From Vicinamibacterales bacterium (GTDB lineage Bacteria; Acidobacteriota; Vicinamibacteria; Vicinamibacterales; UBA8438), in assembly GCA_965262925.1 (NCBI GenBank), contig CBDHGC010000004.1, positions 6,577,869 through 6,641,868 of the forward strand: a DNA stretch of 64,000 nucleotides, in the 5' to 3' direction. Of this stretch, positions 1 through 64,000 are shown in pieces. Position numbers and translations under genes: made by a program. Position 1 is the first letter of the stretch. Every line of letters begins with the position of its first letter. The notes under the pieces are model-generated. The model saw only the letters and a list, made by a program, of their open reading frames with translations, was not told the origin of the DNA and made no database searches.

Positions 1-559
1 CGTGCCGCCCGGTGTACGAGAACGCGAACACGCCGAAAAAGGCGACGGTCAACCAGAAGAAATGGAGTGAAGCCTGATGCCCCGGTCGCTGGACGCGAAC
101 CGCCGCGCCGACGAGCAGGCCGAGCAGGCCGACCGCTGCAAGCACGAAGTAGGTGGGCGGCGCGACCGCGGAGGTCTTCTCCAGCAAGACGGTATGCAGA
201 CGCTCCTGGCTGAGGCGCAGGAGGGTATAGTCGAGCCGCGTCCCCGCGGCGACGTCGCTCAGCAGGCGCAACAGGTCGCCGTGGCGCTCGATCGGCTCGC
301 CCCGAACGGCCAGGAGCACGTCGCCCGCCTCGATCCCCGCCAGCGCCGCCGGCGAGTTCGGCGCTACCGTCGAGGCAACCAGACCGCCCGCGCTGTCCCT
401 CCAGAAGACACCGTCCTCCACGCCCCCGCCGCCGGCGCGTACGACCGCGTTGGCAACCGCCAGACACAGCAACGCCGCGACGACACCGACGGCCAGTAGA
501 GCCCGACCCCACTCGGCCCGATAGCGGCGAAAGCTCGCCTCTCGTTCAGCCAACGTCAT
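1..559 (-). CDS. PDZ-containing membrane sensor (probable histidine kinase), N-terminal part; runs off window start; absent from ORF track
   Basis: Manual translation from ATG at 559: MTLAERE...TM helix...EDGVFWRDSAGGLVASTVAPNSPAALAGIEAGDVLLAV (PDZ-like), later TM segment IRLHSIFFWLTVAFFGVFAFSYTG, which I recognise from acidobacterial PDZ-membrane kinases. Confidence 0.7.
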   Translation of the reverse strand, partial: MTLAEREASFRRYRAEWGRALLAVGVVAALLCLAVANAVVRAGGGGVEDGVFWRDSAGGLVASTVAPNSPAALAGIEAGDVLLAVRGEPIERHGDLLRLLSDVAAGTRLDYTLLRLSQERLHTVLLEKTSAVAPPTYFVLAAVGLLGLLVGAAVRVQRPGHQASLHFFWLTVAFFGVFAFSYTGRH

Positions 560-753
560 GACAGGCCGGAATCGATACATGCAAACCATGCGCCATACAT
601 GCCCTCACGACGCCGGCGCAAGCCCCGTATAGACGTCCGGCCCCTGTGGCATCACGATGGATGCAAGAAAATGGAGGCTGCGATCCAATACACTGGATCA
701 TGTCGACCTTGCGCCGCAGAACTCCGCTTCGCTGCGCTCTGCGGCGCAAGGTC

Positions 754-2766
754 CTAGAAGCGGACGACCAGACCGCCGACGAGTTGCCGCGGCGGATCGA
801 CGACCAGCAACTCGTCATAGACCGATGCGCCCAGGGTCTGCTCGTGGAAGAGGCTGCGCAAGGCCACCAGCAATTCCCAACTGCTTCCCTCGAACGGCGC
901 GAAGGGCAGCGTCTGAGTGACCTGTACGTCGAAACGGGCGTCGAGACCGGAGGCCGCGCCGTCGTGGACGGGACGTGAGAACCCCGTGCCCACGCGGCAC
1001 CGCGCGGCTATCCGGGTCGAGGTCTCGGGAATCTCGGCCTCCAGCGTCGCCGTCACGTCGTGGAATTGCTCCTTGCCGGTTCGGAACCACTCCGCCGTGG
1101 GCTCCGCCATGTTCCGGGCTCCCGGTGGAGTCCATTCCGAGCGCACTACGCGGTAGTCGACCGCGCCGCGCAACCGATCCTCCATCTCGTGACTGAAGGT
1201 CACTCCCCAGCCGTCCACCTCGACACGGCCGGCGGCAGTCAGGTAGTAGTGCCCACCGGACGCCGGCAAGGTTCCGAGCGGCGCATGGACACCGGGCGCG
1301 AACATCGCCATGAGCTGGCCGTCGACGGTCTGGCTGAAACGGCGCACGCCGATGACGGAGCGTTCCCCGAGGTCGTGCTCGATGCCTGCCTCGACGTGCC
1401 GGACCTGTTCCGCGTGCAGATCCTCCACACCGGAGAGCGACGAGTAGGTCCTTTCCGGCGGGAGCCATAAGCCGTCGACCGGCGGCAGGAACTGCTCTCC
1501 GCCCGGGGCGGTCACGTTCCGTGACAGGCCGGCGCGCAGCCTCGTCCCGTCGACGGGGGTCATCGTGACGCTCGCCCGCGGGCTCAGGAGTCGGCCGTCC
1601 TCCAGGTACCCGTATCGTGCGAGCTCCGCACCGTAGCCGACCTCGAGGGCGGGAGAAACGGTCCACGTGTCCACTGCATCGATCCGGCCGACCTCACGGC
1701 TGGGCACGCCCGCATCGACCAGCCGGGGGCCGTCGATACGAAGGTCGGCGGCGGCCGCGTGCGCCTGCCGACTGTACGAAATCGCAACCCGCAGGTCGTG
1801 ATCGTTGCTGGGCTCCGCGGCGTACCAGCCGGCGACCGCCCACGACGAAGTCTCGCCGGTCGTCATGTCGACGGTTCCCCGAAGCGCCCAGTCGCCAGCG
1901 CCCGACGGCGCCACGGACACGTAGGCCACCTGCCCCGGCCAAGTATCGGAAGGCCAGAAGAAGTTGGGTCCGGTCAGCGTCGCCCGTGTCAGGAACTGCA
2001 CCTCACCCGAGATCGGCAATCCCGGCAGTCCCGCCAGCGGACGCTGCAGCGCGGCGTGGCCGGCCGCCGCCCACCGCTCGGCGATGCTGCGACCTTCGTT
2101 GGAACCGGGAGCTCGCGCCCCGCCCGGTTGCACAAGAGCCCCCCCGGTCATGTGGTCCTTGAGCACGCTCCGCCGCGCGCGGCGGAGCCGCCACATCTTG
2201 GCGTCCTGCTGCAACGCGCCGGCCGCCGTCCGCGGGTCGGAATCCGATTCGTCAGGCGTCGGCGCGACGCCTGCGGCTGCATCCCCCGGCTCCCCGCGGG
2301 GCGGCACGGTCTCGTCGTCGGCAGGAATGCGCGCGAGCGGAACATTGCCGAACTGGAGTGCGCCGCCCGCGAGCTGAAGCTCCCCGCTCGACTCCGTGGA
2401 TCCGCCGAGCACCAATGGCTCCAACAGCGCTTCGCCCGGCGTTACCTGCACGAAGCGTCGGTCGCCGCCGGTCGCGTGCGTCCGAATCAGGTAGCGACCC
2501 ACCGGGAGCGCGTCGAACCGGAACCGTCCCGCGGAATCCGAAACGGCAAGTGACGAGCCTCCCGGGCCGGACAGGGAAACAAGGACGTCGCCGACGGGGG
2601 CCCCGTCCGCCGCGGTGACCACGCCGGCAAGCTCGCCCGTGGCGGCCGCGGGGCCCTCCGGCACCGGTTGCGGCGAGCCTCGCTGCTCCTCACCGACCGC
2701 ATCCGCCGGGGCCGCGGACCCGAGCAGCAGAACGACACCGGCGACGACGAGGAACATGCGGGCCAT
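754..2766 (-). CDS. TonB-dependent receptor-like outer membrane protein with N-terminal carboxypeptidase-regulatory-like domain
   Basis: Signal peptide, GELAGVVT...GRFRFDALPVGRY beta-sandwich, barrel-like strands (LSPRASVT, HVEAGIEHDL), C-terminal Phe (VVRF). Confidence 0.7.
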   Translation of the reverse strand: MARMFLVVAGVVLLLGSAAPADAVGEEQRGSPQPVPEGPAAATGELAGVVTAADGAPVGDVLVSLSGPGGSSLAVSDSAGRFRFDALPVGRYLIRTHATGGDRRFVQVTPGEALLEPLVLGGSTESSGELQLAGGALQFGNVPLARIPADDETVPPRGEPGDAAAGVAPTPDESDSDPRTAAGALQQDAKMWRLRRARRSVLKDHMTGGALVQPGGARAPGSNEGRSIAERWAAAGHAALQRPLAGLPGLPISGEVQFLTRATLTGPNFFWPSDTWPGQVAYVSVAPSGAGDWALRGTVDMTTGETSSWAVAGWYAAEPSNDHDLRVAISYSRQAHAAAADLRIDGPRLVDAGVPSREVGRIDAVDTWTVSPALEVGYGAELARYGYLEDGRLLSPRASVTMTPVDGTRLRAGLSRNVTAPGGEQFLPPVDGLWLPPERTYSSLSGVEDLHAEQVRHVEAGIEHDLGERSVIGVRRFSQTVDGQLMAMFAPGVHAPLGTLPASGGHYYLTAAGRVEVDGWGVTFSHEMEDRLRGAVDYRVVRSEWTPPGARNMAEPTAEWFRTGKEQFHDVTATLEAEIPETSTRIAARCRVGTGFSRPVHDGAASGLDARFDVQVTQTLPFAPFEGSSWELLVALRSLFHEQTLGASVYDELLVVDPPRQLVGGLVVRF

Positions 2767-2776
2767 GTGCGTTCGC

Positions 2777-2820
2777 GGCGCGACCCGTCCGCCCCCCCGG
2801 GGGGGCGGACGGGTCGCGCC
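2777..2820. repeat. Perfect 44-bp palindrome with no loop
   Basis: ggcgcgacccgtccgccccccc|gggggggcggacgggtcgcgcc; the two 22-bp arms are exact reverse complements. Confidence 0.95.
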
Positions 2821-2829
2821 CGCGCCTCC

Positions 2830-3972
2830 CTAGGTTTCCAGCACGGTGAACATCACGTTCTCGATAAGCTCCGTCGAGTTCGTGTTGTCGGTGACCTTGA
2901 TCTCCAGCCGGTAGTCCCCGGCCGGAAAGAGCGACAGCGGCACGGTCTGCCCCGCCACGATCTGGTGGCCGAGCGTCACGTCGAAGCCGGGCGGCAGCGT
3001 CTGGCCGTTGAACGCCTGCGGATTGGTCCGGTTGAAGTACTCCTCGCCTCCATCCGCCCGCTGATGAAAGGTGTACTCGATGGTGATGTCCGGCTTCGAT
3101 TGGTCGGCCAGCCCCGGGTTGTAGACGAGGAAGATCAGCGACAACTCCGCCTGCTTGCCGAAGTCCTGGTCGAACTTCGGGACTATGCGGGTGGTGCCGA
3201 GGCTGTACGGGCTGAGGATCTGTTGTTCCGGGGTGAGCGGCGCCGCCATCGGCTCGACCACCTCGGGCACGATGATCGAGCTCAACTGGAGCCGTCCGTT
3301 CCACAGGTCCGGCACGTCGACGCGAGCCCGCAGCATCATCATCGCCGCGCTCTCCTCGCTCGCGTCGAAGCTGAGGCGCGGACGGCGCTGCAGGCGATAC
3401 GCCAGATACTCCTGCTCCTGGCACGCGAAGCGACTGCCGAGGTCATTCGGAAACAGGCCGCCGCAGTACTCGTCGATCTGCGCGCGATCCCGATCGCCGG
3501 GAGGATCGCTCTCCGGGGCCAGATCGCGGGAGCTTTCCCGAAGCGCGATGTAGACGTCGTACGCGCCACCCGGAGCCGCGAACGCCCGGCTGAGGCGAAT
3601 CGGCTCGTCGCCGCCGGACGCCACGTCCGCGAAGTACGCGTCCTCGAAGATCGCGTCAGTGTCCCCCGGCTCGACGACGAACAAGTACATGGAGACCGTC
3701 GGGGTATCGACCTTGTCCGCATCTATCGACAAGGTGAACGGCACATAGGCGTTGCCGTCGGTACCTTTCAGAAAGTCCGCCCGAAACTCGAACGGATCGC
3801 CGTCCGGAACGATCCGACCATCGAGCGCGGCCTCGATGGCTTCGAGCATCGAACGCAACTCCGCTCGCTGCCAGTCCTCCAGGTCGTCCTGGGCGGCTGC
3901 GGGCGAGACGGTAAGCAGTGCGACGGCGACACACGCGGTCAGGACTCTCGTGCGCCGGACAAGGTCATGCAT
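2830..3972 (-). CDS. Secreted hypothetical protein with C-terminal Ig-like domain (Acidobacteria-type)
   Basis: Signal peptide ending AAA-Q; LQLSSII and GDYRLEIKVTD resemble the C-terminal domain of GWxTD/VWA-associated proteins. Confidence 0.75.
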   Translation of the reverse strand: MHDLVRRTRVLTACVAVALLTVSPAAAQDDLEDWQRAELRSMLEAIEAALDGRIVPDGDPFEFRADFLKGTDGNAYVPFTLSIDADKVDTPTVSMYLFVVEPGDTDAIFEDAYFADVASGGDEPIRLSRAFAAPGGAYDVYIALRESSRDLAPESDPPGDRDRAQIDEYCGGLFPNDLGSRFACQEQEYLAYRLQRRPRLSFDASEESAAMMMLRARVDVPDLWNGRLQLSSIIVPEVVEPMAAPLTPEQQILSPYSLGTTRIVPKFDQDFGKQAELSLIFLVYNPGLADQSKPDITIEYTFHQRADGGEEYFNRTNPQAFNGQTLPPGFDVTLGHQIVAGQTVPLSLFPAGDYRLEIKVTDNTNSTELIENVMFTVLET

Positions 3973-4016
3973 GGGATTTTGATCTCCTGCCGGATGAACT
4001 CAGGGTTAACCGGCCC

Positions 4017-4046
4017 ATCATATGCGACCGCCGACGCTCAAGTCAA
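4017..4046 (-). promoter_or_regulatory. Putative sigma70 promoter for 2830..3972
   Basis: Minus strand TTGACT-N18-TATGAT. Confidence 0.5.
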
Positions 4047-4062
4047 ACCGCGGGATGCGCCT

Positions 4063-5726
4063 GGGTGCACGACATAAAAGTGAGGGTTTTGCCGTACGGG
4101 GGGTATTGAGCGAGCGCTGATCGGCCGATTCCTTGGGTAGGGAGGACTCCGACCATGCCCGAGGCGCAGTTGACTGAACCGCTCGATCACGCGGCCGAAA
4201 AAGGGGGCGTCAAGGAGACGTTCGCAGCGTTGGAGGCGGCGGTCGAGGCCGACGTCGACGCGTTCCTCCGACGAGGAAGCGTGAATGCGCAGGACTTCGA
4301 GACCCTCTTGCAGACAGTTCAGCGTCGAGCGCTCGCCACGGCGACCCGGGTCGTCGAGGCGGTTGGGGCGCAGCGTTCGTAGCCGCGATCGAGGCTGAAG
4401 TCGATGCGCTCATCGGGCCGGGGAGGGCCGACGCGCAGGATTTCGAGGCCATCGAGCAGGCACTCCGTCGCCAAGCCCTCGGAATCGCCGCCTCGACGGT
4501 GGCCCGGCGACTGAACGAGGACCATTCCGACCATTCGGGTTCGACGACAGCGTGCGCCTGCGGACAGACGGCGCGCTACGCCGGCCGCCGCCCCAAGACG
4601 TTCACCTCGGTGCTGGGGCCGCTGACACTGGAACGCGCCTACTACTACTGCGACGCCTGCCGCGCAGGCATCTGTCCGCGCGACCGGGCGTTGGGCTTGC
4701 ACGCCACGTCGCTGTCGCCCGGCGTGCTGCGGATGGTGGGGCTGGCGGCGTCCGACTTCAGCTTCGCCGCGGCCAGCGGCCTGTTGTGGGAACTGGCCGC
4801 GGTGCGCGTCGAGACCAAGCAGGTCGGAGCGCGCCGCCGAAGCCCTGGGACGTGAGGTCGCCGCCGACGAACGCGATGTGGCCGAAACCGTCCCCAGCCC
4901 CGCGCCGACCATGTACCTGGGGCTGGACGGCACCGGTGTGCCGGTGCGCCCCGCCGAGGTCGAAGGCCGCCGCGGCAAGCAGCCCGACGGTTCGGCCAAG
5001 ACCCGCGAGGTCAAGCTGGCCACCATGTGGACGGCCGAAGGGCGCGACAAGGCGGGCCGGCCCGTGCGCGACCGTGGGTCGGTCAGCTACAACGCTGCGG
5101 TCGAGAGCGCGGCCAGCCGCGACACCGACCCGTTGCCGTCCGCCTTCGCCCAACGTGCCTATCGCGAGGCGCAACGGCGCGGCTTCGACACCGCGGCCCG
5201 CCGGGTCGTCATCGGCGACGGCGCCCCCTGGATCTGGCAGTTGGCCGCCGAGCAGTTTCCCGGCGCCATCGAAATCGTCGACATCTACCACGCCAACCAG
5301 CATCTGTGCGACGTGGCCAAGACCCTCTATGGCCCCCGGAACGGACTTGGCCGACCAGTGGGCCAGGGACCGGCGTGCCGAGTTGGACGCCGGCCGGCTC
5401 CGCGCCGTCGTCGCGGCGCTACGCATCCATGTCGAGACCACGCCCGAGGCGCGAAGGTGCATTCACTATGTGTTCGGGAACCGACACCGCATGCGCTATC
5501 CGCAGTTCCGCGCCAAGGGCCTGTGCATCTCTTCGGGCGTCGTCGAGGCCGGATGCAAGCAGATCGGCGCACGGCTCAAGCGCGCCGGCATGCGCTGGAC
5601 CGTCGCCGGCGCCAACGCCATCATCGCCCTCCGCTGCTGCCTGCTCAGCGGCCGCTTCGAGGACTTCTGGGAGCGACGAGCCGCAAACGCCGCCTGAGGG
5701 GCGTCTCACAATGATGTCGTGCACCC
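4063..5726 (+). mobile_element. ISKra4-family insertion sequence, 1664 bp
   Basis: TIRs GGGTGCACGACATAAAAGTGAG (4063-4084) and 5705-5726 (19/22 identical); 9-bp target duplication GATGCGCCT at 4054-4062 and 5727-5735. Confidence 0.9.
4155..5697 (+). pseudogene. ISKra4-family DDE transposase split by about four frameshifts
   Basis: Fragments CACG...RAYYYCDAC, MYLGLDGTGVP, IGDGAPWIW, VDIYHA and SGVVEAGCK...RLKRAGMRW lie in different frames. Confidence 0.85.
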
Positions 5727-5818
5727 GATGCGCCTCAAGGCATTGACATCAAAGCAGTTACGCGCCCCGTCGTCAATCGTGCGGCATGGTATCATCCCGT
5801 TTTCCCGACGCCGCCGCC

Positions 5819-7384
5819 ATGCTCGACTCCCGCCGCCCAGTCGTCGTCCTCGTCGTCCTCGACGGCTGGGGCATCAGCCCGGAGCGCCGTCACAATGCGA
5901 TCGCCCTCGGCAGCACTCCAACGTATTCCGAGCTCCTGGAACGCTTTCCGCATGCGTCGCTCGTGACGAGCGGCGAGGCGGTGGGCCTGCCGGCGGGACA
6001 GATGGGCAACTCCGAGGTCGGTCACATGAACCTCGGCGCCGGCCGCGTGATCTATCAGGACCTCTCGCGAATCGACCAGAGCATCCGGGAGGGCGAGTTC
6101 TTCGCGAACCCGCAACTCGTCGCCGCCATGAGCCGCTGCGCCGGCGACAGGCATGCCCTGCACCTCGTGGGTCTGGTTTCGCAGGGCGGCGTGCACAGCC
6201 ACCTCCGACACCTGGTGGCGCTCGTCGAGCTGGCGCGGCGCCAACGCGTGGAGCGGCTCTTCATCCACGCGCTCACCGACGGACGCGACACCGCGCCCAC
6301 CGCGGCGGCCGACGACGTGGCGGCGGTCGAGCGTACGCTGGCGGACGCGGGAGTGGGACGGATCGCGACCGTGATCGGCCGCTACTACGCGATGGACCGC
6401 GACCGGCGCTGGGATCGGACCCGTCGCGGGTACGCGGCGCTGACCGAGGGCATCGGCCGCACCGCCTCGGACGCCGCCACGCTCATCCAGGACGCCTACG
6501 TCGCGGGCACCACCGACGAGTTCATGACCCCGGGCGTAGTGGTGGACGGCGGCGGACAGCCGATCGGTTCCCTGCACGACGGTGACTCCGTGGTCTTCTT
6601 CAACTTCCGTGCGGACCGGGCACGGCAGTTGACGCAGGCCCTCGCGTTCGACGAGGCCGCGTTCGATGGGTTCGAGCGGCCGCGACGCCCGGCGCTCGCG
6701 GTCACGACGATGACCGAGTACGACGCGACGTACGGCCTGCCCATCGCCTTCGATCCGCCGTCCTTCTCGGGCAACGTGGCCGAGGTCCTGGCGGCCGCCG
6801 GCCGGACCAACCTGCGGCTGGCCGAGACGGAGAAGTACGCCCACGTCACCTACTTCTTCAACAGCGGCGAGGAACGCGCGTACGCCGGCGAGGAACGCAT
6901 CCTGATCCCGTCACCCAGGGTGCCGACGTACGACCTGCAGCCGGAGATGAGCGCGGCCGGCATCACGGACACGCTCGTCGACGACGTCGAGCACGGCCGA
7001 CACGACGTGATCGTCTGCAACTTCGCCAACGCCGACATGGTGGGGCATACCGGCAATCTGGACGCCGCGGCCCGCGCCGTCTCGACCCTCGACCGCTGCC
7101 TGGCCCGCATCGTCGGCGCGGTCACCGACGCTGGCGCCACGATGATCGTGACGGCCGATCACGGCAACGCCGAACAGATGTGGGATGCGGAACGGAAGGG
7201 ACCGCACACGGCGCACACCAGCAACCCGGTGCCGGTGCTGCTCATCGACAAGGAACTTTCCGGGGCGCGCCACGTGCTTCGGGACGGATCCTTGCGGGAC
7301 GTGGCTCCCACGCTGCTGACCATCGCGGGCGTCGGCGTACCGCGCGAGATGACCGGCCGCGACCTCCGGACCTGGACGGACTGA
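5819..7384 (+). CDS. gpmI: 2,3-bisphosphoglycerate-independent phosphoglycerate mutase
   Basis: LVVLDGWG, GQMGNSEVGH, GRYYAMDRD, AETEKYAHVTYFFN, TADHGNAE, HTAHT motifs; start may be 5786 or 5819. Confidence 0.97.
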   Translation: MLDSRRPVVVLVVLDGWGISPERRHNAIALGSTPTYSELLERFPHASLVTSGEAVGLPAGQMGNSEVGHMNLGAGRVIYQDLSRIDQSIREGEFFANPQLVAAMSRCAGDRHALHLVGLVSQGGVHSHLRHLVALVELARRQRVERLFIHALTDGRDTAPTAAADDVAAVERTLADAGVGRIATVIGRYYAMDRDRRWDRTRRGYAALTEGIGRTASDAATLIQDAYVAGTTDEFMTPGVVVDGGGQPIGSLHDGDSVVFFNFRADRARQLTQALAFDEAAFDGFERPRRPALAVTTMTEYDATYGLPIAFDPPSFSGNVAEVLAAAGRTNLRLAETEKYAHVTYFFNSGEERAYAGEERILIPSPRVPTYDLQPEMSAAGITDTLVDDVEHGRHDVIVCNFANADMVGHTGNLDAAARAVSTLDRCLARIVGAVTDAGATMIVTADHGNAEQMWDAERKGPHTAHTSNPVPVLLIDKELSGARHVLRDGSLRDVAPTLLTIAGVGVPREMTGRDLRTWTD

Positions 7385-7407
7385 CTTCCCGTGCCCGGCG
7401 CGGCCGA

Positions 7408-7719
7408 TCAACCGCCGGCCTGACCGGCCTGGTCGCTCTCGCCGGCGGCGATCCGCAGCGCGCGCAGAAACCGGCGATCTTTCGGGGTCATCCCGTTGGG
7501 CAGGTGGTCGTCCTCGTCCGCCCGGACAGGACCGGTCTCACGGGCGGCGGACGAGCCGTCGCGGCTGCCGAACCCAATCTCGGTCTCCAGCGACACGCGC
7601 ATCTCGTACCCCGCCGCGCGGGCTCTCTCGCGGCACGCCTCGACCCCAGGGTCCTGGGCCACCGCGGCGCCGATGGCCTCGGCGAGCTCGCGCGCAAGAC
7701 GGTTCACGACGTCGTTCAT
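7408..7719 (-). CDS. Small hypothetical protein (103 aa)
   Basis: GAGGAGG RBS before ATG 7719; MNDVVNRLARELAEAI...DRRFLRALRIA. Confidence 0.75.
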   Translation of the reverse strand: MNDVVNRLARELAEAIGAAVAQDPGVEACRERARAAGYEMRVSLETEIGFGSRDGSSAARETGPVRADEDDHLPNGMTPKDRRFLRALRIAAGESDQAGQAGG

Positions 7720-7880
7720 GCTGCTACCTCCTCGCCGTACGGGCCGGCCATGCGCGGGGTACCGCCGCCGAAAGCTCTCCTGAAACGGGAAACCAGCCGG
7801 ATGAGGACCACCAACGGCATGGATAGTGGAGGCGACCGTAGCGATTCTAGGCGCGGCCGGACGCCATGTCAACCAGCGAA

Positions 7881-7927
7881 CCACGGTATATGGAGGTTTT
7901 TCCTTACGAACCCACTACATCCTGTAG
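7881..7927. promoter_or_regulatory. Tandem NrdR-box-like 16-mers, 31 bp apart
   Basis: CCACGGTATATGGAGG (7881-7896) and CCACTACATCCTGTAG (7912-7927) versus consensus acaCwAtATaTwGtgt. Confidence 0.45.
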
Positions 7928-7979
7928 CCGGACGCAAACGAAGAAACCACCCCGCCCGGCACTGGTAGAATCCCCCTGA

Positions 7980-9524
7980 ATGCGTTCCCATGTCGATCGC
8001 CCGAATCCGGACGCCGGCAGGGGCCCCGAGCGGCTCGGCGCGCCCGGCAGCTTCCCGTTCACGCGGGGCATCCACCCGACGATGTACCGTGGCCGGCTCT
8101 GGACGATGCGGCAGTACGCCGGCTTCGGCACGGCGGCGGAGTCGAACCGCCGCTATCGCTACCTGCTCGCTCAGGGCGTGACCGGTCTGAGCGTAGCCTT
8201 CGACCTGCCCACGCAGATCGGTTACGACTCCGACCATCCGCTCGCGGCCGGAGAGGTGGGCCGCGTGGGCGTTGCCATCGACTCGCTCGAGGACATGTCG
8301 CGGCTCTTCGACGGCATCCCCCTCGACCGCGTGTCGACCTCGATGACGATCAACGCGACCGCCATCATCCTGCTCGCGCTGTACGTCGCCGCGGGCAAGC
8401 GCCAGGGCATCGATCCGCGCGGGCTGGCGGGCACCGTGCAGAACGACATCCTGAAGGAGTACGTGGCGCGCGGCACGTACATCTACCCGCCGCGGGCCTC
8501 GCTCCGCGTCGTCACCGACGTGGTCGCCTTCTGCGAGCAGGAGCTCCCGCGCTGGCACCCGATCTCCATCAGCGGCTACCACATCCGCGAAGCAGGATCG
8601 ACGGCGGCGCAGGAGATCGCGTTCACGTTCGCCCACGCACTCGCATACGTGCAGGCGGCAGTCGACCGCGGGCTCGACGTGGATTCGTTCGGCAGCCGTC
8701 TCTCGTTCTTCTTCAACGCGCACAACGACTTCCTCGAAGAGATCGCCAAGTTCCGCGCCGCCCGCCGGCTCTGGGCCACGCTGATGCGCGATCGCTTCGG
8801 CGCCACCGCGCCGCGCGCGCAGCAGCTCCGGTTCCACACGCAGACGGCCGGCAGCACGCTGACCGCGCAGCAGCCGGAGAACAACATCGTGCGCGTGGCC
8901 CTGCAGGCCCTGGCCGCGGTGCTCGGCGGCACGCAGTCGCTCCACTGCAACGGGCGCGACGAGGCGCTCGGGTTGCCGACCGAAGAGGCCGCGCAGATTG
9001 CGCTGCGTACGCAGCAGATCGTCGCGGCCGAGACCGGCGTGACCGATACGGTCGACCCTGTCGGGGGCGCATGGACGATCGAGGCGCTCACCGACCGTCT
9101 CGAAGCCGAGGCGCTGTCGCTGCTCGAGCGCATCGACGCGCGGGGCGGCGTGCTGGCCGCCATCGAGTCCGGCTTCATCCAGGCTGAGATCCAGGAAGCC
9201 GCCTACCGCGCGCAGCAGGCGGTCGACGCCGGTGACGCGATCGTGATCGGCGTCAACCGCTTCGCCGCCGAGGAGACGGCGCAGATCGAGACCCACCGTA
9301 TCGATCCGCAAATCGAAGCGGACCAGGCGGGGCGTGTCGCCGCGCTGCGCGCCGGCCGCGATCGGGAGGCGCAACGGACTGCCCTCGCCGCGGTCGAGCG
9401 GGCGGCGCAGGACGGGACGAACCTAGTTCCGCCGATCATCGCGGCCGTCGAGGCACTGGCGACCGTGGGAGAGATTGCGGATACGCTCCGCAGCGTCTTC
9501 GGCGAGTACCTGGCCGCCGACTAG
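7980..9524 (+). CDS. Methylmalonyl-CoA mutase, substrate-binding (large) subunit
   Basis: [15 protein letters not shown] (Tyr), [17 protein letters not shown] (Arg), [12 protein letters not shown]; no B12-binding DxHxxG domain, so the small subunit must be encoded elsewhere. Confidence 0.93.
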
Positions 9525-9591
9525 CGGTCGGCACTACAGGCTCCCGGCTCCGGCGTGGTGAGTCGGGTATCCGCCACCCGGCGCGGGCCGC

Positions 9592-10308
9592 TCACGTGAG
9601 CGCCGCTTCGGGCGCCTCGGCCCGCGCGGTCTTCGCGTCGTCCAGCGCTATCGCCCCATCCTTGATCTGAATGACCCGGCGGGCGTGCCGGGCCACGTCC
9701 GGCTCGTGGGTGATCAGCACGATCGTATTGCCCCCGCGGTGCAGTCCTTCGAGGACTGCCATGATCTCGATGCCGGTCTTGGAGTCGAGGTTGCCCGTAG
9801 GTTCGTCCGCCAGCACGAGGGAAGGACTGTTCACCAGCGCGCGGGCAATCGCCACCCGCTGGCGTTGGCCGCCGGAGAGCTCGTTCGGCCGGTGGCTCAT
9901 CCGATCGTCGAGCTCGACCAGGCTCAGCGCCGCGGTCGCCCGCTCGCGGCGGACCGCCGCCGGCACACCCGCATAGATCAGGGGCAGCTCGACGTTGTGC
10001 AGCGCGGATGCCCGCGGCAGCAGGTTGAAGGTCTGGAAAACGAACCCGATCTCCTGGTTCCGGATGCGCGCGAGGTCGTCGTCGTTCATCCGGCTGACGT
10101 CCTTGCCGTTCAGCAGGTACTCGCCGCGCGTGGGCGTATCGAGACAGCCGATGAGGTTCATCAGCGTCGACTTGCCGGACCCGGAGGGTCCCATGATGGC
10201 GACGAACTCGCCGCGCTCGATGTCTACCGATACACCGCGCAGGGCATGGACCGACTCGGTCCCCATCCGGTAGGTCTTCCAGAGATCGCGGATGTGGATC
10301 AACGGCAT
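9592..10308 (-). CDS. ABC transporter ATP-binding protein (MacB/LolD-like)
   Basis: [38 protein letters not shown]. Confidence 0.95.
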
Positions 10309-10424
10309 CGGTTCGGATATCCGTGTACGGCGCCCCGGCGCTCCCTGCCCGGGAGCACGCTATTGGCACTGACGCACGGCAGGGCCGTCCGGTTCCCTCG
10401 GCCGTTCGCCGCCGGCAGCCGTCG

Positions 10425-10916
10425 TCAGACGTACGGAGGCGGCGGCGGCACGATTTCCGTGCCTCCGGGCGCCGCCGGCGGGACCGCTTTCCGGAAGAGG
10501 AACGCCCCCAGCAGACCGCCCAGCGTCGAAAAGATCGCGCTGACGATCAGCATCGTGACGAACCCGATGAGGACTCTCAACGCGACGCTGGACGACAACG
10601 CCTCGATGAGCTCGCGTACCTCCGGCGGCACGTCGAGAGCGCCGACCTCGAACATGCCCAGCGATCCCATCACCATCTGGACCGGCACCGACACCACGGC
10701 GAAAACTACGGCCCCGACTACCCCGGCAAGCAGCCCGGCGAGCGCCGCTTCACCGGGCTCGAGGGGCTCGGACTGCTCCCGCTGCAGCAACCACGTGGTT
10801 ATGGCTCCCCCGCCGAGCACCCACAGGCAGCAGCAGTTACCCAACTCGATGATGGGCAGGGCCGACAGCACGCCGTTGAACGCGCCGCCGACCAGCACCG
10901 CCTGCAGGCGGGTCAA
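10425..10916 (-). CDS. Four-TM membrane protein, translationally coupled to ino1
   Basis: TTG start overlaps the ino1 TGA; hydrophobic helices; GVLSALPII..GNCCCLW motif. Confidence 0.7.
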   Translation of the reverse strand: MTRLQAVLVGGAFNGVLSALPIIELGNCCCLWVLGGGAITTWLLQREQSEPLEPGEAALAGLLAGVVGAVVFAVVSVPVQMVMGSLGMFEVGALDVPPEVRELIEALSSSVALRVLIGFVTMLIVSAIFSTLGGLLGAFLFRKAVPPAAPGGTEIVPPPPPYV

Positions 10917-12226
10917 TCGTAGTACTCCAGGCCGAGGTGGGTGATCAGCTCCTCGCCCCGGAGGTGACGCAGGGTGTTCTTGAGCTTCATCAACTGGATG
11001 AACAGGTCGTGCTCCGGATAGAGGTCGCGGCGGTGAATGGGGCTCTTGAAGTAGAAGGAGAGCCATTCCTGGATGCCGCTCATGCCGGCCCGCGACGCGA
11101 GATCGAGGAACAGGGCCACGTCGAGCACGATGGGCGCCGCCAGAATGCTGTCCCGGCAGAGGAAGTTGATCTTGAGCTGCATCGGGTAGTCGAGCCACCC
11201 GACCAGATCGATGTTGTCCCAGCCTTCCTTGTTGTCGCCGCGCGGCGGGTAGTAGTTGATGCGGACCACGTGGTGCAGGTCGCCATAGAGCGTCGGATAA
11301 AGCTCCGGCTGCAGGATGTGATCGAGCACCGACTTCTTGCTCTCCTCCTTCGTCTTGAACGACTCCGGATCGTCGAGCACCTCGCCGTCGCGGTTCCCCA
11401 GGATGTTGGTGGAGTACCAGCCGGCCACTCCCAGCAGGCGCGCCTTCAGTCCGGGGGCAACCATCGTCTTCATCAACGTCTGGCCGGTCTTGAGGTCCTT
11501 TCCCGCGAGCGGCGATCCGGTCTGCAGGGCCAACGCCTCGAGCGCCGGCACGTCGGCGCTCAGATTCGGCGCCGCGTTGGCGTAGGGAATCCCTTCCTTG
11601 AGGGCGGCGTAAGCGTAGATCATGCTCGACGGGATGGCCGGGTCGGACGCCTCGAGACCACGCTCGAACGCGTCGAGCGACTGATGGACCGGCGCCTCCT
11701 CCATGTACACCTCGGTGCTGCCGCACCAGACCAGCACCAGCCGCTCCACCCCCTGCGTGTCCCGGAACCGGCGGATGTCGGCCCGGAGCTGCTCGGCGAG
11801 ATCGCGCTTGCTGGAGCCGGTCTTCACGTTCGGGCCGTCGAGCCTCTTGACGTAGGCCTGATCGAAGACCGCGGGCCAGGGCTGTACCGCCTCGAGCTCG
11901 GGGCGGACCTCATCGAGCAGCCCGCCCCGCAGCACCGCGGCGTTGCGCGCCGCCTCGTAGCAGTTGTCCTCGAAGATGTCCCAGCCGCCGAAAACGAGAT
12001 CGTCGAGGGTGGCGAGCGGGACGAAGTCCTTGATCAGGGGCGAACGACCCTCGGTCCTCTTGCCGAGCCGGACCGTGCCCATCTGCGTGAGCGACCCGGT
12101 CGGCGCGGCGAGTCCCTTGCGGATGGCGTGGACACCGGCGATGAGAGTCGTGCTGACGGCGCCGAGACCGGCGAGCAGAATTCCAAGGCGCCCCGTGGCC
12201 GGAGCGATCTGGCGGGAGCCTTGCAC
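10913..12226 (-). CDS. ino1: myo-inositol-1-phosphate synthase
   Basis: GLGAVSTT, VFGGWD, GKDLKTGQT, STNILGNRDG, GDNKEGWD, CRDSILAAP. Confidence 0.95.
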   Translation of the reverse strand: MQGSRQIAPATGRLGILLAGLGAVSTTLIAGVHAIRKGLAAPTGSLTQMGTVRLGKRTEGRSPLIKDFVPLATLDDLVFGGWDIFEDNCYEAARNAAVLRGGLLDEVRPELEAVQPWPAVFDQAYVKRLDGPNVKTGSSKRDLAEQLRADIRRFRDTQGVERLVLVWCGSTEVYMEEAPVHQSLDAFERGLEASDPAIPSSMIYAYAALKEGIPYANAAPNLSADVPALEALALQTGSPLAGKDLKTGQTLMKTMVAPGLKARLLGVAGWYSTNILGNRDGEVLDDPESFKTKEESKKSVLDHILQPELYPTLYGDLHHVVRINYYPPRGDNKEGWDNIDLVGWLDYPMQLKINFLCRDSILAAPIVLDVALFLDLASRAGMSGIQEWLSFYFKSPIHRRDLYPEHDLFIQLMKLKNTLRHLRGEELITHLGLEYYD

Positions 12227-12349
12227 AGGCGGAGACTATATCATGGTGTTTTGAGCCTTTGGCTTCCCGCCGGTCGCTGCCGCGGACCGAGAAGCCGACC
12301 TGAGAATTCCGGCGCGCTGCGGGCGCCGGGCGCGGATGGGACGAGGCCA

Positions 12350-12901
12350 GTGTTCAAGCTGAGAAAGAGCGGAGGTCCACGCGACCTCGAAGTGTCGATG
12401 GTCGGTCTCAAGCTCGGCGCGTCCGTGCTGCAGCTCGGCGGCCGGGACGATCAACTGATCGCGGAGCTCGCCAGGGTGGCCGGGATCAGCGGCGAAGCCG
12501 GCGTCGTCGCGGAGACGGACGCCGAGTGCGACCGGGTGCGGCGCGCGGCGGAGCGCGCCGGGGTGCTGGTGGAGGCCAGGACGGCCCGGCTCGGCGCGCT
12601 GCCCTGCGATCCCGAGTCGTTCGACGTGGTCGTGGCGCCCGACCTGATCGGGAGCCTGCGCATGAACGAACGGGTCCTGTGTCTCCAGCAGGTGCTCAAG
12701 GTGCTGAGGCCGAACGGGCGTTGCGTCGTGATCGAGGCGGCCCAGCGGGGAGGCATCGGCGGCCTCTTCTCGCAGCGGGCACTCGACCGGACCTACCTGT
12801 TGAACGGCGGCGCCGCCGGCGCTCTCGAGGCGGAAGGATTCCGGGCCGTGCGCCTCCTCGCCGAACAGGAGGGCAAGAGCTTCTTCGAGGGAACGAAATA
12901 G
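12350..12901 (+). CDS. Class I methyltransferase-fold protein (degenerate SAM motif)
   Basis: GASVLQLGG, LPCDPESFDVVV, KVLRPNGRCVVIE; corresponds to the 3' end of the long 10937..12901 ORF. Confidence 0.7.
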   Translation: MFKLRKSGGPRDLEVSMVGLKLGASVLQLGGRDDQLIAELARVAGISGEAGVVAETDAECDRVRRAAERAGVLVEARTARLGALPCDPESFDVVVAPDLIGSLRMNERVLCLQQVLKVLRPNGRCVVIEAAQRGGIGGLFSQRALDRTYLLNGGAAGALEAEGFRAVRLLAEQEGKSFFEGTK

Positions 12902-12912
12902 GGTGAGCGGAG

Positions 12913-14010
12913 ATGTCCGTACACCAGCCCGGCCAGACCACGCGTTCGGCGCGCCGCGCGCCTGAGGTCTATTCGGCGGACGAGGTCGCGCATGCGGCCG
13001 GCGTCGACGGACGCGTGGTCCGGCGCCTGATGGCCGCGGGTGAGACAGCGACCCTGGACGGCGTGTTCGTCGCCGAACGGGAGGCGGTACGCACTGCGCG
13101 CCGCCTGCGGCGCGGGCCGGCCCCCACGACCCGTTCCGTCTTCGGCGGCGCCCTCCTCGACCGGGACCTCGGAGACTCGCCGTCCGGCGCCGTCTCGGTC
13201 GCGATGTCGACCCTGGCCCACGGCATGGTCATCCCGCTCCTGGTCATGCTGACCGCAGTGCAGATGACGACGGCCTCCGACGATCCGCCGGATACCGGCG
13301 ATCGCGCCCTCTCGCGCCTGGTGTTCGTGGCCGAGCCCGGACCCGGCGGAGGTGGCGGCGGAGGAGGACTGCGGCAGCCGCTGCCGCCGCCGCGTGCGGA
13401 GCGGCGCGGCGAGAGCCGCACCAGCAGTCCCGTTCCACCGCGCGAAGAACCGGCCGTCGTGGAACCGGTCGAGGAACCGCGTCCTCCCGAGCCGCTGGAG
13501 CGCGAGGCGCTGCCCCGCATCGTGGCGCCGCTGATGGCGATGCGCGCCGACCGCCGGGATCTCCGCGGCCTGCTCGAGCCCCCACCGGCTCCGGCCACGA
13601 CCGGAGCGCCATCGAGCGGCCCCGGCCGGGACGGCGGCGTCGGCGCGGGAGCCGGGCGCGGCGTCGGCCCGGGTTCGGGAGCCGGGGTCGGCCCCGGCGC
13701 GGGCGGCGGCGCGGGCGGAGGGCCCCACCGCCTGGGAAGCGGCATTTCACCGCCGGCTATCCAGCGCGAGGTCAAGCCGGTCTATACCGCGGACGCGCTG
13801 CGGGGTGAAATCGAAGGCGACGTCGTTCTGGAGGTCGTGGTCCTCGCGACCGGCGAGGTGGGCGAAGTCCGGGTCGTCCGCAGCCTCGGTCACGGGCTCG
13901 ACGAGACCGCGGTGGCCGCCATGCGCCAGTGGCGCTTCCATCCGGCCCGGAGGCAGGGTGTCACGGTCGACGTCGTCGTCGAAGTGGCAATGGAGTTCAG
14001 GCTGCGGTAA
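12913..14010 (+). CDS. Energy transducer TonB family protein
   Basis: TM helix, GGGGGGG, Pro/Gly-rich linker, C-terminal TonB domain (PVYTADA..IEGDVVLEVVV..SLGHGLDETAVAAMRQWRFHPA). Confidence 0.88.
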   Translation: MSVHQPGQTTRSARRAPEVYSADEVAHAAGVDGRVVRRLMAAGETATLDGVFVAEREAVRTARRLRRGPAPTTRSVFGGALLDRDLGDSPSGAVSVAMSTLAHGMVIPLLVMLTAVQMTTASDDPPDTGDRALSRLVFVAEPGPGGGGGGGGLRQPLPPPRAERRGESRTSSPVPPREEPAVVEPVEEPRPPEPLEREALPRIVAPLMAMRADRRDLRGLLEPPPAPATTGAPSSGPGRDGGVGAGAGRGVGPGSGAGVGPGAGGGAGGGPHRLGSGISPPAIQREVKPVYTADALRGEIEGDVVLEVVVLATGEVGEVRVVRSLGHGLDETAVAAMRQWRFHPARRQGVTVDVVVEVAMEFRLR

Positions 14011-14017
14011 AGGAACG

Positions 14018-14749
14018 ATGGTCGAGATGACGCTGATCGCCGTGACCCTGCTGTCGCTGTTCCTGGCCATCGCCATGGGCGTGGTGACGTGGCGGCTCGT
14101 GCAGGAAGAGCGGCGGCGGTCGGCCGCGCGGCTGGCGGCGCTCGCGGCCGAGCTGAGAAGCGGCGAGGGATGGTCCGCGAGCGATGTGCCGGGACCGTTC
14201 GAGCCGGAGCCCGCGGCGGACGATGGCGCCGCAAGCGAGCCCGGGGCCGAGATCGGCGGGCTGTTCTCTTCACCCGTGCCGTCGACGCCGGCGGGCTGGG
14301 GGCGCTTCGCCGCCCTCGCGGGAGCGGCGGGCGTCGTACTCGCCGTCGTGGCAACCGTGTTCCTGCTGTCCGAACCCGGTGCCGGTGACGCGAACGAGCC
14401 ACTGGACGATGCCCGTCCGCCGCTCGATCTGATCGCGCTGCGGCACGCGGCCGAGGGACCGTTTCTCGACATCAGCGGGTCGGTTCGCAACCCGGCGGCG
14501 GTCGACGCCGAGCGGCTGTCGGTCGTCGCGATGGCGTTCGACGCGGCCGGCACGCTGGTGGCCACCCGCCGGACACCCGTGGATACTCCCTCGCTCCCGC
14601 CCGGCGCCGACTCCCCGTTCACGATTCGCCTGCTGGCCTCCGGCATCAGCCGGTACCGGATCAGCTTCCTTCTGGACGAAACGACGATTCCGCATATAGA
14701 TCGCCGCTCGGCCGTGCAACCTCCGATCCCCGTGGGAGATGCGTCATGA
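14018..14749 (+). CDS. Membrane-anchored hypothetical protein with FxLYD-like Ig domain
   Basis: Two TM segments, then ISGSVRNP...AFDAAGTLV...LPPGADSPF. Confidence 0.7.
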   Translation: MVEMTLIAVTLLSLFLAIAMGVVTWRLVQEERRRSAARLAALAAELRSGEGWSASDVPGPFEPEPAADDGAASEPGAEIGGLFSSPVPSTPAGWGRFAALAGAAGVVLAVVATVFLLSEPGAGDANEPLDDARPPLDLIALRHAAEGPFLDISGSVRNPAAVDAERLSVVAMAFDAAGTLVATRRTPVDTPSLPPGADSPFTIRLLASGISRYRISFLLDETTIPHIDRRSAVQPPIPVGDAS

Positions 14750-15807
14750 AGCACGCGTGCGCCGGCATCCGGATTCCATCTCTCCTGCTGGCCGTCGCGG
14801 CCATGGCGCCCGCAATAGCCGCCGCCCAGGACACCGACCGTCCGGCGTTCCGGTTCCGCACCGGCGTCGACCTGATCAACGTGAGCGCAACCGTGACCGA
14901 CCGGCGCGGTCGCTTCGTGTCCGGTCTCGACAAGGACGACTTCCTCGTCTACGAAGACGGCGTGCCGCAGACCCTCACCCACTTCAGCCGCGAGCGCGTA
15001 CCGGTCAGCCTCGGCATCGTGCTCGACACGAGCGGCAGCATGGAGGGCGAGCGGATGGCCGCCGCGCGGAGCGCCCTCGACCGCTTCCTGTTCGACCTGC
15101 TCGGCCCGGACGACGAGTTCTTCCTGTACCGGTTCAACTACCAGCCGCGGCTCGTGCACGACTGGACCAACGACCCCGAACGGGTGAGCCGCGCCCTCGG
15201 CGGCATCCGTCCCCGCGGGGGCACCGCGCTCTACGATGCGGTGGCCGACGCCGTGGTGCTGGCGGAACAGGGCCGGCACCGCAAGAAGGCGGTGGTCGTC
15301 ATCTCGGACGGCAACGACACCAACAGCGAGATTCGTGTCCGCGACCTGCAGCGGTTGATTCGCGAGACCGAGGTCATGGTCTACGCCATCGGCATCGACA
15401 GCCGGGGACCGTCGCGGTACGGCGGCGGCCGGCCGCCGGCGCCGCGGACGCGCCCGCCGGTGCGGATCCCCTTCCCGATTCCCGGCGGCGGCGGGAGGGG
15501 ACGCCTGCCGATCCCGCCGACGACCCGTGTGCCCGGGGGCGGAGCGGTGTTCGGCGCCGGCGACCGGGTCAACGCGTCCGCGCTGCGCGACCTGACCGAC
15601 GACAGCGGCGGCCGGACGGAGGTCATCCGCGACGCCGACGACCTCGACGCCGCCACCGCGGGGATCGCCGACGAGCTCAGCCGGCAGTACTTCCTCGCCT
15701 ACCCGGCGCCGGGCCACGCAGACGGACGCTGGCACGAGATAGAGGTCGAGATCCGGGACTCGCGGCTTCGCGTCCGGGCGCGGCGGGGCTATATCGCCAC
15801 GCCGTAA
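14746..15807 (+). CDS. VWA domain protein (Acidobacterial VWFA-related)
   Basis: FRTGVDLINVSATVTD, MIDAS DTSGSM, GGTALYDAV, VVISDGND, ELSRQYFLAY. Confidence 0.92.
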   Translation: MKHACAGIRIPSLLLAVAAMAPAIAAAQDTDRPAFRFRTGVDLINVSATVTDRRGRFVSGLDKDDFLVYEDGVPQTLTHFSRERVPVSLGIVLDTSGSMEGERMAAARSALDRFLFDLLGPDDEFFLYRFNYQPRLVHDWTNDPERVSRALGGIRPRGGTALYDAVADAVVLAEQGRHRKKAVVVISDGNDTNSEIRVRDLQRLIRETEVMVYAIGIDSRGPSRYGGGRPPAPRTRPPVRIPFPIPGGGGRGRLPIPPTTRVPGGGAVFGAGDRVNASALRDLTDDSGGRTEVIRDADDLDAATAGIADELSRQYFLAYPAPGHADGRWHEIEVEIRDSRLRVRARRGYIATP

Positions 15808-15902
15808 CCGGCCAGCCCCGACGCCGCGGCGTCAGCCGGGAATCCCGGCCGACGCACGGGAGCCCGGCCGCGATCCGACCGGGTGGTACACTCGCACGCC
15901 CG

Positions 15903-18578
15903 ATGGATGCCAGCAACACCGTCTTCCTGATCGACGGCAGCTCCCAGATGTACCGTGCGTTCCACGCGATACGGGGGCTGAGCGCGCCGGACGGCCGGCC
16001 GACGAACGCCGTCTTCGGTTTCGTCACGATGCTGCGCAAGCTCATCGCCGACCATCGGCCGGCCCTGATTGCCGCCGCCTTCGACGTCCGGGGACCGACC
16101 TTCCGGAACGAGCTCGCGGCCGACTACAAGGCGAACCGGGCGCCGATGCCGCCCGACCTGCGCGAGCAGGTGCCGCACGTGCACGAGGCGTGCGAGGCCC
16201 TCGGCGTGCCGGTGCTGACGCAAGCGACGTTCGAGGCGGACGACGTCATCGGGACGCTGGCCGCGCAGGCCCGCGTTGCCGGCTTCGATGTGGCCATCGT
16301 CACCGGCGACAAGGACTTCTTCCAGCTCGTCCGCGACGGCGTATCGGTCTTCAACCCGCGCGACCCCGGCACGTGGTACGACGCCGGCGGCGTGCAGGCG
16401 AAGTTCGGCGTCGGGCCCGAGCAGGTGATCGACGTCCTGGCCCTGATGGGCGACGCCGTCGACAACGTGAAGGGCGTCCCCGGCATCGGCGAGAAGGGCG
16501 CCCGCGAGCTGATCGCGGCGCACGGCTCCCTCGATGCGCTGCTGGAGCACACCGCGGACGTCAAGAAGAAGAGACAACGAACGGCGCTCGAGCAGCATGC
16601 GGACGAGGCGCGCAGGAGCCGCGAGCTGGTCACCATCCGGACGGACGTGCCGGTCCCGTTCGAGCCGGACAAGCTCCGCTACCGCGGCCCGTCACCCGAC
16701 CATTGCTTCACGCTCTTCACGGCGCTCGGCTTCCGGACCCTCGTGCCCGAGTACGCGCCGACGGCAACGACCGTCGAAAAGGACTACGGCGTGGTGCGGT
16801 CCGAATCGGAACTCGCGGCGCTGCTCGACGCCATCGGGCGCGCCGGGCGGGTCGGCCTCGCGGTAGTGGCCGGGGAGTCGGACGCGATGCGCGCCGACCT
16901 CGTCGGAATCGCGCTCTCGGCCGGTCCGGGTCATGCGCGCTACGTGGCGCTCGGACACCGGACGCTGGGGGCCGATGCCGGCCTCGGGCGCGAGGCGTTG
17001 CTCGCCGCGCTGGCGAAGCCGCTGGCCGACGCGGCGGTGGCGAAGGTGGGCCACGACCTCAAGCAGGCCACTCTCGTCCTCGGCCGCCACGGCGTCCCCC
17101 TGGCGGGGCTCGACCTCGATACGCTGCTCGCCAGCTATCTCCTCGACGCCACCCGGTCGGGCCATGACCTGGGCGACCTCGCCCTGGAGGCTGTCGGCTA
17201 CAAGGCGATAACCCCCGAGGAGGTGTTCGGCAAGGGAGCGAAGGCGCTCGGCCCCGCCGACGTGCCGGTCGACGCGGTGGTCGAGTACGCCGGCGAACGA
17301 AGCGACTTGGCGCTGCAGGTCGCCGAGGGTCAGCGCGCCCAACTCGTCCGCGACGGGCTCGAGCCGCTCTACCGCGACCTCGAGCTGCCGCTCGTGCCGG
17401 TGCTGGCCGACCTGGAGCGCGCCGGCGTGCGGCTCGACGTCGATGCACTGGCCGTGCAGTCGGTGGCGATGGACAAGCAGTTGTCGGCGCTGCAGGCCGA
17501 GATCCACGCTCTCGCCGGCGAACCCTTCAACATCAACTCGCCGCGGCAGCTCTCGACCATACTCTTCGACAAGCTGCAGCTCCCGTCCCGGAAGCGCACC
17601 GGCAAGACGAAGGCGGCCTCCACGTCGGTCGACGTGCTCGAAGAGCTCGCCCTCGTCCACGAGCTGCCGCGGAGAGTGTTGGAGTGGCGCAGCCTCGCGA
17701 AGCTCAAGGGGACCTACGTCGACGCGCTGCCGCAGCTCGTCAATCCCGAGACCGGACGGCTGCACACGTCGTTCAACCAGGCGGTGGCGGCGACCGGGCG
17801 GCTGAGCAGCCGCGATCCGAACCTGCAGAACATCCCGATCCGGACCGCCGTCGGCCGCGAGATCCGCGGCGCCTTCACCGCACCGCCGGGGGCGGTCCTG
17901 ATCTCCGCCGACTACTCGCAGATCGAGCTGCGGGTGCTGGCCCACCTCTCCGGCGACCCGAACCTGACCGGCGCCTTCGAGCGGGGCGAGGACATCCACG
18001 CTCAGACCGCGTTCAAGGTCTTCGGAGCCGACAGCGGACTCGACCCGCACGAGCTGCGGCGGCGGGCCAAGATCGTCAACTACGCCCTGCTCTACGGCAA
18101 GACCGCCTTCACCCTGTCGAAGGACATCGGCGTCGCCCCCAAGGCCGCACAGACGTTCATCGACGCCTACTTCGAGGGCTTCCCAGCCGTCCGCGCCTAC
18201 CTGGAGAAGACGCTCGACACGGCGCGCGAGACCGGCGTCGTGACCACGATGTTCGACCGGCGGCGGCGCGTGCCCGAGATCGCGAGCCGCAACGGCCAGC
18301 TTCGGAGCGCCGCGGAGCGCGCCGCGGTGAACATGCCCATCCAGGGCAGCGCGGCCGACATCCTGAAGCGGGCGATGATCGACGTGCACGCCGCCCTGCC
18401 ACCCGACGCACGGATGATCCTGACCGTCCACGACGAGCTGCTGTTCGAGGCCCCCGAGTCGCACGCGCGGGAGGTCGCCGAGCTGGTCCGAACGAAGATG
18501 GAGTCCGCCGTCAAGCTGTCGGTCCCCCTGACCGTCGACGTCGGAATCGGCCGGAACTGGAAAGAGGCGAAGGGCTGA
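15903..18578 (+). CDS. polA: DNA polymerase I
   Basis: 5'-3' exonuclease (LIDGSS, EADDVIGT, GVPGIGEKGA) and Pol A motifs (TGRLSSRDPNLQNIP, ADYSQIELR, TVHDELLFE). Confidence 0.98.
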   Translation: MDASNTVFLIDGSSQMYRAFHAIRGLSAPDGRPTNAVFGFVTMLRKLIADHRPALIAAAFDVRGPTFRNELAADYKANRAPMPPDLREQVPHVHEACEALGVPVLTQATFEADDVIGTLAAQARVAGFDVAIVTGDKDFFQLVRDGVSVFNPRDPGTWYDAGGVQAKFGVGPEQVIDVLALMGDAVDNVKGVPGIGEKGARELIAAHGSLDALLEHTADVKKKRQRTALEQHADEARRSRELVTIRTDVPVPFEPDKLRYRGPSPDHCFTLFTALGFRTLVPEYAPTATTVEKDYGVVRSESELAALLDAIGRAGRVGLAVVAGESDAMRADLVGIALSAGPGHARYVALGHRTLGADAGLGREALLAALAKPLADAAVAKVGHDLKQATLVLGRHGVPLAGLDLDTLLASYLLDATRSGHDLGDLALEAVGYKAITPEEVFGKGAKALGPADVPVDAVVEYAGERSDLALQVAEGQRAQLVRDGLEPLYRDLELPLVPVLADLERAGVRLDVDALAVQSVAMDKQLSALQAEIHALAGEPFNINSPRQLSTILFDKLQLPSRKRTGKTKAASTSVDVLEELALVHELPRRVLEWRSLAKLKGTYVDALPQLVNPETGRLHTSFNQAVAATGRLSSRDPNLQNIPIRTAVGREIRGAFTAPPGAVLISADYSQIELRVLAHLSGDPNLTGAFERGEDIHAQTAFKVFGADSGLDPHELRRRAKIVNYALLYGKTAFTLSKDIGVAPKAAQTFIDAYFEGFPAVRAYLEKTLDTARETGVVTTMFDRRRRVPEIASRNGQLRSAAERAAVNMPIQGSAADILKRAMIDVHAALPPDARMILTVHDELLFEAPESHAREVAELVRTKMESAVKLSVPLTVDVGIGRNWKEAKG

Positions 18579-18642
18579 CGAGGCGCGTAGACGGGCCGGA
18601 CCTCGGTCGAAGCCCAGCCCGTCCGCTGTCTGCGATTACTGC

Positions 18643-19146
18643 CTAACGCATGAAGGTCAGCGTCCCCATATCGACGACCGGCTCCACACACGAGGCGTTG
18701 GTCATCCAGTCTCCTTCCATCGTGGTCTCGTCGAAGGACGCGGTCACCGCGATAGCACAGCCCTCGGGAAAATAGTCCGGGAACCCTTCGATCGCGAACG
18801 CGAGCTCCGTGCTCATATTGTCCACGGTTCCCGTCACGGCGCCGCCAAGCGGGACTTCCGAAGGTGCGCCGGGCACGGGAGGCAGCCTGACCGTAGCCGT
18901 CCAGCTACCTGTCACCGTCGTTCCATCATGGGTAAGGTCCACGCTGGCGTTGTCACCGGAGATGAGCTCGCCCTCGAACGAACCGGACCAGGTTCCCGTG
19001 ACCGTAACCGGATCCGGATCCGGATCCGGATCCGGATCCGGATCCGTGGTCGTCGGCGCGGTCGGCGTATCGTCGTCGCCGCAGCCGGCGGCCAGCAGTG
19101 CAAAGCAGAGAATGATCGCCCAGCGGGCGGGGTTGCTCTTCAACAT
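18643..19146 (-). CDS. Lipoprotein with Asp-Pro linker and small beta domain
   Basis: Lipobox LAAGC, (DP)6 linker, VTGTWSGS beta-strand pattern. Confidence 0.8.
   Translation of the reverse strand: MLKSNPARWAIILCFALLAAGCGDDDTPTAPTTTDPDPDPDPDPDPVTVTGTWSGSFEGELISGDNASVDLTHDGTTVTGSWTATVRLPPVPGAPSEVPLGGAVTGTVDNMSTELAFAIEGFPDYFPEGCAIAVTASFDETTMEGDWMTNASCVEPVVDMGTLTFMR
19008..19046. repeat. (CCGGAT)6 coding tandem repeat
   Basis: Six exact hexamers plus CCG; encodes DPDPDP on the minus strand. Confidence 0.95.
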
Positions 19147-19229
19147 GAGTCGTGCCGATACCTTTCAATCGCCGGCGCACCGCGAGCCGGCATTCGCCGG
19201 CCCACCGCGCGCCGGCAGTGTGACGCCGC

Positions 19230-20588
19230 TCACAGACTGAGCGGCGCCGTGTTGAGCAGTCCCGTACTGTCGCCGAGCTGCTCGGCCGGCACCCCGGCCT
19301 TGTCGAGCACCGTCAACAGCAGGTTCGCATACGGCGTGTCCGCCGCATAGGCGCGGTGCCGCCCGCCGCGCAGCCGTCCGCCGCCGCCGCCCGCCACGAG
19401 GCACGGCAGGTTCGTGTGCTCGTGGAGGTTGCCGTTCCCGATGCCGCCGCCGTAGACGATCATCGAGTGATCCAGAAGGTTGCCGTCGCCGTCCGGCGTC
19501 TCGCGCAGCTTGCCGAGCAGATAGGAAAGCACCTGGATGTGATACGTGTCGATCTTCGACTTCTTGGCGATGTACTCGGGGTCGTTACGGTGATGCGAGA
19601 CCGTGTGGTGCTGATCCGGCACCCCGATCTGCGGGTACGGCCGCGGGCTCGCCTCGCGCGCCATCATGAGCGTGAACACCCGCGTGACGTCGGCCTGGAA
19701 CGCCAGCACCTGCAGGTCGAACATCAGCTTCGCATGGTCCTCGAACTCCTCGGGGATGTCGACCGGCCGCTCCGGCAGCTCGACGAACGACTCGTGGCCC
19801 CGCGACTCCGAGCGCTGGACCCGCTGCTCGATGTCGCGCACCGCGTCGAGATACTCGTCCAGCTTGTTGCGATCGCTCGGGCCGAGCGTTCCCCCCAACC
19901 GTGCCACTTCCGCGGTCACCGAGTCCAGGATGCTTCCGGTCTGCCGAACCACCGCAAGGCGGTCGGCGGCGCTGCCGCCCTCTCCGAACAGCCGCTCGAA
20001 GACGACGCGCGGATGCGCTTCCATGTCGAGCGGGGTGGTCTCGTTGCGCCACGAGATCGTGTTCGAGTAGAAGCAGTCGCCGGTGTCGCAGGCGATGGCG
20101 GTCGGCTGCTCCAGGGCCAGCTCGAGTGACGGCAGCGGCGTCTCCTTGCCGAACTCGCGCGCCGCGATCTGATCCGCCGTAGTTCCCAGCTTGATGGCGG
20201 TCGGCCCCTGGCGCCCGCGGCGCTCCCAGGCGTGGACACCGCTCAACCAGACCGCGGTCGCCCGCGGGTGATCCCCGTTGCCGTCGCCGAACGAGTCGGC
20301 CTGCCGGTGGGCCAGACCGCTCAGGACCAGCACCTGGTCCCGAAACGGCTCGAGCGGGCTCAGAATCGGTGAGAAGTCGAATCCGCGTCCGGTCTGCGCC
20401 GGCACCCACCGCTCCTGGATGACCCCGTTCGGAACGTAGATGAATCCCAGCCGGCGGGCCGGCGCCGCGGCGGCGCGCGCCGCCGATGACGCGGCCGGCA
20501 CCATGGCGTCGAGGAACGGCAGGGCCAGCGTGGCGCCGACGCCGCGCAGGAACGTCCGCCGGGGCAGGGCTTTCTGCATGATGATCAT
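19230..20588 (-). CDS. DUF1552 family Tat-exported protein (copy 1)
   Basis: RRTFLRG Tat motif, GDH, PRVVFERLFG, HHTVSHH, DGNLLDHS, GNLHEH; ATGA overlap with DUF1592 gene. Confidence 0.9.
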   Translation of the reverse strand: MIIMQKALPRRTFLRGVGATLALPFLDAMVPAASSAARAAAAPARRLGFIYVPNGVIQERWVPAQTGRGFDFSPILSPLEPFRDQVLVLSGLAHRQADSFGDGNGDHPRATAVWLSGVHAWERRGRQGPTAIKLGTTADQIAAREFGKETPLPSLELALEQPTAIACDTGDCFYSNTISWRNETTPLDMEAHPRVVFERLFGEGGSAADRLAVVRQTGSILDSVTAEVARLGGTLGPSDRNKLDEYLDAVRDIEQRVQRSESRGHESFVELPERPVDIPEEFEDHAKLMFDLQVLAFQADVTRVFTLMMAREASPRPYPQIGVPDQHHTVSHHRNDPEYIAKKSKIDTYHIQVLSYLLGKLRETPDGDGNLLDHSMIVYGGGIGNGNLHEHTNLPCLVAGGGGGRLRGGRHRAYAADTPYANLLLTVLDKAGVPAEQLGDSTGLLNTAPLSL

Positions 20589-23038
20589 GATTGCGACATC
20601 CTCATCTGAAACGGCGTGCTCCGAACGATGCCCAGGACGATGGACGAGAACCGGAAGTCGTTCTGCGCCGCGTCGTGCACGATGGCGCGGACCGCCGGCA
20701 TGTCGTACGACTCGACGTTGCGGCCGAGCGCGTAGGTCAGCAGCTTCTCGGTCACGGTGGCGACGAACCGCTGCGGGTCGCGCAGCAACGCCTGCCGCAT
20801 CCCCGCCGGTCCTTCGAACGACATGCCGTCGGGCAGAACGCCCGACGCGTCGATCGGCCCGTTGGACTCGCTGCGTGTGCGCCAGCGGCCGACAGCGTCG
20901 AAGTTCTCGAGGGCGAAGCCGAGCGGGTCCATCTGGGCGTGGCAGCTTGCGCAGGCCGGATTCGCCCGATGCCGCTCCATCGCGGCCCGCATCGACAGCG
21001 CCGCGCCGTCGTCGGTCGTCTCCGCGAGGGCGGGAATGTCCGGCGGCGGGGGGGGCGGCGGCGACGCCAGCAGATTCTCCAGGATCCACTTGCCGCGCAG
21101 CACCGGCGAGGTGCGCGTCGCATATGAGGTAAGAGTCAGGATGCCGCCCTGGCCCAGCAGTCCGCGCCGCGCGGTACCGTCCAGCGACACGCGCCGGAAG
21201 TGGCTGCCGTAGACGTGGGGCATCCCGTAGTGCTTCGCGAGCCGCTCGTTGACGAAGCTGTAGTCGGCGGTCAGCAGCTCGCCGACGCTCCGGTCCTCAC
21301 GCAGCACGCTGTCCATGAACAGCTCGGTCTCGCGCTGAAACGCCTGCCGGAGGTTCTCGTCGAAGCCGGGGAAGAAGCCGGGGTCCGGCTCCTTGGCCTC
21401 GACGTCGCGCAAGTAGAGCCACTGCTCGGCGAAATTGTCGACGAGCGCGCGCGAGCGGCGGTCGGCCAGCATGCGCTGCACCTGCGCCTCCAGCACCGCC
21501 GGGTCGCTGAGGGTGCCGTCGATCGCGCGGTCGAGCAACTCGTCGTCGGGGATGCTGCTCCAGAGGAAGAACGACAGGCGCGAGGCCAGCTCCAGGTCAC
21601 CGACGCGATAAGGCGCGCCGGGCGCAACGTCGGCCGGGTCGCGCTCGATGCGGAAGAGGAACTCGGGGCTGACCAGCAGCCGCTCCAGGGCGCGCTGAAT
21701 GCCGCGATCGAAACCGCCCGCGGCGCGACCCTCCTCGTAGAACGGGAGCAGCAGGTCGAGATCGTCGCGGGTCACCGGGCGGCGGTACGCGCGGCGGGCC
21801 AGGGTCGACAGGATCTCCCGCACGCAGGGCTCCGCCGCCACGGCGCCGCCACGCGGCCGGCAAGTGAAGATACGCTCCCTGCTCGGCGTGTCGCCCGCGC
21901 CGTCGACCCCGTAGGGACCGCTGAGCGTCACCGTGGAGATGGCCGGCTCGCGCCGCTGCCCGCGCCGCGACGCGCGCACGAGGCTCTCGTGCTGCGCTCC
22001 GGTCTTCTGCAGGAAGGCCACCGCAATCTCCCGCGGCCCCCCGCCGAGCGGCACCCGGACGTCCACCGGCGGCTCCGCCTCGAACGTGAATACGCCGCTC
22101 GCCCCTCGCACCAGCGGCCGGCCGCCGATGGTGAAGAGGCCGACGCGTTCGCCGTCGACGCTCACCTCCACCTCGTGCTCCTCGCGCGCGGCCTGGGCGA
22201 ACTCGACGGTCAGGACGTACTCGCCGGCCGCCGGCAGGTGACTGCGGATCACCGTCCCGCCACGCGTGCCGAGCGGCAGGCCCTCCAGGTGGCCGTCCTG
22301 AATCAGGTCGCGGTCGAGCTGGTGGCGGTCGACGATAGGCGGCATGCTCGTATCGCCGACCGCGAGCCGGCTGATCTTGCGCGCCGCGGCCAGATATCGC
22401 TCCAGCGTCGACGGCGAAACGAACAGCAGCTCGGCGAGATTGTCGAAGCCGCTCGTGACGTTGTCCGCCGGCAGCAGCGTCGAGACGTCGAACTCCTTCG
22501 GGAGATTGTCGAGCGCCAGCAGATCGCGCACCGCGTTCTGGTACTCGGTGCGGCTGAGCCGGTGCAGCGCCGGCCGCCGGCCCGGATTGGGCGCGTCGGC
22601 AGCGGCCCGGTCGAGTTCCGTCTCCAACCAGCCGATGACCTCGTCGTACGTGGCGTCGTCGGGACGCGGACGCCCGACCGGCGGCATCGTGCGCGCCTCC
22701 AGCTTGCGGATGACGCGCTCCCACGCGTCGGGCTCGCCGGCCACGTGGCTCGGATCGAGCGCATCGAGCGCGAGGCCGGCGATGCGCAACTGCGAAACCT
22801 GCATCGACGGGGCCGTGCCGCGCCCGTTCACGATGCGCTCGTTGTGGCAGGTGACGCAGTACCGGTCGAGCGTCGCCTCCACGGCCGCGGCGGTCGCCTC
22901 GCCCTCCGCCGGAGGCGCGGACATCGCCGGCGCCGCGGCGAGCACGCAGCCCGATGCCACCGCCAGCACGACGCCCCGGACCCGGCGCACGGCCGGGCTG
23001 TCTCGCCGCGTCATCATCACATCACCCATCGGCATCAT
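20585..23038 (-). CDS. DUF1592/1588/1585/1587/1595 di-heme cytochrome c protein (copy 1)
   Basis: CVTCH, MPP, RLSRTEYQNAVRDLL, LASRLSFFLWSSIPDDELL, TSPVLRGKWILENLL, CASCH. Confidence 0.9.
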   Translation of the reverse strand: MMPMGDVMMTRRDSPAVRRVRGVVLAVASGCVLAAAPAMSAPPAEGEATAAAVEATLDRYCVTCHNERIVNGRGTAPSMQVSQLRIAGLALDALDPSHVAGEPDAWERVIRKLEARTMPPVGRPRPDDATYDEVIGWLETELDRAAADAPNPGRRPALHRLSRTEYQNAVRDLLALDNLPKEFDVSTLLPADNVTSGFDNLAELLFVSPSTLERYLAAARKISRLAVGDTSMPPIVDRHQLDRDLIQDGHLEGLPLGTRGGTVIRSHLPAAGEYVLTVEFAQAAREEHEVEVSVDGERVGLFTIGGRPLVRGASGVFTFEAEPPVDVRVPLGGGPREIAVAFLQKTGAQHESLVRASRRGQRREPAISTVTLSGPYGVDGAGDTPSRERIFTCRPRGGAVAAEPCVREILSTLARRAYRRPVTRDDLDLLLPFYEEGRAAGGFDRGIQRALERLLVSPEFLFRIERDPADVAPGAPYRVGDLELASRLSFFLWSSIPDDELLDRAIDGTLSDPAVLEAQVQRMLADRRSRALVDNFAEQWLYLRDVEAKEPDPGFFPGFDENLRQAFQRETELFMDSVLREDRSVGELLTADYSFVNERLAKHYGMPHVYGSHFRRVSLDGTARRGLLGQGGILTLTSYATRTSPVLRGKWILENLLASPPPPPPPDIPALAETTDDGAALSMRAAMERHRANPACASCHAQMDPLGFALENFDAVGRWRTRSESNGPIDASGVLPDGMSFEGPAGMRQALLRDPQRFVATVTEKLLTYALGRNVESYDMPAVRAIVHDAAQNDFRFSSIVLGIVRSTPFQMRMSQS

Positions 23039-23279
23039 TTCTGTAAGCGTGCGGTCGGTTCACGACGCGTATTTCATCGGGAGATCAGCCCCCACCGGCC
23101 AGCGGACGAACGGACACCAAGCCGCGCGCGGGCGCGTACCCGAAGAATTCCGCCCAGCTCCCTGTCGGTACCCGCCCTTTGTACGCTGCTCGCCGGGTGT
23201 TGTCAACGCAGACGCCACGCGATAGCATCCGCAATTACCCGTGTCCGGTCCTCCAACCATGCCTGGAAAGGGACATCTC

Positions 23280-24902
23280 ATGCGCGAAGAACGGGGCTGC
23301 CGGCGGCCGATGCTCGTCCTGGCCGCACTCGTCGCCGCCGCGATCACCCTGCCCTACGCCGCCGCGGCGGCCGACACGCCGCTGATGGAAGCGGCCAGAT
23401 CGGGCGACGCCGCCCGCGTCGCCGCTCTGCTGGCTCAGGGCGCCGACGCTCGGGCCGCCGAGCCGGACGGCACCACCGCACTGCACTGGGCGGCGCGCGT
23501 CGCAGCGGCGGAGGTCGTCGAGCACCTGCTCGCGGCCGGGGCCGACCCGGAGCGGGCGAACCGCTACGGCATCACCCCCCTGGCGCTCGCGGCGGAGAGC
23601 GGCGAGCCGGCCATCGTCGGCGCGCTGCTGGCGGCCGGGGCCGACCCCAACACCGCCACCCCCGCGGGCGAAACCGTTCTGATGGTAGCCGCTCGGACCG
23701 GGCGCGTCCCGGTCCTCGATCGGCTGCTCGCCGCCGGCGCGACGGTCGACGCCACCGAGAGCTGGCGGGACCAGACCGCGCTCATGTGGGCCGCCGCCGA
23801 GAACAACGCCGATGCGGTCCGGCGGCTGCTCGCGGCCGGGGCCGGCGTCGAGGCGCGCTCGGGCGCCGGGCTGACTCCGCTGCTGTTCGCGGTGCGGGAG
23901 GGCCATATCGACGCGGTCCGGGCCCTGCTGAACGGCGGCGCCGACGTCAACGCCGGGGTGAACAACACGACGGCAAGCACCGGCTCGTACACACCGGCCG
24001 CAACCGGCCATACGACGCCGCTCGCGCTGGCCATCGTCAACGCCCACTACGAGTTGGCCGCGACCCTGCTCGAGGCGGGAGCCGATTCGAACGCCTATGA
24101 CGCGCGCGGTACGTTACTGCACGCGCTGGCCTGGATCCGCCGCCCCGGCTCGGGCCGCCCGCCGGCGCCAACGGGGAACCTGGACAGCCTCGACCTGGCG
24201 CGGCGACTGCTCGCGCAGGGCGCCAATCCCAACGTGCGCATCGCGTGGCGGGAGATCTCGTTCGAGGTGGATCTGGGCATCGTCAAGCCGCCGCCGAACA
24301 TCTCGGTGGGCCGCAACTTCATCAGCTTCGTCGGCGCCACGCCGTTCTACCTGGCCGCCAAGCACGCGGACCTGGAGCTGATGAAGCTGCTGGTGGACTA
24401 CGGCGCCGACCCGTTGACGCCGACCGGGCAGGGCGTGACTCCGCTGATGGCGGCGGCCGGCCTGGGGTTCTGGGACGGCGAGAGTCCGGGTCCGCTCAAC
24501 GGCACCCCCGAGCGCGTGCGGCTCGAGGCACTGAAGATGACCCTCGCCCTCGGCAACGACCTGCATGCGGTTGCCGACTTCGGCGACACGGAGATCGAAG
24601 GCGACGGGGTGGACCTGCTGCTGCGCCACCCGCTGAACCTGCTGGAGCTGGACGCGCAGCGCGACCGGGGCGACATGCGCTGGGGCGGCTGCACGGCGCT
24701 GCACGGCGCCGCGATGATGGGCTCGAACCTGATCGTCCAGTACCTGATAGAGCAGGGTGCTGACGTCAACGCCCGCAACACCATTGGCTGGACGCCGCTG
24801 ATGGTCGCCGAAGGCGTCTTCGTGGCGAATACCGAAAAGGCGTGGCCGGAGACGGTGGCGCTGCTGCGTGAACTCGGCGGAGAAACGGTGGAACGACGAT
24901 GA
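23280..24902 (+). CDS. Secreted ankyrin-repeat protein (copy 1)
   Basis: Signal peptide; repeated GxTALHWAA / TPLxxAA. Confidence 0.9.
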   Translation: MREERGCRRPMLVLAALVAAAITLPYAAAAADTPLMEAARSGDAARVAALLAQGADARAAEPDGTTALHWAARVAAAEVVEHLLAAGADPERANRYGITPLALAAESGEPAIVGALLAAGADPNTATPAGETVLMVAARTGRVPVLDRLLAAGATVDATESWRDQTALMWAAAENNADAVRRLLAAGAGVEARSGAGLTPLLFAVREGHIDAVRALLNGGADVNAGVNNTTASTGSYTPAATGHTTPLALAIVNAHYELAATLLEAGADSNAYDARGTLLHALAWIRRPGSGRPPAPTGNLDSLDLARRLLAQGANPNVRIAWREISFEVDLGIVKPPPNISVGRNFISFVGATPFYLAAKHADLELMKLLVDYGADPLTPTGQGVTPLMAAAGLGFWDGESPGPLNGTPERVRLEALKMTLALGNDLHAVADFGDTEIEGDGVDLLLRHPLNLLELDAQRDRGDMRWGGCTALHGAAMMGSNLIVQYLIEQGADVNARNTIGWTPLMVAEGVFVANTEKAWPETVALLRELGGETVERR

Positions 24903-27061
24903 CCAAGAGACAACTGGGAAGCCTGACCGCTGCGCTCGCCTGCGCGGCGCTCGTCGCCGCGGCGACGCCGGGAACGGTGGCGGTGGAGGCGGCGGACAAC
25001 GACGGCGTCATTCGCGGCATCGTCACCAGCGCCAACGGTCCCGAGGCCGGCGTCTGGGTGATTGCCGAGACCGACGACCTCGAGACGGTGTTCCGCAAGA
25101 TCGTCGTCACCGACGACGACGGGCAGTACGTCCTGCCGGAACTCCCGGACGCGACCTTCGACGTCTGGGTCCGGGGCTATGGCCTCGTCGACTCCGAGCC
25201 GGTCGCCGGGCTTCCCGACCAGGAGCTCGACCTGACCGCGGCGGTAGCGGGGACGCCGCAGGAGGCGGCCCAGGTCTACCCCTCCAACTATTGGCTGTCG
25301 CTGATCAACCTGCCCGCCTCGCACGAGTTCCCCGGCACCGGCCCCGACGGCAACGGCATCAACCCGCTGATGGGTAGCCAGAGCGAGTGGATCAACAACC
25401 TGAAAGGCTGCCAGCGCTGCCACCAGGTGGGCAGCAAGCGCACCCGGGAGATCCCGGACGTCGAGGACTTCGACTCGGCCCGCTCCGCCTGGGACGACCG
25501 GGTGCAGCGCGGGCAGCGCGGCTCGCTGATGAACAGCTTTGTCACTCGTTTCGGCCGCGACGCCGGCCTCGACATGCTGGTGGACTGGACCGATCGCATC
25601 GCCGCCGGCGAGGCGCCCCCGGCTCCGCCGCGGCCGCAGGGCATCGAGCGCAACGTCGTGCTCACGATGTGGAACTGGGGCGACAACGTCGCCTTCGTCC
25701 ACGACGAGATCGCGACCGACAAGCGCAACCCGCGCGTCAACGCGAACGGCCCGCTCTACGGCGTCGACATCGGCAACGATTTCCTGCTGGTGACCGACAC
25801 GGTCGAGCACAGCTCGAAGATGATCAAGATCCCGCTGCGCGAGAACGACCCGCCGGTGCCGTCGATGTTCACCACCGAGGGCTTCAAGCCGTGGCGCGAC
25901 TTCGGCGCGGAGGCGGTCTGGAACGATCCCGCCAACCCGCACAACCCGATGATCGACGCCGAGGGGCGCGTCTGGCTCACGACCCGAGTCCGGCATCCGA
26001 ACAACCCCGACTGGTGCCGTGAAGGGTCCGACAACGCCTACGCGCGGTACTTCCCCATCGACCGGGCCGGCCGCCACACCGGCTACTACGATCCGGAGAC
26101 GGAAGACTTCGTGCTGATCGGCACCTGCTACGGGACGCACCATCTGCAGTTCGCCGAGGACGCCAACGACACGCTCTACTTCAGCGGCGGCGGCGCCGTC
26201 ATCGGCTGGCTCGACACGAAGCTCTACGACGAGACCGGCGACGAGCAGCTCGCGCAGGGCTGGTGCCCGACCGTCATCGACACCAACGGCGACGGCGCCA
26301 TCACCAAGCCGTGGAACGAGCCCGCCCCGCGCGGCAGCCGCGAGGAGCCCGCGTTCGACCAGGCCCTCGACACGCGCGTCGTGGTCGGCGCCTACGGCGT
26401 CATCGCCAACCCGCTCGACGACGCGGTCTGGATCGTCTCCGACGACTTCCCCGGCCGGATGCTGCGCCTCGAGCGCGGCGACAGCCCGCCGGAGACCTGC
26501 ATCAGCGAGCTGTACACCGTGCCGGTCGAGCAGGGCTACCGCACCCGCGGCCTCGACGTCGACCGCAACGGCGTGCTCTGGACGGCGCTGGCCGGCAGCA
26601 GTCACTTCGCCTCCTTCGACCGGAGCAGGTGCGCCGTCTTCGGCGGCCCCGAGGTGCGCGCCGGACGGCAGTGCGACGAGGGCTGGTCGCTCTACAAGGT
26701 GCCGGGCCCGAACTTCGGGAACACCGACATCGGGACCGACTTCCACTATTACAACTGGGTCGACCAGTTCAACACCCTCGGCCTCGGCGAGAACATCCCG
26801 ATCGCCAACGGGTCGAGCTCCGACTCGCTGCTGGCCCTCGACCCGCAGACCGGCGAGTGGGTGACCATGCGCGTCCCCTATCCGCAGGGGTTCCACAGCC
26901 GTGGCGTGGACGGACGGATCGACGATCCGGACGCCGGCTGGAAGGGGCGCGGCGTCTACGCCACCTATGGCGCCGACGCGGCGTGGCACGTCGAGGGCGG
27001 CCCGGTGGAGCCGGGGAACCTCGTGAAGTTCCAGATCCGGCCGGACCCGCTGGCGCACTGA
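24899..27061 (+). CDS. Secreted carboxypeptidase-regulatory-like / heme c (CQRCH) / beta-propeller protein
   Basis: GPEAGVWVIAET, VWVRGYGLVDS, CQRCHQ, NPHNPM, GTHHLQF, GRIDDP; ATGA-coupled to the ankyrin gene. Confidence 0.8.
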   Translation: MTKRQLGSLTAALACAALVAAATPGTVAVEAADNDGVIRGIVTSANGPEAGVWVIAETDDLETVFRKIVVTDDDGQYVLPELPDATFDVWVRGYGLVDSEPVAGLPDQELDLTAAVAGTPQEAAQVYPSNYWLSLINLPASHEFPGTGPDGNGINPLMGSQSEWINNLKGCQRCHQVGSKRTREIPDVEDFDSARSAWDDRVQRGQRGSLMNSFVTRFGRDAGLDMLVDWTDRIAAGEAPPAPPRPQGIERNVVLTMWNWGDNVAFVHDEIATDKRNPRVNANGPLYGVDIGNDFLLVTDTVEHSSKMIKIPLRENDPPVPSMFTTEGFKPWRDFGAEAVWNDPANPHNPMIDAEGRVWLTTRVRHPNNPDWCREGSDNAYARYFPIDRAGRHTGYYDPETEDFVLIGTCYGTHHLQFAEDANDTLYFSGGGAVIGWLDTKLYDETGDEQLAQGWCPTVIDTNGDGAITKPWNEPAPRGSREEPAFDQALDTRVVVGAYGVIANPLDDAVWIVSDDFPGRMLRLERGDSPPETCISELYTVPVEQGYRTRGLDVDRNGVLWTALAGSSHFASFDRSRCAVFGGPEVRAGRQCDEGWSLYKVPGPNFGNTDIGTDFHYYNWVDQFNTLGLGENIPIANGSSSDSLLALDPQTGEWVTMRVPYPQGFHSRGVDGRIDDPDAGWKGRGVYATYGADAAWHVEGGPVEPGNLVKFQIRPDPLAH

Positions 27062-27170
27062 GGGCGGCAACGGCAGCTCGTGGGCTGCCCGTCCGGCATC
27101 CGCGCCGGGCGGGCGCTCGTCGGCATCCACGCACTCACCGGATCGGGAACCGGCACAATCGGAGGCAACG

Positions 27171-27599
27171 ATGCGCAAGTGGCAGATTCTCGCTTTCGTC
27201 GGGTTCACGTTCGGAATCATCGGCAGCGGCTGGGCCATCGCCGAGCAGCAGCGCGCCGCCTCCCAGGTCTACGAGCTGCGCGTCTACAAGACGATGCTGG
27301 GCCAGCGGGAGGCGCTGGCGAAGCGGTTCGGCGACCACACCGCCGCGATGTTCGAGCGGGCCGGCATGACCAACGTCGGCTACTGGAACGCGGTGACCGG
27401 CGACGACGTCGAGGACACGTTCGTCTACCTGCTCGCGTATCCGTCCCGCGAGGCGCGCGACGAGATGTGGCGGGAGCTGGGCACCTTCGAGGACTTCCAG
27501 GAGATCATCATCGCGGTCGAGCGGGACGAGGAGCGCAAGCTGGTCGACAGCATCGACGCGCGGATCCTGGAGCCGACGTCGTACTCCGCGCTGAAGTAG
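27171..27599 (+). CDS. Secreted NIPSNAP family protein
   Basis: VYELRVY, RFGDHT, GMTNVGYW, YLLAYPSREA, LEPTSYS. Confidence 0.88.
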   Translation: MRKWQILAFVGFTFGIIGSGWAIAEQQRAASQVYELRVYKTMLGQREALAKRFGDHTAAMFERAGMTNVGYWNAVTGDDVEDTFVYLLAYPSREARDEMWRELGTFEDFQEIIIAVERDEERKLVDSIDARILEPTSYSALK

Positions 27600-27757
27600 C
27601 CGGGACCGCCGCCGAACTGACATTCCACGGCCGTGATGACCCTGCAATTCCGTACATCGGGTCCCGGATTGCAGGGTATTCCCAAGATCCCGCGGAGCAA
27701 TCGTCGCCCCCCGCCTCCGCCAGTTGCCCGCCGTCGCCTTGATCAGGCCGCGGCAGT

Positions 27758-28144
27758 TCAGCGGGGATCGTGTCGGCTGGCAATCGAATACGGCACCCGA
27801 ACGCCCGGATCGTCGGCCGGGAAGTCCTTCGTGTTGCGCGTGACCAGGACGCCGCCGATGCGGCGGGCGCTGGCCCAGATGATGGCGTCGGGCAGGCGGA
27901 TCCGATGCTCGCGCCGGATCGCCACGGCCAGCTCGCTCACATCATCGTCGATCGGTACGCGGGTGAAGCCGGACAGGAACCACCGGAGGCGTGCCGTCTC
28001 CGGGTCATCCTCTGCACCGACCATCACCTCCATCCACGTGATGGCGCTTATCGCCGGGTCGTGGTGCCGCGAGAGCTCGTCACGAGCCGCCTCGATGCCG
28101 TCGAGATAGTCGATCAGGATATTCGTGTCGATGAGGGCGCGCAT
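27758..28144 (-). CDS. vapC: VapC PIN-domain toxin
   Basis: IDTNILIDY, ITWMEV, LPDAIIWASA, LVTRNTKDF. Confidence 0.92.
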   Translation of the reverse strand: MRALIDTNILIDYLDGIEAARDELSRHHDPAISAITWMEVMVGAEDDPETARLRWFLSGFTRVPIDDDVSELAVAIRREHRIRLPDAIIWASARRIGGVLVTRNTKDFPADDPGVRVPYSIASRHDPR

Positions 28145-28147
28145 TCT

Positions 28148-28366
28148 TCACGACCACTCGCGCCGGAGACGGCGCTCGTACCGCAGGCCGTCCACGTTGT
28201 GGTCCCGCCAGATCCCGAACGCGTCTTCACGGTCGCCCACATGCCGCGCATCCAGGTAGTTCGCAACCGCGCGCCGGATGAGTTCGGCGCGCGACACGCC
28301 TTCGCGCCGACAGACGTCAGCCAGTTGGCGCACTTGCTCCTCGGGAAGCTCTATGATCGTTCGCAT
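28148..28366 (-). CDS. CopG/RHH antitoxin (VapB-like)
   Basis: MRTIIELPEEQ...GVSRAELIRRAV, AFGIW; directly upstream of the PIN toxin. Confidence 0.88.
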   Translation of the reverse strand: MRTIIELPEEQVRQLADVCRREGVSRAELIRRAVANYLDARHVGDREDAFGIWRDHNVDGLRYERRLRREWS

Positions 28367-28538
28367 GGCGTATGATGCCGATATATGATGACCATATTAG
28401 CCGCTGACCGCGGCGTGCGGCAAGCCTCCGGGCGGCGCTCGCGAAGTAGAGGCGCGCCTATAATGTGAGGCCTTCTGCCGGGCGGCTCGCTTCACCGACC
28501 TGGTGCGGCGCGGCCTGCCCGTTGGGTGGAGGTGGCTC

Positions 28539-28973
28539 ATGAATGCGGAGCGACTGGCGGTGGCGGGATCGCGGGCCTGGGTGGTGTGGCTCCGGACGAT
28601 CCTCGGGGCGGTGGCGGCCAACCTCGTCCTGCGCGCGGCGGCGCTTGCCGTCTTCGACATCCCGCCCGAGTTCGAGCCGTTGGCGGTCGCAGGACCGACG
28701 GTCTTCCTGACGGTGGTGGGAGTCGCCGCCGGGCTGGGGGTCGCCCTGGCCGTCGACAAGCGGTCCCCGCGTCCGGTCCCGTTGTTCCAGCGGATCGTCC
28801 TCGCCGCGCTGCTCCTCTCGCTCGTCCCGGACCTCTGGATGCTCACCAACAGCGGCGGCGAGGCGTTTCCGGGCGCCACCGTTCCCGCCGTGGTGACCCT
28901 GATGGTGCAGCACGTGGCGGCGGCCGCTGTCGTGCTGTGGAGCGTGACACACCCACTCGGCGCGGCCTCCTGA
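28539..28973 (+). CDS. Four-TM membrane protein (DUF6069-like)
   Basis: GGAGG RBS; hydrophobic helices; LLSLVPDL and LMVQHVAAA motifs. Confidence 0.75.
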   Translation: MNAERLAVAGSRAWVVWLRTILGAVAANLVLRAAALAVFDIPPEFEPLAVAGPTVFLTVVGVAAGLGVALAVDKRSPRPVPLFQRIVLAALLLSLVPDLWMLTNSGGEAFPGATVPAVVTLMVQHVAAAAVVLWSVTHPLGAAS

Positions 28974-29125
28974 GTTCCGCCGCGGCGCTCCGCGCGGCTC
29001 GGGCGGGGGTGGCGCCAATCACAACGGCGGACCGTTCCGTTCGGACCGGCACCGCCCTGTATGATGAATCCCGTCGAAAGAGAACGCTGGCCACAGCGGC
29101 GCTGACGAACGCGGAGACGAAGGCA

Positions 29126-31084
29126 ATGGCAGACAGCAGGACGGCACGCATTTTCCACCGGCAGTACGTCGGCGCTCTGGTTCTGGTCCTGGCGCTCGTC
29201 GGCTCCGGCACGGCGGCGGCCCAGCAGGGCGTGAGCGGCGAATGGCGCGTCCACGGCGGCGACGCCGGCTTCACGCGCTACGCGGCGCTGGATCAGATCG
29301 ACGCGGAGACGGTGGGCGATCTGCAGATCGCCTGGCGGCGCGAAGCGGTCGACACATCGCTCCGGGAGCGGTGGCCGGAGTTGCGCTACTCGAACCAGCT
29401 CCGCGCGACGCCGATCATGGTCGACGGCGTGCTCTACGCCTCGAACGGCATCGGCCTGGTGGAGGCCTTCGACCCGGGCACGGGCGAGACCATCTGGGTA
29501 CAGGACGCCGAGTTCCTCGGCGACGAGACGCCGCGCGGCGCGCCGAACCGGGGCGTCGCCTGGTGGGAGTCGGACGACGACCGGCGCATCTACGCGATTC
29601 GCCCGCCGTACCTGATGGCGGTCGACGCCGGGACGGGCCGGCTGATCGACGCGTTCGGCGACGCGGGCCTGGTCGACCTGAGCTACGACGCCGCGACCGG
29701 CTATTCGGGCACGTCGCCACCGCTGGTTGTCAAGGATGTCGTGATCCTCGGCAGCGCGATGGCCGACCATCCGTTCACCAAGGAGCAGCATCCCGGCGAC
29801 GTGCGCGCCTACGACGTGCGCACCGGCGCGCTGCGCTGGACCTGGAGCCCGGTTCCGCGGGCGGGCGAGCCGGGCGTCGAGACGTGGCTCGACAACTCCT
29901 GGGAGTACTCGGGGATGTCGAACGTCTGGACGATGTTCAGCGCCGACCTCGAGCTCGGCTACGTCTATCTGCCGACCGGCGCCCCGACCAACGACATGTA
30001 CGGCGGGCACCGCCCGGGCAACAACCTGTACGCGAACAGCCTGGTCTGCGTCGACGCCGAGACCGGCGAGCGCGTCTGGCACTTCCAGACGGTGCACCAC
30101 GACCTCTGGGACTACGACAACAACGTCGCGCCCATCCTGATGGACATCACCGTCGACGGCCGCGAGATCAAGGCGGTGGTACAGCTCACGAAGCAGGCCA
30201 TCGCCTACGTGTTCGACAGGGTGACCGGCGCTCCGGTCTGGCCGATCGTCGAGCGCGCGGTGCCCGGCTCGAACACGCCGGGCGAGTGGATCTCGCCGAC
30301 GCAGCCGTTCCCGACGAAGCCGCTGCCGTTCGACCGGCACGGCATCGGCATCGACGACCTGATCGACTTCACGCCGGAGCTTCGCGGCGAGGCGATGGAG
30401 ATCGTCGAGCCGTACATCCTCGGCGAAATCTTCACCCCGCCGTCGATCCGCGGCGAGGACGCGACCGACACGAAGGGGACGCTGCAGCTCCCCGGCTCGG
30501 TGGGCGGGGCCGAATGGGGCGGAGCCGGGTTCGATCCGGAGACCGGCATGCTCTACGTGCCGTCGGTCACCGGCGCGTTCGCGGCCGACCTGACGCCGGG
30601 GAACCCCGACCGCATGAACGTGCGCTACACGCGCGGCACCCGGGCGTTCCCGAACGGGCCGCAGGGGCTGCCGCTGACCAAGCCCCCCTACGGCCGGATC
30701 ACCGCCATCGACATGAATACCGGCGAGCATGTCTGGATGGTCCCCAACGGCGACGGGCCGCGGAACCACCCGGCGATCGCGCACCTCGACCTGCCGCCGC
30801 TCGGGCAGCCGGGCCGCGCGATGACCCTGCTCACGAAGACGCTGCTCTTCGTCAGCGAGGGCGACCCGATCATGGTCCGCACCCCGCCGGGCGCCGGCCC
30901 GGACGCCGGCCGCAAGGTCCGGGCGTTCGACAAGGAGTCGGGCGAGGTAGTCTGGGAAACCGAGTTCCCGGCCGGCACCAACGGCTCGCCCATCACCTAC
31001 CTGCACGAGGGCAAGCAGTACATCCTGATGCCGATCGGGTCGCTCCGGCATCCCGGCGAGTGGGTTGCGCTGGCGTTACCGTAA
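29126..31084 (+). CDS. PQQ-dependent dehydrogenase (quinoprotein glucose DH-like, soluble)
   Basis: RYAALDQI, ATPIMVDG, NRGVAWW, HHDLWDYD, GGAEWGG, KPPYGRITAID, SPITY. Confidence 0.9.
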   Translation: MADSRTARIFHRQYVGALVLVLALVGSGTAAAQQGVSGEWRVHGGDAGFTRYAALDQIDAETVGDLQIAWRREAVDTSLRERWPELRYSNQLRATPIMVDGVLYASNGIGLVEAFDPGTGETIWVQDAEFLGDETPRGAPNRGVAWWESDDDRRIYAIRPPYLMAVDAGTGRLIDAFGDAGLVDLSYDAATGYSGTSPPLVVKDVVILGSAMADHPFTKEQHPGDVRAYDVRTGALRWTWSPVPRAGEPGVETWLDNSWEYSGMSNVWTMFSADLELGYVYLPTGAPTNDMYGGHRPGNNLYANSLVCVDAETGERVWHFQTVHHDLWDYDNNVAPILMDITVDGREIKAVVQLTKQAIAYVFDRVTGAPVWPIVERAVPGSNTPGEWISPTQPFPTKPLPFDRHGIGIDDLIDFTPELRGEAMEIVEPYILGEIFTPPSIRGEDATDTKGTLQLPGSVGGAEWGGAGFDPETGMLYVPSVTGAFAADLTPGNPDRMNVRYTRGTRAFPNGPQGLPLTKPPYGRITAIDMNTGEHVWMVPNGDGPRNHPAIAHLDLPPLGQPGRAMTLLTKTLLFVSEGDPIMVRTPPGAGPDAGRKVRAFDKESGEVVWETEFPAGTNGSPITYLHEGKQYILMPIGSLRHPGEWVALALP

Positions 31085-31089
31085 GCCGG

Positions 31090-33483
31090 TCAGAATCGGA
31101 ACAGCCGGTTGAACTTGACGACGAAGCCGCGGTTGCGCAGGTCCCAGCCCCGGTCGGGCCGCAAGCCGCCGGTGACGTCGCGGTCGTCGGTGTAGACCAC
31201 GAACAGCTCGCTGCCCGGGCTGTACTCCCAGCGCAGACGCAGGTTGCTGCCGAACGAGTTGCTCGCGGAGTTGTACTGCAGCAGGCCGCTGAAGAACATC
31301 CGCGGGTTGAACGCGTAGTTCACCCGCGTCACTGCCAGGTTGGTCTGGAACTTCCCGTACGGCGTGTCGATCCAGTTGAACGAGACCGTCGGCTCCACCG
31401 ACATCTGCGGCAGCACCGCGATACGTCCCTGGCTGAGCTGCACCGTCGTCAGGTCGCCGTCGAAGAAGGCGCCCCGCTTGACCGCCACCGTCCCGTTGAC
31501 GCGCCGCTGCTGGCCGATGGAGTAGGAAATCTGGGCGTCGGAGAAGCTGTAGCCCCCCACCGGGATCGAGAAGTCGGCCCCTGGCGGCGTGAACGGCTCG
31601 ACCAGAAGCTCGTAGTTGTCGGTCGCCGTGAAGGTGAGCTGATCGCTGGACTCGAACTCGGTCTGGAACGCCACGACGTTCTGGCGCGTCTCCAGGTGGT
31701 TCTCGTCGGCCGTCAGGATGTAGTCGATGCTCCCTTCCAGGCTGAACTGCCGGACGCTCGCGATGGACTGCGGCCGAGGGCTGAACCGTCCCGACGTGTA
31801 GGTGCGCCGGAAGTTGTCGCGCCGGAGGAAGCCCACCTCGGGCAGGAAGTTGTCCTCGACCAGCAGGTGGTCCACCTGGAAGCCGTAGCGGTCGGCGGCA
31901 TACTCGAACTTGCCCTGGTAGCTCAGGTCCTTGTCCCGGTAATCCGGGCCGGGGACTTTCGTCCGGGCGAGGTAGGTGATCACGCTGAGGTTCTCGAACA
32001 AGGCGAAGGTGCCGTCGACCCCGTAGGCCTGGCTGGAGCCGGGGGCCACCCGCGAGATCGAGCGGTTCGTGAACATCGCACCGACCGAGCTCCGCCGCAG
32101 GATGTCGCGCCGCAGGCGGACGACGGTGAAGTTGGTCGGCCGGGAGGCGGACACCATCTCGTCGTCGGTGTGGATGTTCAGCGCCCCGACGTCGAACTGC
32201 CCCACCTTGCCGGTCACCCGCGCGCCCCCGACGATGGGCACGACGCGGCCTTGTTCCAGCCCGATCTTCCGGCTGTAGAAGAGCTGCGGCACGTTGGCGT
32301 CGCCGAAGACGCCGCCGACCGGACCGCCGCCGGGGCCGCCGAACCGGCCCGTGACGCCGCCGCGCGCGAAACCGAAGATGCCCCGCCCTTCCAGGAAGAA
32401 CTCCCGCTTCTCCGGGAAGAAGAGCGGAAAGCGGGTCAGGTTGACCTGCCGCTCGTCCACCTCGACCTGGGCGAAGTCCGTGCGGTAGGTGAAGTCCGCG
32501 GTCAGGTTCTGGGTGATGCCGTACTTGACGTCGATGCCCCCGTCGCCGCTCCCCTCGTCGACGATCTGCGGGGACGCGGTCAGGTCGGTGGTCAGGCCCC
32601 CGATGGCGTACGGCTTGACCTCGATGTTGCGGCTGGCCGGGGGCGGCTCGATGCCGACCAGCGACCCGGCCGCCGAGACCCGGAAGATGCCGGCCGCCCC
32701 ACTGCCGCCGCCGGCCGACATGGGCAGCCGCGTCAGGTAGACCCACTCGTTCTTGCGCCGGATGGCCCGCCGGAGCTGGATGCCCCAGATATAGGGCGGC
32801 TCCGACCGGTAGCGCAGGGTCTTGAACGGAATCTCCATCTCGACCGTCCAGCCACCCTCGAAGCGGCCGGTCCGCACGTCCCAGACCGGATTCCAGTCGT
32901 TGTTCGGGTTGCCCTCGTTCGTGAATTGCGAGTCGGAGCGCGCCCCGAGCGGGTTGGTGTAGAAGTTGAAGCCGTTGCGACGGTCGTAGAAGGTGTCGAA
33001 GAACGCGGTGAACGTGTCGTTCTGCCGGAGTTGCGTGGTGTCGCGCCGCATCTCGTTGGCCACCCACTGGCTCTCGGGGGCCGAGTCCCAAACGCGCGCG
33101 GAGACGTAGACGTTGGTTTCGTCGAACATGATCCACGCCTCCGTCCGCTCGGTCGCGGGCGCGCCGCTGTCGGGCAACTGCTGGATGAAGCCCGTGATGG
33201 CCGGCACCGCTCCATAGACCGGTTCATCGAGCACGCCGTCCAGACGGAGACCCTCGTCGAGGCGGATTGCGCGGACCGTCGCGCGTCCCTGTTCGTCGCG
33301 GGTCATCACGGCCGGAGCGACGGGTGCCGGGGGACCGTCGATGAGAGCCGCCTCGATCACGGCGCCTGCGGAGGGGACCGCCGGCACGTCGGCAGACCCT
33401 GTCGGCTGGGGTTGAGCCTGGGCCGCGGCCACGGACGCGGTGACGAGCGCCGCGGCGAGAAATCCTGGCCTGATGCGCTTCAT
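31090..33483 (-). CDS. DUF5916 / CBM9-like outer membrane protein
   Basis: LDGVLDEP, GWTVEMEIPFKTLRY, TDFAQVEVD..VNLTRFPLFFPEKREFFLEG, LRWEYSPGSELFVVY; C-terminal Phe. Confidence 0.88.
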   Translation of the reverse strand: MKRIRPGFLAAALVTASVAAAQAQPQPTGSADVPAVPSAGAVIEAALIDGPPAPVAPAVMTRDEQGRATVRAIRLDEGLRLDGVLDEPVYGAVPAITGFIQQLPDSGAPATERTEAWIMFDETNVYVSARVWDSAPESQWVANEMRRDTTQLRQNDTFTAFFDTFYDRRNGFNFYTNPLGARSDSQFTNEGNPNNDWNPVWDVRTGRFEGGWTVEMEIPFKTLRYRSEPPYIWGIQLRRAIRRKNEWVYLTRLPMSAGGGSGAAGIFRVSAAGSLVGIEPPPASRNIEVKPYAIGGLTTDLTASPQIVDEGSGDGGIDVKYGITQNLTADFTYRTDFAQVEVDERQVNLTRFPLFFPEKREFFLEGRGIFGFARGGVTGRFGGPGGGPVGGVFGDANVPQLFYSRKIGLEQGRVVPIVGGARVTGKVGQFDVGALNIHTDDEMVSASRPTNFTVVRLRRDILRRSSVGAMFTNRSISRVAPGSSQAYGVDGTFALFENLSVITYLARTKVPGPDYRDKDLSYQGKFEYAADRYGFQVDHLLVEDNFLPEVGFLRRDNFRRTYTSGRFSPRPQSIASVRQFSLEGSIDYILTADENHLETRQNVVAFQTEFESSDQLTFTATDNYELLVEPFTPPGADFSIPVGGYSFSDAQISYSIGQQRRVNGTVAVKRGAFFDGDLTTVQLSQGRIAVLPQMSVEPTVSFNWIDTPYGKFQTNLAVTRVNYAFNPRMFFSGLLQYNSASNSFGSNLRLRWEYSPGSELFVVYTDDRDVTGGLRPDRGWDLRNRGFVVKFNRLFRF

Positions 33484-33576
33484 CGGGAGTACGCGCGTTG
33501 CCTCAGCGGTGACGGCCGCGGAGGGTTTCGTCTATCGCGGACTCGCCCAGGCGCCGCTGGGCGGCACCGTAGCGGG

Positions 33577-35001
33577 CTACTGCTCGACCACCGGCTCCCG
33601 CGCGCCGAGGGCGCGCAGCAGATCCGCGGTGCTCTCCGAGGGTGCGTTGGCGTTGCCGTACTCGACCAGATAGAGCGGCGTGCGGCCGCGGTTGTCTTCG
33701 GCGTTGACGTCGGCGCCATGGTCGACGAGGAGCTGGATGACCCCGTCCTCCCACATCGCGGCCGCTCCGTGGAGAGCGGTGCTGCCGGCCGGCGTGCTGG
33801 CCTTGACGCCGGCGCCCACCTCGATGAGCAGGGACACTGTCTCCTCGACCCGGTGGTCGGGCGGGCGACGCGCGTCGTTCTCGCCGAGCCCGGAGGCGAC
33901 CATGAGCGGCGTCGTGCCGAAGGCATTGGCCACGAACGGATCGGCCCCGGCGTCGAGCAGCACGCGCATCATCTGCAGGTTGGCATCCCGGGCCGCGAGC
34001 CAGAACGGCGTCGCTCCCTTGTACGGCGCCCGCGAGATGTAGTCGCCGCGCAGAGCCGGCACGCGATCGGCGAACCGGGCGTCGACGTCGGCGCCGGCCG
34101 CGATGAGCGCCGCGGCGAGGTTTGGCCGGTTGGTCTCGACCGCCGCGTGCACCGCGGTGCGGCCACGCCGGTCCGCGGCGTTCACGTCGGCTCCGCGCTC
34201 GATGAGGTAGTGCGCCGTCTCTTCGTGACCGCTGGCGTACGGAATGATCCGCCAGTCGATGCCGGCCAGCGCGTCGGTGCTGCGGCTGGCGACGAGCAGA
34301 GGGGTGCTGCCGTCGATGGCCCGCGCTTCGAGTTCGGCGCCAGCCTCCAGAAGAAGCTGCACGGTCTCGAGGTCGCCGGCCCGCGCCGCGAACATGAGCG
34401 CCGTGAACCGGCCGGTGGTGCGTACGCGCACGCCGCCGCCCGACTCCAGCAGTCGGCGCGCCACGTCGGCATGACCGCCCGCGGCGGCCCACATCAGCGC
34501 GGTCTGGCCCCGCTCGTGCTCGGCGAACCGGGCGTCCGCGCCGCGCTCCAGCAGCCGCGCGACGAGGGTCCCCAGCCCGTGCTGCGCCGCGGTCATCAGC
34601 ACCGTCTCGCCGGTTGGGAGCCGCGTGTCGGGATCGGCGCCGGCATCGATGAGCCGCAGCGCCACGTCGACGTTGGCGTTGTCGAGAGCGATCCAGAGCG
34701 GCGGGATGCCGAGATCGTTGACGGCGTCGACGTCGGCGCCGGCCGCGATCAGCCGGCCGGCAGTCTCTCCGTCGTTCCAGTGCGCGGCCCAGTGCAACGC
34801 GGTGGCGCCGTCCGGCTGCGTCGCGGTGGCGCCGGCGCCGGCGCCGGCGTCGACCAGCGCGCGGACCGCTTCCCAGTCCTGGCGCTCGGCCGCCTCGACG
34901 ACGCGCAGGTCATCGTCGGCGCCCACCGCCAGCGCGGGCACGCCGGAAACCGCGAAAAGGAAGAGGGCGGCCAGGAGCCAGACCCGGTGGTAGCTGCGCA
35001 T
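33577..35001 (-). CDS. Secreted ankyrin-repeat protein (copy 2)
   Basis: Signal peptide, DGATALHWAAH, GQTALMWAAA, GATPFWLAAR. Confidence 0.9.
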   Translation of the reverse strand: MRSYHRVWLLAALFLFAVSGVPALAVGADDDLRVVEAAERQDWEAVRALVDAGAGAGATATQPDGATALHWAAHWNDGETAGRLIAAGADVDAVNDLGIPPLWIALDNANVDVALRLIDAGADPDTRLPTGETVLMTAAQHGLGTLVARLLERGADARFAEHERGQTALMWAAAGGHADVARRLLESGGGVRVRTTGRFTALMFAARAGDLETVQLLLEAGAELEARAIDGSTPLLVASRSTDALAGIDWRIIPYASGHEETAHYLIERGADVNAADRRGRTAVHAAVETNRPNLAAALIAAGADVDARFADRVPALRGDYISRAPYKGATPFWLAARDANLQMMRVLLDAGADPFVANAFGTTPLMVASGLGENDARRPPDHRVEETVSLLIEVGAGVKASTPAGSTALHGAAAMWEDGVIQLLVDHGADVNAEDNRGRTPLYLVEYGNANAPSESTADLLRALGAREPVVEQ

Positions 35002-35058
35002 CAGATCTGTCTCCGTTCCCACGTGCGGACCCCGACGCCCAGGAAAACGATTCGGGTT

Positions 35059-36417
35059 CTATACATCCGACAGCTCGTGCAGCGCCCCGGTGCTGTCGCC
35101 GATCGTCTCCAGATGGACGCCCAGCTTGCCGAGCAGGCTCATGAACAGGTTCGTCACCGGCGGATCGTCGTCGTAGCTGATGTGCCGCCCGCCCTTGAGC
35201 GTGCCGGTGCCGCCGCCCGCCACCACCATCGGCAGCTTGTGATGGTTGTGCACGTTCCCGTTGCTCATCCCGGCGCCATACAGGACCATGGCGTGGTCGA
35301 GCAGCGAGCCGTCGCCGTCCTCGGTCGCGTCGAGGCGTTCGAGGTAGTACGAGAACAGCTCCACGTGATGGGTGTTGACCTTGATCAGCTTCTCGACCTT
35401 CTCCTGGTCGCCGCCGTGGTGCGACAGGGGGTGGTGGGCGTCCGAGACGTCGATCTCCGGATAGGCGCGGTTACTCGTCTCGTGAGCCACCATGAAGGTG
35501 ATGATGCGGGTCAGGTCGGCCTGGTAGGCCAAGACCTGCAGGTCGAACATCAGCTTCGCGTGCTCGCTGAACGCGCCGGGGATGCCGGCCGGCTGTTCCA
35601 TCGCCACCGACAGGTCGGTCAGCCCCTGCTGCTCGGCCATCCGAATGCGGCGCTCGACGTCGCGAATCGCTTCCGTGTACTCGTCGAGCTTGCCGCGGTC
35701 CCGTGCGCCGAGCTTGCTGCGCAGCCGGGCGAGCTTCTCGGCGACGGCGTCGAGAATCGTGCCGTCCTCCTCCATCCGCGCCAGCCGCGCCGCGGCGTCG
35801 GTCGTACCGCTACCGCCGAACAGCCGCTCGAAGACCACCCGCGGATTGTTCTCCATCGGCAACGGAGTGGTCTCCCCCAGCCAGTTGAGGGTGTTGGCGT
35901 AGACGCAACTGTAGCCGGGGTCGCAGGCGCCGAGCGGCTCCTTCGAATCGAGCGACAGCTCCAGCGAGGCGAGCTGGGTCTCGTTCTCCAGCGCCCGCGC
36001 CGCGATCTGGTCCATCGAGATGCCGGCGCGGATGTCGGCGCCGGCGGTCTTCTTCGGATGGACACCGGTCAGGAACGCCCCGGCCGCGCGGGCATGGTCG
36101 CCGGCGCCCTCGCCGGGCAGTGCGTCGCCGTGCTTGTTGGCGAGCCCGCTCACGACGGTCAGTCGATCGCGGTACGGCGCTAGCGACTGCATGACCGGCT
36201 TCATGTCGAAAGCCTTGCCGGTCGCATCGGGCGTCCACTCCTCCATGACGATGCCGTTCGGCACGTAGACCACGCCGAGCCGCTTGACCGGCGCGGCGGC
36301 CGAGACGCGGAGCGGCGTGAACGCCGGCACCATGCCGTCGAGAAGCGGCAGCGCCAGCGTCGCGCCGACACCGCGCAGGAACGTCCGTCGTGGCAAATGC
36401 GTCTTCGTGATGATCAT
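35059..36417 (-). CDS. DUF1552 family Tat-exported protein (copy 2)
   Basis: RRTFLRG, GDHARA, GACDPGYSCVY, HHPLSHH, GNVHNH. Confidence 0.9.
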   Translation of the reverse strand: MIITKTHLPRRTFLRGVGATLALPLLDGMVPAFTPLRVSAAAPVKRLGVVYVPNGIVMEEWTPDATGKAFDMKPVMQSLAPYRDRLTVVSGLANKHGDALPGEGAGDHARAAGAFLTGVHPKKTAGADIRAGISMDQIAARALENETQLASLELSLDSKEPLGACDPGYSCVYANTLNWLGETTPLPMENNPRVVFERLFGGSGTTDAAARLARMEEDGTILDAVAEKLARLRSKLGARDRGKLDEYTEAIRDVERRIRMAEQQGLTDLSVAMEQPAGIPGAFSEHAKLMFDLQVLAYQADLTRIITFMVAHETSNRAYPEIDVSDAHHPLSHHGGDQEKVEKLIKVNTHHVELFSYYLERLDATEDGDGSLLDHAMVLYGAGMSNGNVHNHHKLPMVVAGGGTGTLKGGRHISYDDDPPVTNLFMSLLGKLGVHLETIGDSTGALHELSDV

Positions 36418-38912
36418 TGCTCTCGCGCCTTCCTCATCTGAAACGGCGTGCTCTCGACGATACCGAGAATCAGCGACGACCAGCGGTAGTCGTCCGCCTC
36501 GGCCTGCCGCACGATGCGCCGAATCCACGGGTGGTCGTAGTACTCCACGCCTCGGCCGAGCGCGTAGGTCAGCAGCTTCTCGGTCACGGTGCCGACGAAG
36601 TCCTCGCGGTTGGCGAGCAGCATCTCGCGCACGCTGGCCGGCCCGTTCAGCTCGCGTCCGCTGGGCAGCGTGCCGGAGGTCTCCTCCACGGGAAGCTCCC
36701 GGTAGCCGCCGATGGCGTCGAAGCTCTCGAGCGCGAAGCCGAGCGGATCCATGCGGACGTGGCAGCTCGCGCAGACCGGGTCGGTCCGGTGCCGCTCCAT
36801 CCGCTCGCGGACCGAGCGCGGCCGGCTCTCGGGATTCGACGGGTCGGCCACCGAGTCCGAATCCTCCAGCCCCGGAACGTCGGCCGGCGGCGGCGGCGGC
36901 GGCGCGCCGAGCAGATTCTCCAGCACCCACACGCCCCGCTTCACCGGCGAGGTGCGGTTGGCGTAGGAGGTCGCGGTCAGGACGCTGCCCTGGCCCAGGA
37001 TGCCGCGGCGCCGTTCGTCCGGCAGCGTCACACGCCGGAAGTGGTTCCCCGCGACGTTCGGAACCCCGTAGTGCTTCGCGAGCCGCTCGTTGACGAAGGT
37101 GTAGTCGGAGGTCAGGACCTCGATGACGCTGCGGTCTTCCTTGATCTGGCTCTCGAACCAGAGCTCGGTCTCGCGGGTGAACGCCTCGCGCAGATTCCCG
37201 TCGAACTCCGGGAACGCGACCGGATCCGGCTTGACCGACCGCATGTTCCGCAGGAACAGCCACTGGCCGGCGAAGTTGTCCACCAGGGCACTCGCCTTCG
37301 GATCGACCAGCATCCGCCGCACCTCGGCTCTGAGCACGCCTTCGTCGCGCAACGCCCCGCGCGCCGCCACGTCCAGCAGCTCGTCGTCCGGAATGCTGCT
37401 CCAGAGGAAGAACGACAAGCGCGACGCCAGCTCCAGGTCGGAGAGGCGGTACGGCGCACCCGGCGCCGCATCCGGCGGGTCGTGCTCGATGCGGAACAGG
37501 AACTCCGGGTCGACCAGGATGGCGCGCAGTGCGAACTCGATGCCCGACTCGAAGCCGCCTCTGGCGTGTCCCACGTCATAGAACGCCATGAGGGCGGCGA
37601 GGTCGTCGTCGGTGACCGGCCGACGGAACGCGCGGCGCGCGAGGCCGCCGAGGATCTCCTGCGCGCACGCCGGCTCGGCCGCCGACCCGTCCGGCAGGCA
37701 GGTGAAGATCCGCTCGCGGCTGGGCGTGGCGGCGTCCGCCGCCGGCGCATTCGCGAGGAACGGCCCCTCGATCTCGACGATCCAGACCGCCATCGGGGCG
37801 TCCCGATCACCCGCGTAGTGGTAGGTCTCGGCCGCGCTCACCGGCTCGCGGACCCCTTCCGGCAACGCGCTCCGGCGGAGGAACGACAGCGCCACCTCGC
37901 GCATGCCCGCCTGCACCGGCATCCGGAAGCGGAGATCGGCGTCCGCGTTCCGCTCGTAGGGGGTCAGGTTGAAGACCGCGTTCCAGGCCTCGCGCTGTCC
38001 GTCCGCGCCGATCTCGAAGCGCGCGACGCGGGCGCGGTCCAGACGCACCTCCAGCTCGTTGCGGCGCTGCAGCCCCTTGATCGCATCGCCGTGCGTCCGC
38101 TCCAGGGTGACCTTGAACTCGTACTCCCCGTCGACCGGAAAGTAGTGCCGGGTCGCGAACCCGCCGCGGCTGCCGAACGGGTGCAGCTCGCTCATCCGCG
38201 TGTGCTGCATCAGCACCGGCGACGTGGTGTAGACCGCCGTGGTGGATCGGATCGACGGATCCCCGATTGCCGTCTCGGCGATCTTGCCCGCCGCAAGCAT
38301 GTAGCGCTCGAGGAGCGAAGGCGACAGCGACAGGACATCGGCGATGTTGTCGAAGCCGTAGCTCAGATCGTCGGCCGGCAGCAGCTCGCGGCCGTCGATC
38401 TCCAGGGCCAGCAGATCCCGGATCGCGTTGGTGTACTCGGTCCGGTTGAGCCGATGCACGGTCTCGTTGCCGGGGTTCGGATCGGCGGCGGCCGCACGGT
38501 CGAGCTCGGTCTCGATCCAGTCCACGAACGCCACGTAGGTCGCGGCGTCGGGACGCGGGCGCCGCGGCGGCGGCATCTCGCGGGCGCGCAGCTTGCGGAT
38601 CACCTTCTCCCACACTTCCGCGCCTTGGCCCACGTGGGCCATGTCGACCGACTCGAGGGTCAGTCCGGCAGTCTGCAGGCGGTCACTGTGGCAGGTGGTG
38701 CAGTAGCGGTCCAGGACGGCCCGATACTCTTCGCTCTCGGCGGCCGCTGCCGCGGTGGACTCCGTGCCGGCCGCGTTGGACGGCGCAGCGACGGCCTCGG
38801 ACGCCTGACCGGCCGCGCGAACCGGGGTCGGCGCAAAGAGCAGAGCCGCCAGAGCGATGACCGCCGCCGATGCGTACAAACGTCGGAAAATCGCCAACAC
38901 TGGACGCCTCAC
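36414..38912 (-). CDS. DUF1592-family di-heme cytochrome c protein (copy 2)
   Basis: CTTCH, RLNRTEY, LASRLSFFLWSS, CASCH. Confidence 0.9.
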   Translation of the reverse strand: MRRPVLAIFRRLYASAAVIALAALLFAPTPVRAAGQASEAVAAPSNAAGTESTAAAAAESEEYRAVLDRYCTTCHSDRLQTAGLTLESVDMAHVGQGAEVWEKVIRKLRAREMPPPRRPRPDAATYVAFVDWIETELDRAAAADPNPGNETVHRLNRTEYTNAIRDLLALEIDGRELLPADDLSYGFDNIADVLSLSPSLLERYMLAAGKIAETAIGDPSIRSTTAVYTTSPVLMQHTRMSELHPFGSRGGFATRHYFPVDGEYEFKVTLERTHGDAIKGLQRRNELEVRLDRARVARFEIGADGQREAWNAVFNLTPYERNADADLRFRMPVQAGMREVALSFLRRSALPEGVREPVSAAETYHYAGDRDAPMAVWIVEIEGPFLANAPAADAATPSRERIFTCLPDGSAAEPACAQEILGGLARRAFRRPVTDDDLAALMAFYDVGHARGGFESGIEFALRAILVDPEFLFRIEHDPPDAAPGAPYRLSDLELASRLSFFLWSSIPDDELLDVAARGALRDEGVLRAEVRRMLVDPKASALVDNFAGQWLFLRNMRSVKPDPVAFPEFDGNLREAFTRETELWFESQIKEDRSVIEVLTSDYTFVNERLAKHYGVPNVAGNHFRRVTLPDERRRGILGQGSVLTATSYANRTSPVKRGVWVLENLLGAPPPPPPADVPGLEDSDSVADPSNPESRPRSVRERMERHRTDPVCASCHVRMDPLGFALESFDAIGGYRELPVEETSGTLPSGRELNGPASVREMLLANREDFVGTVTEKLLTYALGRGVEYYDHPWIRRIVRQAEADDYRWSSLILGIVESTPFQMRKAREQ

Positions 38913-38952
38913 TCTCAGGATGGCGGCGGGATCAACCCCAGGCTATCCGTGC

Positions 38953-38982
38953 ATTATCCGAATCGCCCGCCGCCGGTGTCAA
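38953..38982 (-). promoter_or_regulatory. Putative sigma70 promoter for the DUF1592 copy 2 operon
   Basis: Minus strand TTGACA-N18-GATAAT. Confidence 0.5.
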
Positions 38983-39040
38983 GATGCGCTACGCCGCCGG
39001 CACGGACCGCCGGTTCCCGCAGGACCCGGACCTCGGACGT

Positions 39041-40030
39041 TCACGGGCGGGCCCGAGCCTCGGCCTGCGCCCCGGCGAGGATGTTGTACAGGCCGTAATT
39101 GCCCTCGTGGCACGCATACTCGAACAGCCTGCCGTCGGACCTCGTCATCGTCATCTCGACGCTCCAGGTACGGGTGAACGCGGTCAGATCGTCGACCGTG
39201 AAACGATAGAGCAGGGTGTCGGCATCGAGCAGGCTGAAACGCTCGACCAGATGGAGATCCGATCCAAGGGCTTCGAGGAGCTCCATGTTGGGCGCCGGGT
39301 GTGCGGTGCCGAGAGCCTTGAAGTTCGCGGTCTCGACGACGAGCGTGTCGTCTTCCCAGCGGCCTCGCGAGTCGCCCCTCCACTGGCGTATCTCGCTGGA
39401 CAGGCGCGGCTGCTCGCCCAGCGGGACGAGCCGCACGTCGTTCACCATCTCGTTGAGAATCGCAACGTGTCCCGGCGTCTGGAACAACTGAACGAAGTTG
39501 TTGTACGCGCCGGGCAGCATCGGCGGCCCGGAATTGAAGCCGAGGATGCACCGTTCGTCCACGTCGCGGTCCTCCGGACCGGCGTTCCGGCTGCGCGCCT
39601 CCTCGCGGGCGGCCATCCGCGCCCTGCCCTCGGGCATGTAGGCAGGCAGGCGCCCGTCCGGCGGGTCGACGATGAGCGATGTGCGGCGGGTCCCGGCGAC
39701 CGTCGTGCCGTCCGCGAACCAGAACCGGTTGTAGCTGCCGGGGTCGCCCGGGCGCGGCGCAGTGTCCACCCGCGCGGCGGCCCGTGCTTCGAGCGCCGAC
39801 ACGTCCTCGTCGGTCAGGAACTCCCTGCCCGCCAGATCGGCGGGTCGTTGAAGCGGCGTCAGGGAGCTGAAGTCCCACACGCCCTGCAGGGCGGACCGAC
39901 CGTCCGGCGTACGCGGCACGGACGCCTCGGTGGACGATACCGGCTGCGCGGCGACGAATGCCGGCGCCAGCGATCCGGACGCGATCACGACGACGAAAAA
40001 CCGCACCACAACGGTAAGCCGAAAGTTCAT
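39041..40030 (-). CDS. Secreted conserved hypothetical protein (PRTPDG...EYACHEGN type)
   Basis: Signal peptide, PRTPDG..LQGVW, GDSRGRWEDDTLVVET, LHLVERF, FEYACHEGNY. Confidence 0.85.
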   Translation of the reverse strand: MNFRLTVVVRFFVVVIASGSLAPAFVAAQPVSSTEASVPRTPDGRSALQGVWDFSSLTPLQRPADLAGREFLTDEDVSALEARAAARVDTAPRPGDPGSYNRFWFADGTTVAGTRRTSLIVDPPDGRLPAYMPEGRARMAAREEARSRNAGPEDRDVDERCILGFNSGPPMLPGAYNNFVQLFQTPGHVAILNEMVNDVRLVPLGEQPRLSSEIRQWRGDSRGRWEDDTLVVETANFKALGTAHPAPNMELLEALGSDLHLVERFSLLDADTLLYRFTVDDLTAFTRTWSVEMTMTRSDGRLFEYACHEGNYGLYNILAGAQAEARARP

Positions 40031-40237
40031 CTGGACATCCCTTTCGCCGCCACGATCCGTGGCTGCAACGAGAGCGTGAGTTTCGCGTGTGCCCGGACTC
40101 TCGTCCCTGCCGGTGCCGCGATCCGCTGCTTCGGAGAACAGCCTAACAGGAAACCGCCGCCCGCGGAGAACACCCCCCGCCGACCGTAAGGTCTCGCGGT
40201 TGAGCGGCCGGACGGCGGCGGACTATAATCGGCCGAA

Positions 40238-41080
40238 ATGCGCCTGTTCACGGTGGTTGCCGTCGGCGTGCTGGCCGCCCTGATCGCGACGCCTTTCGTC
40301 GCCGGCGCGCAGTCGCGCGACGCCCCGATCCCGCACGACGCGGGCCAGAGCGTGAATCCGTCGTTCGAGGGCTGGTATCCCAACGAGGACGGCACGTTCT
40401 CCCTGTCGTTCGGCTACTTCAACCGCAACTACGAAGCCGCGCTCGATATTCCCGTCGGCCCGGACAACCACTTCACGCCGGGCGCCGAGGACCGCGGGCA
40501 GCCGACGTACCTGCTGCCGCGGCGACACACCGGCGTGTTCACGGTGGTCGTCCCCGCCGACTTCGGCGACCGGACTCTGACTTGGTCGCTGACCGCCGCC
40601 GGCGAGACGTTCGCCGTTCCCGGCCACCTCCGTCCCGAGTGGCGAATCGACGCCCTGGAGGAGGTGACCAGCGGCAACCGTCCGCCGGAGCTCTCTTTCG
40701 ACACCGCAGAGGGTGACGCGCGCACCGGCCAGGGTCCCGGCGGTGTGCGGCAGTCCCTGGTCGCCGCGGCCGGCGAAGCGGTGACGGTCACCATCCGCGT
40801 TCGCGACGACCGGGTCCGCAAGCAGAGCCTGCAGGGCCGCCCGACCCGCATGGGCCTCGTCTGGAGCCAGTACCGCGGCCCCGGCTCTATCGAGATCGCC
40901 GACCCGACGCCCGCGATCGGGGAGGATGGCCTGACCGCGACGACCGTCACGTTCAGCGAGCCGGGCGACTACGTCCTGCGTGCGCTGGCCTGGGACGACT
41001 CGGGCGGACCGGGACCGATCATGGCCGGCGGCTTCCAGTGCTGCTGGACCAACGCGTACGTCGACGTTCGTGTAGAGTGA
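40238..41080 (+). CDS. Secreted hypothetical protein (EGW..FGYxNRN type, two Ig-like domains), copy A
   Basis: Signal peptide, PSFEGWYPNEDGTFSLSFGYFNRN, GQPT, YRGPG, FSEPGDYVLRA. Confidence 0.85.
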   Translation: MRLFTVVAVGVLAALIATPFVAGAQSRDAPIPHDAGQSVNPSFEGWYPNEDGTFSLSFGYFNRNYEAALDIPVGPDNHFTPGAEDRGQPTYLLPRRHTGVFTVVVPADFGDRTLTWSLTAAGETFAVPGHLRPEWRIDALEEVTSGNRPPELSFDTAEGDARTGQGPGGVRQSLVAAAGEAVTVTIRVRDDRVRKQSLQGRPTRMGLVWSQYRGPGSIEIADPTPAIGEDGLTATTVTFSEPGDYVLRALAWDDSGGPGPIMAGGFQCCWTNAYVDVRVE

Positions 41081-41133
41081 CGTTCCGGGCCGCTCCGGCG
41101 GCCATTCGATGCGTGACAAGCGGAGAGGCAGTC

Positions 41134-42471
41134 ATGAAGACCTACAGGCTCGTGCTCGCGGCGGTTGCGTTGTTGATGCTGGCCGGCGGCGCCCTGCCGG
41201 CGACGGCCCAGACGACGGATACGGACGACGTGACGTTCGCCCGTGACGTCGCACCGATTCTCCAGCGGAGCTGTCAGGCTTGCCATCGCAGCGGCAGCAT
41301 GGCCCCCATGTCGCTGGTGAGCTACCAGGAAGTGCGGCCCTGGGCCCGCGCGATCCGCGAGAAGGTCTCCACGCGCACGATGCCGCCGTGGCATCTCGAC
41401 AAGACGGTCGGCATCCGGGACTTCGCCAACGACATCTCCCTGAGCGACGCCGAGATCGACGCGGTGGTGCGCTGGGTCGACGCCGGTGCGCCGCTCGGCA
41501 ACCCGGCCGACATGCCGCCGCCCGTCGAGTGGCCGGCGGACGACATCTGGCGCCTCGCGGACAAGTACGAGGAGCTCGGCGAGCCGGACCTGGTGGTCCG
41601 CTCGACGCCGTGGACGCAGTCGGCCGAGGGTCAGGACCAGTGGTATCAGCCGGTCGTCGATACCGGGCTGACCGAGGATCGCTGGGTCAAGGCACTCGAG
41701 GTGCGGCCGTCGCTGCCGGGCCGCCCCATCGTGCATCACGCCGTCACCTACCTGATGCAGCAGGAGAGCCCAGAGGACTTCGAGGCGGCGGTCGACGTCC
41801 CGGGCACCGGCTCCTACTTCACCGAGTTCGCGGTCGGCAAGATCGGCGACGTCTTCCGCGAGAACACCGGCAAGCTGCTGAAGGCCGACTCGCAGATCCG
41901 TTTCGATCTCCACTACCACTCGGTCGGAGAGGAGATCAGCGATTCGACCGAGCTCGGCATCTGGTTCTACCCCAAGGGCTACGTCCCGAAGTATCGGGTC
42001 TACGCGCAGGCGATGGGCGTGCGCCAGGCGATGCAGACGCTCGACATCCCGCCCGGCCAGGTGACCGAGCACGAGGCGTTCGTCCCGCTACGTTTCCCGG
42101 CGCGGCTCGAGAACTTCCAGCCGCACATGCACATCCGCGGCAAGGCCCTGGCGATGGAGGCGATCTATCCGAACGGGCGGACGGAGATGCTGAGCTACGT
42201 CGATCAGTTCGATTTCAACTGGCACGTCAACTACGTCTACGCCGACCACTCGGCCCCGGTCCTGCCCGCCGGCACGGTCGTCAAGATCACCGCGTGGCAC
42301 GACAACTCGCCGGGCAACCGCGCGAATCCGGACCCGACGCAGTGGGTCGGCTGGGGCCAGCGCAGCTACGACGACATGTACCACGCGCACGTGAACGTGG
42401 TGTACCTCACCGACGAGGACTACGAGCAGATCGTCGCCGAGCGGGCCGCGGCGACCGACAACGACGAGTAG
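41134..42471 (+). CDS. Cytochrome c-fused copper type II monooxygenase (PHM/DBM-like), copy A
   Basis: Signal peptide, CQACH plus MPPW, IVHHA, DLHYH, PHMH, FDFNW, DDM. Confidence 0.8.
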   Translation: MKTYRLVLAAVALLMLAGGALPATAQTTDTDDVTFARDVAPILQRSCQACHRSGSMAPMSLVSYQEVRPWARAIREKVSTRTMPPWHLDKTVGIRDFANDISLSDAEIDAVVRWVDAGAPLGNPADMPPPVEWPADDIWRLADKYEELGEPDLVVRSTPWTQSAEGQDQWYQPVVDTGLTEDRWVKALEVRPSLPGRPIVHHAVTYLMQQESPEDFEAAVDVPGTGSYFTEFAVGKIGDVFRENTGKLLKADSQIRFDLHYHSVGEEISDSTELGIWFYPKGYVPKYRVYAQAMGVRQAMQTLDIPPGQVTEHEAFVPLRFPARLENFQPHMHIRGKALAMEAIYPNGRTEMLSYVDQFDFNWHVNYVYADHSAPVLPAGTVVKITAWHDNSPGNRANPDPTQWVGWGQRSYDDMYHAHVNVVYLTDEDYEQIVAERAAATDNDE

Positions 42472-42575
42472 CCGGGCACTACCGGGGGGACCCCGTTCAT
42501 CGTGGGCGGTGGCCCCCCATCCGCGTCACGGCCGGGACGGCGGCGCGCGACATGGTGACGAGGGAGCCTGCCGAC

Positions 42576-43721
42576 ATGCCCATGACCGTCATCCGCGTGC
42601 GTCCCCTGCTCGCGGCGTGCGCGCTGGTGCTCTTCGCCGCTTGCCAACCGCTCGCGGAGATGGCGCTCGCAGCATCGGCGGAAAGCGCCGCCCAGCCGTC
42701 TTCCGCGCCGACATTCCAGGTCGACCCGTTCTGGCCGCAGGAGCTTCCGGGCGACTGGCTGCTCGGCAACGTCGTCGGCGTGGCGACCGACTCGAGCGAC
42801 AACGTCTGGATCATCCACCGCCCGAACAGCCAGCGCGGGGCGGACAACACGCCGCCGGTCATCGCCTTCGACCCCACCGGCGCCGTCGTCCACGCCTGGG
42901 GCGGCCCCGGCGAAGGGTACGACTGGGGGACCCAGACGCACGGGATTCACGTCGACCACGAGGGCAACGTCTGGGTCGGATTCGGCGGCGGACTCCCCTA
43001 CGACCTGACGACCCGCGCCACCACCGACAACGCCCACGTCCTGAAGTTCACCCCGGAGGGCGAGTTCCTGCTGCAGATCGGCGACTTCGGGCGGGGCACG
43101 GAGGGCAGCAACAGCACCGAGTTCCTCGGCCAGCCGACCGATGTCTTCGTGGATCCCGCAGCCGGCGACGTCTACATCAGCGACGGGTACACGAACCGGC
43201 GGGCGATCGTCTTCGACGCGAACACCGGCGAGTACCGGCGGCACTGGAGCGCCTACGGCAACCCGCCGGACGACGCGGCGCAGCCCCCCTTCACGCGCGC
43301 CGGGCCGCTGCCGCAGCAGTTCAACACGCCGCACTGCGTCGGGCGCGCCGCGGACGGCCGGGTCTACGTCTGCGACCGCGGGAACCAGCGGCTCCAGGTA
43401 TTCGAACCCGACGGGACTTTCGTGACCGAGGCGCTCATCGCCGCCCGGCTGCGAAACGGAACCGTGGGCGGCACGCCGTGGGATCTGTCCTTCTCACGCG
43501 ATCCGGAACAGAGGTTCGTCTTCGTCGCCGACGGCAGCAACCATGCAGTCCACACGCTCTCGCGCGAGACGCTCGACGTGGTCGCCACCTTCGGCCGCCG
43601 CGGGCGCTGGGCCGGGCAGTTCGAGTCGCCCCACAGCCTCGCCGTCGATTCCCAGGGCAACCTCTTCGTCGGCGAGACGCTCGACGGCCGCCGCGTGCAG
43701 AAGTTCGTGCCGGCCAACTGA
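42576..43721 (+). CDS. PAL-like (peptidyl-alpha-hydroxyglycine lyase family) NHL beta-propeller lipoprotein
   Basis: Lipobox FAAC; THGI, SDGYTNRR, PHCV, CDRGNQRLQVF, PHSLAVD. Confidence 0.8.
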   Translation: MPMTVIRVRPLLAACALVLFAACQPLAEMALAASAESAAQPSSAPTFQVDPFWPQELPGDWLLGNVVGVATDSSDNVWIIHRPNSQRGADNTPPVIAFDPTGAVVHAWGGPGEGYDWGTQTHGIHVDHEGNVWVGFGGGLPYDLTTRATTDNAHVLKFTPEGEFLLQIGDFGRGTEGSNSTEFLGQPTDVFVDPAAGDVYISDGYTNRRAIVFDANTGEYRRHWSAYGNPPDDAAQPPFTRAGPLPQQFNTPHCVGRAADGRVYVCDRGNQRLQVFEPDGTFVTEALIAARLRNGTVGGTPWDLSFSRDPEQRFVFVADGSNHAVHTLSRETLDVVATFGRRGRWAGQFESPHSLAVDSQGNLFVGETLDGRRVQKFVPAN

Positions 43722-43755
43722 ATCGCCACACGCGGAGACTTCGGATGACTCGCTA

Positions 43756-44445
43756 TCAGCCGGACTTGCGCCCCACCACCACCGTCATTCCAACCTCGCG
43801 CCAGACGCACTCGGCGTCGAAACCGGCTGCCGCAACGGCCGCCAGCTCGTCTTCCAGCGGGAAGTAGGTGTCTTCCTCGGCCCACTCCTCGAAGTGCCCG
43901 AACGCGCGCTTCTCGTCGATCCCCTGCACCACCATGTGATCCGCCCAGGCGCGCCAGGTCGCCTCGCTCGCGTCCGGATCCGCCGGCATCGTGGCGTCGG
44001 CGTTGACGAAGACGCCGCCGGGTTCGAGCGCGCTGTGGATCCGCCGGTAGAGCGCCCGCTTGGCGTCCAGAGTCCGTACGTGGTGCAGAGCCAGCGACGC
44101 CGCGGCGCAGTTGCAGCGCGGCAACGCCGCGAGGAACGACTGTTCCGTAAAGCGCACACGCCCGCCGAACCGCGCGAGACGCGTCCGGGCCTGCGCGAGC
44201 ATCTCCCGGTCCACGTCGATCAGCTCTACGGTCCCGCTGTCGCACAACTGCAGAATGGCCTCGGCGAGCGCGCCGGTCCCTCCCCCGAGGTCGAGCACCA
44301 GGCCGGGAGCGACGGCCGCCAACTCGCGGGCCGCCACACCGAGCATCGCCTCGTAGCCGGGAATGAACTGGCGGATCGCGGTGTCGTAGGCGTCGATAGG
44401 GACGCGCAGGTGACGGCGTACGGAGTGAGCGCTGTCGCTATTCAT
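43756..44445 (-). CDS. Class I SAM-dependent methyltransferase
   Basis: VLDLGGGTG, ASLALHH, LEPGGVFVNAD. Confidence 0.9.
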   Translation of the reverse strand: MNSDSAHSVRRHLRVPIDAYDTAIRQFIPGYEAMLGVAARELAAVAPGLVLDLGGGTGALAEAILQLCDSGTVELIDVDREMLAQARTRLARFGGRVRFTEQSFLAALPRCNCAAASLALHHVRTLDAKRALYRRIHSALEPGGVFVNADATMPADPDASEATWRAWADHMVVQGIDEKRAFGHFEEWAEEDTYFPLEDELAAVAAAGFDAECVWREVGMTVVVGRKSG

Positions 44446-44510
44446 GACCGATCGGCGCTCGGCAGGTCGTATCTACGGGGTGCATTGCCGGCGGGACGCC
44501 GAACTCGCCG

Positions 44511-45125
44511 CTACGGCGCGAGCCCAAAGATCTCGGCGACCGGAAGACGGAACCCGGGAAACAGCGGCTCGCCCTCCAGCACGTCGGATTCCCCGAGTCG
44601 CCGTGGGATGCCATCCGGTTCATGCATCGTGACCGTCACTCGCTTGGGATCCACTACCCAGACGAGGCGCGTGCCCGCAGCGAGCCACGACGCCACCTTG
44701 TCCGCTACTTCGCGGCGAGTGTCACCCGGTGAAGTGACCTCTACCGCCAGATCCGGCGCACCCTCCCAGAAGGTCACCGGGAGACCGGATGCCGAAATCC
44801 GTGCCCGCCGGACGAAGGCCACGTCGGGGGCAAGCACGGTATCGGGATCCCTCTCCAAGACGAACCCGGTCTCCGCACCGCAAACGACGCCCAGCCGGTG
44901 CGCCTTTACGTGCTGACCCAACGGGACCGCCACGTTCATGATGACGGCGCCGTGCCGGAATCCCGCCGCCGCCATACGCTGCAACTCTCCTCTGACCAGG
45001 GCATACCGGCAGTTGTCGTCCGGCAGGCGGAGCAACTCCTCCGCGGTCATGGCCCTGCCGACCCGTGGCGCCGGAAGGCGTTGTCCGGGAACCGGCAGCG
45101 AAGGCGCCGACGCACCAGGGTTCAT
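44511..45125 (-). CDS. Uma2 family PD-(D/E)XK protein
   Basis: AETGFVL, APDVAFV, APDLAVEVTSP, GTRLVWVVDP, LFPGF; start may be 45050. Confidence 0.9.
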   Translation of the reverse strand: MNPGASAPSLPVPGQRLPAPRVGRAMTAEELLRLPDDNCRYALVRGELQRMAAAGFRHGAVIMNVAVPLGQHVKAHRLGVVCGAETGFVLERDPDTVLAPDVAFVRRARISASGLPVTFWEGAPDLAVEVTSPGDTRREVADKVASWLAAGTRLVWVVDPKRVTVTMHEPDGIPRRLGESDVLEGEPLFPGFRLPVAEIFGLAP

Positions 45126-45161
45126 GGGATACCGCTGACTGTCAAGCGGTGATCGGGGGCC

Positions 45162-46058
45162 TCAAGGGATGACGGTGACGGTGACGTCCGCGGTCGTGGC
45201 GAGACCGCCGTCGTGGGCGATGCCGCGCAGCACGTAGGTGCCCGGCTCCGCGAACGTCGCTTCGGTAAGCCAGCGACCGTCCTCGGGCGGTTCCGGCGTC
45301 TTCCAGCCGGGCGACCAGGGAGACCCGCCGGTGTCGCGCGTGTCCTCCCAGACCTTGGTCTGGGGCGGATCGAACGTGACGTCCCCGGCACCGCGGTAGA
45401 CGAACCACGAGAAACGGTGCCCGGTCGCCGTGTCGGTCGTGATGCGGCCGGGAAGGCGCGGACTCGAAGCCGCCATCGAACGGGCGCGCGGCTTGCCGTC
45501 GTCGGTGGAGACGGCGATCAGGGTCACCGGCTCGCCGACCCGCGTCGTGCGCTCGCCGGCCCCTTCGATCTCCAGCGTGGGCGCCTGGTTGTCAGCCAGC
45601 TCGGGCGTGGTCGCGGCGGCGCCTCCCGCCCCGTAGTTCGCCTGGATGACGAGATCGTCGATGAAGTAGTCACGCCGCAAGCTGGCGTACGCGCGCTCGG
45701 TCTGCCCGTTGGTCGTCAGGGTCCAGATCAGTTCCTTGTCGCCAAAGTCGGCCGGGACCCGGATGCGGAACACGAAGCGGTTCCGGCGCGGGTAGAAATG
45801 GGTGGGCTGTCCCTTGTCCGGCCCACCCGGCTCGATACTGTTGTCGGGGCCGACGGGAACGTCGATCACTTCTTCCCAGTTGCGGTTCATGTAACCGAAC
45901 ACGAGGTCGAAGGAACCGTCGTCGTTGCGCTCCCAGCCTTCGTAGGCGGGCGCGATGCTCTCTCCCGTCGCGTACGACCGCTGGGCGAAGCCTGCCGACG
46001 GCGCCGCGAGCAGCGACGCCGCCAGCACCACGATCCCGAAACGCACGGTACGGTTCAT
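45162..46058 (-). CDS. Secreted hypothetical protein (EGW..FGYxNRN type), copy B
   Basis: Paralog of 40238..41080: PAYEGWERNDDGSFDLVFGYMNRN, GQPT, FAEPGTYVLR. Confidence 0.85.
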   Translation of the reverse strand: MNRTVRFGIVVLAASLLAAPSAGFAQRSYATGESIAPAYEGWERNDDGSFDLVFGYMNRNWEEVIDVPVGPDNSIEPGGPDKGQPTHFYPRRNRFVFRIRVPADFGDKELIWTLTTNGQTERAYASLRRDYFIDDLVIQANYGAGGAAATTPELADNQAPTLEIEGAGERTTRVGEPVTLIAVSTDDGKPRARSMAASSPRLPGRITTDTATGHRFSWFVYRGAGDVTFDPPQTKVWEDTRDTGGSPWSPGWKTPEPPEDGRWLTEATFAEPGTYVLRGIAHDGGLATTADVTVTVIP

Positions 46059-46068
46059 CGGACGCACC

Positions 46069-47478
46069 TCAGTTGTCGCCGCCGGCGTCGGCTTCGGCCG
46101 CCTCGTCATCAACCCCGCAGAGCAGACATCCGATTTCGGATCCGCTGCCAGCCTCGATCGCCGCCTCACGCGCGGCGACTGCCTGAGCGAACTCCTCGTC
46201 GTCCAGGTAGATGGCCTGCATCAGGTTGATGAACATGTTGTCGACCGAGCGGTGGCCGGAGCCGGACCAGTTTCGCGGATCGACCACGTTCGGGTTGGTC
46301 GGCGAGTTGTTGAAGTACCCGGTGAGGTGCAGGATGGTCCCCTTCGGCAGCAGCGGGGCGGCGTCGTCGGCGTACTTGTAGACGCGCACCCAGTTGTGGT
46401 CGTAGCCGGCGCAGTTGAGGGTCTGCACGGACGTGCCCCAGACCGCCTCCAGACACATCCGGACGCCCGGCGCGTGCATGTGCGGCTCGAAGACGCTGAT
46501 CTTCGAGTTCTCCGGCAGCGTGAAGTAGGCGTCGGCGCGCTGGTCGGCCTCCATCGGGCGGATGTCGAGGTCCGGACCGTTGCCGAAGAAGAGCAACTGC
46601 ATCTCCTTCTCGGGCTCGTACCCCTTGGGATGGAACTTGAAGGCGACGTCGATGTGGGCGCGCGTATCGGTGCCGTTCGCGTGCAGATGCGTGGTCGGGA
46701 AGAGCAGGGTCGAGCCCGCTTCGAGCAGGCGTCCGGCGTTCTCGTCGAAGACATCGGCGTTGCGGCCGACCTCGTGCACCGGCCAGTTCAGCGGCGCGCC
46801 CTGCTCCTCACCCTCCTCGAACTCCACGATGCTGTACAGCGCCGAATGGTGGACGATGAAGAGGCCGCCGACGGTGTCGGAGCGGACACCGCGCTGCAGG
46901 TCGTTGCGCTCCTTGTACTCGATGGCCGCCACGTAGCGATCTTCGGTCAGTCCCGTCTCCGATGTTCCCAGGCTGCCCCACCAGTCGGGCGCGTCGCCTT
47001 CGATCTCGAACGCCGGCGACGAGACGATCAGGTCGGGCGCGCCGATCTCCCAGTCGTCCACGTCGATGAACGGCGGCGGCTCCGGCATGTCGGCCGGATC
47101 TCCCTGCGGCGCGCCGTTGTCGGCCCAGCGCGCGATCGTGGCGACCTCGGCGTCGCTCAGCGACCAGTCGTCCTTGAACTGCTGGATGCCGATGTTCTTC
47201 TCGATGTACCACGGCGGCATGACGCCCGGCTTGTCCCGGAGCCCGGTCCGGTACTTGATGGCGCGCGCCCAGGGCCGCACCTCTTCGTACGAGATGAGCG
47301 ACATCGGCGCGAGCGAGTTCGGCCGGTGGCACTTCTGGCAGCTCCGCTGCAGGATGGGCGCGACGTCCCGACTGAACGTCGGGTCCTCGGGAGCGGCCCC
47401 GGCGGAAGCGGGAGCCGGCAGCGAGAGCGCGATGACCGCGGCAACGCCGCAGAGACCGACCAGCTTCGAAGTCGTCAT
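46069..47478 (-). CDS. Cytochrome c-fused copper type II monooxygenase (PHM/DBM-like), copy B
   Basis: CQKCH plus MPPW, IVHHS, THLH, PHMH, YDHNW, DNM. Confidence 0.8.
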   Translation of the reverse strand: MTTSKLVGLCGVAAVIALSLPAPASAGAAPEDPTFSRDVAPILQRSCQKCHRPNSLAPMSLISYEEVRPWARAIKYRTGLRDKPGVMPPWYIEKNIGIQQFKDDWSLSDAEVATIARWADNGAPQGDPADMPEPPPFIDVDDWEIGAPDLIVSSPAFEIEGDAPDWWGSLGTSETGLTEDRYVAAIEYKERNDLQRGVRSDTVGGLFIVHHSALYSIVEFEEGEEQGAPLNWPVHEVGRNADVFDENAGRLLEAGSTLLFPTTHLHANGTDTRAHIDVAFKFHPKGYEPEKEMQLLFFGNGPDLDIRPMEADQRADAYFTLPENSKISVFEPHMHAPGVRMCLEAVWGTSVQTLNCAGYDHNWVRVYKYADDAAPLLPKGTILHLTGYFNNSPTNPNVVDPRNWSGSGHRSVDNMFINLMQAIYLDDEEFAQAVAAREAAIEAGSGSEIGCLLCGVDDEAAEADAGGDN

Positions 47479-47663
47479 GGTACGAATCCTCACACGTTTT
47501 CGGGGACTGAAGACCATTGGGAATTGTATCGCACGCGGAAAGTCCCGCGACAGCCGGCGGGGCGGCGGCGCGCTGGTCGTCGGGTTCCGGGGCGCAGCCG
47601 GAACGCGGCGCGCGGCCCCGGCTGGAACTTGCGCCCGCGGTGCGTTAGCATGCCGGACACATC

Positions 47664-49337
47664 ATGAACATGCGGCTCCACGCGCTGGCGCCGGCAATCT
47701 GCGTTGTGGCGACAGCGGCGGCGGGCTCGGTATCGTCCGTGGGCGGCGCGAGCCTCGCCCCCCTGCCGCCGGGCGGGCTGCCGGTCTCGACCGGCTTTTC
47801 GGCGCATCAAGCTGCAGTCGGCAACGCGGCCAATCAGGGTCTCCCCGACGCGGCGCAACGCCGCGACATCGAGACGGTCCGGGTGCTGATCGATGCGGGG
47901 GTCGACGTCGATGCGCCGCAGGCCGATGGAGCGACGGCACTGGCGTGGGCGGTCCACTGGGACGATCTCGCCACGGCCGACCTGCTGCTCGGCGCCGGCG
48001 CCGATGTCGACGCCGCAAACGACCTGGGCGTGACGCCGCTGATGCTCGCCAGTCTGAACGGCAGCGTCCCGATGGTCGATCTTCTCCTGAGAGCCGGAGC
48101 GGATCCGAACGCAGCCCGGCCCGCGGGCGGGACCGCCCTCATGATGGCCGCACGCTCGGGCGATGCAACCGTGCTGCGGCGGCTGATCGCTGCAGGAGCC
48201 GACCTCGACGCGGCGACGAGCAGCGGCCATACGGCCCTGATGTGGGCCGTCGCGGAGCGGCACACACGCGCCGTGACGCTCCTGGCGGAGGTCGGAGCGG
48301 ACGTGCAGGCGCGCACCGCCGTGTATACCCCACGGGCGCGGACGACCGTCCGTGAGGCGAAGGTGCTGAGCCGGTTCGAGGCGATCAATCCCGCCGGGCT
48401 GCCCCGCGACGGAGATCGGGACCCGCCGCGGCCCGAGGGCGGGTTCACGCCGCTGCTCTACGCGATTCTGGCGGGTGACGCCTCGAACGTGCGCGTGCTG
48501 CTGTCCGCCGGCGCGAACGTCGACGACGCCGGACCCGACGGCGTCACCGGGTTGATGCTGGCGTTGATAAAGCGCCACGAAGAGACCGCCCTCCTGCTCC
48601 TCGACGCGGGGGCGGATCCGAGTGCGGCCGAAGCCGGGTTCGCGGCGCTGCATCTGGCGAGCGCCACCGGCAGCCTGGCCGTGGCCGAGGCGCTGCTGGC
48701 CCGCGGCGCGGATCCCGATGTCCGCCTCCAGCGTCCCCAACGCCTGACGAACGCCTTCGAGATCGGCGTCTTCACGTCTCCGGGCTCGGGCCGGCTGACC
48801 CAGATCGGCTCTACGCCGTTCATGGTCGCCGCCAAGTCCGCGGACGCCCGGATGATGCGCCTCCTCGCCGAGGCCGGCGCCGACCCGCACCTGACCACCG
48901 CCGACGGGACGACCGCCCTGATGCTCGCGGCCGGGCTCGGCAAGCGCGCCGCGACCGACATCACCTACTACGACTGGACCGAGGAGAAGGCGGTCGCTGC
49001 CCTCGCCGCCGGGCTGGAGCTCGGCCTCGACATCAACGCCGCCAACGAGCATGGCGAGACCGCTCTGCACGCGGCCGCCTACCACAACGCGAACCGGGTC
49101 ATCGAGTTCCTCGTCGACAACGGCGCGGCGATCGACGCGCCGAACACCGCCGAGCAGACGCCACTGCGGATCGCGGAGGGACATCTGATCTGCTGCACCA
49201 CCTTCGTGCGGCACGCCGAGGCGGCGACGCGGCTGCAGGAATTGGGGGCCGACCCCGACGCCGGCATCCAATTGACGTTCGGACTGACGAACTACGGCGA
49301 TCAGGATCAGGCCCCGCCCGATGCGCCGCGGCCCTGA
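47664..49337 (+). CDS. Secreted ankyrin-repeat protein (copy 3)
   Basis: DGATALAWAVH, GHTALMWAV, GETALHAAAY repeats. Confidence 0.9.
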   Translation: MNMRLHALAPAICVVATAAAGSVSSVGGASLAPLPPGGLPVSTGFSAHQAAVGNAANQGLPDAAQRRDIETVRVLIDAGVDVDAPQADGATALAWAVHWDDLATADLLLGAGADVDAANDLGVTPLMLASLNGSVPMVDLLLRAGADPNAARPAGGTALMMAARSGDATVLRRLIAAGADLDAATSSGHTALMWAVAERHTRAVTLLAEVGADVQARTAVYTPRARTTVREAKVLSRFEAINPAGLPRDGDRDPPRPEGGFTPLLYAILAGDASNVRVLLSAGANVDDAGPDGVTGLMLALIKRHEETALLLLDAGADPSAAEAGFAALHLASATGSLAVAEALLARGADPDVRLQRPQRLTNAFEIGVFTSPGSGRLTQIGSTPFMVAAKSADARMMRLLAEAGADPHLTTADGTTALMLAAGLGKRAATDITYYDWTEEKAVAALAAGLELGLDINAANEHGETALHAAAYHNANRVIEFLVDNGAAIDAPNTAEQTPLRIAEGHLICCTTFVRHAEAATRLQELGADPDAGIQLTFGLTNYGDQDQAPPDAPRP

Positions 49338-49353
49338 GAGCCTGAACGGGACG

Positions 49354-51732
49354 ATGAAGACGATGGCGCTGAAGAAGCTGGCGGGGATGGTGGTCGTCGC
49401 GAGCGCTGCCGGTGCGCTGGGCCTCGCCGCCGCGAGCCCCGCGCGGGCGCAGAACGAGCAGGAAGGCCCGGCGGCAGCCGCCACGGCACGCGCCGCGCTC
49501 GACCGCTACTGCGTCACCTGCCACAACGAAAGGCTGCGCACGGCCGGGCTGACCCTCGACACGGTCGATCCGGCACACGTCGGCGACGCCCGCGAGACCT
49601 GGGAGAAGGTGGTGCGGAAACTCCGTACCGGCATGATGCCGCCCGCGCCGCGGCCGCGGCCGGACGCGGACACCTACTCCACGGTCGTCGGCTACCTGGA
49701 GGCTGCCCTCGACCGCGCCGCGGACGCCAGTCCCGACCCGGGGCGGCCCGCGGTGCAGCGGCTCAACCGCACCGAGTACACGAACGCGATCCGCGACCTG
49801 CTGGCGCTGGAGGTCGACGGCCGGGGCCTGCTGCCGGCGGACGACTCGGGCTACGGATTCGACAACATCGGCGACGTGCTGTCGGTCTCGCCGGGGTTGC
49901 TGGAACGCTACCTGCTGGCGGCGGCGAAGATCAGCCGGCGCGCGGTCGGCGACCCGACGTTGCGCACGGCCACCGCCATCTACAAGACGTCGCCGCTGCT
50001 CTCGCAGGACGGCCGCCTCAGCGAGGACCTGCCGTTCGGTTCCCGCGGCGGCCTCGCGGTGCGCCACCACTTCCCGCTCGACGCCGAGTACGTGATCCGC
50101 GTGGCTCTGCGGGGGCGCGCACGTGCCGGGCATCGACTGGAGGTCCGTCTCGATCGCGAACGCGTCCGGCTCTTCGACCTCGGGACCGGAGAGCCACTGG
50201 CGGTACGCATCCCGGTAACGGCCGGCACGCGGCTGCTGGGAACCTCCTTCGTCGAGGAGATCGGGAGATCGCTGCCGGTCGACGGGCGCCCGGCCCCGCC
50301 CCCGATCACCAGCTTCGCTTTCACGCTCTATCCGAACGCTCCTGCCGTGGAACGCATCGAGGTGATCGGGCCGTACGACGGTCGGACGCCCGACGATACG
50401 CCGAGCCGCCGGGCCATCTTCACCTGCTATCCGGTCGAAGGCGACGACGAACGGCCGTGCGCCGAGCAGATCCTCGCCTCGCTCGCGCGCCGCGCGTACC
50501 GTCGGCCGGTGGCCGCCGCCGACACCGCCCCCCTCCTCGCCGCCTTCGAGGCTGGCCGGAACGAGGGAGACAGCTTCGACGACGGCATCCGGTGGGCCCT
50601 CGAAGCGCTGCTCGTGTCGCCGAAGTTCCTGTTCCGAGTGGAGCGCGAGCCGGCGGACGCCGCGCCCGGCGCGCCGTATCGCATCGCCGACCCGGACCTG
50701 GCCTCGCGGCTGTCCTTCTTCCTCTGGAGCAGCATCCCGGACGACGAGCTCATCGACCTGGCGGCCCGCGGGGAGCTGAGCGACCCGGCCGTGCTCCACC
50801 ACCAGGTGCGCCGGATGCTGGCGGATCCCCGCGCGCAGGCGCTGGTGGAGAACTTCGCCGGCCAGTGGCTCTATCTCCGCAACCTGCGCAGCGTGGCGCC
50901 GGACACCACGCGGTTCCCCGAGTTCGATGACAACCTCCGGCAGGCGCTCCGGCAGGAGACGGAGCTGCTCTTCGGCAGTCAGCTCCGCGAGGACCACAGC
51001 GTTCACGACCTGCTGCGGGCCGACTACACGTTCGTCAACGAAAGGCTGGCCCGTCACTACGGGATGCCCAACATCTACGGGAACCACTTCCGGCGCGTGC
51101 GGTACCGCGACGACCGGCGGGCCGGCCTGCTCGGTCACGGAAGCATCCTGACGGTGACGTCGTACCCGCACCGTACGTCGCCCGTGCTGCGCGGCAAGTG
51201 GCTCCTGGAGAACCTGCTGGATGCACCGCCGCCACCGCCGCCACCCGACATTCCGGAGCTCGGCGGAGACGACGACGCCGGAGTGCCGGCCACGATGCGC
51301 GAACGCATGGCGCAGCACCGGGCCAGCCCCGCCTGCGCCACCTGTCACGCCAAGATCGACCCGCTGGGCTTCGCCCTCGAGAACTTCGACGCGGTCGGAC
51401 GCTGGCGCGCGGGTGAGGACGGAGCAGCTACCGCCATCGACGCCTCGGGCGCTCTGCCCGACGGCGCGCCGTTCGACGGCCCCGCCGCGTTCCGGGACGC
51501 GTTGCTGCGCGAGCCCTGGGCCAGCGAGTTCGCCACCACCGTCACCGAGAAGCTGCTGACCTACGCGCTCGGCCGCGGACTGGATCACCGCGACGCGCCG
51601 GCCGTCCGCCGGATTCTCCGCAGCGCCCGGGCCGACGACTATCGCTGGTCGTCGCTGATTCTCGGTATCGTCGAGAGCATGCCGTTCCAGATGCGAAGAT
51701 CGTTGGACGCGGACGAACCAAGCGCGCCGTAG
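49354..51732 (+). CDS. DUF1592-family di-heme cytochrome c protein (copy 3)
   Basis: CVTCH, RLNRTEY, LASRLSFFLWSS, CATCH. Confidence 0.9.
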   Translation: MKTMALKKLAGMVVVASAAGALGLAAASPARAQNEQEGPAAAATARAALDRYCVTCHNERLRTAGLTLDTVDPAHVGDARETWEKVVRKLRTGMMPPAPRPRPDADTYSTVVGYLEAALDRAADASPDPGRPAVQRLNRTEYTNAIRDLLALEVDGRGLLPADDSGYGFDNIGDVLSVSPGLLERYLLAAAKISRRAVGDPTLRTATAIYKTSPLLSQDGRLSEDLPFGSRGGLAVRHHFPLDAEYVIRVALRGRARAGHRLEVRLDRERVRLFDLGTGEPLAVRIPVTAGTRLLGTSFVEEIGRSLPVDGRPAPPPITSFAFTLYPNAPAVERIEVIGPYDGRTPDDTPSRRAIFTCYPVEGDDERPCAEQILASLARRAYRRPVAAADTAPLLAAFEAGRNEGDSFDDGIRWALEALLVSPKFLFRVEREPADAAPGAPYRIADPDLASRLSFFLWSSIPDDELIDLAARGELSDPAVLHHQVRRMLADPRAQALVENFAGQWLYLRNLRSVAPDTTRFPEFDDNLRQALRQETELLFGSQLREDHSVHDLLRADYTFVNERLARHYGMPNIYGNHFRRVRYRDDRRAGLLGHGSILTVTSYPHRTSPVLRGKWLLENLLDAPPPPPPPDIPELGGDDDAGVPATMRERMAQHRASPACATCHAKIDPLGFALENFDAVGRWRAGEDGAATAIDASGALPDGAPFDGPAAFRDALLREPWASEFATTVTEKLLTYALGRGLDHRDAPAVRRILRSARADDYRWSSLILGIVESMPFQMRRSLDADEPSAP

Positions 51733-51749
51733 CGGCCGAAGAGGCACTA

Positions 51750-53105
51750 ATGATCATCACGAAGAAGACGCTTTCCCGCCGCACGGTGCTACGCGGTCTC
51801 GGCGCCTCGTTGGCGCTGCCGCTGCTGGACGGCATGGTCCCGGCGTTCGCGGCGATCCGCAACTCGGCGGCCAACCCGGTCCGTCGCTTCGGTGCCGTCT
51901 ACGTGCCTAACGGCGTCGAGATGCGTGCGTGGACCCCCAAGGGGACCGGTACCGCGCTGGAGCTGACGCCGGTGCTCGAGCCGCTGGCGCCGGTGCGCGA
52001 GCAGGTCAACGTGCTGAGCGGTCTGGCCGACAAGGTCGCCATTCCGCGCGAGGGTGAAGGGGTCGGCGACCACGCCCGCGCCGCGTCGACGTGGCTGACC
52101 GGCGTGCACGTCAAGAAGACCGAGGGTCCCGACATCCGCGCCGGCATCTCGATGGATCAGATCGCCGCGCGGGCCTTCGGCAACGAGACCCAGCTCGCGG
52201 CGCTGGAGCTGGCCATCGATTCGGTCGAGGTGCTCGGCGCCTGCGATCAGGGCTATAGCTGCGCCTACACGAACACGATCGCCTGGCGCACGCCGACGAC
52301 GCCGCTGCCGATGGAGAACAACCCGCGCGCCGTGTTCGAGCGCCTGTTCGGGGCCACCGACAGCACGGACGTCGAGGCGCGGCTGGCCCGCCTCCGCCAG
52401 GACCGCAGCATCCTCGATTTCGTGACCGCCGAGGCCGACGCGATCAGACGCACCCTCGGTCAGGGCGACCAGCTCAAGCTGGCGCAGTATCTCGATGCGG
52501 TGCGGGACGTCGAGCGGCGCATCCAGACGGCTGAGCGGCAGAGCGACCGCGAGATTCCGGTCGTCGAGCAGCCGGCAGGCACCCCGGACACCTTCGAGGA
52601 GCACTGCCGGCTGATGTTCGACCTCCTGATCCTGGCCTACCAGACCGACCTGACGCGGGTCGGCACCTTCATGTTCGGCAAGGAGGTCAGCGGCCGGTCG
52701 TTCCCGGAGATCGGCGTGCCGGGCGGCCATCACGGCTACTCGCACCACCAGAACGATCCCGAGAACCTGGAGATGCTCGCGCGGATCAACACGCACCACG
52801 TCCGTCAGTTCGGCTACTTCCTGGAGAAGATGCAGTCGATTCCGGACGGCGACGGCTCGCTGCTCGACCACTCGCTGTTCCTCTACGGCGCGGGCATCAG
52901 CGACGGGAACCTTCACTTCCACCTCGACCTGCCGACGCTGCTGGCGGGCGGAGCGTCCGGGCGGGTCAAGGGCGGGCGCCACCTGCGCTACGAGCACGAC
53001 ACGCCGCTGTCCAACCTGCACATGGCGGTGCTCGGCAAGCTGGGACTGCCGGTGGAGACCTTCGGCGACAGCACGGGTGCGTTGGAGTACCTGTCGGAGC
53101 TTTAG
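51750..53105 (+). CDS. DUF1552 family Tat-exported protein (copy 3)
   Basis: SRRTVLRG, GDHARA, GACDQGYSCAY, HHGYSHH, GNLHFH. Confidence 0.9.
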   Translation: MIITKKTLSRRTVLRGLGASLALPLLDGMVPAFAAIRNSAANPVRRFGAVYVPNGVEMRAWTPKGTGTALELTPVLEPLAPVREQVNVLSGLADKVAIPREGEGVGDHARAASTWLTGVHVKKTEGPDIRAGISMDQIAARAFGNETQLAALELAIDSVEVLGACDQGYSCAYTNTIAWRTPTTPLPMENNPRAVFERLFGATDSTDVEARLARLRQDRSILDFVTAEADAIRRTLGQGDQLKLAQYLDAVRDVERRIQTAERQSDREIPVVEQPAGTPDTFEEHCRLMFDLLILAYQTDLTRVGTFMFGKEVSGRSFPEIGVPGGHHGYSHHQNDPENLEMLARINTHHVRQFGYFLEKMQSIPDGDGSLLDHSLFLYGAGISDGNLHFHLDLPTLLAGGASGRVKGGRHLRYEHDTPLSNLHMAVLGKLGLPVETFGDSTGALEYLSEL

Positions 53106-53244
53106 AGGCTCGCCGGCGGACGGCGACATCGTTCCACGCAGGTTGACGGTGTCCGGTACTTCCGCCGGGCTCTCGACGAAAGGGATCCTGGTGTTCGTCT
53201 GTCAGGGCCTCGGATTGCTGACCCACGGTCGGGAGAAAACAACC

Positions 53245-54525
53245 ATGTCGAGCGCGACGCGCATGGCAATCGTGGCCGCACTGGCCGCCGTCGCGGCGAT
53301 CGCCGCGTTCGGTCCGGGGCCGCTCCAGGCCCAGACGTATTCCAACAATCCGTACCGCCCCGTCCCGTGGCCCAAGCCCTGGCAGCCGGACGGGTTGAAC
53401 GGATCCATCGACTTCGGCGCGACGACGGGGATCTATGCAGACCCCAACACCGACCACATCTGGCTTGCCACCAGGTGCGGGCGCACGCCCAGGTACCACA
53501 CGAACCAGGAGGGCTGCGTCTTCAAGCCCGACTACGACATGGTCTTCAAGTTCGACCTGGACGGCAGCCTCGTCGCGAGGTTCGGCGCGGGAACCCTGGG
53601 CAAGCCGCACTCCCTGTTCGTGGACGCCGAAGGCAACGTCTGGGTGGCCGACTTTGCGGGCGGGGCCGAATACGGACACACGGCGGCCGAGGTAGAGGAC
53701 GAGATGAGGCGCAGAGGGCTTGGCCACCAGGTCGTCAAGTTCAGCCCCGCTGGAGAGGTCCTGATGCGGCTCGGAACGCCGGGAGTCCCCGGGGGCGACG
53801 AAACCCACTTCCGCAATCCATCGGCGGTTGCCGTCGCTCTCGACGGATCCATCTTCGTCGGTGACGGTCACGGCGGCAACGGAAACAACCGTCTCGTGAA
53901 GTTCGCATCCGACGGCGCGTTCATCAAGCAGATCGGCTGCTCGGACTGCCCATCGGGCCAGACGGGCAACACGGCCTGGGGGGAGGTCAAGGACGCGCAT
54001 GCCCTGGACTTCGACGCCGAGGGGCGGCTGTTCGTCGCGGACAAGTTGAACGGCCGGATCCAGGTCTTCGACCAGGACCTGAACCTGCTCGACGTGTGGA
54101 CGCAGTTCGGCGCGCCTGCCGGCCTGGCGATCGACCGGGCATCCGGTCTTCTCGTGACCGCGGACGCCGAGTCGCACAACTCGCCGCCGCTGGACGGCTC
54201 GCCCGCCAACGCGGGCTGGGAGCAGGGGCTCTACGTAGGGTCTGCCAGGACCGGTTGGGTGACGTCCTTCATCCTCGCCGCGGCGCCGCCGATCACGGGC
54301 GGAGACGGGGGACCGGAAGGGGTGGCGGTCGACCGCTACGGCAACATCTACTGGGGAGAGACCAGATCGACGCTGGACATCATGCGCGGACAGCACATCA
54401 TGAAGTTCGTCGACATCACGAGGACGCCCCACGCGACGTGCGAGTGGTGGGGATACGAATCGGAGCGGGAGGGCAGAGGCCTGGTCGGCTGCGGCATCGA
54501 CCGGGAGTCCCGCAACGATCCGTAA
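53245..54525 (+). CDS. Secreted NHL/PAL-like beta-propeller protein
   Basis: Signal peptide, PHSLFVD, GHQVVKFSPAGEVLM, GDGH, AHAL, ADKLNGRIQVFD. Confidence 0.85.
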   Translation: MSSATRMAIVAALAAVAAIAAFGPGPLQAQTYSNNPYRPVPWPKPWQPDGLNGSIDFGATTGIYADPNTDHIWLATRCGRTPRYHTNQEGCVFKPDYDMVFKFDLDGSLVARFGAGTLGKPHSLFVDAEGNVWVADFAGGAEYGHTAAEVEDEMRRRGLGHQVVKFSPAGEVLMRLGTPGVPGGDETHFRNPSAVAVALDGSIFVGDGHGGNGNNRLVKFASDGAFIKQIGCSDCPSGQTGNTAWGEVKDAHALDFDAEGRLFVADKLNGRIQVFDQDLNLLDVWTQFGAPAGLAIDRASGLLVTADAESHNSPPLDGSPANAGWEQGLYVGSARTGWVTSFILAAAPPITGGDGGPEGVAVDRYGNIYWGETRSTLDIMRGQHIMKFVDITRTPHATCEWWGYESEREGRGLVGCGIDRESRNDP

Positions 54526-54554
54526 CGGCAGCCAACGGAATGCCTGGAGTCGAA

Positions 54555-55799
54555 ATGAAGAAACGCGATTTCACCTGTGTCGCCGCTGCCGCTCTCGGCC
54601 TTGTTCTTGCCGGGACGCCGGCGCGCTCTCAAACGGAGCCGCCGACCGAGGGGCCGCCCGTCGACGGGTCGCCGGCGTGGTTTCTGCAGGGGTCATTCCC
54701 CGACCCGGGTGGACGGACGATCGTCGGTCCAGATGGACACGTCACGACGGTCCCTCGCAGCGAAGCCGGGGGTTACAGCACCACCACCGGGGGAACCCCG
54801 GGTTGCAGCGGCTCGCCTGTCTGCGGCAAGCGAGATGGCCGGCGCCGCCAGTCACTGCAGCGCGTGCAGTGGGAACAGACGCTGGGCTACACCTTCACGT
54901 ATCCGTACGAGCTGCCCCCCGGCTTCGGCGGTGTTTCGGCGGTGGCCCTCGATTCGAAGGACAACCTCTGGGTCTTTCAGCGCGCGCCGGCAGGAAAACC
55001 GCAGCTCTTCAAGTTCGACCCGGACTACCACCTCGTCCTCGCGGTCGGCCCGGACGTGATCGGCTACCAGGACAAGGCGCACGGCATGGCCGTGGATGCG
55101 GAGGAAAACGTCTGGATCACCGCCACGAACGGCGCCACCGTGATGAAGCTCGGCCCCGAGGGCGAGCTGCTCCTGACGCTGGGCGAGGCGGGACGCCGCG
55201 GGGACTGGGACGGGGACGAAGCCAGGGGACAGCGGCTGCTCTGGCAGCCGGTGATGGTCGCCTTCGGGCCGAACGGCGACGTCTATATCGCCCAGGGGCA
55301 TGGGAACGAGAGCCCCAACGACACCGATTCCGACGATCCGGCCAACAACATCGGCGCCTCGCGGATCCTGCACGTCGACAGCGACGGCAACTACATCAAC
55401 CAGTGGTTCGGCAACGAGGTCGGCCCGGGCAAGTTCAACTCGGCCCATGGGCTCGCCGTCGATCCCACGAACGGCGACGTCTGGATCGGCGACCGCGAGG
55501 ACTATCGCATCGTGATCTACTCGGGTGACGGCAGGTTCCTCAGGACGCTGCAGATGAGAAACCTCGTGTGCGCCCTCTACTTCGACTCGCACGGCCAGCC
55601 GTGGATGGCGAGCGGCCAGGACGGGCAGTTCCTCAAGCTGGACCGGACCGGCAAGGTGCTCGGCGCCATCGGCAACGGAATGGGGACAGGAACCGGCCAG
55701 TTCATCGAAGCCAGCTACTGGGTCATGGACAGGCAGGACAATCTGTACGCGGGCGACACGAGCGTCGCCCGCGTCACCAGAATCGTCGCGCCCAGGTAG
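54555..55799 (+). CDS. Secreted NHL/PAL-like beta-propeller protein
   Basis: Signal peptide, AHGMAVD, AQGH, AHGLAVD, GDREDYRI. Confidence 0.82.
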   Translation: MKKRDFTCVAAAALGLVLAGTPARSQTEPPTEGPPVDGSPAWFLQGSFPDPGGRTIVGPDGHVTTVPRSEAGGYSTTTGGTPGCSGSPVCGKRDGRRRQSLQRVQWEQTLGYTFTYPYELPPGFGGVSAVALDSKDNLWVFQRAPAGKPQLFKFDPDYHLVLAVGPDVIGYQDKAHGMAVDAEENVWITATNGATVMKLGPEGELLLTLGEAGRRGDWDGDEARGQRLLWQPVMVAFGPNGDVYIAQGHGNESPNDTDSDDPANNIGASRILHVDSDGNYINQWFGNEVGPGKFNSAHGLAVDPTNGDVWIGDREDYRIVIYSGDGRFLRTLQMRNLVCALYFDSHGQPWMASGQDGQFLKLDRTGKVLGAIGNGMGTGTGQFIEASYWVMDRQDNLYAGDTSVARVTRIVAPR

Positions 55800-55872
55800 A
55801 AGCGACGGCACCGGCGGGCCTGGTATCTGCCGGACGTGCAGTTCGCCGTCCGCCCCGCGCAGGGCAGCGGCG

Positions 55873-56034
55873 TCAGCGGGCGGCGCGGCCCACGTATCCC
55901 TGGAACGTGCGCTCGACGAAGTCGTCCACGCCGGGGACGAACAGGACCGAGAGGATGGTGACGACCAGCGCGGCGGCGATGCACCAGTAGAAGTACCGCA
56001 TCGCCCGGTCCGGGGACAGTTCTGTAAGACCCAT
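55873..56034 (-). CDS. Small single-TM protein (53 aa), below ORF-track cutoff
   Basis: MGLTELSPDRAMRYFYWCIAAALVVTILSVLFVPGVDDFVERTFQGYVGRAAR; starts 6 nt after the upstream stop; GC3-rich codons. Confidence 0.55.
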   Translation of the reverse strand: MGLTELSPDRAMRYFYWCIAAALVVTILSVLFVPGVDDFVERTFQGYVGRAAR

Positions 56035-56040
56035 TGTCCG

Positions 56041-56559
56041 TCAGCCCCTCGGCGCCGCCTCGAAGACCCAGGAGCCTCCCGCTTCCACGGAAGCCCGGGT
56101 CACCTGCGACGGGTACTTGTCCCGGATGGCGGCGCAGATGCCGTCCAGTACTTCGCCGGATTCGATGCGCACCAGTCGGCGCTCGTAGCGCTTTCCCTCG
56201 ATCCGGAGCACCGCGCGGCCATCGCGTTCCGCCTGCACCGGCCAGCGCTTCCACCACCGCCCGACGGTCGTGCCCATATAGCCCGACCAGACATAGAGCC
56301 GGCCATCGTATTCCGTCGTCCAGATGCGGCGCGACCGGGGGGGATCGAGCAACTGCAACTCGATGGTCGGGATGTCCCTGACGAAGCTCCAGTCCGGTTC
56401 CGGGCCGGCGTGCAGCTCGCCGGCCACCAGGGGACCGCCGGAGAACAGGCGGTTCGGACCATCGGCGTACCGTTGCTTCACCGCTGCCGTGGTGACCGCC
56501 GTCACCGGGATCAACAGCAGGCAGCCGACGACGATCAGCACTCGCTGGACCATGCTCAT
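56041..56559 (-). CDS. Membrane-anchored hypothetical protein (DUF2255 / split-barrel-like)
   Basis: N-terminal TM, PPRSRRIW, DGRAVLRIEGKRYE, KY. Confidence 0.7.
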   Translation of the reverse strand: MSMVQRVLIVVGCLLLIPVTAVTTAAVKQRYADGPNRLFSGGPLVAGELHAGPEPDWSFVRDIPTIELQLLDPPRSRRIWTTEYDGRLYVWSGYMGTTVGRWWKRWPVQAERDGRAVLRIEGKRYERRLVRIESGEVLDGICAAIRDKYPSQVTRASVEAGGSWVFEAAPRG

Positions 56560-56623
56560 GACGCACCCAGTCTAGCATCGGCCGCCGCTCGCAGTCGCTG
56601 TTTGCGGGCGTTAGAATCCCCTC

Positions 56624-58405
56624 ATGACGTGCCTGCGCCCGCCGGTCCCCGTCGCGGCCGCGCTGGTTGCCGCCTTCGTTCTGCTTGCGGGGTTGGCCCT
56701 GGCGGGGCAGGACCCCTCGACCGTTCCGGACGGCGCGACCGGACGCTTCACGCTTTCGATCGTCGGCACCACCGACCTGCACGGCCGCGTGTTCCCGAAC
56801 GACGGACGCGGAGGCCTTGCGCTGCTGGGCGGGTATCTGCGCAATCTGCGCACCGCGCGCGCGGCCGACGGCGGCGCGGTGCTGCTGCTGGACGCGGGCG
56901 ACTCCTTCGAGGGCGGGATCGCATCCAATCTCTCGGAAGGAGCCCTCGTCGTCGACGCCTACGACGCGCTCGGCTACGACGCACTCGCCATCGGCAATCA
57001 CGAGTTCGATTACGGAGCCCTCGACACCGCGTCCGGGGACGGGGGCACGCCCGACATGCGCGGTGCGCTCAAGGCCGCGGCCGCGCGGGCACGGTTTCCG
57101 TTTCTCGCGGCGAACTTGATCGACGCGGCGACGGGACTTCCGGTGGATTGGCCGAACGTCCGGCCGTCCACGCTCGTCGACGCCGCGGGCGTTCGGGTGG
57201 GCATCGTCGGGATCATGACCCGCTACGGGCTCACGAGGACGCTCGCGTCGAACGTCCAGGGGCTCGACACGACGGCGCTCGCATCCACCGTCGAGCTCGA
57301 GGCGCGGCGCCTGCGCGGGCACGGCGCCGATCTGGTGCTGGTACTCGCGCACGCCGGCGGCGCGTGCTTTCGGTTCGACGATCCCATCGACCTGTCGTCG
57401 TGCGACGACGACGCCGAGATCTTCCAGTTGGCCCGGCGGCTGCCACCGGATCTCGTCGATGCGATCGTCGCCGGACACACCCACGGGGCGGTGGCGCACG
57501 AGGTGGCCGGCATCCCGATCGTCCAGGCCTATTCGCGCGGGAGGGCGTTCGCCCGCGTCGATCTGACCGTCGAGCGCGGCGCCGGTGTCGTGGCCGCCCG
57601 ACTCTTCCCGCCCCAGGGGGTCTGCGCCGCCGGCGCCCCGGACGGGTGGTCCTGTGCGACCGATGGCGGCAGGCCCGCGTCCTACGAAGCTCGGCCCGTC
57701 CAGCCGGACGAGGCAGTAGTCGCCGCGATGCAACCGGAGCTCGACCGGGTGAACCGCTGGCGCGCCGAGCCGCTCGGCGTCATCCTGGAGACACCTCTCC
57801 CGCGGAACCCGGACGGCATCGAATCGCCGCTCGGCAACCTGTTCGCGGATGCGCTCCTGGCTGCCGTGCCGGGCGCGGATCTCGCGATCGGCATGGGTGG
57901 CAGGCGCGCGGGACTGCGCAGGGATCTACCCGCCGGACCTCTCACCCGTGGGCCTCTCTACGACGTGTTCGCCTTCGACAATCGCATCGTCGAGCTGGCG
58001 ATGACCGGGGCACAGGTGCAGCGAGCCCTGGCTCGCGCGTTGACGCGCGAGCTGGCCCGCAGCCTGCGGGGAATCCCGAGCGTGTCGGGTATCCGCGTGC
58101 GGGTGGCGTGCGCAGGGGAACGGCGGGAACTCGAGATCGTCCGGCCATCGGGAGCCTCGATCGGCCCGAACGAAACGCTCGTCGTGGCAACCACGGACTT
58201 CTTCGTCCGGCGCTCCGCAAGCGACGCCCTCGTCGCGCCGCCGCCGGCGCTGCCGTCCGCCCCGCTGGTCCGGGAGGCGGTCGCCGCCTGGCTCGGCGCC
58301 CGCGGTGGACGGCTCGGCGCGGCCGACCTGACGACACCGCCGCGCTGGGAAACGCCCGACGGGGCCTGCCTCCGACCACCGGCTGCACGGCCAGACCGCC
58401 GATGA
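56624..58405 (+). CDS. Secreted bifunctional metallophosphatase / 5'-nucleotidase
   Basis: TTDLHG, LDAGD, GNHEFDYG, AHAG, AGHTH, ESPLGNLFAD. Confidence 0.92.
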   Translation: MTCLRPPVPVAAALVAAFVLLAGLALAGQDPSTVPDGATGRFTLSIVGTTDLHGRVFPNDGRGGLALLGGYLRNLRTARAADGGAVLLLDAGDSFEGGIASNLSEGALVVDAYDALGYDALAIGNHEFDYGALDTASGDGGTPDMRGALKAAAARARFPFLAANLIDAATGLPVDWPNVRPSTLVDAAGVRVGIVGIMTRYGLTRTLASNVQGLDTTALASTVELEARRLRGHGADLVLVLAHAGGACFRFDDPIDLSSCDDDAEIFQLARRLPPDLVDAIVAGHTHGAVAHEVAGIPIVQAYSRGRAFARVDLTVERGAGVVAARLFPPQGVCAAGAPDGWSCATDGGRPASYEARPVQPDEAVVAAMQPELDRVNRWRAEPLGVILETPLPRNPDGIESPLGNLFADALLAAVPGADLAIGMGGRRAGLRRDLPAGPLTRGPLYDVFAFDNRIVELAMTGAQVQRALARALTRELARSLRGIPSVSGIRVRVACAGERRELEIVRPSGASIGPNETLVVATTDFFVRRSASDALVAPPPALPSAPLVREAVAAWLGARGGRLGAADLTTPPRWETPDGACLRPPAARPDRR

Positions 58406-58532
58406 AGCAGAAGCGCCAGTCGCGGGCTTCACAGAAGTTCTGCAGGTCGGCCGCCACCCGGATCAGCTCAAACACGGCGGGACTGCGCCTGCACGAACCA
58501 GCGTTGCTGCTCGATGAGGCCCGATGTCTGGT
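58368..58532 (-). pseudogene. Relic of a two-gene nucleotidyltransferase toxin-antitoxin-like locus
   Basis: ...TSGLIEQQRWFVQAQSRRV* overlapping GTG-FELIRVAADLQNFCEARDWRFCFIGGLAVQ, then a frameshift to RWSE; truncated on both sides. Confidence 0.55.
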
Positions 58533-59360
58533 GGAGAGCGATTGAACCAGGCCGCCCCATCGCCGGCCGGACGCTTCCTGCGCCGCTACCTGCGCATCGG
58601 ATCGCTGCTGCTGGTCACCGGCGTCTTCTTCGCCATCCTGTGGATGGTCTTCGCCCTGCTCCTGCCGGCGCCGCGCCTGCGCCGGCCGGCACGCAATGCC
58701 ATCTTTCGTCTTTGGGCGCGCCTTTGCCTGCGCGTCATCGGAGGCCGTCTCCGCGTGGAGGGGCCTCCCCCGCGGGCGCCCTTCCTGCTCGTCTGCAATC
58801 ACCTCGGCTACGTCGACATTCCGGTTTTGGCGGCCTGCACCGACGCGTGGTTCGTCGCCAAGATGGAAATGCGTTCCTGGCCGCTTGTCGGCATCCTCTG
58901 CCGTTCGGTGGGTACCATCTTCATAGACCGGGAGGCGGGCCGAGACGTGCTGCGCGTCAATCGGCTGATCGAGGACGTGCTAATGGACGGCTACGCCGTC
59001 GTGCTCTTCCCCGAGGGAACGAGCACGCAGGGCTTCGAGGTCCGCCGCTTTCGCACTTCTCTTCTCGACCACGCGGCACGCAGCGGCATGCCGGTCCACA
59101 CGGCGGCACTCACCTATCGCACGCCGCCCGGGGAGCCGCCCGCCAACCTGTCGGTCTGCTGGTGGGGTGACGCTCCCCTCTTCGCCCACGCGCAGCGGTT
59201 GTTCGAGCTGCGCCGTTTCGACGCCGTCGTGCGCTTCGGTCCTCACACCGTCAGGGGAAGCGACCGCAAGGAATTGGCGGCGCGCCTGCACGGCGAGGTG
59301 GAACGCATCTTCGAGCCCGTGGTCGCATCCGAAGAGCGCGCCTTCGAGACCGGCTTCTGA
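58524..59360 (+). CDS. Lysophospholipid acyltransferase (PlsC/OlsA-like)
   Basis: NHLGYVD, FVAK, FIDR, FPEGT. Confidence 0.92.
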   Translation: MSGGERLNQAAPSPAGRFLRRYLRIGSLLLVTGVFFAILWMVFALLLPAPRLRRPARNAIFRLWARLCLRVIGGRLRVEGPPPRAPFLLVCNHLGYVDIPVLAACTDAWFVAKMEMRSWPLVGILCRSVGTIFIDREAGRDVLRVNRLIEDVLMDGYAVVLFPEGTSTQGFEVRRFRTSLLDHAARSGMPVHTAALTYRTPPGEPPANLSVCWWGDAPLFAHAQRLFELRRFDAVVRFGPHTVRGSDRKELAARLHGEVERIFEPVVASEERAFETGF

Positions 59361-59566
59361 GCCCGGAACGCGGCCCCTCCGGAACGCAGATGGATGCTGC
59401 CGCCACGGACCGGGGACCTGTTGCCCTCGGGGTCGATGCTGCACGCCGCTCTACCGCCGATGCGTGGCTTCCGGTGCGGAGGCCACGGCTGTTGCATGAA
59501 TCGGGGGCCGAAACACGGCCGACCGCGCGCAACTTCCGGACACGCTGTCGACGTCGGAAGGAAAGA

Positions 59567-59656
59567 CGGGTGGTCCCCGCGCGTGCGGGGCTACCCCTCT
59601 TTCCTTTGCTCTGGGCTGTGCTGTCCCCGGTCCACCGCCGCTACGGCGGGGCAACC
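59567..59656 (-). CRISPR. Degenerate type I-E-like repeat-spacer-repeat mini-array; no cas genes in window
   Basis: Minus strand GGTTGCCCCGCCGTAGCGGCGGTGGACCG (29) + 32-nt spacer + GGTAGCCCCGCACGCGCGGGGACCACCCG (29); 61-bp period. Confidence 0.55.
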
Positions 59657-59996
59657 GTCGTGAAAGAGCATCTCGAAGGGCGTCGTTGTGGACAGGACCG
59701 AGAGCTGATCGGACACTCGAGCACAATGCGCTCCGCTGTCCACCGCCCTCTTCGCCGGGCCTTTGCACCATCGTCCGGTCTGGTCTTTCCGTAACCGTGG
59801 CTTCCCGCCCTGACGCTTGCCTTGACGGTCGCGCTGGCTCTGGCTCCGATCCGGCGCTCTTGCGCGATGATTCTGCTCGGTCGTCGTTTCGTTTCAGGCG
59901 GCGTTGACGTGCTATCGCAGCACCCGTCGTATCTGCTGAGTCACTTCGGCGATAGGTCGCGCGAGTGCGGGTGGGCCGTGTCGTCGATTTCACCTG

Positions 59997-61055
59997 TCAT
60001 GGCTTTTGGCCCCTGGTGGTAGTGTTGTCCCTGTCGTTCGTCCGGAGCCGCTCTTCGGCGTCCATCCCGTTTCCCGGCATCAGGTTCATCCCGGCTTTTG
60101 CGGTCCGCCACGCGCTCACTCCGTGCGCGTCCGCTTCGAACACTACCCTGTCGCGTTGTTGCCCGCACGCTGTGCAAGCGTAGTCGAGCAGTGCCTTCGC
60201 GCCCGGCCCTTGCGGTTCCAGGTAGGCGCTCAGTCCCGTGGCCTCGAAGTAGTGCTCGGCGTTGTTTGGTTCCATGCGATGTGTCTTCTCGCCTCGTGCG
60301 TTCGTTGCCGTGGTCACTTCGATGGCGCCGCTGCGTGTCCGGATCCGGCACTTCGTGTACAGACCGTTGCTGATCGCGTGCGCCGCTCGGTTTCCGAGCT
60401 GCCTCGCTTCGATTCGTTCCTGTTCGGGGATTCCGCTCAGTGCCTTCTCGGCGTCGCCGGCGATTGTCGGCGATGCCCAGTGGTAGCTCTGTGCGATGGC
60501 GTCCGCCGCCTCTTGGCTTATCGCGTTAACCGCGGCCTCGAGTGCTTCGGGCTCTTTCTCGCTCGCCTTGATGATGTCGAAGACGTCGCGCGCCAGCGGC
60601 TCCTCGGCTCGTTCCAGCTTGCCGCGCAGGATTTGAGCGCTCGACAACGCTGTTTCCGATCTGCCGTCGATCGTGTACGTTTGCTGGCCCGCGCCAAGTA
60701 GTGGCGCGGTCGCCCAGAGGTCCAGTTTCCGCTCGCCCTTGTCGAACGAAACCGTCCATAGCCGCGCCATGGGGTGGAACGCCGGCCTTCCCCCTAGTGC
60801 GCGCATTCTCGCTTCGAACTGCGTGGCCGGGTTGTTGGCCTCAGCGAGCATGCCTAGCGGCGTGTCCGGTTGGACCACCAGGTCGATGTCGTAGCTGTAC
60901 CGGTGCTTCCAGCGTGCGGCCAGGATCGATCCGCCGCCGATGGCGTACTGCGTCTGTCGGTCGCTGATGCTCCGGAGCTCTTCGCGCACCGTCTCGGCGA
61001 TTGCGTGCCATAGAGTTTCGGCCGGGGGCGGGAGTGTCAGGGTCGGCGGCGTCAT
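59997..61055 (-). CDS. AbiEii/AbiGii-like nucleotidyltransferase toxin
   Basis: YAIGGGSILAARWKHRYSYDIDL, later KL..R and RDVFD; ATGA overlap with upstream ORF; codon usage differs from neighbours. Confidence 0.78.
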   Translation of the reverse strand: MTPPTLTLPPPAETLWHAIAETVREELRSISDRQTQYAIGGGSILAARWKHRYSYDIDLVVQPDTPLGMLAEANNPATQFEARMRALGGRPAFHPMARLWTVSFDKGERKLDLWATAPLLGAGQQTYTIDGRSETALSSAQILRGKLERAEEPLARDVFDIIKASEKEPEALEAAVNAISQEAADAIAQSYHWASPTIAGDAEKALSGIPEQERIEARQLGNRAAHAISNGLYTKCRIRTRSGAIEVTTATNARGEKTHRMEPNNAEHYFEATGLSAYLEPQGPGAKALLDYACTACGQQRDRVVFEADAHGVSAWRTAKAGMNLMPGNGMDAEERLRTNDRDNTTTRGQKP

Positions 61056-61498
61056 TCGTCTTCTACCTCCGGCACCATCGCCCATCGGTTGAGCGCCCGC
61101 GCTGCACGGCACTGCGCGTGTCCGCTTCGGTGGAGCGCTGCCACCAACTGGCGTAGCGTGTACGCCCCTTCCGCCCAGGCGCTGATGAGCTCGTACCAAT
61201 CGGCTTCCTGGGCGAAGACGTGGAGGATCGTCCGCTGCCGCTCGTCGGGTTTCTCGGCGCGGATGGCATCGTAGAATTCCCAGCTCTGCGGTCGTTCGCT
61301 CCAGCCGGCGCAACTGCGCGCCAGTCGCAGTTCCACCGTGATGCTGTTGCGTCTTGTTTCCTCCGCCCCGCGCGCTCGACTCAGCCGCTGCGTCTCTTCC
61401 GCGGTCGGTTCGGTGTCGGCGAATACCTCCGGGCTCCGAAGTCTCAGTGGTTTCCGGTAGGGCTGCGTTCGCCGGTCTATGTCGTCGTTCGGTTGCAT
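61052..61498 (-). CDS. Putative cognate antitoxin / hypothetical protein
   Basis: Translationally coupled upstream of the AbiEii-like gene; no family recognised. Confidence 0.6.
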   Translation of the reverse strand: MQPNDDIDRRTQPYRKPLRLRSPEVFADTEPTAEETQRLSRARGAEETRRNSITVELRLARSCAGWSERPQSWEFYDAIRAEKPDERQRTILHVFAQEADWYELISAWAEGAYTLRQLVAALHRSGHAQCRAARALNRWAMVPEVEDE

Positions 61499-61590
61499 CG
61501 CTCACTCGTCGTGTAATTCCAGTGTGTGACACGTCAGCTCTCGCATAGATGGGGACCCGGAGAGGCGCTCCCAGGCCCGGCGTGGGACCC

Positions 61591-63597
61591 TCAGCGCAGG
61601 CTTCGCAGGTAGTTCACCAGACGCCAGATGTCCGGATCGCTGAGCCGGCCGCGGAAAGCATCCATCGCGAAGTCCGGCCCGATACCGTCGCGGATGGCGA
61701 CGAAGATCTCGCCGTCGCTGGCGCCGTGCCGCCAAGTCTCGTCAGCAAGGTTCGAAGGACGCGCGCCATAGGCGGCGGTGGCAGCGGCCAGCCGGCCGTC
61801 ACCGCGCCCGGTCGGCCCGTGACACGCGGCGCAGTGCCGGGTGTAGAGCTCGGCGCCGGCGGTTACCGAGTCGGGCGCAACCGTCACCGGGTTCGTCAGG
61901 ACCTGCGCCTCCGGGTGCGCGTGCGGCCGGGCCGGGTGCGCAAGGTCCACTGCCGCGTCCTCCGGCGCCTCGCCTCCCGCCAGCGAACGTAGGAGCGCCG
62001 CCGTGTCCTCGCGGACGAAGCGGTCGCCCGCGATGCCGTCGGCGAAGACAGCCAGCGCCAGTGGCGTCTCACCGCGCCGGTTCTCCGCGCGAAGGTCGGC
62101 GCCGCGAGCCGCCAACAGCTCGATGACGCTGTTCATGCCGTGCGAGGCCGCCGCGTGCAGCGCGGTATCCCCGGCCCCGTTGGCGGCATTGACGTCGGCG
62201 CCCAGCGCCAGAGCCGCCTCGACCGTAGCGTGCGCCATCCGCTCCTCGACGGCCGGGATCGTCGAGCCGAGCGCCGCCGACTCCACCGGGTTGTACGAAG
62301 AGAAGTCACGCCGGTCCCGGATGAACGCGCTCCCGCCGCCCCGGTTGTAGCCCTGTCCCGCCGCCGCCATCAACGGCGTAGTGCCGTCGCGGCTCGGCAG
62401 GCGCGGGTCCCCGCCGGCGGCGGCGAGGACGCGCATCATGTCGATCTCGAGGAACCGGGCGGCGAGCCAGAACGGGGTGGCTCCGACCCAGCGATCCATG
62501 AAGGCGAAGTCGTGGCTCCAGCGCCGGACCGGCGTTCCCTTCGTGAGGCGCGCGTTCGGATCGGCGCCGTGTTCGAGAAGTGCGCGCACGAGGGGCAAAC
62601 CGGCCCTCGGATCGTCGTTCGAGACGCCGCGGTCACGTAGCATGCCGCGCAAAACGGCCGCGTGCAACGCCGTGTAACCGAGCGGCGCCGCGTTCGGGTC
62701 GGCCCCTTCGGCGAGCAGAAACCCGGCCAGCGACCCGTGGCCGCCGTGCGCCGCGATGTTCAGCGCCGTGTTGCCGTCCGCCGCCCTGTCGTACACATCG
62801 GCGCCGGCGGCGACCAGCAGGCGGGCCGATTCGATGTCACCCGACCGCGTAGCGAACAGCAGCGCCGTGCTGCCGCCCTCGGCCGCTTCTTCGAGCGCGA
62901 TGCCGCGCGACGCCGAGCCGGCGGACCGGCTGCCGCCCATGTTGAAGACCCGCCGCCGGGTCCGGCTCCGGACTCCGACGTTCGCCCCGTGCTCGATGAG
63001 CGCCCGCGTGATCGCCGGATGCCGGTTCGCGACCGCCCACATCAGCGCCGACTGGCCGCGCGTGGACTCGGTCGCGTTCACGCGCGCGCCGGCGGCCAGC
63101 AGGGCGTTCACCGCCTCCAGGCTCCCGGCGCGCGACGCGGCCATCAGCGCGGTCTCGCCACTCTCGAGCGCGGCGTTCGGATCCGCGCCGGCCGCGAGCA
63201 GGCGCTCGACCAGCACACCGCGTCCGCGGGCGCACGCCATGAGGAGCGGAGTAACCCCCAGGTCGTTCGCCGCATTGGCATCCGCCCCCGCACCAATCAG
63301 CAGGTCGGCGATCTCCAGGTGCTCCCGGTGCACCGCCCAATGCAGCGCGGTGGCGCCGTCCGGCTGCCGCGCGTCGACGTCAACCGGTCCGGCCAGCAGC
63401 AACCGCACGGCGGCGAGATCCGCGGCCCGCACGGCCGAGATCAGCCGTGGCGTGGCGGGTGTGGGACCTGACTGGGCCCCAACGTCCGACCACGCCGCGA
63501 ACAGGACGCTCGCGAGCGCCAGCGCGACCGCGGCCGGAGACCGATGCGCGCAGCGTGCCGCGCACGGGTTGGACGTGGTCGGGATCCGCGCCAGCAT
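61591..63597 (-). CDS. Secreted ankyrin-repeat protein fused to C-terminal cytochrome c (copy 4)
   Basis: Ankyrin repeats, then NPV..GAELYTRHCAACHGPTGRGDG...AMDAF...DIWRLVNYLRSL (class I cytochrome c). Confidence 0.88.
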   Translation of the reverse strand: MLARIPTTSNPCAARCAHRSPAAVALALASVLFAAWSDVGAQSGPTPATPRLISAVRAADLAAVRLLLAGPVDVDARQPDGATALHWAVHREHLEIADLLIGAGADANAANDLGVTPLLMACARGRGVLVERLLAAGADPNAALESGETALMAASRAGSLEAVNALLAAGARVNATESTRGQSALMWAVANRHPAITRALIEHGANVGVRSRTRRRVFNMGGSRSAGSASRGIALEEAAEGGSTALLFATRSGDIESARLLVAAGADVYDRAADGNTALNIAAHGGHGSLAGFLLAEGADPNAAPLGYTALHAAVLRGMLRDRGVSNDDPRAGLPLVRALLEHGADPNARLTKGTPVRRWSHDFAFMDRWVGATPFWLAARFLEIDMMRVLAAAGGDPRLPSRDGTTPLMAAAGQGYNRGGGSAFIRDRRDFSSYNPVESAALGSTIPAVEERMAHATVEAALALGADVNAANGAGDTALHAAASHGMNSVIELLAARGADLRAENRRGETPLALAVFADGIAGDRFVREDTAALLRSLAGGEAPEDAAVDLAHPARPHAHPEAQVLTNPVTVAPDSVTAGAELYTRHCAACHGPTGRGDGRLAAATAAYGARPSNLADETWRHGASDGEIFVAIRDGIGPDFAMDAFRGRLSDPDIWRLVNYLRSLR

Positions 63598-63601
63598 GCC
63601 G

Positions 63602-64000
63602 TTACAGTTCCAGCCGCCCGGTGCTGTCGTGCAAGGCGTCGAGCCGCATGCCCAGCTTCTCCGCCACGGTCAGGTGCAGGTTGGCGAGCGGCGTGCCGCC
63701 GGCGACGGATCGGCCGCTGCCGGTTCCGCCGTCGTACCGCAGATGCCGGCCGCCCCTGAGCCTTCCCGCGCCGCCGCCCGCCAGCACCAGCGGGAGGTTC
63801 CACGGCTGGTGGTCGCCCTCGGACATGCCCGCCCCGTAGTAGAGGATGACGTGGTCCAGCAGCGAGCCGTCGCCGTCCGGGGTCGCGGCCAGCCGGCCCA
63901 AGTAGTAGGCGAACTGTTCCGCGTGGTGCGTGTTGATGCGGATCAACTGCTCGCGGCTGATCGAGCTGTCCTCGTGCGAGAGCGGGTGGTGACCGCCGGG
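63602..64000 (-). CDS. DUF1552 family protein (copy 4), C-terminal part; continues beyond window
   Basis: GHHPLSH, DGDGSLLDH, YGAGMS, GGRHLRY, PLANLH, DSTG. Confidence 0.88.
   Translation of the reverse strand, partial: PGGHHPLSHEDSSISREQLIRINTHHAEQFAYYLGRLAATPDGDGSLLDHVILYYGAGMSEGDHQPWNLPLVLAGGGAGRLRGGRHLRYDGGTGSGRSVAGGTPLANLHLTVAEKLGMRLDALHDSTGRLEL

Follow-up and report, generated by a model that had tools for sequence, protein, structure and literature searches.

The window, a stretch of 64,000 nucleotides from a sponge-associated acidobacterium of the order Vicinamibacterales that is the source of both genes discussed here, contains three closely spaced, co-directional genes: one for an Ig-like protein, one for a predicted heme-c-fused dicopper monooxygenase and one for a PAL-like protein (Table 1). 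The intervals between them measure 53 and 104 bp, and a scan for terminator-like sites found none in between. The first-pass annotation had described the monooxygenase and PAL-like genes as adjacent and co-oriented, which the ORF listing confirms. Two promoter-like sites were returned by the scan where 0.5 were expected, and the one in front of the Ig-like gene is a possible start of a transcript covering all three genes. On the other side, a methyltransferase gene and a Uma2 gene form a block between this monooxygenase module and a second, convergent one. In five related loci (L019-L022 and L070) no NHL match was present between the two modules, and the gap between them is <200 bp in L019, L021, L022 and L070 and ~1.2 kb in L020. 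The monooxygenase gene belongs to a gene island whose exported products are heme-c fusions, among them DUF1592 and DUF1552 proteins, a PQQ dehydrogenase and an ankyrin-cytochrome c fusion.

Table 1 Features of the locus, numbered by position in the window; residue numbers refer to the respective protein
Feature	Position	Strand	Basis and remarks
Promoter-like site TTGAGC-18-TATAAT, 10/12	40200..40229	+	Consensus match only; just upstream of the Ig-like partner gene
Ig-like partner, exported, 280 aa	40238..41080	+	ORF, alignment A3
Heme-c-fused PHM/DBH-like dicopper monooxygenase (predicted)	41134..42471	+	445 aa, exported; ORF, conservation, fold
Monooxygenase layout			Signal peptide, mono-heme c domain ~30-145, double jelly-roll core ~150-426, C-terminal helix
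CQACH heme-c attachment site: C47, C50, H51	41272..41286	+	Motif, conservation
MPPW with presumed axial Met83	41380-41391	+	Motif, conservation
IVHHA: H201 and H202, CuH ligand pair (predicted)	41728..41742	+	Aligned with PHM H107/H108
DLHYH: H260, third CuH ligand (predicted)	41905-41919	+	Aligned with PHM H172
PHMH: H331 and H333, CuM ligands (predicted)	42121..42132	+	Aligned with PHM H242/H244
DDM: M415, presumed CuM Met (PHM M314)	42370-42378	+	Conservation
PAL-like six-bladed NHL propeller, exported, 381 aa	42576..43721	+	Alternative ATG at 42552; possible lipoprotein Cys23
PAL-like presumed catalytic residues			Zn ligands H122, H253, H353; base Y205; Arg positions R268, R82
SAM-dependent methyltransferase	43756..44445	-	Pfam Methyltransf_25 E 1.7e-13
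Uma2-family putative endonuclease	44511..45125	-	Pfam Uma2 E 5.4e-32
Second Ig-like partner paralog	45162..46058	-	Likely start 46058 (MNRTV...)
Second heme-c-fused PHM/DBH-like paralog, CQKCH	46069..47517	-	482 aa as ORF; 40% identical to the first

The sequence motifs on which the first-pass annotation was built are all found in the first protein, at residues 47 (CQACH), 83 (MPPW), 199 (IVHHA), 258 (DLHYH), 330 (PHMH) and 413 (DDM). In PHM, CuH is bound by H107, H108 and H172, and CuM by H242, H244 and M314. The histidines of the HH, H and HxH elements align with those of PHM and DBH in a profile-to-PDB alignment, and M415 lies inside the structurally aligned range (VIA), its match to M314 being one by conservation and motif and not by residue-level alignment. 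The own genome of 11.3 Mb holds 31 near-full-length monooxygenase loci. All 31 encode C47, C50, H51 and M83, while the copper-ligand residues are present in 29 (H201), 29 (H202), 30 (H260), 29 (H331), 30 (H333) and 29 (M415) of them. Across 49 diverse relatives (alignment A1), C47, C50, H51, M83, H201, H260, H331 and H333 are invariant, and H202 and M415 are at least 90% conserved, M415 in 47 of the 49 rows. Since the motifs are kept in nearly all of the 31 paralogs and 49 relatives, they are more than chance matches. The arrangement of CxxCH and a distal Met corresponds to a class I c-type cytochrome domain by motif; the Pfam model Cytochrome_CBB3 gives E 3.6e-4 and 21.3 bits, which is below its 27-bit cut-off.

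The AF2 model of the monooxygenase (pLDDT 90.6) contains the two-domain double jelly-roll core of the PHM/DBH/TBM type, as judged by Foldseek and VIA. Foldseek matched it to DBH with E 1.1e-11 and to PHM with E 3.6e-11. In the VIA superposition, a comparison proposed in the first-pass annotation, the model reached Z 22.1 against DBH (300 aligned residues, rmsd 3.6) and Z 16.5-21.0 against PHM (model residues 151-429 versus PHM 62-327), far above the next family, PNGase F, with only Z 8.9. Compared by sequence, the family profile (A1) matched DBH with E 1e-8 and PHM with E 1.4e-6 in the PDB. The monooxygenase of the window had no match to Pfam PF01082 or PF03712 even at E<=10; the cut-off of PF03712 was passed by three of the 22 longer relatives scanned (P0234, P0190 and P0162). 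Fold, ligand conservation and heme motif thus agree with the earlier description of the first gene as a heme-c-fused dicopper protein of the PHM/DBH type. The gene product is probably a non-coupled binuclear copper monooxygenase of the PHM/DBH/TBM type that acts in the periplasm, accompanied by an Ig-like subunit and, as a lineage-specific neighbor, the PAL-like protein.

Among 8000 candidate relatives of the monooxygenase, 6108 proteins matched at E<=0.001, and 1872 clusters (50% identity) were obtained at E<=1e-30. On these similarities the protein is assigned to a very large, uncharacterised and paralog-rich bacterial family. Fusions with AhpC/TSA-Redoxin domains occurred in 12 of the 22 longer relatives scanned; they count against our preferred interpretation, as they might indicate chemistry on thiols or peroxides in place of an O2-dependent hydroxylation. 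The PHM-like protein could then be another kind of periplasmic redox protein, acting in electron transfer, as an oxidase or in peroxide/thiol chemistry, with the Ig-like protein as a scaffold. The location in the island of heme-c-fused proteins and the lack of conserved PHM substrate-anchoring residues would fit such a role. Against it, the full CuH (HH+H) and CuM (HxH+M) sets are kept across hundreds of divergent clusters, the DBH/PHM fold match is far above that of any other family, and the variable pocket of the 31 paralogs is more in keeping with a diversified range of substrates than with one role in electron transfer. We regard such a redox function as rather improbable.

The protein encoded upstream consists of an N-terminal beta-sandwich with the conserved pattern FEGW..DG..GY.NRN..PVG..N..PG..D.GQP and a C-terminal PKD/Ig-like domain (AF2 pLDDT 84.4). 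It gave generic Ig-like matches only, and no His, Cys or Met is invariant in its family (A3). Its gene adjoins the monooxygenase gene in 79 of 80 related loci, the 80th being cut on that side. In the own genome it is found within 300 bp of 19 of the 31 monooxygenase paralogs, and each of the 18 Ig-like partner genes has a monooxygenase gene within 2 kb (0.28 expected). Natural fusions of both proteins exist (P0130 and P0131; hhalign probability 100%, E 1e-52 and 2e-53). Prediction of the complex gave a median score of 0.72, compared with 0.05 for the best of three controls. This mark is attained in 58 of 80 solved complexes versus 2 of 110 mismatched pairs, counts that are rough because custom alignments were used here. 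At least 50% of the contacts agreed between runs, with a partner pLDDT of at least 80, and the predicted interface lies on the CuM domain of the monooxygenase (residues 160-172, 301-314 and 399-412). The Ig-like protein is the constant partner of the monooxygenase, and the pair is the conserved unit of the family. This partner was absent from the first-pass annotation.

For the second gene, the motifs THG (121), SDGY (202), PHC (252), DRGN (267) and PHS (352) are located as annotated before. Pfam NHL matched the protein with E 1.3e-14. Rat PAL (3fvz) was matched as one full-length stretch with E 7.4e-15 (residues 57-368 versus 16-310), and with the family profile at E 4.8e-21, and is the closest full-length solved relative. 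Rat PAL uses H585, H690 and H786 as Zn ligands together with the catalytic Tyr654, Arg706 and Arg533. H122, Y205 and R82 of the PAL-like protein align with H585, Y654 and R533. H353 was paired with H786 by inspection of the blade-6 segment, where 'PHD' (785-787) of PAL faces 'PHS', and H253 was paired with H690 from motif and spacing only. The pairing of R268 with R706 follows from the DRGN motif and from its position 15 residues after H253, the distance of H210 and R225 in ExiPAL. ExiPAL is an active bacterial PAL homolog with H95, Y178, H210, R225 and H309 and the Ca ligand D310 (PMC10900485).

A non-catalytic beta-propeller, e.g. for binding or as a scaffold, would share no more with PAL than the NHL fold. 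TRIM71 and Thin NHL domains do outscore PAL in whole-sequence searches, the NCBIfam ScyF model matches weakly (81.7 bits versus a 350-bit cut-off), and Ser354 takes the place of the Asp of the structural Ca site, Asp787 in PAL and D310 in ExiPAL, the family consensus being PHS. Nevertheless, PAL is the sole solved protein matched full-length in one stretch and the top match for the N-terminal half, and each of 18 PAL-like family members has H122, Y205, H253, R268, H353 and R82. The spacing of the catalytic residues (83, 48, 15, 85) mirrors that of the ExiPAL residues (83, 32, 15, 84), apart from a segment between Tyr and the second His that is 16 residues longer. A non-catalytic propeller is very unlikely in our view. 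The second gene can be retained as a PAL-type propeller, with a catalytic set that appears intact.

The first-pass annotation had joined both genes in a two-step pathway of their own in the periplasm, a prokaryotic equivalent of PAM, in which a Gly-terminated peptide or N-acylglycine would be alpha-hydroxylated with heme-delivered electrons and then cleaved by the lyase to an amide and glyoxylate. Several observations speak for such a pathway. Both proteins seem to retain their catalytic residues in full. Genuine lyase activity has been described for bacterial PAL homologs, their natural role being given as unknown (PMC10900485). The two genes also run in one direction, separated by 104 bp free of terminator-like sites. 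A weak hint comes from RNA-library contigs of runs from two studies that span the monooxygenase/PAL-like junction (X17 42400-42827 and X19 42412-42820); these are no proof of a single transcript, as DNA may be present in such libraries. Of the 14 monooxygenase-bearing genomes in a sample of 41 genomes of the order, 12 also encode PAL-like proteins. Tight juxtapositions of paralogs of the two families recur independently in L088 (Bryobacteraceae; PAL-like, monooxygenase and Ig genes in a row), L093 (monooxygenase, Ig, PAL-like) and L139 and at about 7.08 Mb of contig C4 of the own genome (C4:7077269/7079441). The shared direction, the short gaps, the junction-spanning contigs and these independent juxtapositions also stand against a view of the PAL-like gene as a late addition only.

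The cross-genome linkage, whose absence the first-pass annotation had named beforehand as refuting its model, is nevertheless weak. A PAL-like ortholog adjoins the monooxygenase gene in just 11 of 80 related loci. The NHL-positive rows of a 79-row tree are all confined to a single young clade of 22 rows (support 100), 11 of which are without the PAL-like gene, so that at least two changes are needed on the tree. PAL-like genes occurred in 26 of the 41 sampled genomes and were found without a monooxygenase match in 14 of them. In the own genome, a monooxygenase gene is found no further than 2 kb from two of the 16 PAL-like copies (0.27 expected), an enrichment that equals that of unrelated expanded families (p329, 7 of 101 versus 1.72 expected; ankyrin, 3 of 46 versus 0.77). 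The proximity of PAL-like and monooxygenase genes in this genome is thus no greater than for other expanded exported families. Around 60 chosen PAL-like genes, a monooxygenase gene was present within 5 kb in five cases, with ~2 expected by a rough hand estimate, an excess that counts against the PAL-like gene being a late addition only. No PF01082 or PF03712 domain was detected among the 120 longer PAL-like relatives listed, and the scan of 22 longer relatives of the monooxygenase revealed no NHL domain; the lack of a fused PHM-PAL form among the relatives scanned is a weak argument against the two-step pathway. Consistent co-encoding or fusion of the two activities as in PAM was not seen in the loci, genomes and fusions examined, and no Gly-extended precursor was noticed nearby in the first-pass annotation.

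The substrate pocket also differs from that of PHM. In PHM, Arg240 forms a salt bridge with the C-terminal carboxylate of the peptidyl-Gly substrate, and Tyr318 and Asn316 are also involved (PMC12164859). The profile alignment places Gln329, two residues before H331, at the position of Arg240. Arg was found there in none of the 31 paralogs and 49 relatives, which carry Q, E, Y, W and others; with Gln at this position the monooxygenase resembles DBH and not PHM. At the positions of Asn316 and Tyr318 (M+2 and M+4) it has His417 and His419, and both columns are variable in the family, so none of the substrate residues of PHM proper is kept. A Gln where PHM has Arg240, and never an Arg in the family, speaks against Gly-terminated substrates; judged from these residues, it is unlikely that the substrate is held PHM-style as a Gly-terminated peptide. 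Variability of the pocket positions among the paralogs suggests many different substrates across the family.

Taken together, the reading as a dedicated PHM+PAL module finds no more than partial support, with adjacency confined to 11 of the 80 loci and to one clade half of whose members are without the PAL-like gene. The PAL-like gene is not an obligate or general partner of the monooxygenase. Because the constant partner of the monooxygenase is the Ig-like protein, a dedicated amidation operon at this locus is no more than a possibility. The dedicated two-step pathway from Gly-terminated substrates seems unlikely to us. In this lineage, the Ig-like, monooxygenase and PAL-like genes may still be used together.

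We propose the following mechanism for the monooxygenase. The reductant would come from the covalently attached c-type heme domain instead of ascorbate, as the first-pass annotation had reasonably suggested from the heme motif. Electrons could pass from periplasmic carriers via the heme to CuH (H201, H202 and H260) and on to CuM (H331, H333 and M415), where O2 would be activated and a substrate C-H bond hydroxylated. The enzyme would work together with the Ig-like protein encoded upstream, for whose two domains docking on the CuM domain is predicted. The PAL-like gene is a member of a distinct multi-copy family of PAL homologs in bacteria and would have come to lie behind this monooxygenase in a young sub-lineage only; co-transcription is possible, and the encoded protein could process a carbinolamide. 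Fold, ligand conservation and heme motif are what the data show, and metal content, electron path and chemistry are inferred from them; on balance we think the reading as a whole more likely right than wrong.

More speculatively, and with little confidence, the Ig-like subunit, the monooxygenase and the PAL-like Zn lyase might form one periplasmic operon in this sponge-symbiont lineage, which would be the first equivalent of the PAM reaction in a prokaryote. It is just as tentative that such an operon would carry out an ascorbate-independent oxidative cleavage next to an amide nitrogen, by hydroxylation followed by lyase-catalysed dealkylation. If true, the wider family (31 paralogs here, ~1900 public clusters) would represent an extensive, still unexplored class of heme-dicopper C-H hydroxylases in bacteria with diverse substrates. 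It would also suggest that the periplasm of Acidobacteriota, Gammaproteobacteria and sponge symbionts hosts C-H oxidation chemistry yet to be explored. In the literature, PHM and DBH-type enzymes count as eukaryotic. The route by which electrons reach and cross the two distant copper sites of these enzymes is a matter of continuing debate (PMC12164859), and a dicopper core wired to a covalent heme and a dedicated Ig-like subunit would provide a soluble, ascorbate-free system to study this question. The PAL-like neighbor would open a way to test what bacterial PAL homologs do in nature, a role described as unknown (PMC10900485).

Among the direct relatives of the monooxygenase (E<=1e-59) are bacterial multidomain proteins with an AhpC/TSA-cytochrome c-Cu2_monoox_C architecture, recorded in databases and uncharacterised. 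They share the heme-c domain and the PHM-like core. The protein of the window is without their N-terminal thioredoxin-fold domain and has the separate Ig-like partner instead. With PHM and DBH it has in common the core of two jelly rolls and the HH+H (CuH) and HxH+M (CuM) pattern at similar spacing, at only ~12-15% identity and with the Pfam thresholds unmet. The two copper sites of PHM, DBH and TBM face each other across a solvent cleft, ~11 A apart (PMC12164859). While PHM and DBH are eukaryotic and rely on ascorbate, the protein described here is bacterial, predicted to be periplasmic and carries a c-type heme domain at its N terminus. In DBH, a DOMON domain is present. Unlike PHM and DBH, the bacterial enzyme is predicted to be accompanied by a separate Ig-like subunit and belongs to a massively paralogous family with 31 copies in one genome.

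The PAL-like protein differs from PAL and ExiPAL in being stand-alone, exported, possibly a lipoprotein and multi-copy, with 16 copies in the own genome. As in PAM of animals, green algae and haptophytes, where PHM and PAL are fused or co-encoded, homologs of both halves are found here side by side on one strand. In contrast to PAM, the halves are unfused, their adjacency is not conserved and no bacterial fusion was seen among the relatives scanned; the conserved partner is a third, Ig-like component, and the electron donor is presumably heme c.

The conserved functional unit at this locus is the heme-c-fused monooxygenase together with an Ig-like subunit, and the PAL-like gene is a lineage-specific neighbor of the monooxygenase. 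From the gene order between 40238 and 47517 it follows that a two-gene module is present twice, in convergent orientation, with three other genes in between. The genome carrying the window comprises 11.3 Mb in four contigs, and the nearest public relatives of the window are MAGs labelled Vicinamibacterales, phylum Acidobacteriota.

Coordinates of the modules, the genes between them and further features of the window
Feature	Position	Strand
Trio repeat 1: exported ankyrin-repeat protein, DUF1592/PSCyt protein with heme-c site, DUF1552 (HXXSHH) protein	20588-24899	
PQQ dehydrogenase	28469-31081	
Trio repeat 2 (same families)	33580-38942	
329-aa exported protein (p329)	39041-40030	-
Promoter-like site (consensus scan)	40200-40229	
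280-aa exported protein (Ig-like partner)	40238-41080	+
445-aa CQACH protein (monooxygenase)	41134-42471	+
381-aa NHL-repeat protein (PAL-like)	42576-43721	+
SAM methyltransferase	43756-44445	-
Uma2 endonuclease	44511-45125	-
280-aa protein paralog	45162-46058	-
CQACH protein paralog	46069-47517	-
Trio repeat 3 (same families)	47664-53102	
Ankyrin-cytochrome c fusion	61594-63669	-

The monooxygenase is assigned to no family by Pfam or NCBIfam, its best Pfam match being cytochrome c below threshold. Because a single-sequence query against PDB sequences was insufficient, returning chance matches alone (E > 1), relatives in the PDB were found with the family profile, which matched DBH with E 1e-8 and PHM with E 1.4e-6. 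In the profile alignment the HH pair corresponds to H107/H108 of PHM, H260 to H172 and the HxH motif to H242/H244. The family is large: of 8000 candidates scored, 6108 reach E ≤ 0.001, and clustering at 50% identity gives 1872 clusters with E ≤ 1e-30. The genome itself encodes about 31 near-full-length paralogs with one CxxCH in each. Few positions are nearly fixed among them, including C47, C50, H51 and M83 (31/31), H260 and H333 (30/31) and H201, H202, H331 and M415 (29/31), and these are also kept across 49 diverse relatives. The AF2 model, calculated from an alignment of relatives, has a pLDDT of 90.6 and retrieves human DBH (E 1.1e-11) and rat PHM (E 3.6e-11) with Foldseek. With VIA, DBH aligns to the model over 300 residues (Z 22.1) and PHM to model residues 151-429 (Z 16.5-21.0), while the runner-up family, PNGase F, reaches Z 8.9. 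Based on paralog conservation, the structural matches and the profile alignment, the monooxygenase is predicted to consist of a mono-heme c domain at the N terminus followed by a dicopper core of the PHM/DBH type. The first-pass annotation had described this protein as PHM-like, a description with which the fold, the profile and the aligned histidine ligand positions agree, and all motifs that it quoted for the two proteins are present where it had placed them.

Variation in domain architecture was seen among longer members of the monooxygenase family. An N-terminal AhpC/TSA-Redoxin domain was found in 12 of the 22 that were scanned, CBM48-like, EF-hand or TPR domains in a few, and an NHL domain in none; the Pfam threshold for Cu2_monoox_C was reached by three. 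The AhpC/TSA-Redoxin domain lies ahead of the heme-c and PHM-like core in the related proteins P0127, P0175, P0199, P0207, P0210, P0224, P0232, P0234, P0244, P0247 and P0256, of which P0256 has an extra BlaR1-type M56 peptidase domain; extra EF-hands occur in P0140 and P0234. Seven long paralogs in the genome itself (contig C3: 380386, 818540, 2516751; contig C4: 849408, 4221896, 4244844, 4247175) lack an Ig-like neighbor and are instead extended at the C terminus by about 200-270 residues, in which hmmsearch with the profile of the Ig-like partner detected no fused partner-like domain at E ≤ 1.

The Ig-like gene is the regular genomic neighbor of the monooxygenase. We compared 80 loci of related genomes around monooxygenase orthologs with 53-98% identity, from taxa including Gammaproteobacteria, Bryobacteraceae and Blastocatellia. 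The Ig-like gene adjoins the monooxygenase gene in 79 of them, and the 80th is cut on that side. Within the genome carrying the window, an Ig-like gene lies within 300 bp of 19/31 monooxygenase paralogs, and each of the 18 Ig-like genes has a monooxygenase gene no more than 2 kb away (0.28 expected). In two independent clusters, represented by P0130 and P0131, monooxygenase and partner are naturally fused (hhalign probability 100%, E 1e-52 and 2e-53). Complex prediction for the two proteins gave a median score of 0.72 versus 0.05 for the best of three controls; this mark was reached by 58/80 solved complexes and 2/110 mismatched pairs, a calibration that is approximate since own alignments were used. 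At least half of the contacts agree between runs, the partner has a pLDDT of at least 80, and the predicted interface places its N-terminal domain on residues 160-172, 301-314 and 399-412 of the CuM domain. These predictions support binding of the Ig-like partner to the monooxygenase. The partner itself is modeled as two beta-sandwich domains (AF2 pLDDT 84.4) and belongs to no Pfam or NCBIfam family. Foldseek gave generic Ig, PKD or pilin-chaperone-like matches (E ~1e-5 to 1e-3), and VIA a best Z of 10.8 with all others ≤ 8.3, mostly spanning residues 144-280 and barely covering the N-terminal domain. A role as copper chaperone of the CopC or PCuAC type is unlikely because invariant His, Cys and Met residues are absent from the partner.

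Pfam identifies the second protein as an NHL propeller (E 1.3e-14), and its designation as PAL-like in the first-pass annotation holds. TRIM71 and Thin outscore PAL via repeated blade matches, so that PAL ranks sixth behind TRIM/Thin NHL domains; PAL (3fvz) is the sole solved protein that aligns over the whole length as a single stretch (E 7.4e-15; with the profile E 4.8e-21), and it is also the best match of the N-terminal half (E 2.9e-11). Counted along the alignment to the full-length PAM chain, H122 corresponds to H585, Y205 to Y654 and R82 to R533. H122, Y205, H253, R268 and H353 are all invariant in 18 family members. On contig C4 of the same genome, four PAL-like NHL copies (658586-659719, 3550457-3551590, 3992469-3993602 and 8112746-8113879) and a near-identical fifth (1210853-1211986) were noted. 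The identical tblastn statistics of the four suggest that this gene is carried on a repeated or mobile segment.

The first-pass annotation had proposed that both proteins form a dedicated PHM+PAL module. The resemblance of each protein to its namesake favors this proposal; against it, a PAL-like ortholog (≥ 76% identity) lies downstream of the monooxygenase gene in only 11/80 loci, with weaker NHL matches in three and none within 6 kb in the remaining 66. In a monooxygenase tree of 79 sequences, from which one short row was left out, the 11 NHL-positive rows, window included, form two groups within one 22-row clade (support 100), the other 11 rows of which have no PAL-like gene. In five of the PAL-less rows (loci L019-L022 and L070) the second module is convergent and no NHL match lies between the modules; it follows within 200 bp in four of them and after about 1.2 kb in L020. 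From this distribution and these modules, the PAL-like gene looks like a variable insert, which in the window sits next to the methyltransferase and Uma2 genes.

Linkage of the two families across genomes, the lack of which the first-pass annotation would have counted as a refutation, is likewise weak. The sample from the order comprised 41 genomes: 26 have PAL-like genes (E ≤ 1e-30) and 14 have monooxygenase genes (E ≤ 1e-40). The two coexist in 12; another 14 have PAL-like genes without a monooxygenase match, and two have only the monooxygenase, one of these genomes being 74% complete. We further inspected 60 PAL-centred regions, selected as better, near-full-length matches from 22 genomes. 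A monooxygenase gene lies within 5 kb in five of them (about two by chance, a rough hand estimate), two more have only an Ig-like match at the edge, and 24 come from genomes without any monooxygenase match. In the genome carrying the window, 2/16 PAL-like genes have a monooxygenase gene at a distance of 2 kb or less (0.27 expected, P ~0.02); comparison families gave 7/101 for p329 (1.72 expected), 3/46 for ankyrin (0.77 expected), 0/49 for DUF1552, 1/50 for DUF1592 and 1/90 for PQQ. Taken together, these counts show that the association is real but weak, about as large as shared islands of exported enzymes would lead one to expect. Contrary evidence comes from tight juxtapositions of other PAL-like/monooxygenase paralog pairs. 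In locus L088 the order is PAL-like, monooxygenase, Ig-like, hydrolase and NHL, in L093 monooxygenase, Ig-like and PAL-like, and in L139 the pair is convergent; another pair lies at 7.08 Mb on contig C4. A hand reading of coordinates in one sampled genome (G010) places at least 4/16 PAL-like genes no farther than 5 kb from a monooxygenase gene among the matches listed, a count that is given no weight here. HupE/UreJ and PQQ-dehydrogenase neighbors are common to L088 and L139: a Bryobacteraceae MAG (L088:3222-12740) and a Vicinamibacterales genome (L139:4890-11099) share a HupE/UreJ_2 membrane protein, the PAL-like NHL protein, the heme-c PHM-like protein and a PQQ dehydrogenase.

The surroundings of the locus form an island that extends over 20.5-64 kb and is rich in exported redox proteins: three ankyrin/DUF1592 (heme c)/DUF1552 trios, a PQQ dehydrogenase, more NHL proteins and an ankyrin-cytochrome c fusion, which has ankyrin repeats and a C-terminal cytochrome c domain in one protein (Pfam Cytochrome_CBB3 1.6e-13, Cytochrom_C 1.6e-11). 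The trio families have about 46 (ankyrin), 50 (DUF1592) and 49 (DUF1552) loci in the genome, and the PQQ dehydrogenase has about 90 tblastn matches within its 11.3 Mb. Such an abundance of ankyrin proteins is compatible with a sponge-symbiont lifestyle, and close relatives of the locus are present in RNA libraries labelled sponge metagenome. The neighboring p329 protein, to which Pfam and NCBIfam assign no family, has about 101 family loci; its members lie near monooxygenase genes above chance and in other genomes also adjoin PAL-like genes.

In three studies, RNA libraries contain contigs that cover the genes with 90-99% identity. The junction of the Ig-like and monooxygenase genes is bridged by contigs from runs X16 (40961-41273) and X17 (41035-41409), and that of the monooxygenase and PAL-like genes by contigs from X17 (42400-42827) and X19 (42412-42820). 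A consensus scan detected a promoter-like site upstream of the Ig-like gene and no terminator-like site between the three co-directional genes. Since such contigs carry neither strand, ends, level nor single-transcript information, and DNA is possible in the libraries, they hint only weakly at co-transcription of the three genes; we attach no meaning to gaps in contig cover in some runs, such as 43882-45148 in X15 and X19.

Glycine-terminated peptides had been proposed as substrates. In PHM, Arg240 holds the C-terminal carboxylate of the substrate, assisted by Tyr318 and Asn316, according to PMC12164859. Unlike PHM, the window protein has Gln329 in place of this anchoring Arg, as does DBH with its own Gln, and Arg occurs at this position in none of the 31 paralogs and 49 relatives. 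Two and four residues beyond M415, the alignment columns vary in the same sets. Both features speak against a PHM-like binding of Gly-terminated substrates, and they fit a family with many different substrates.

No description of bacterial heme-fused PHM-like enzymes or of a bacterial PHM+PAL operon was found in the literature, with subscription journals mostly uncovered; some relatives of the monooxygenase are already flagged Cu2_monoox_C in databases. The family matters to copper enzymology and to the question of what role bacterial PAL homologs play. Of 152 longer PAL-like relatives, the 120 listed include many tandem propellers but no protein with a copper-monooxygenase domain, which is weak evidence against PHM fusions. 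For ExiPAL, a bacterial PAL, lyase activity was measured, and its authors consider it unclear what proteins of this kind do naturally in bacteria (PMC10900485). The presumed catalytic and Zn residues of the window PAL-like protein are spaced much like those of ExiPAL: the invariant residues are 83, 48, 15 and 85 positions apart in the former, and the Zn, Tyr and Arg residues 83, 32, 15 and 84 in the latter. In contrast, the Ca-ligand Asp of PAL (D787) and ExiPAL (D310) is replaced by Ser354 in the window protein.
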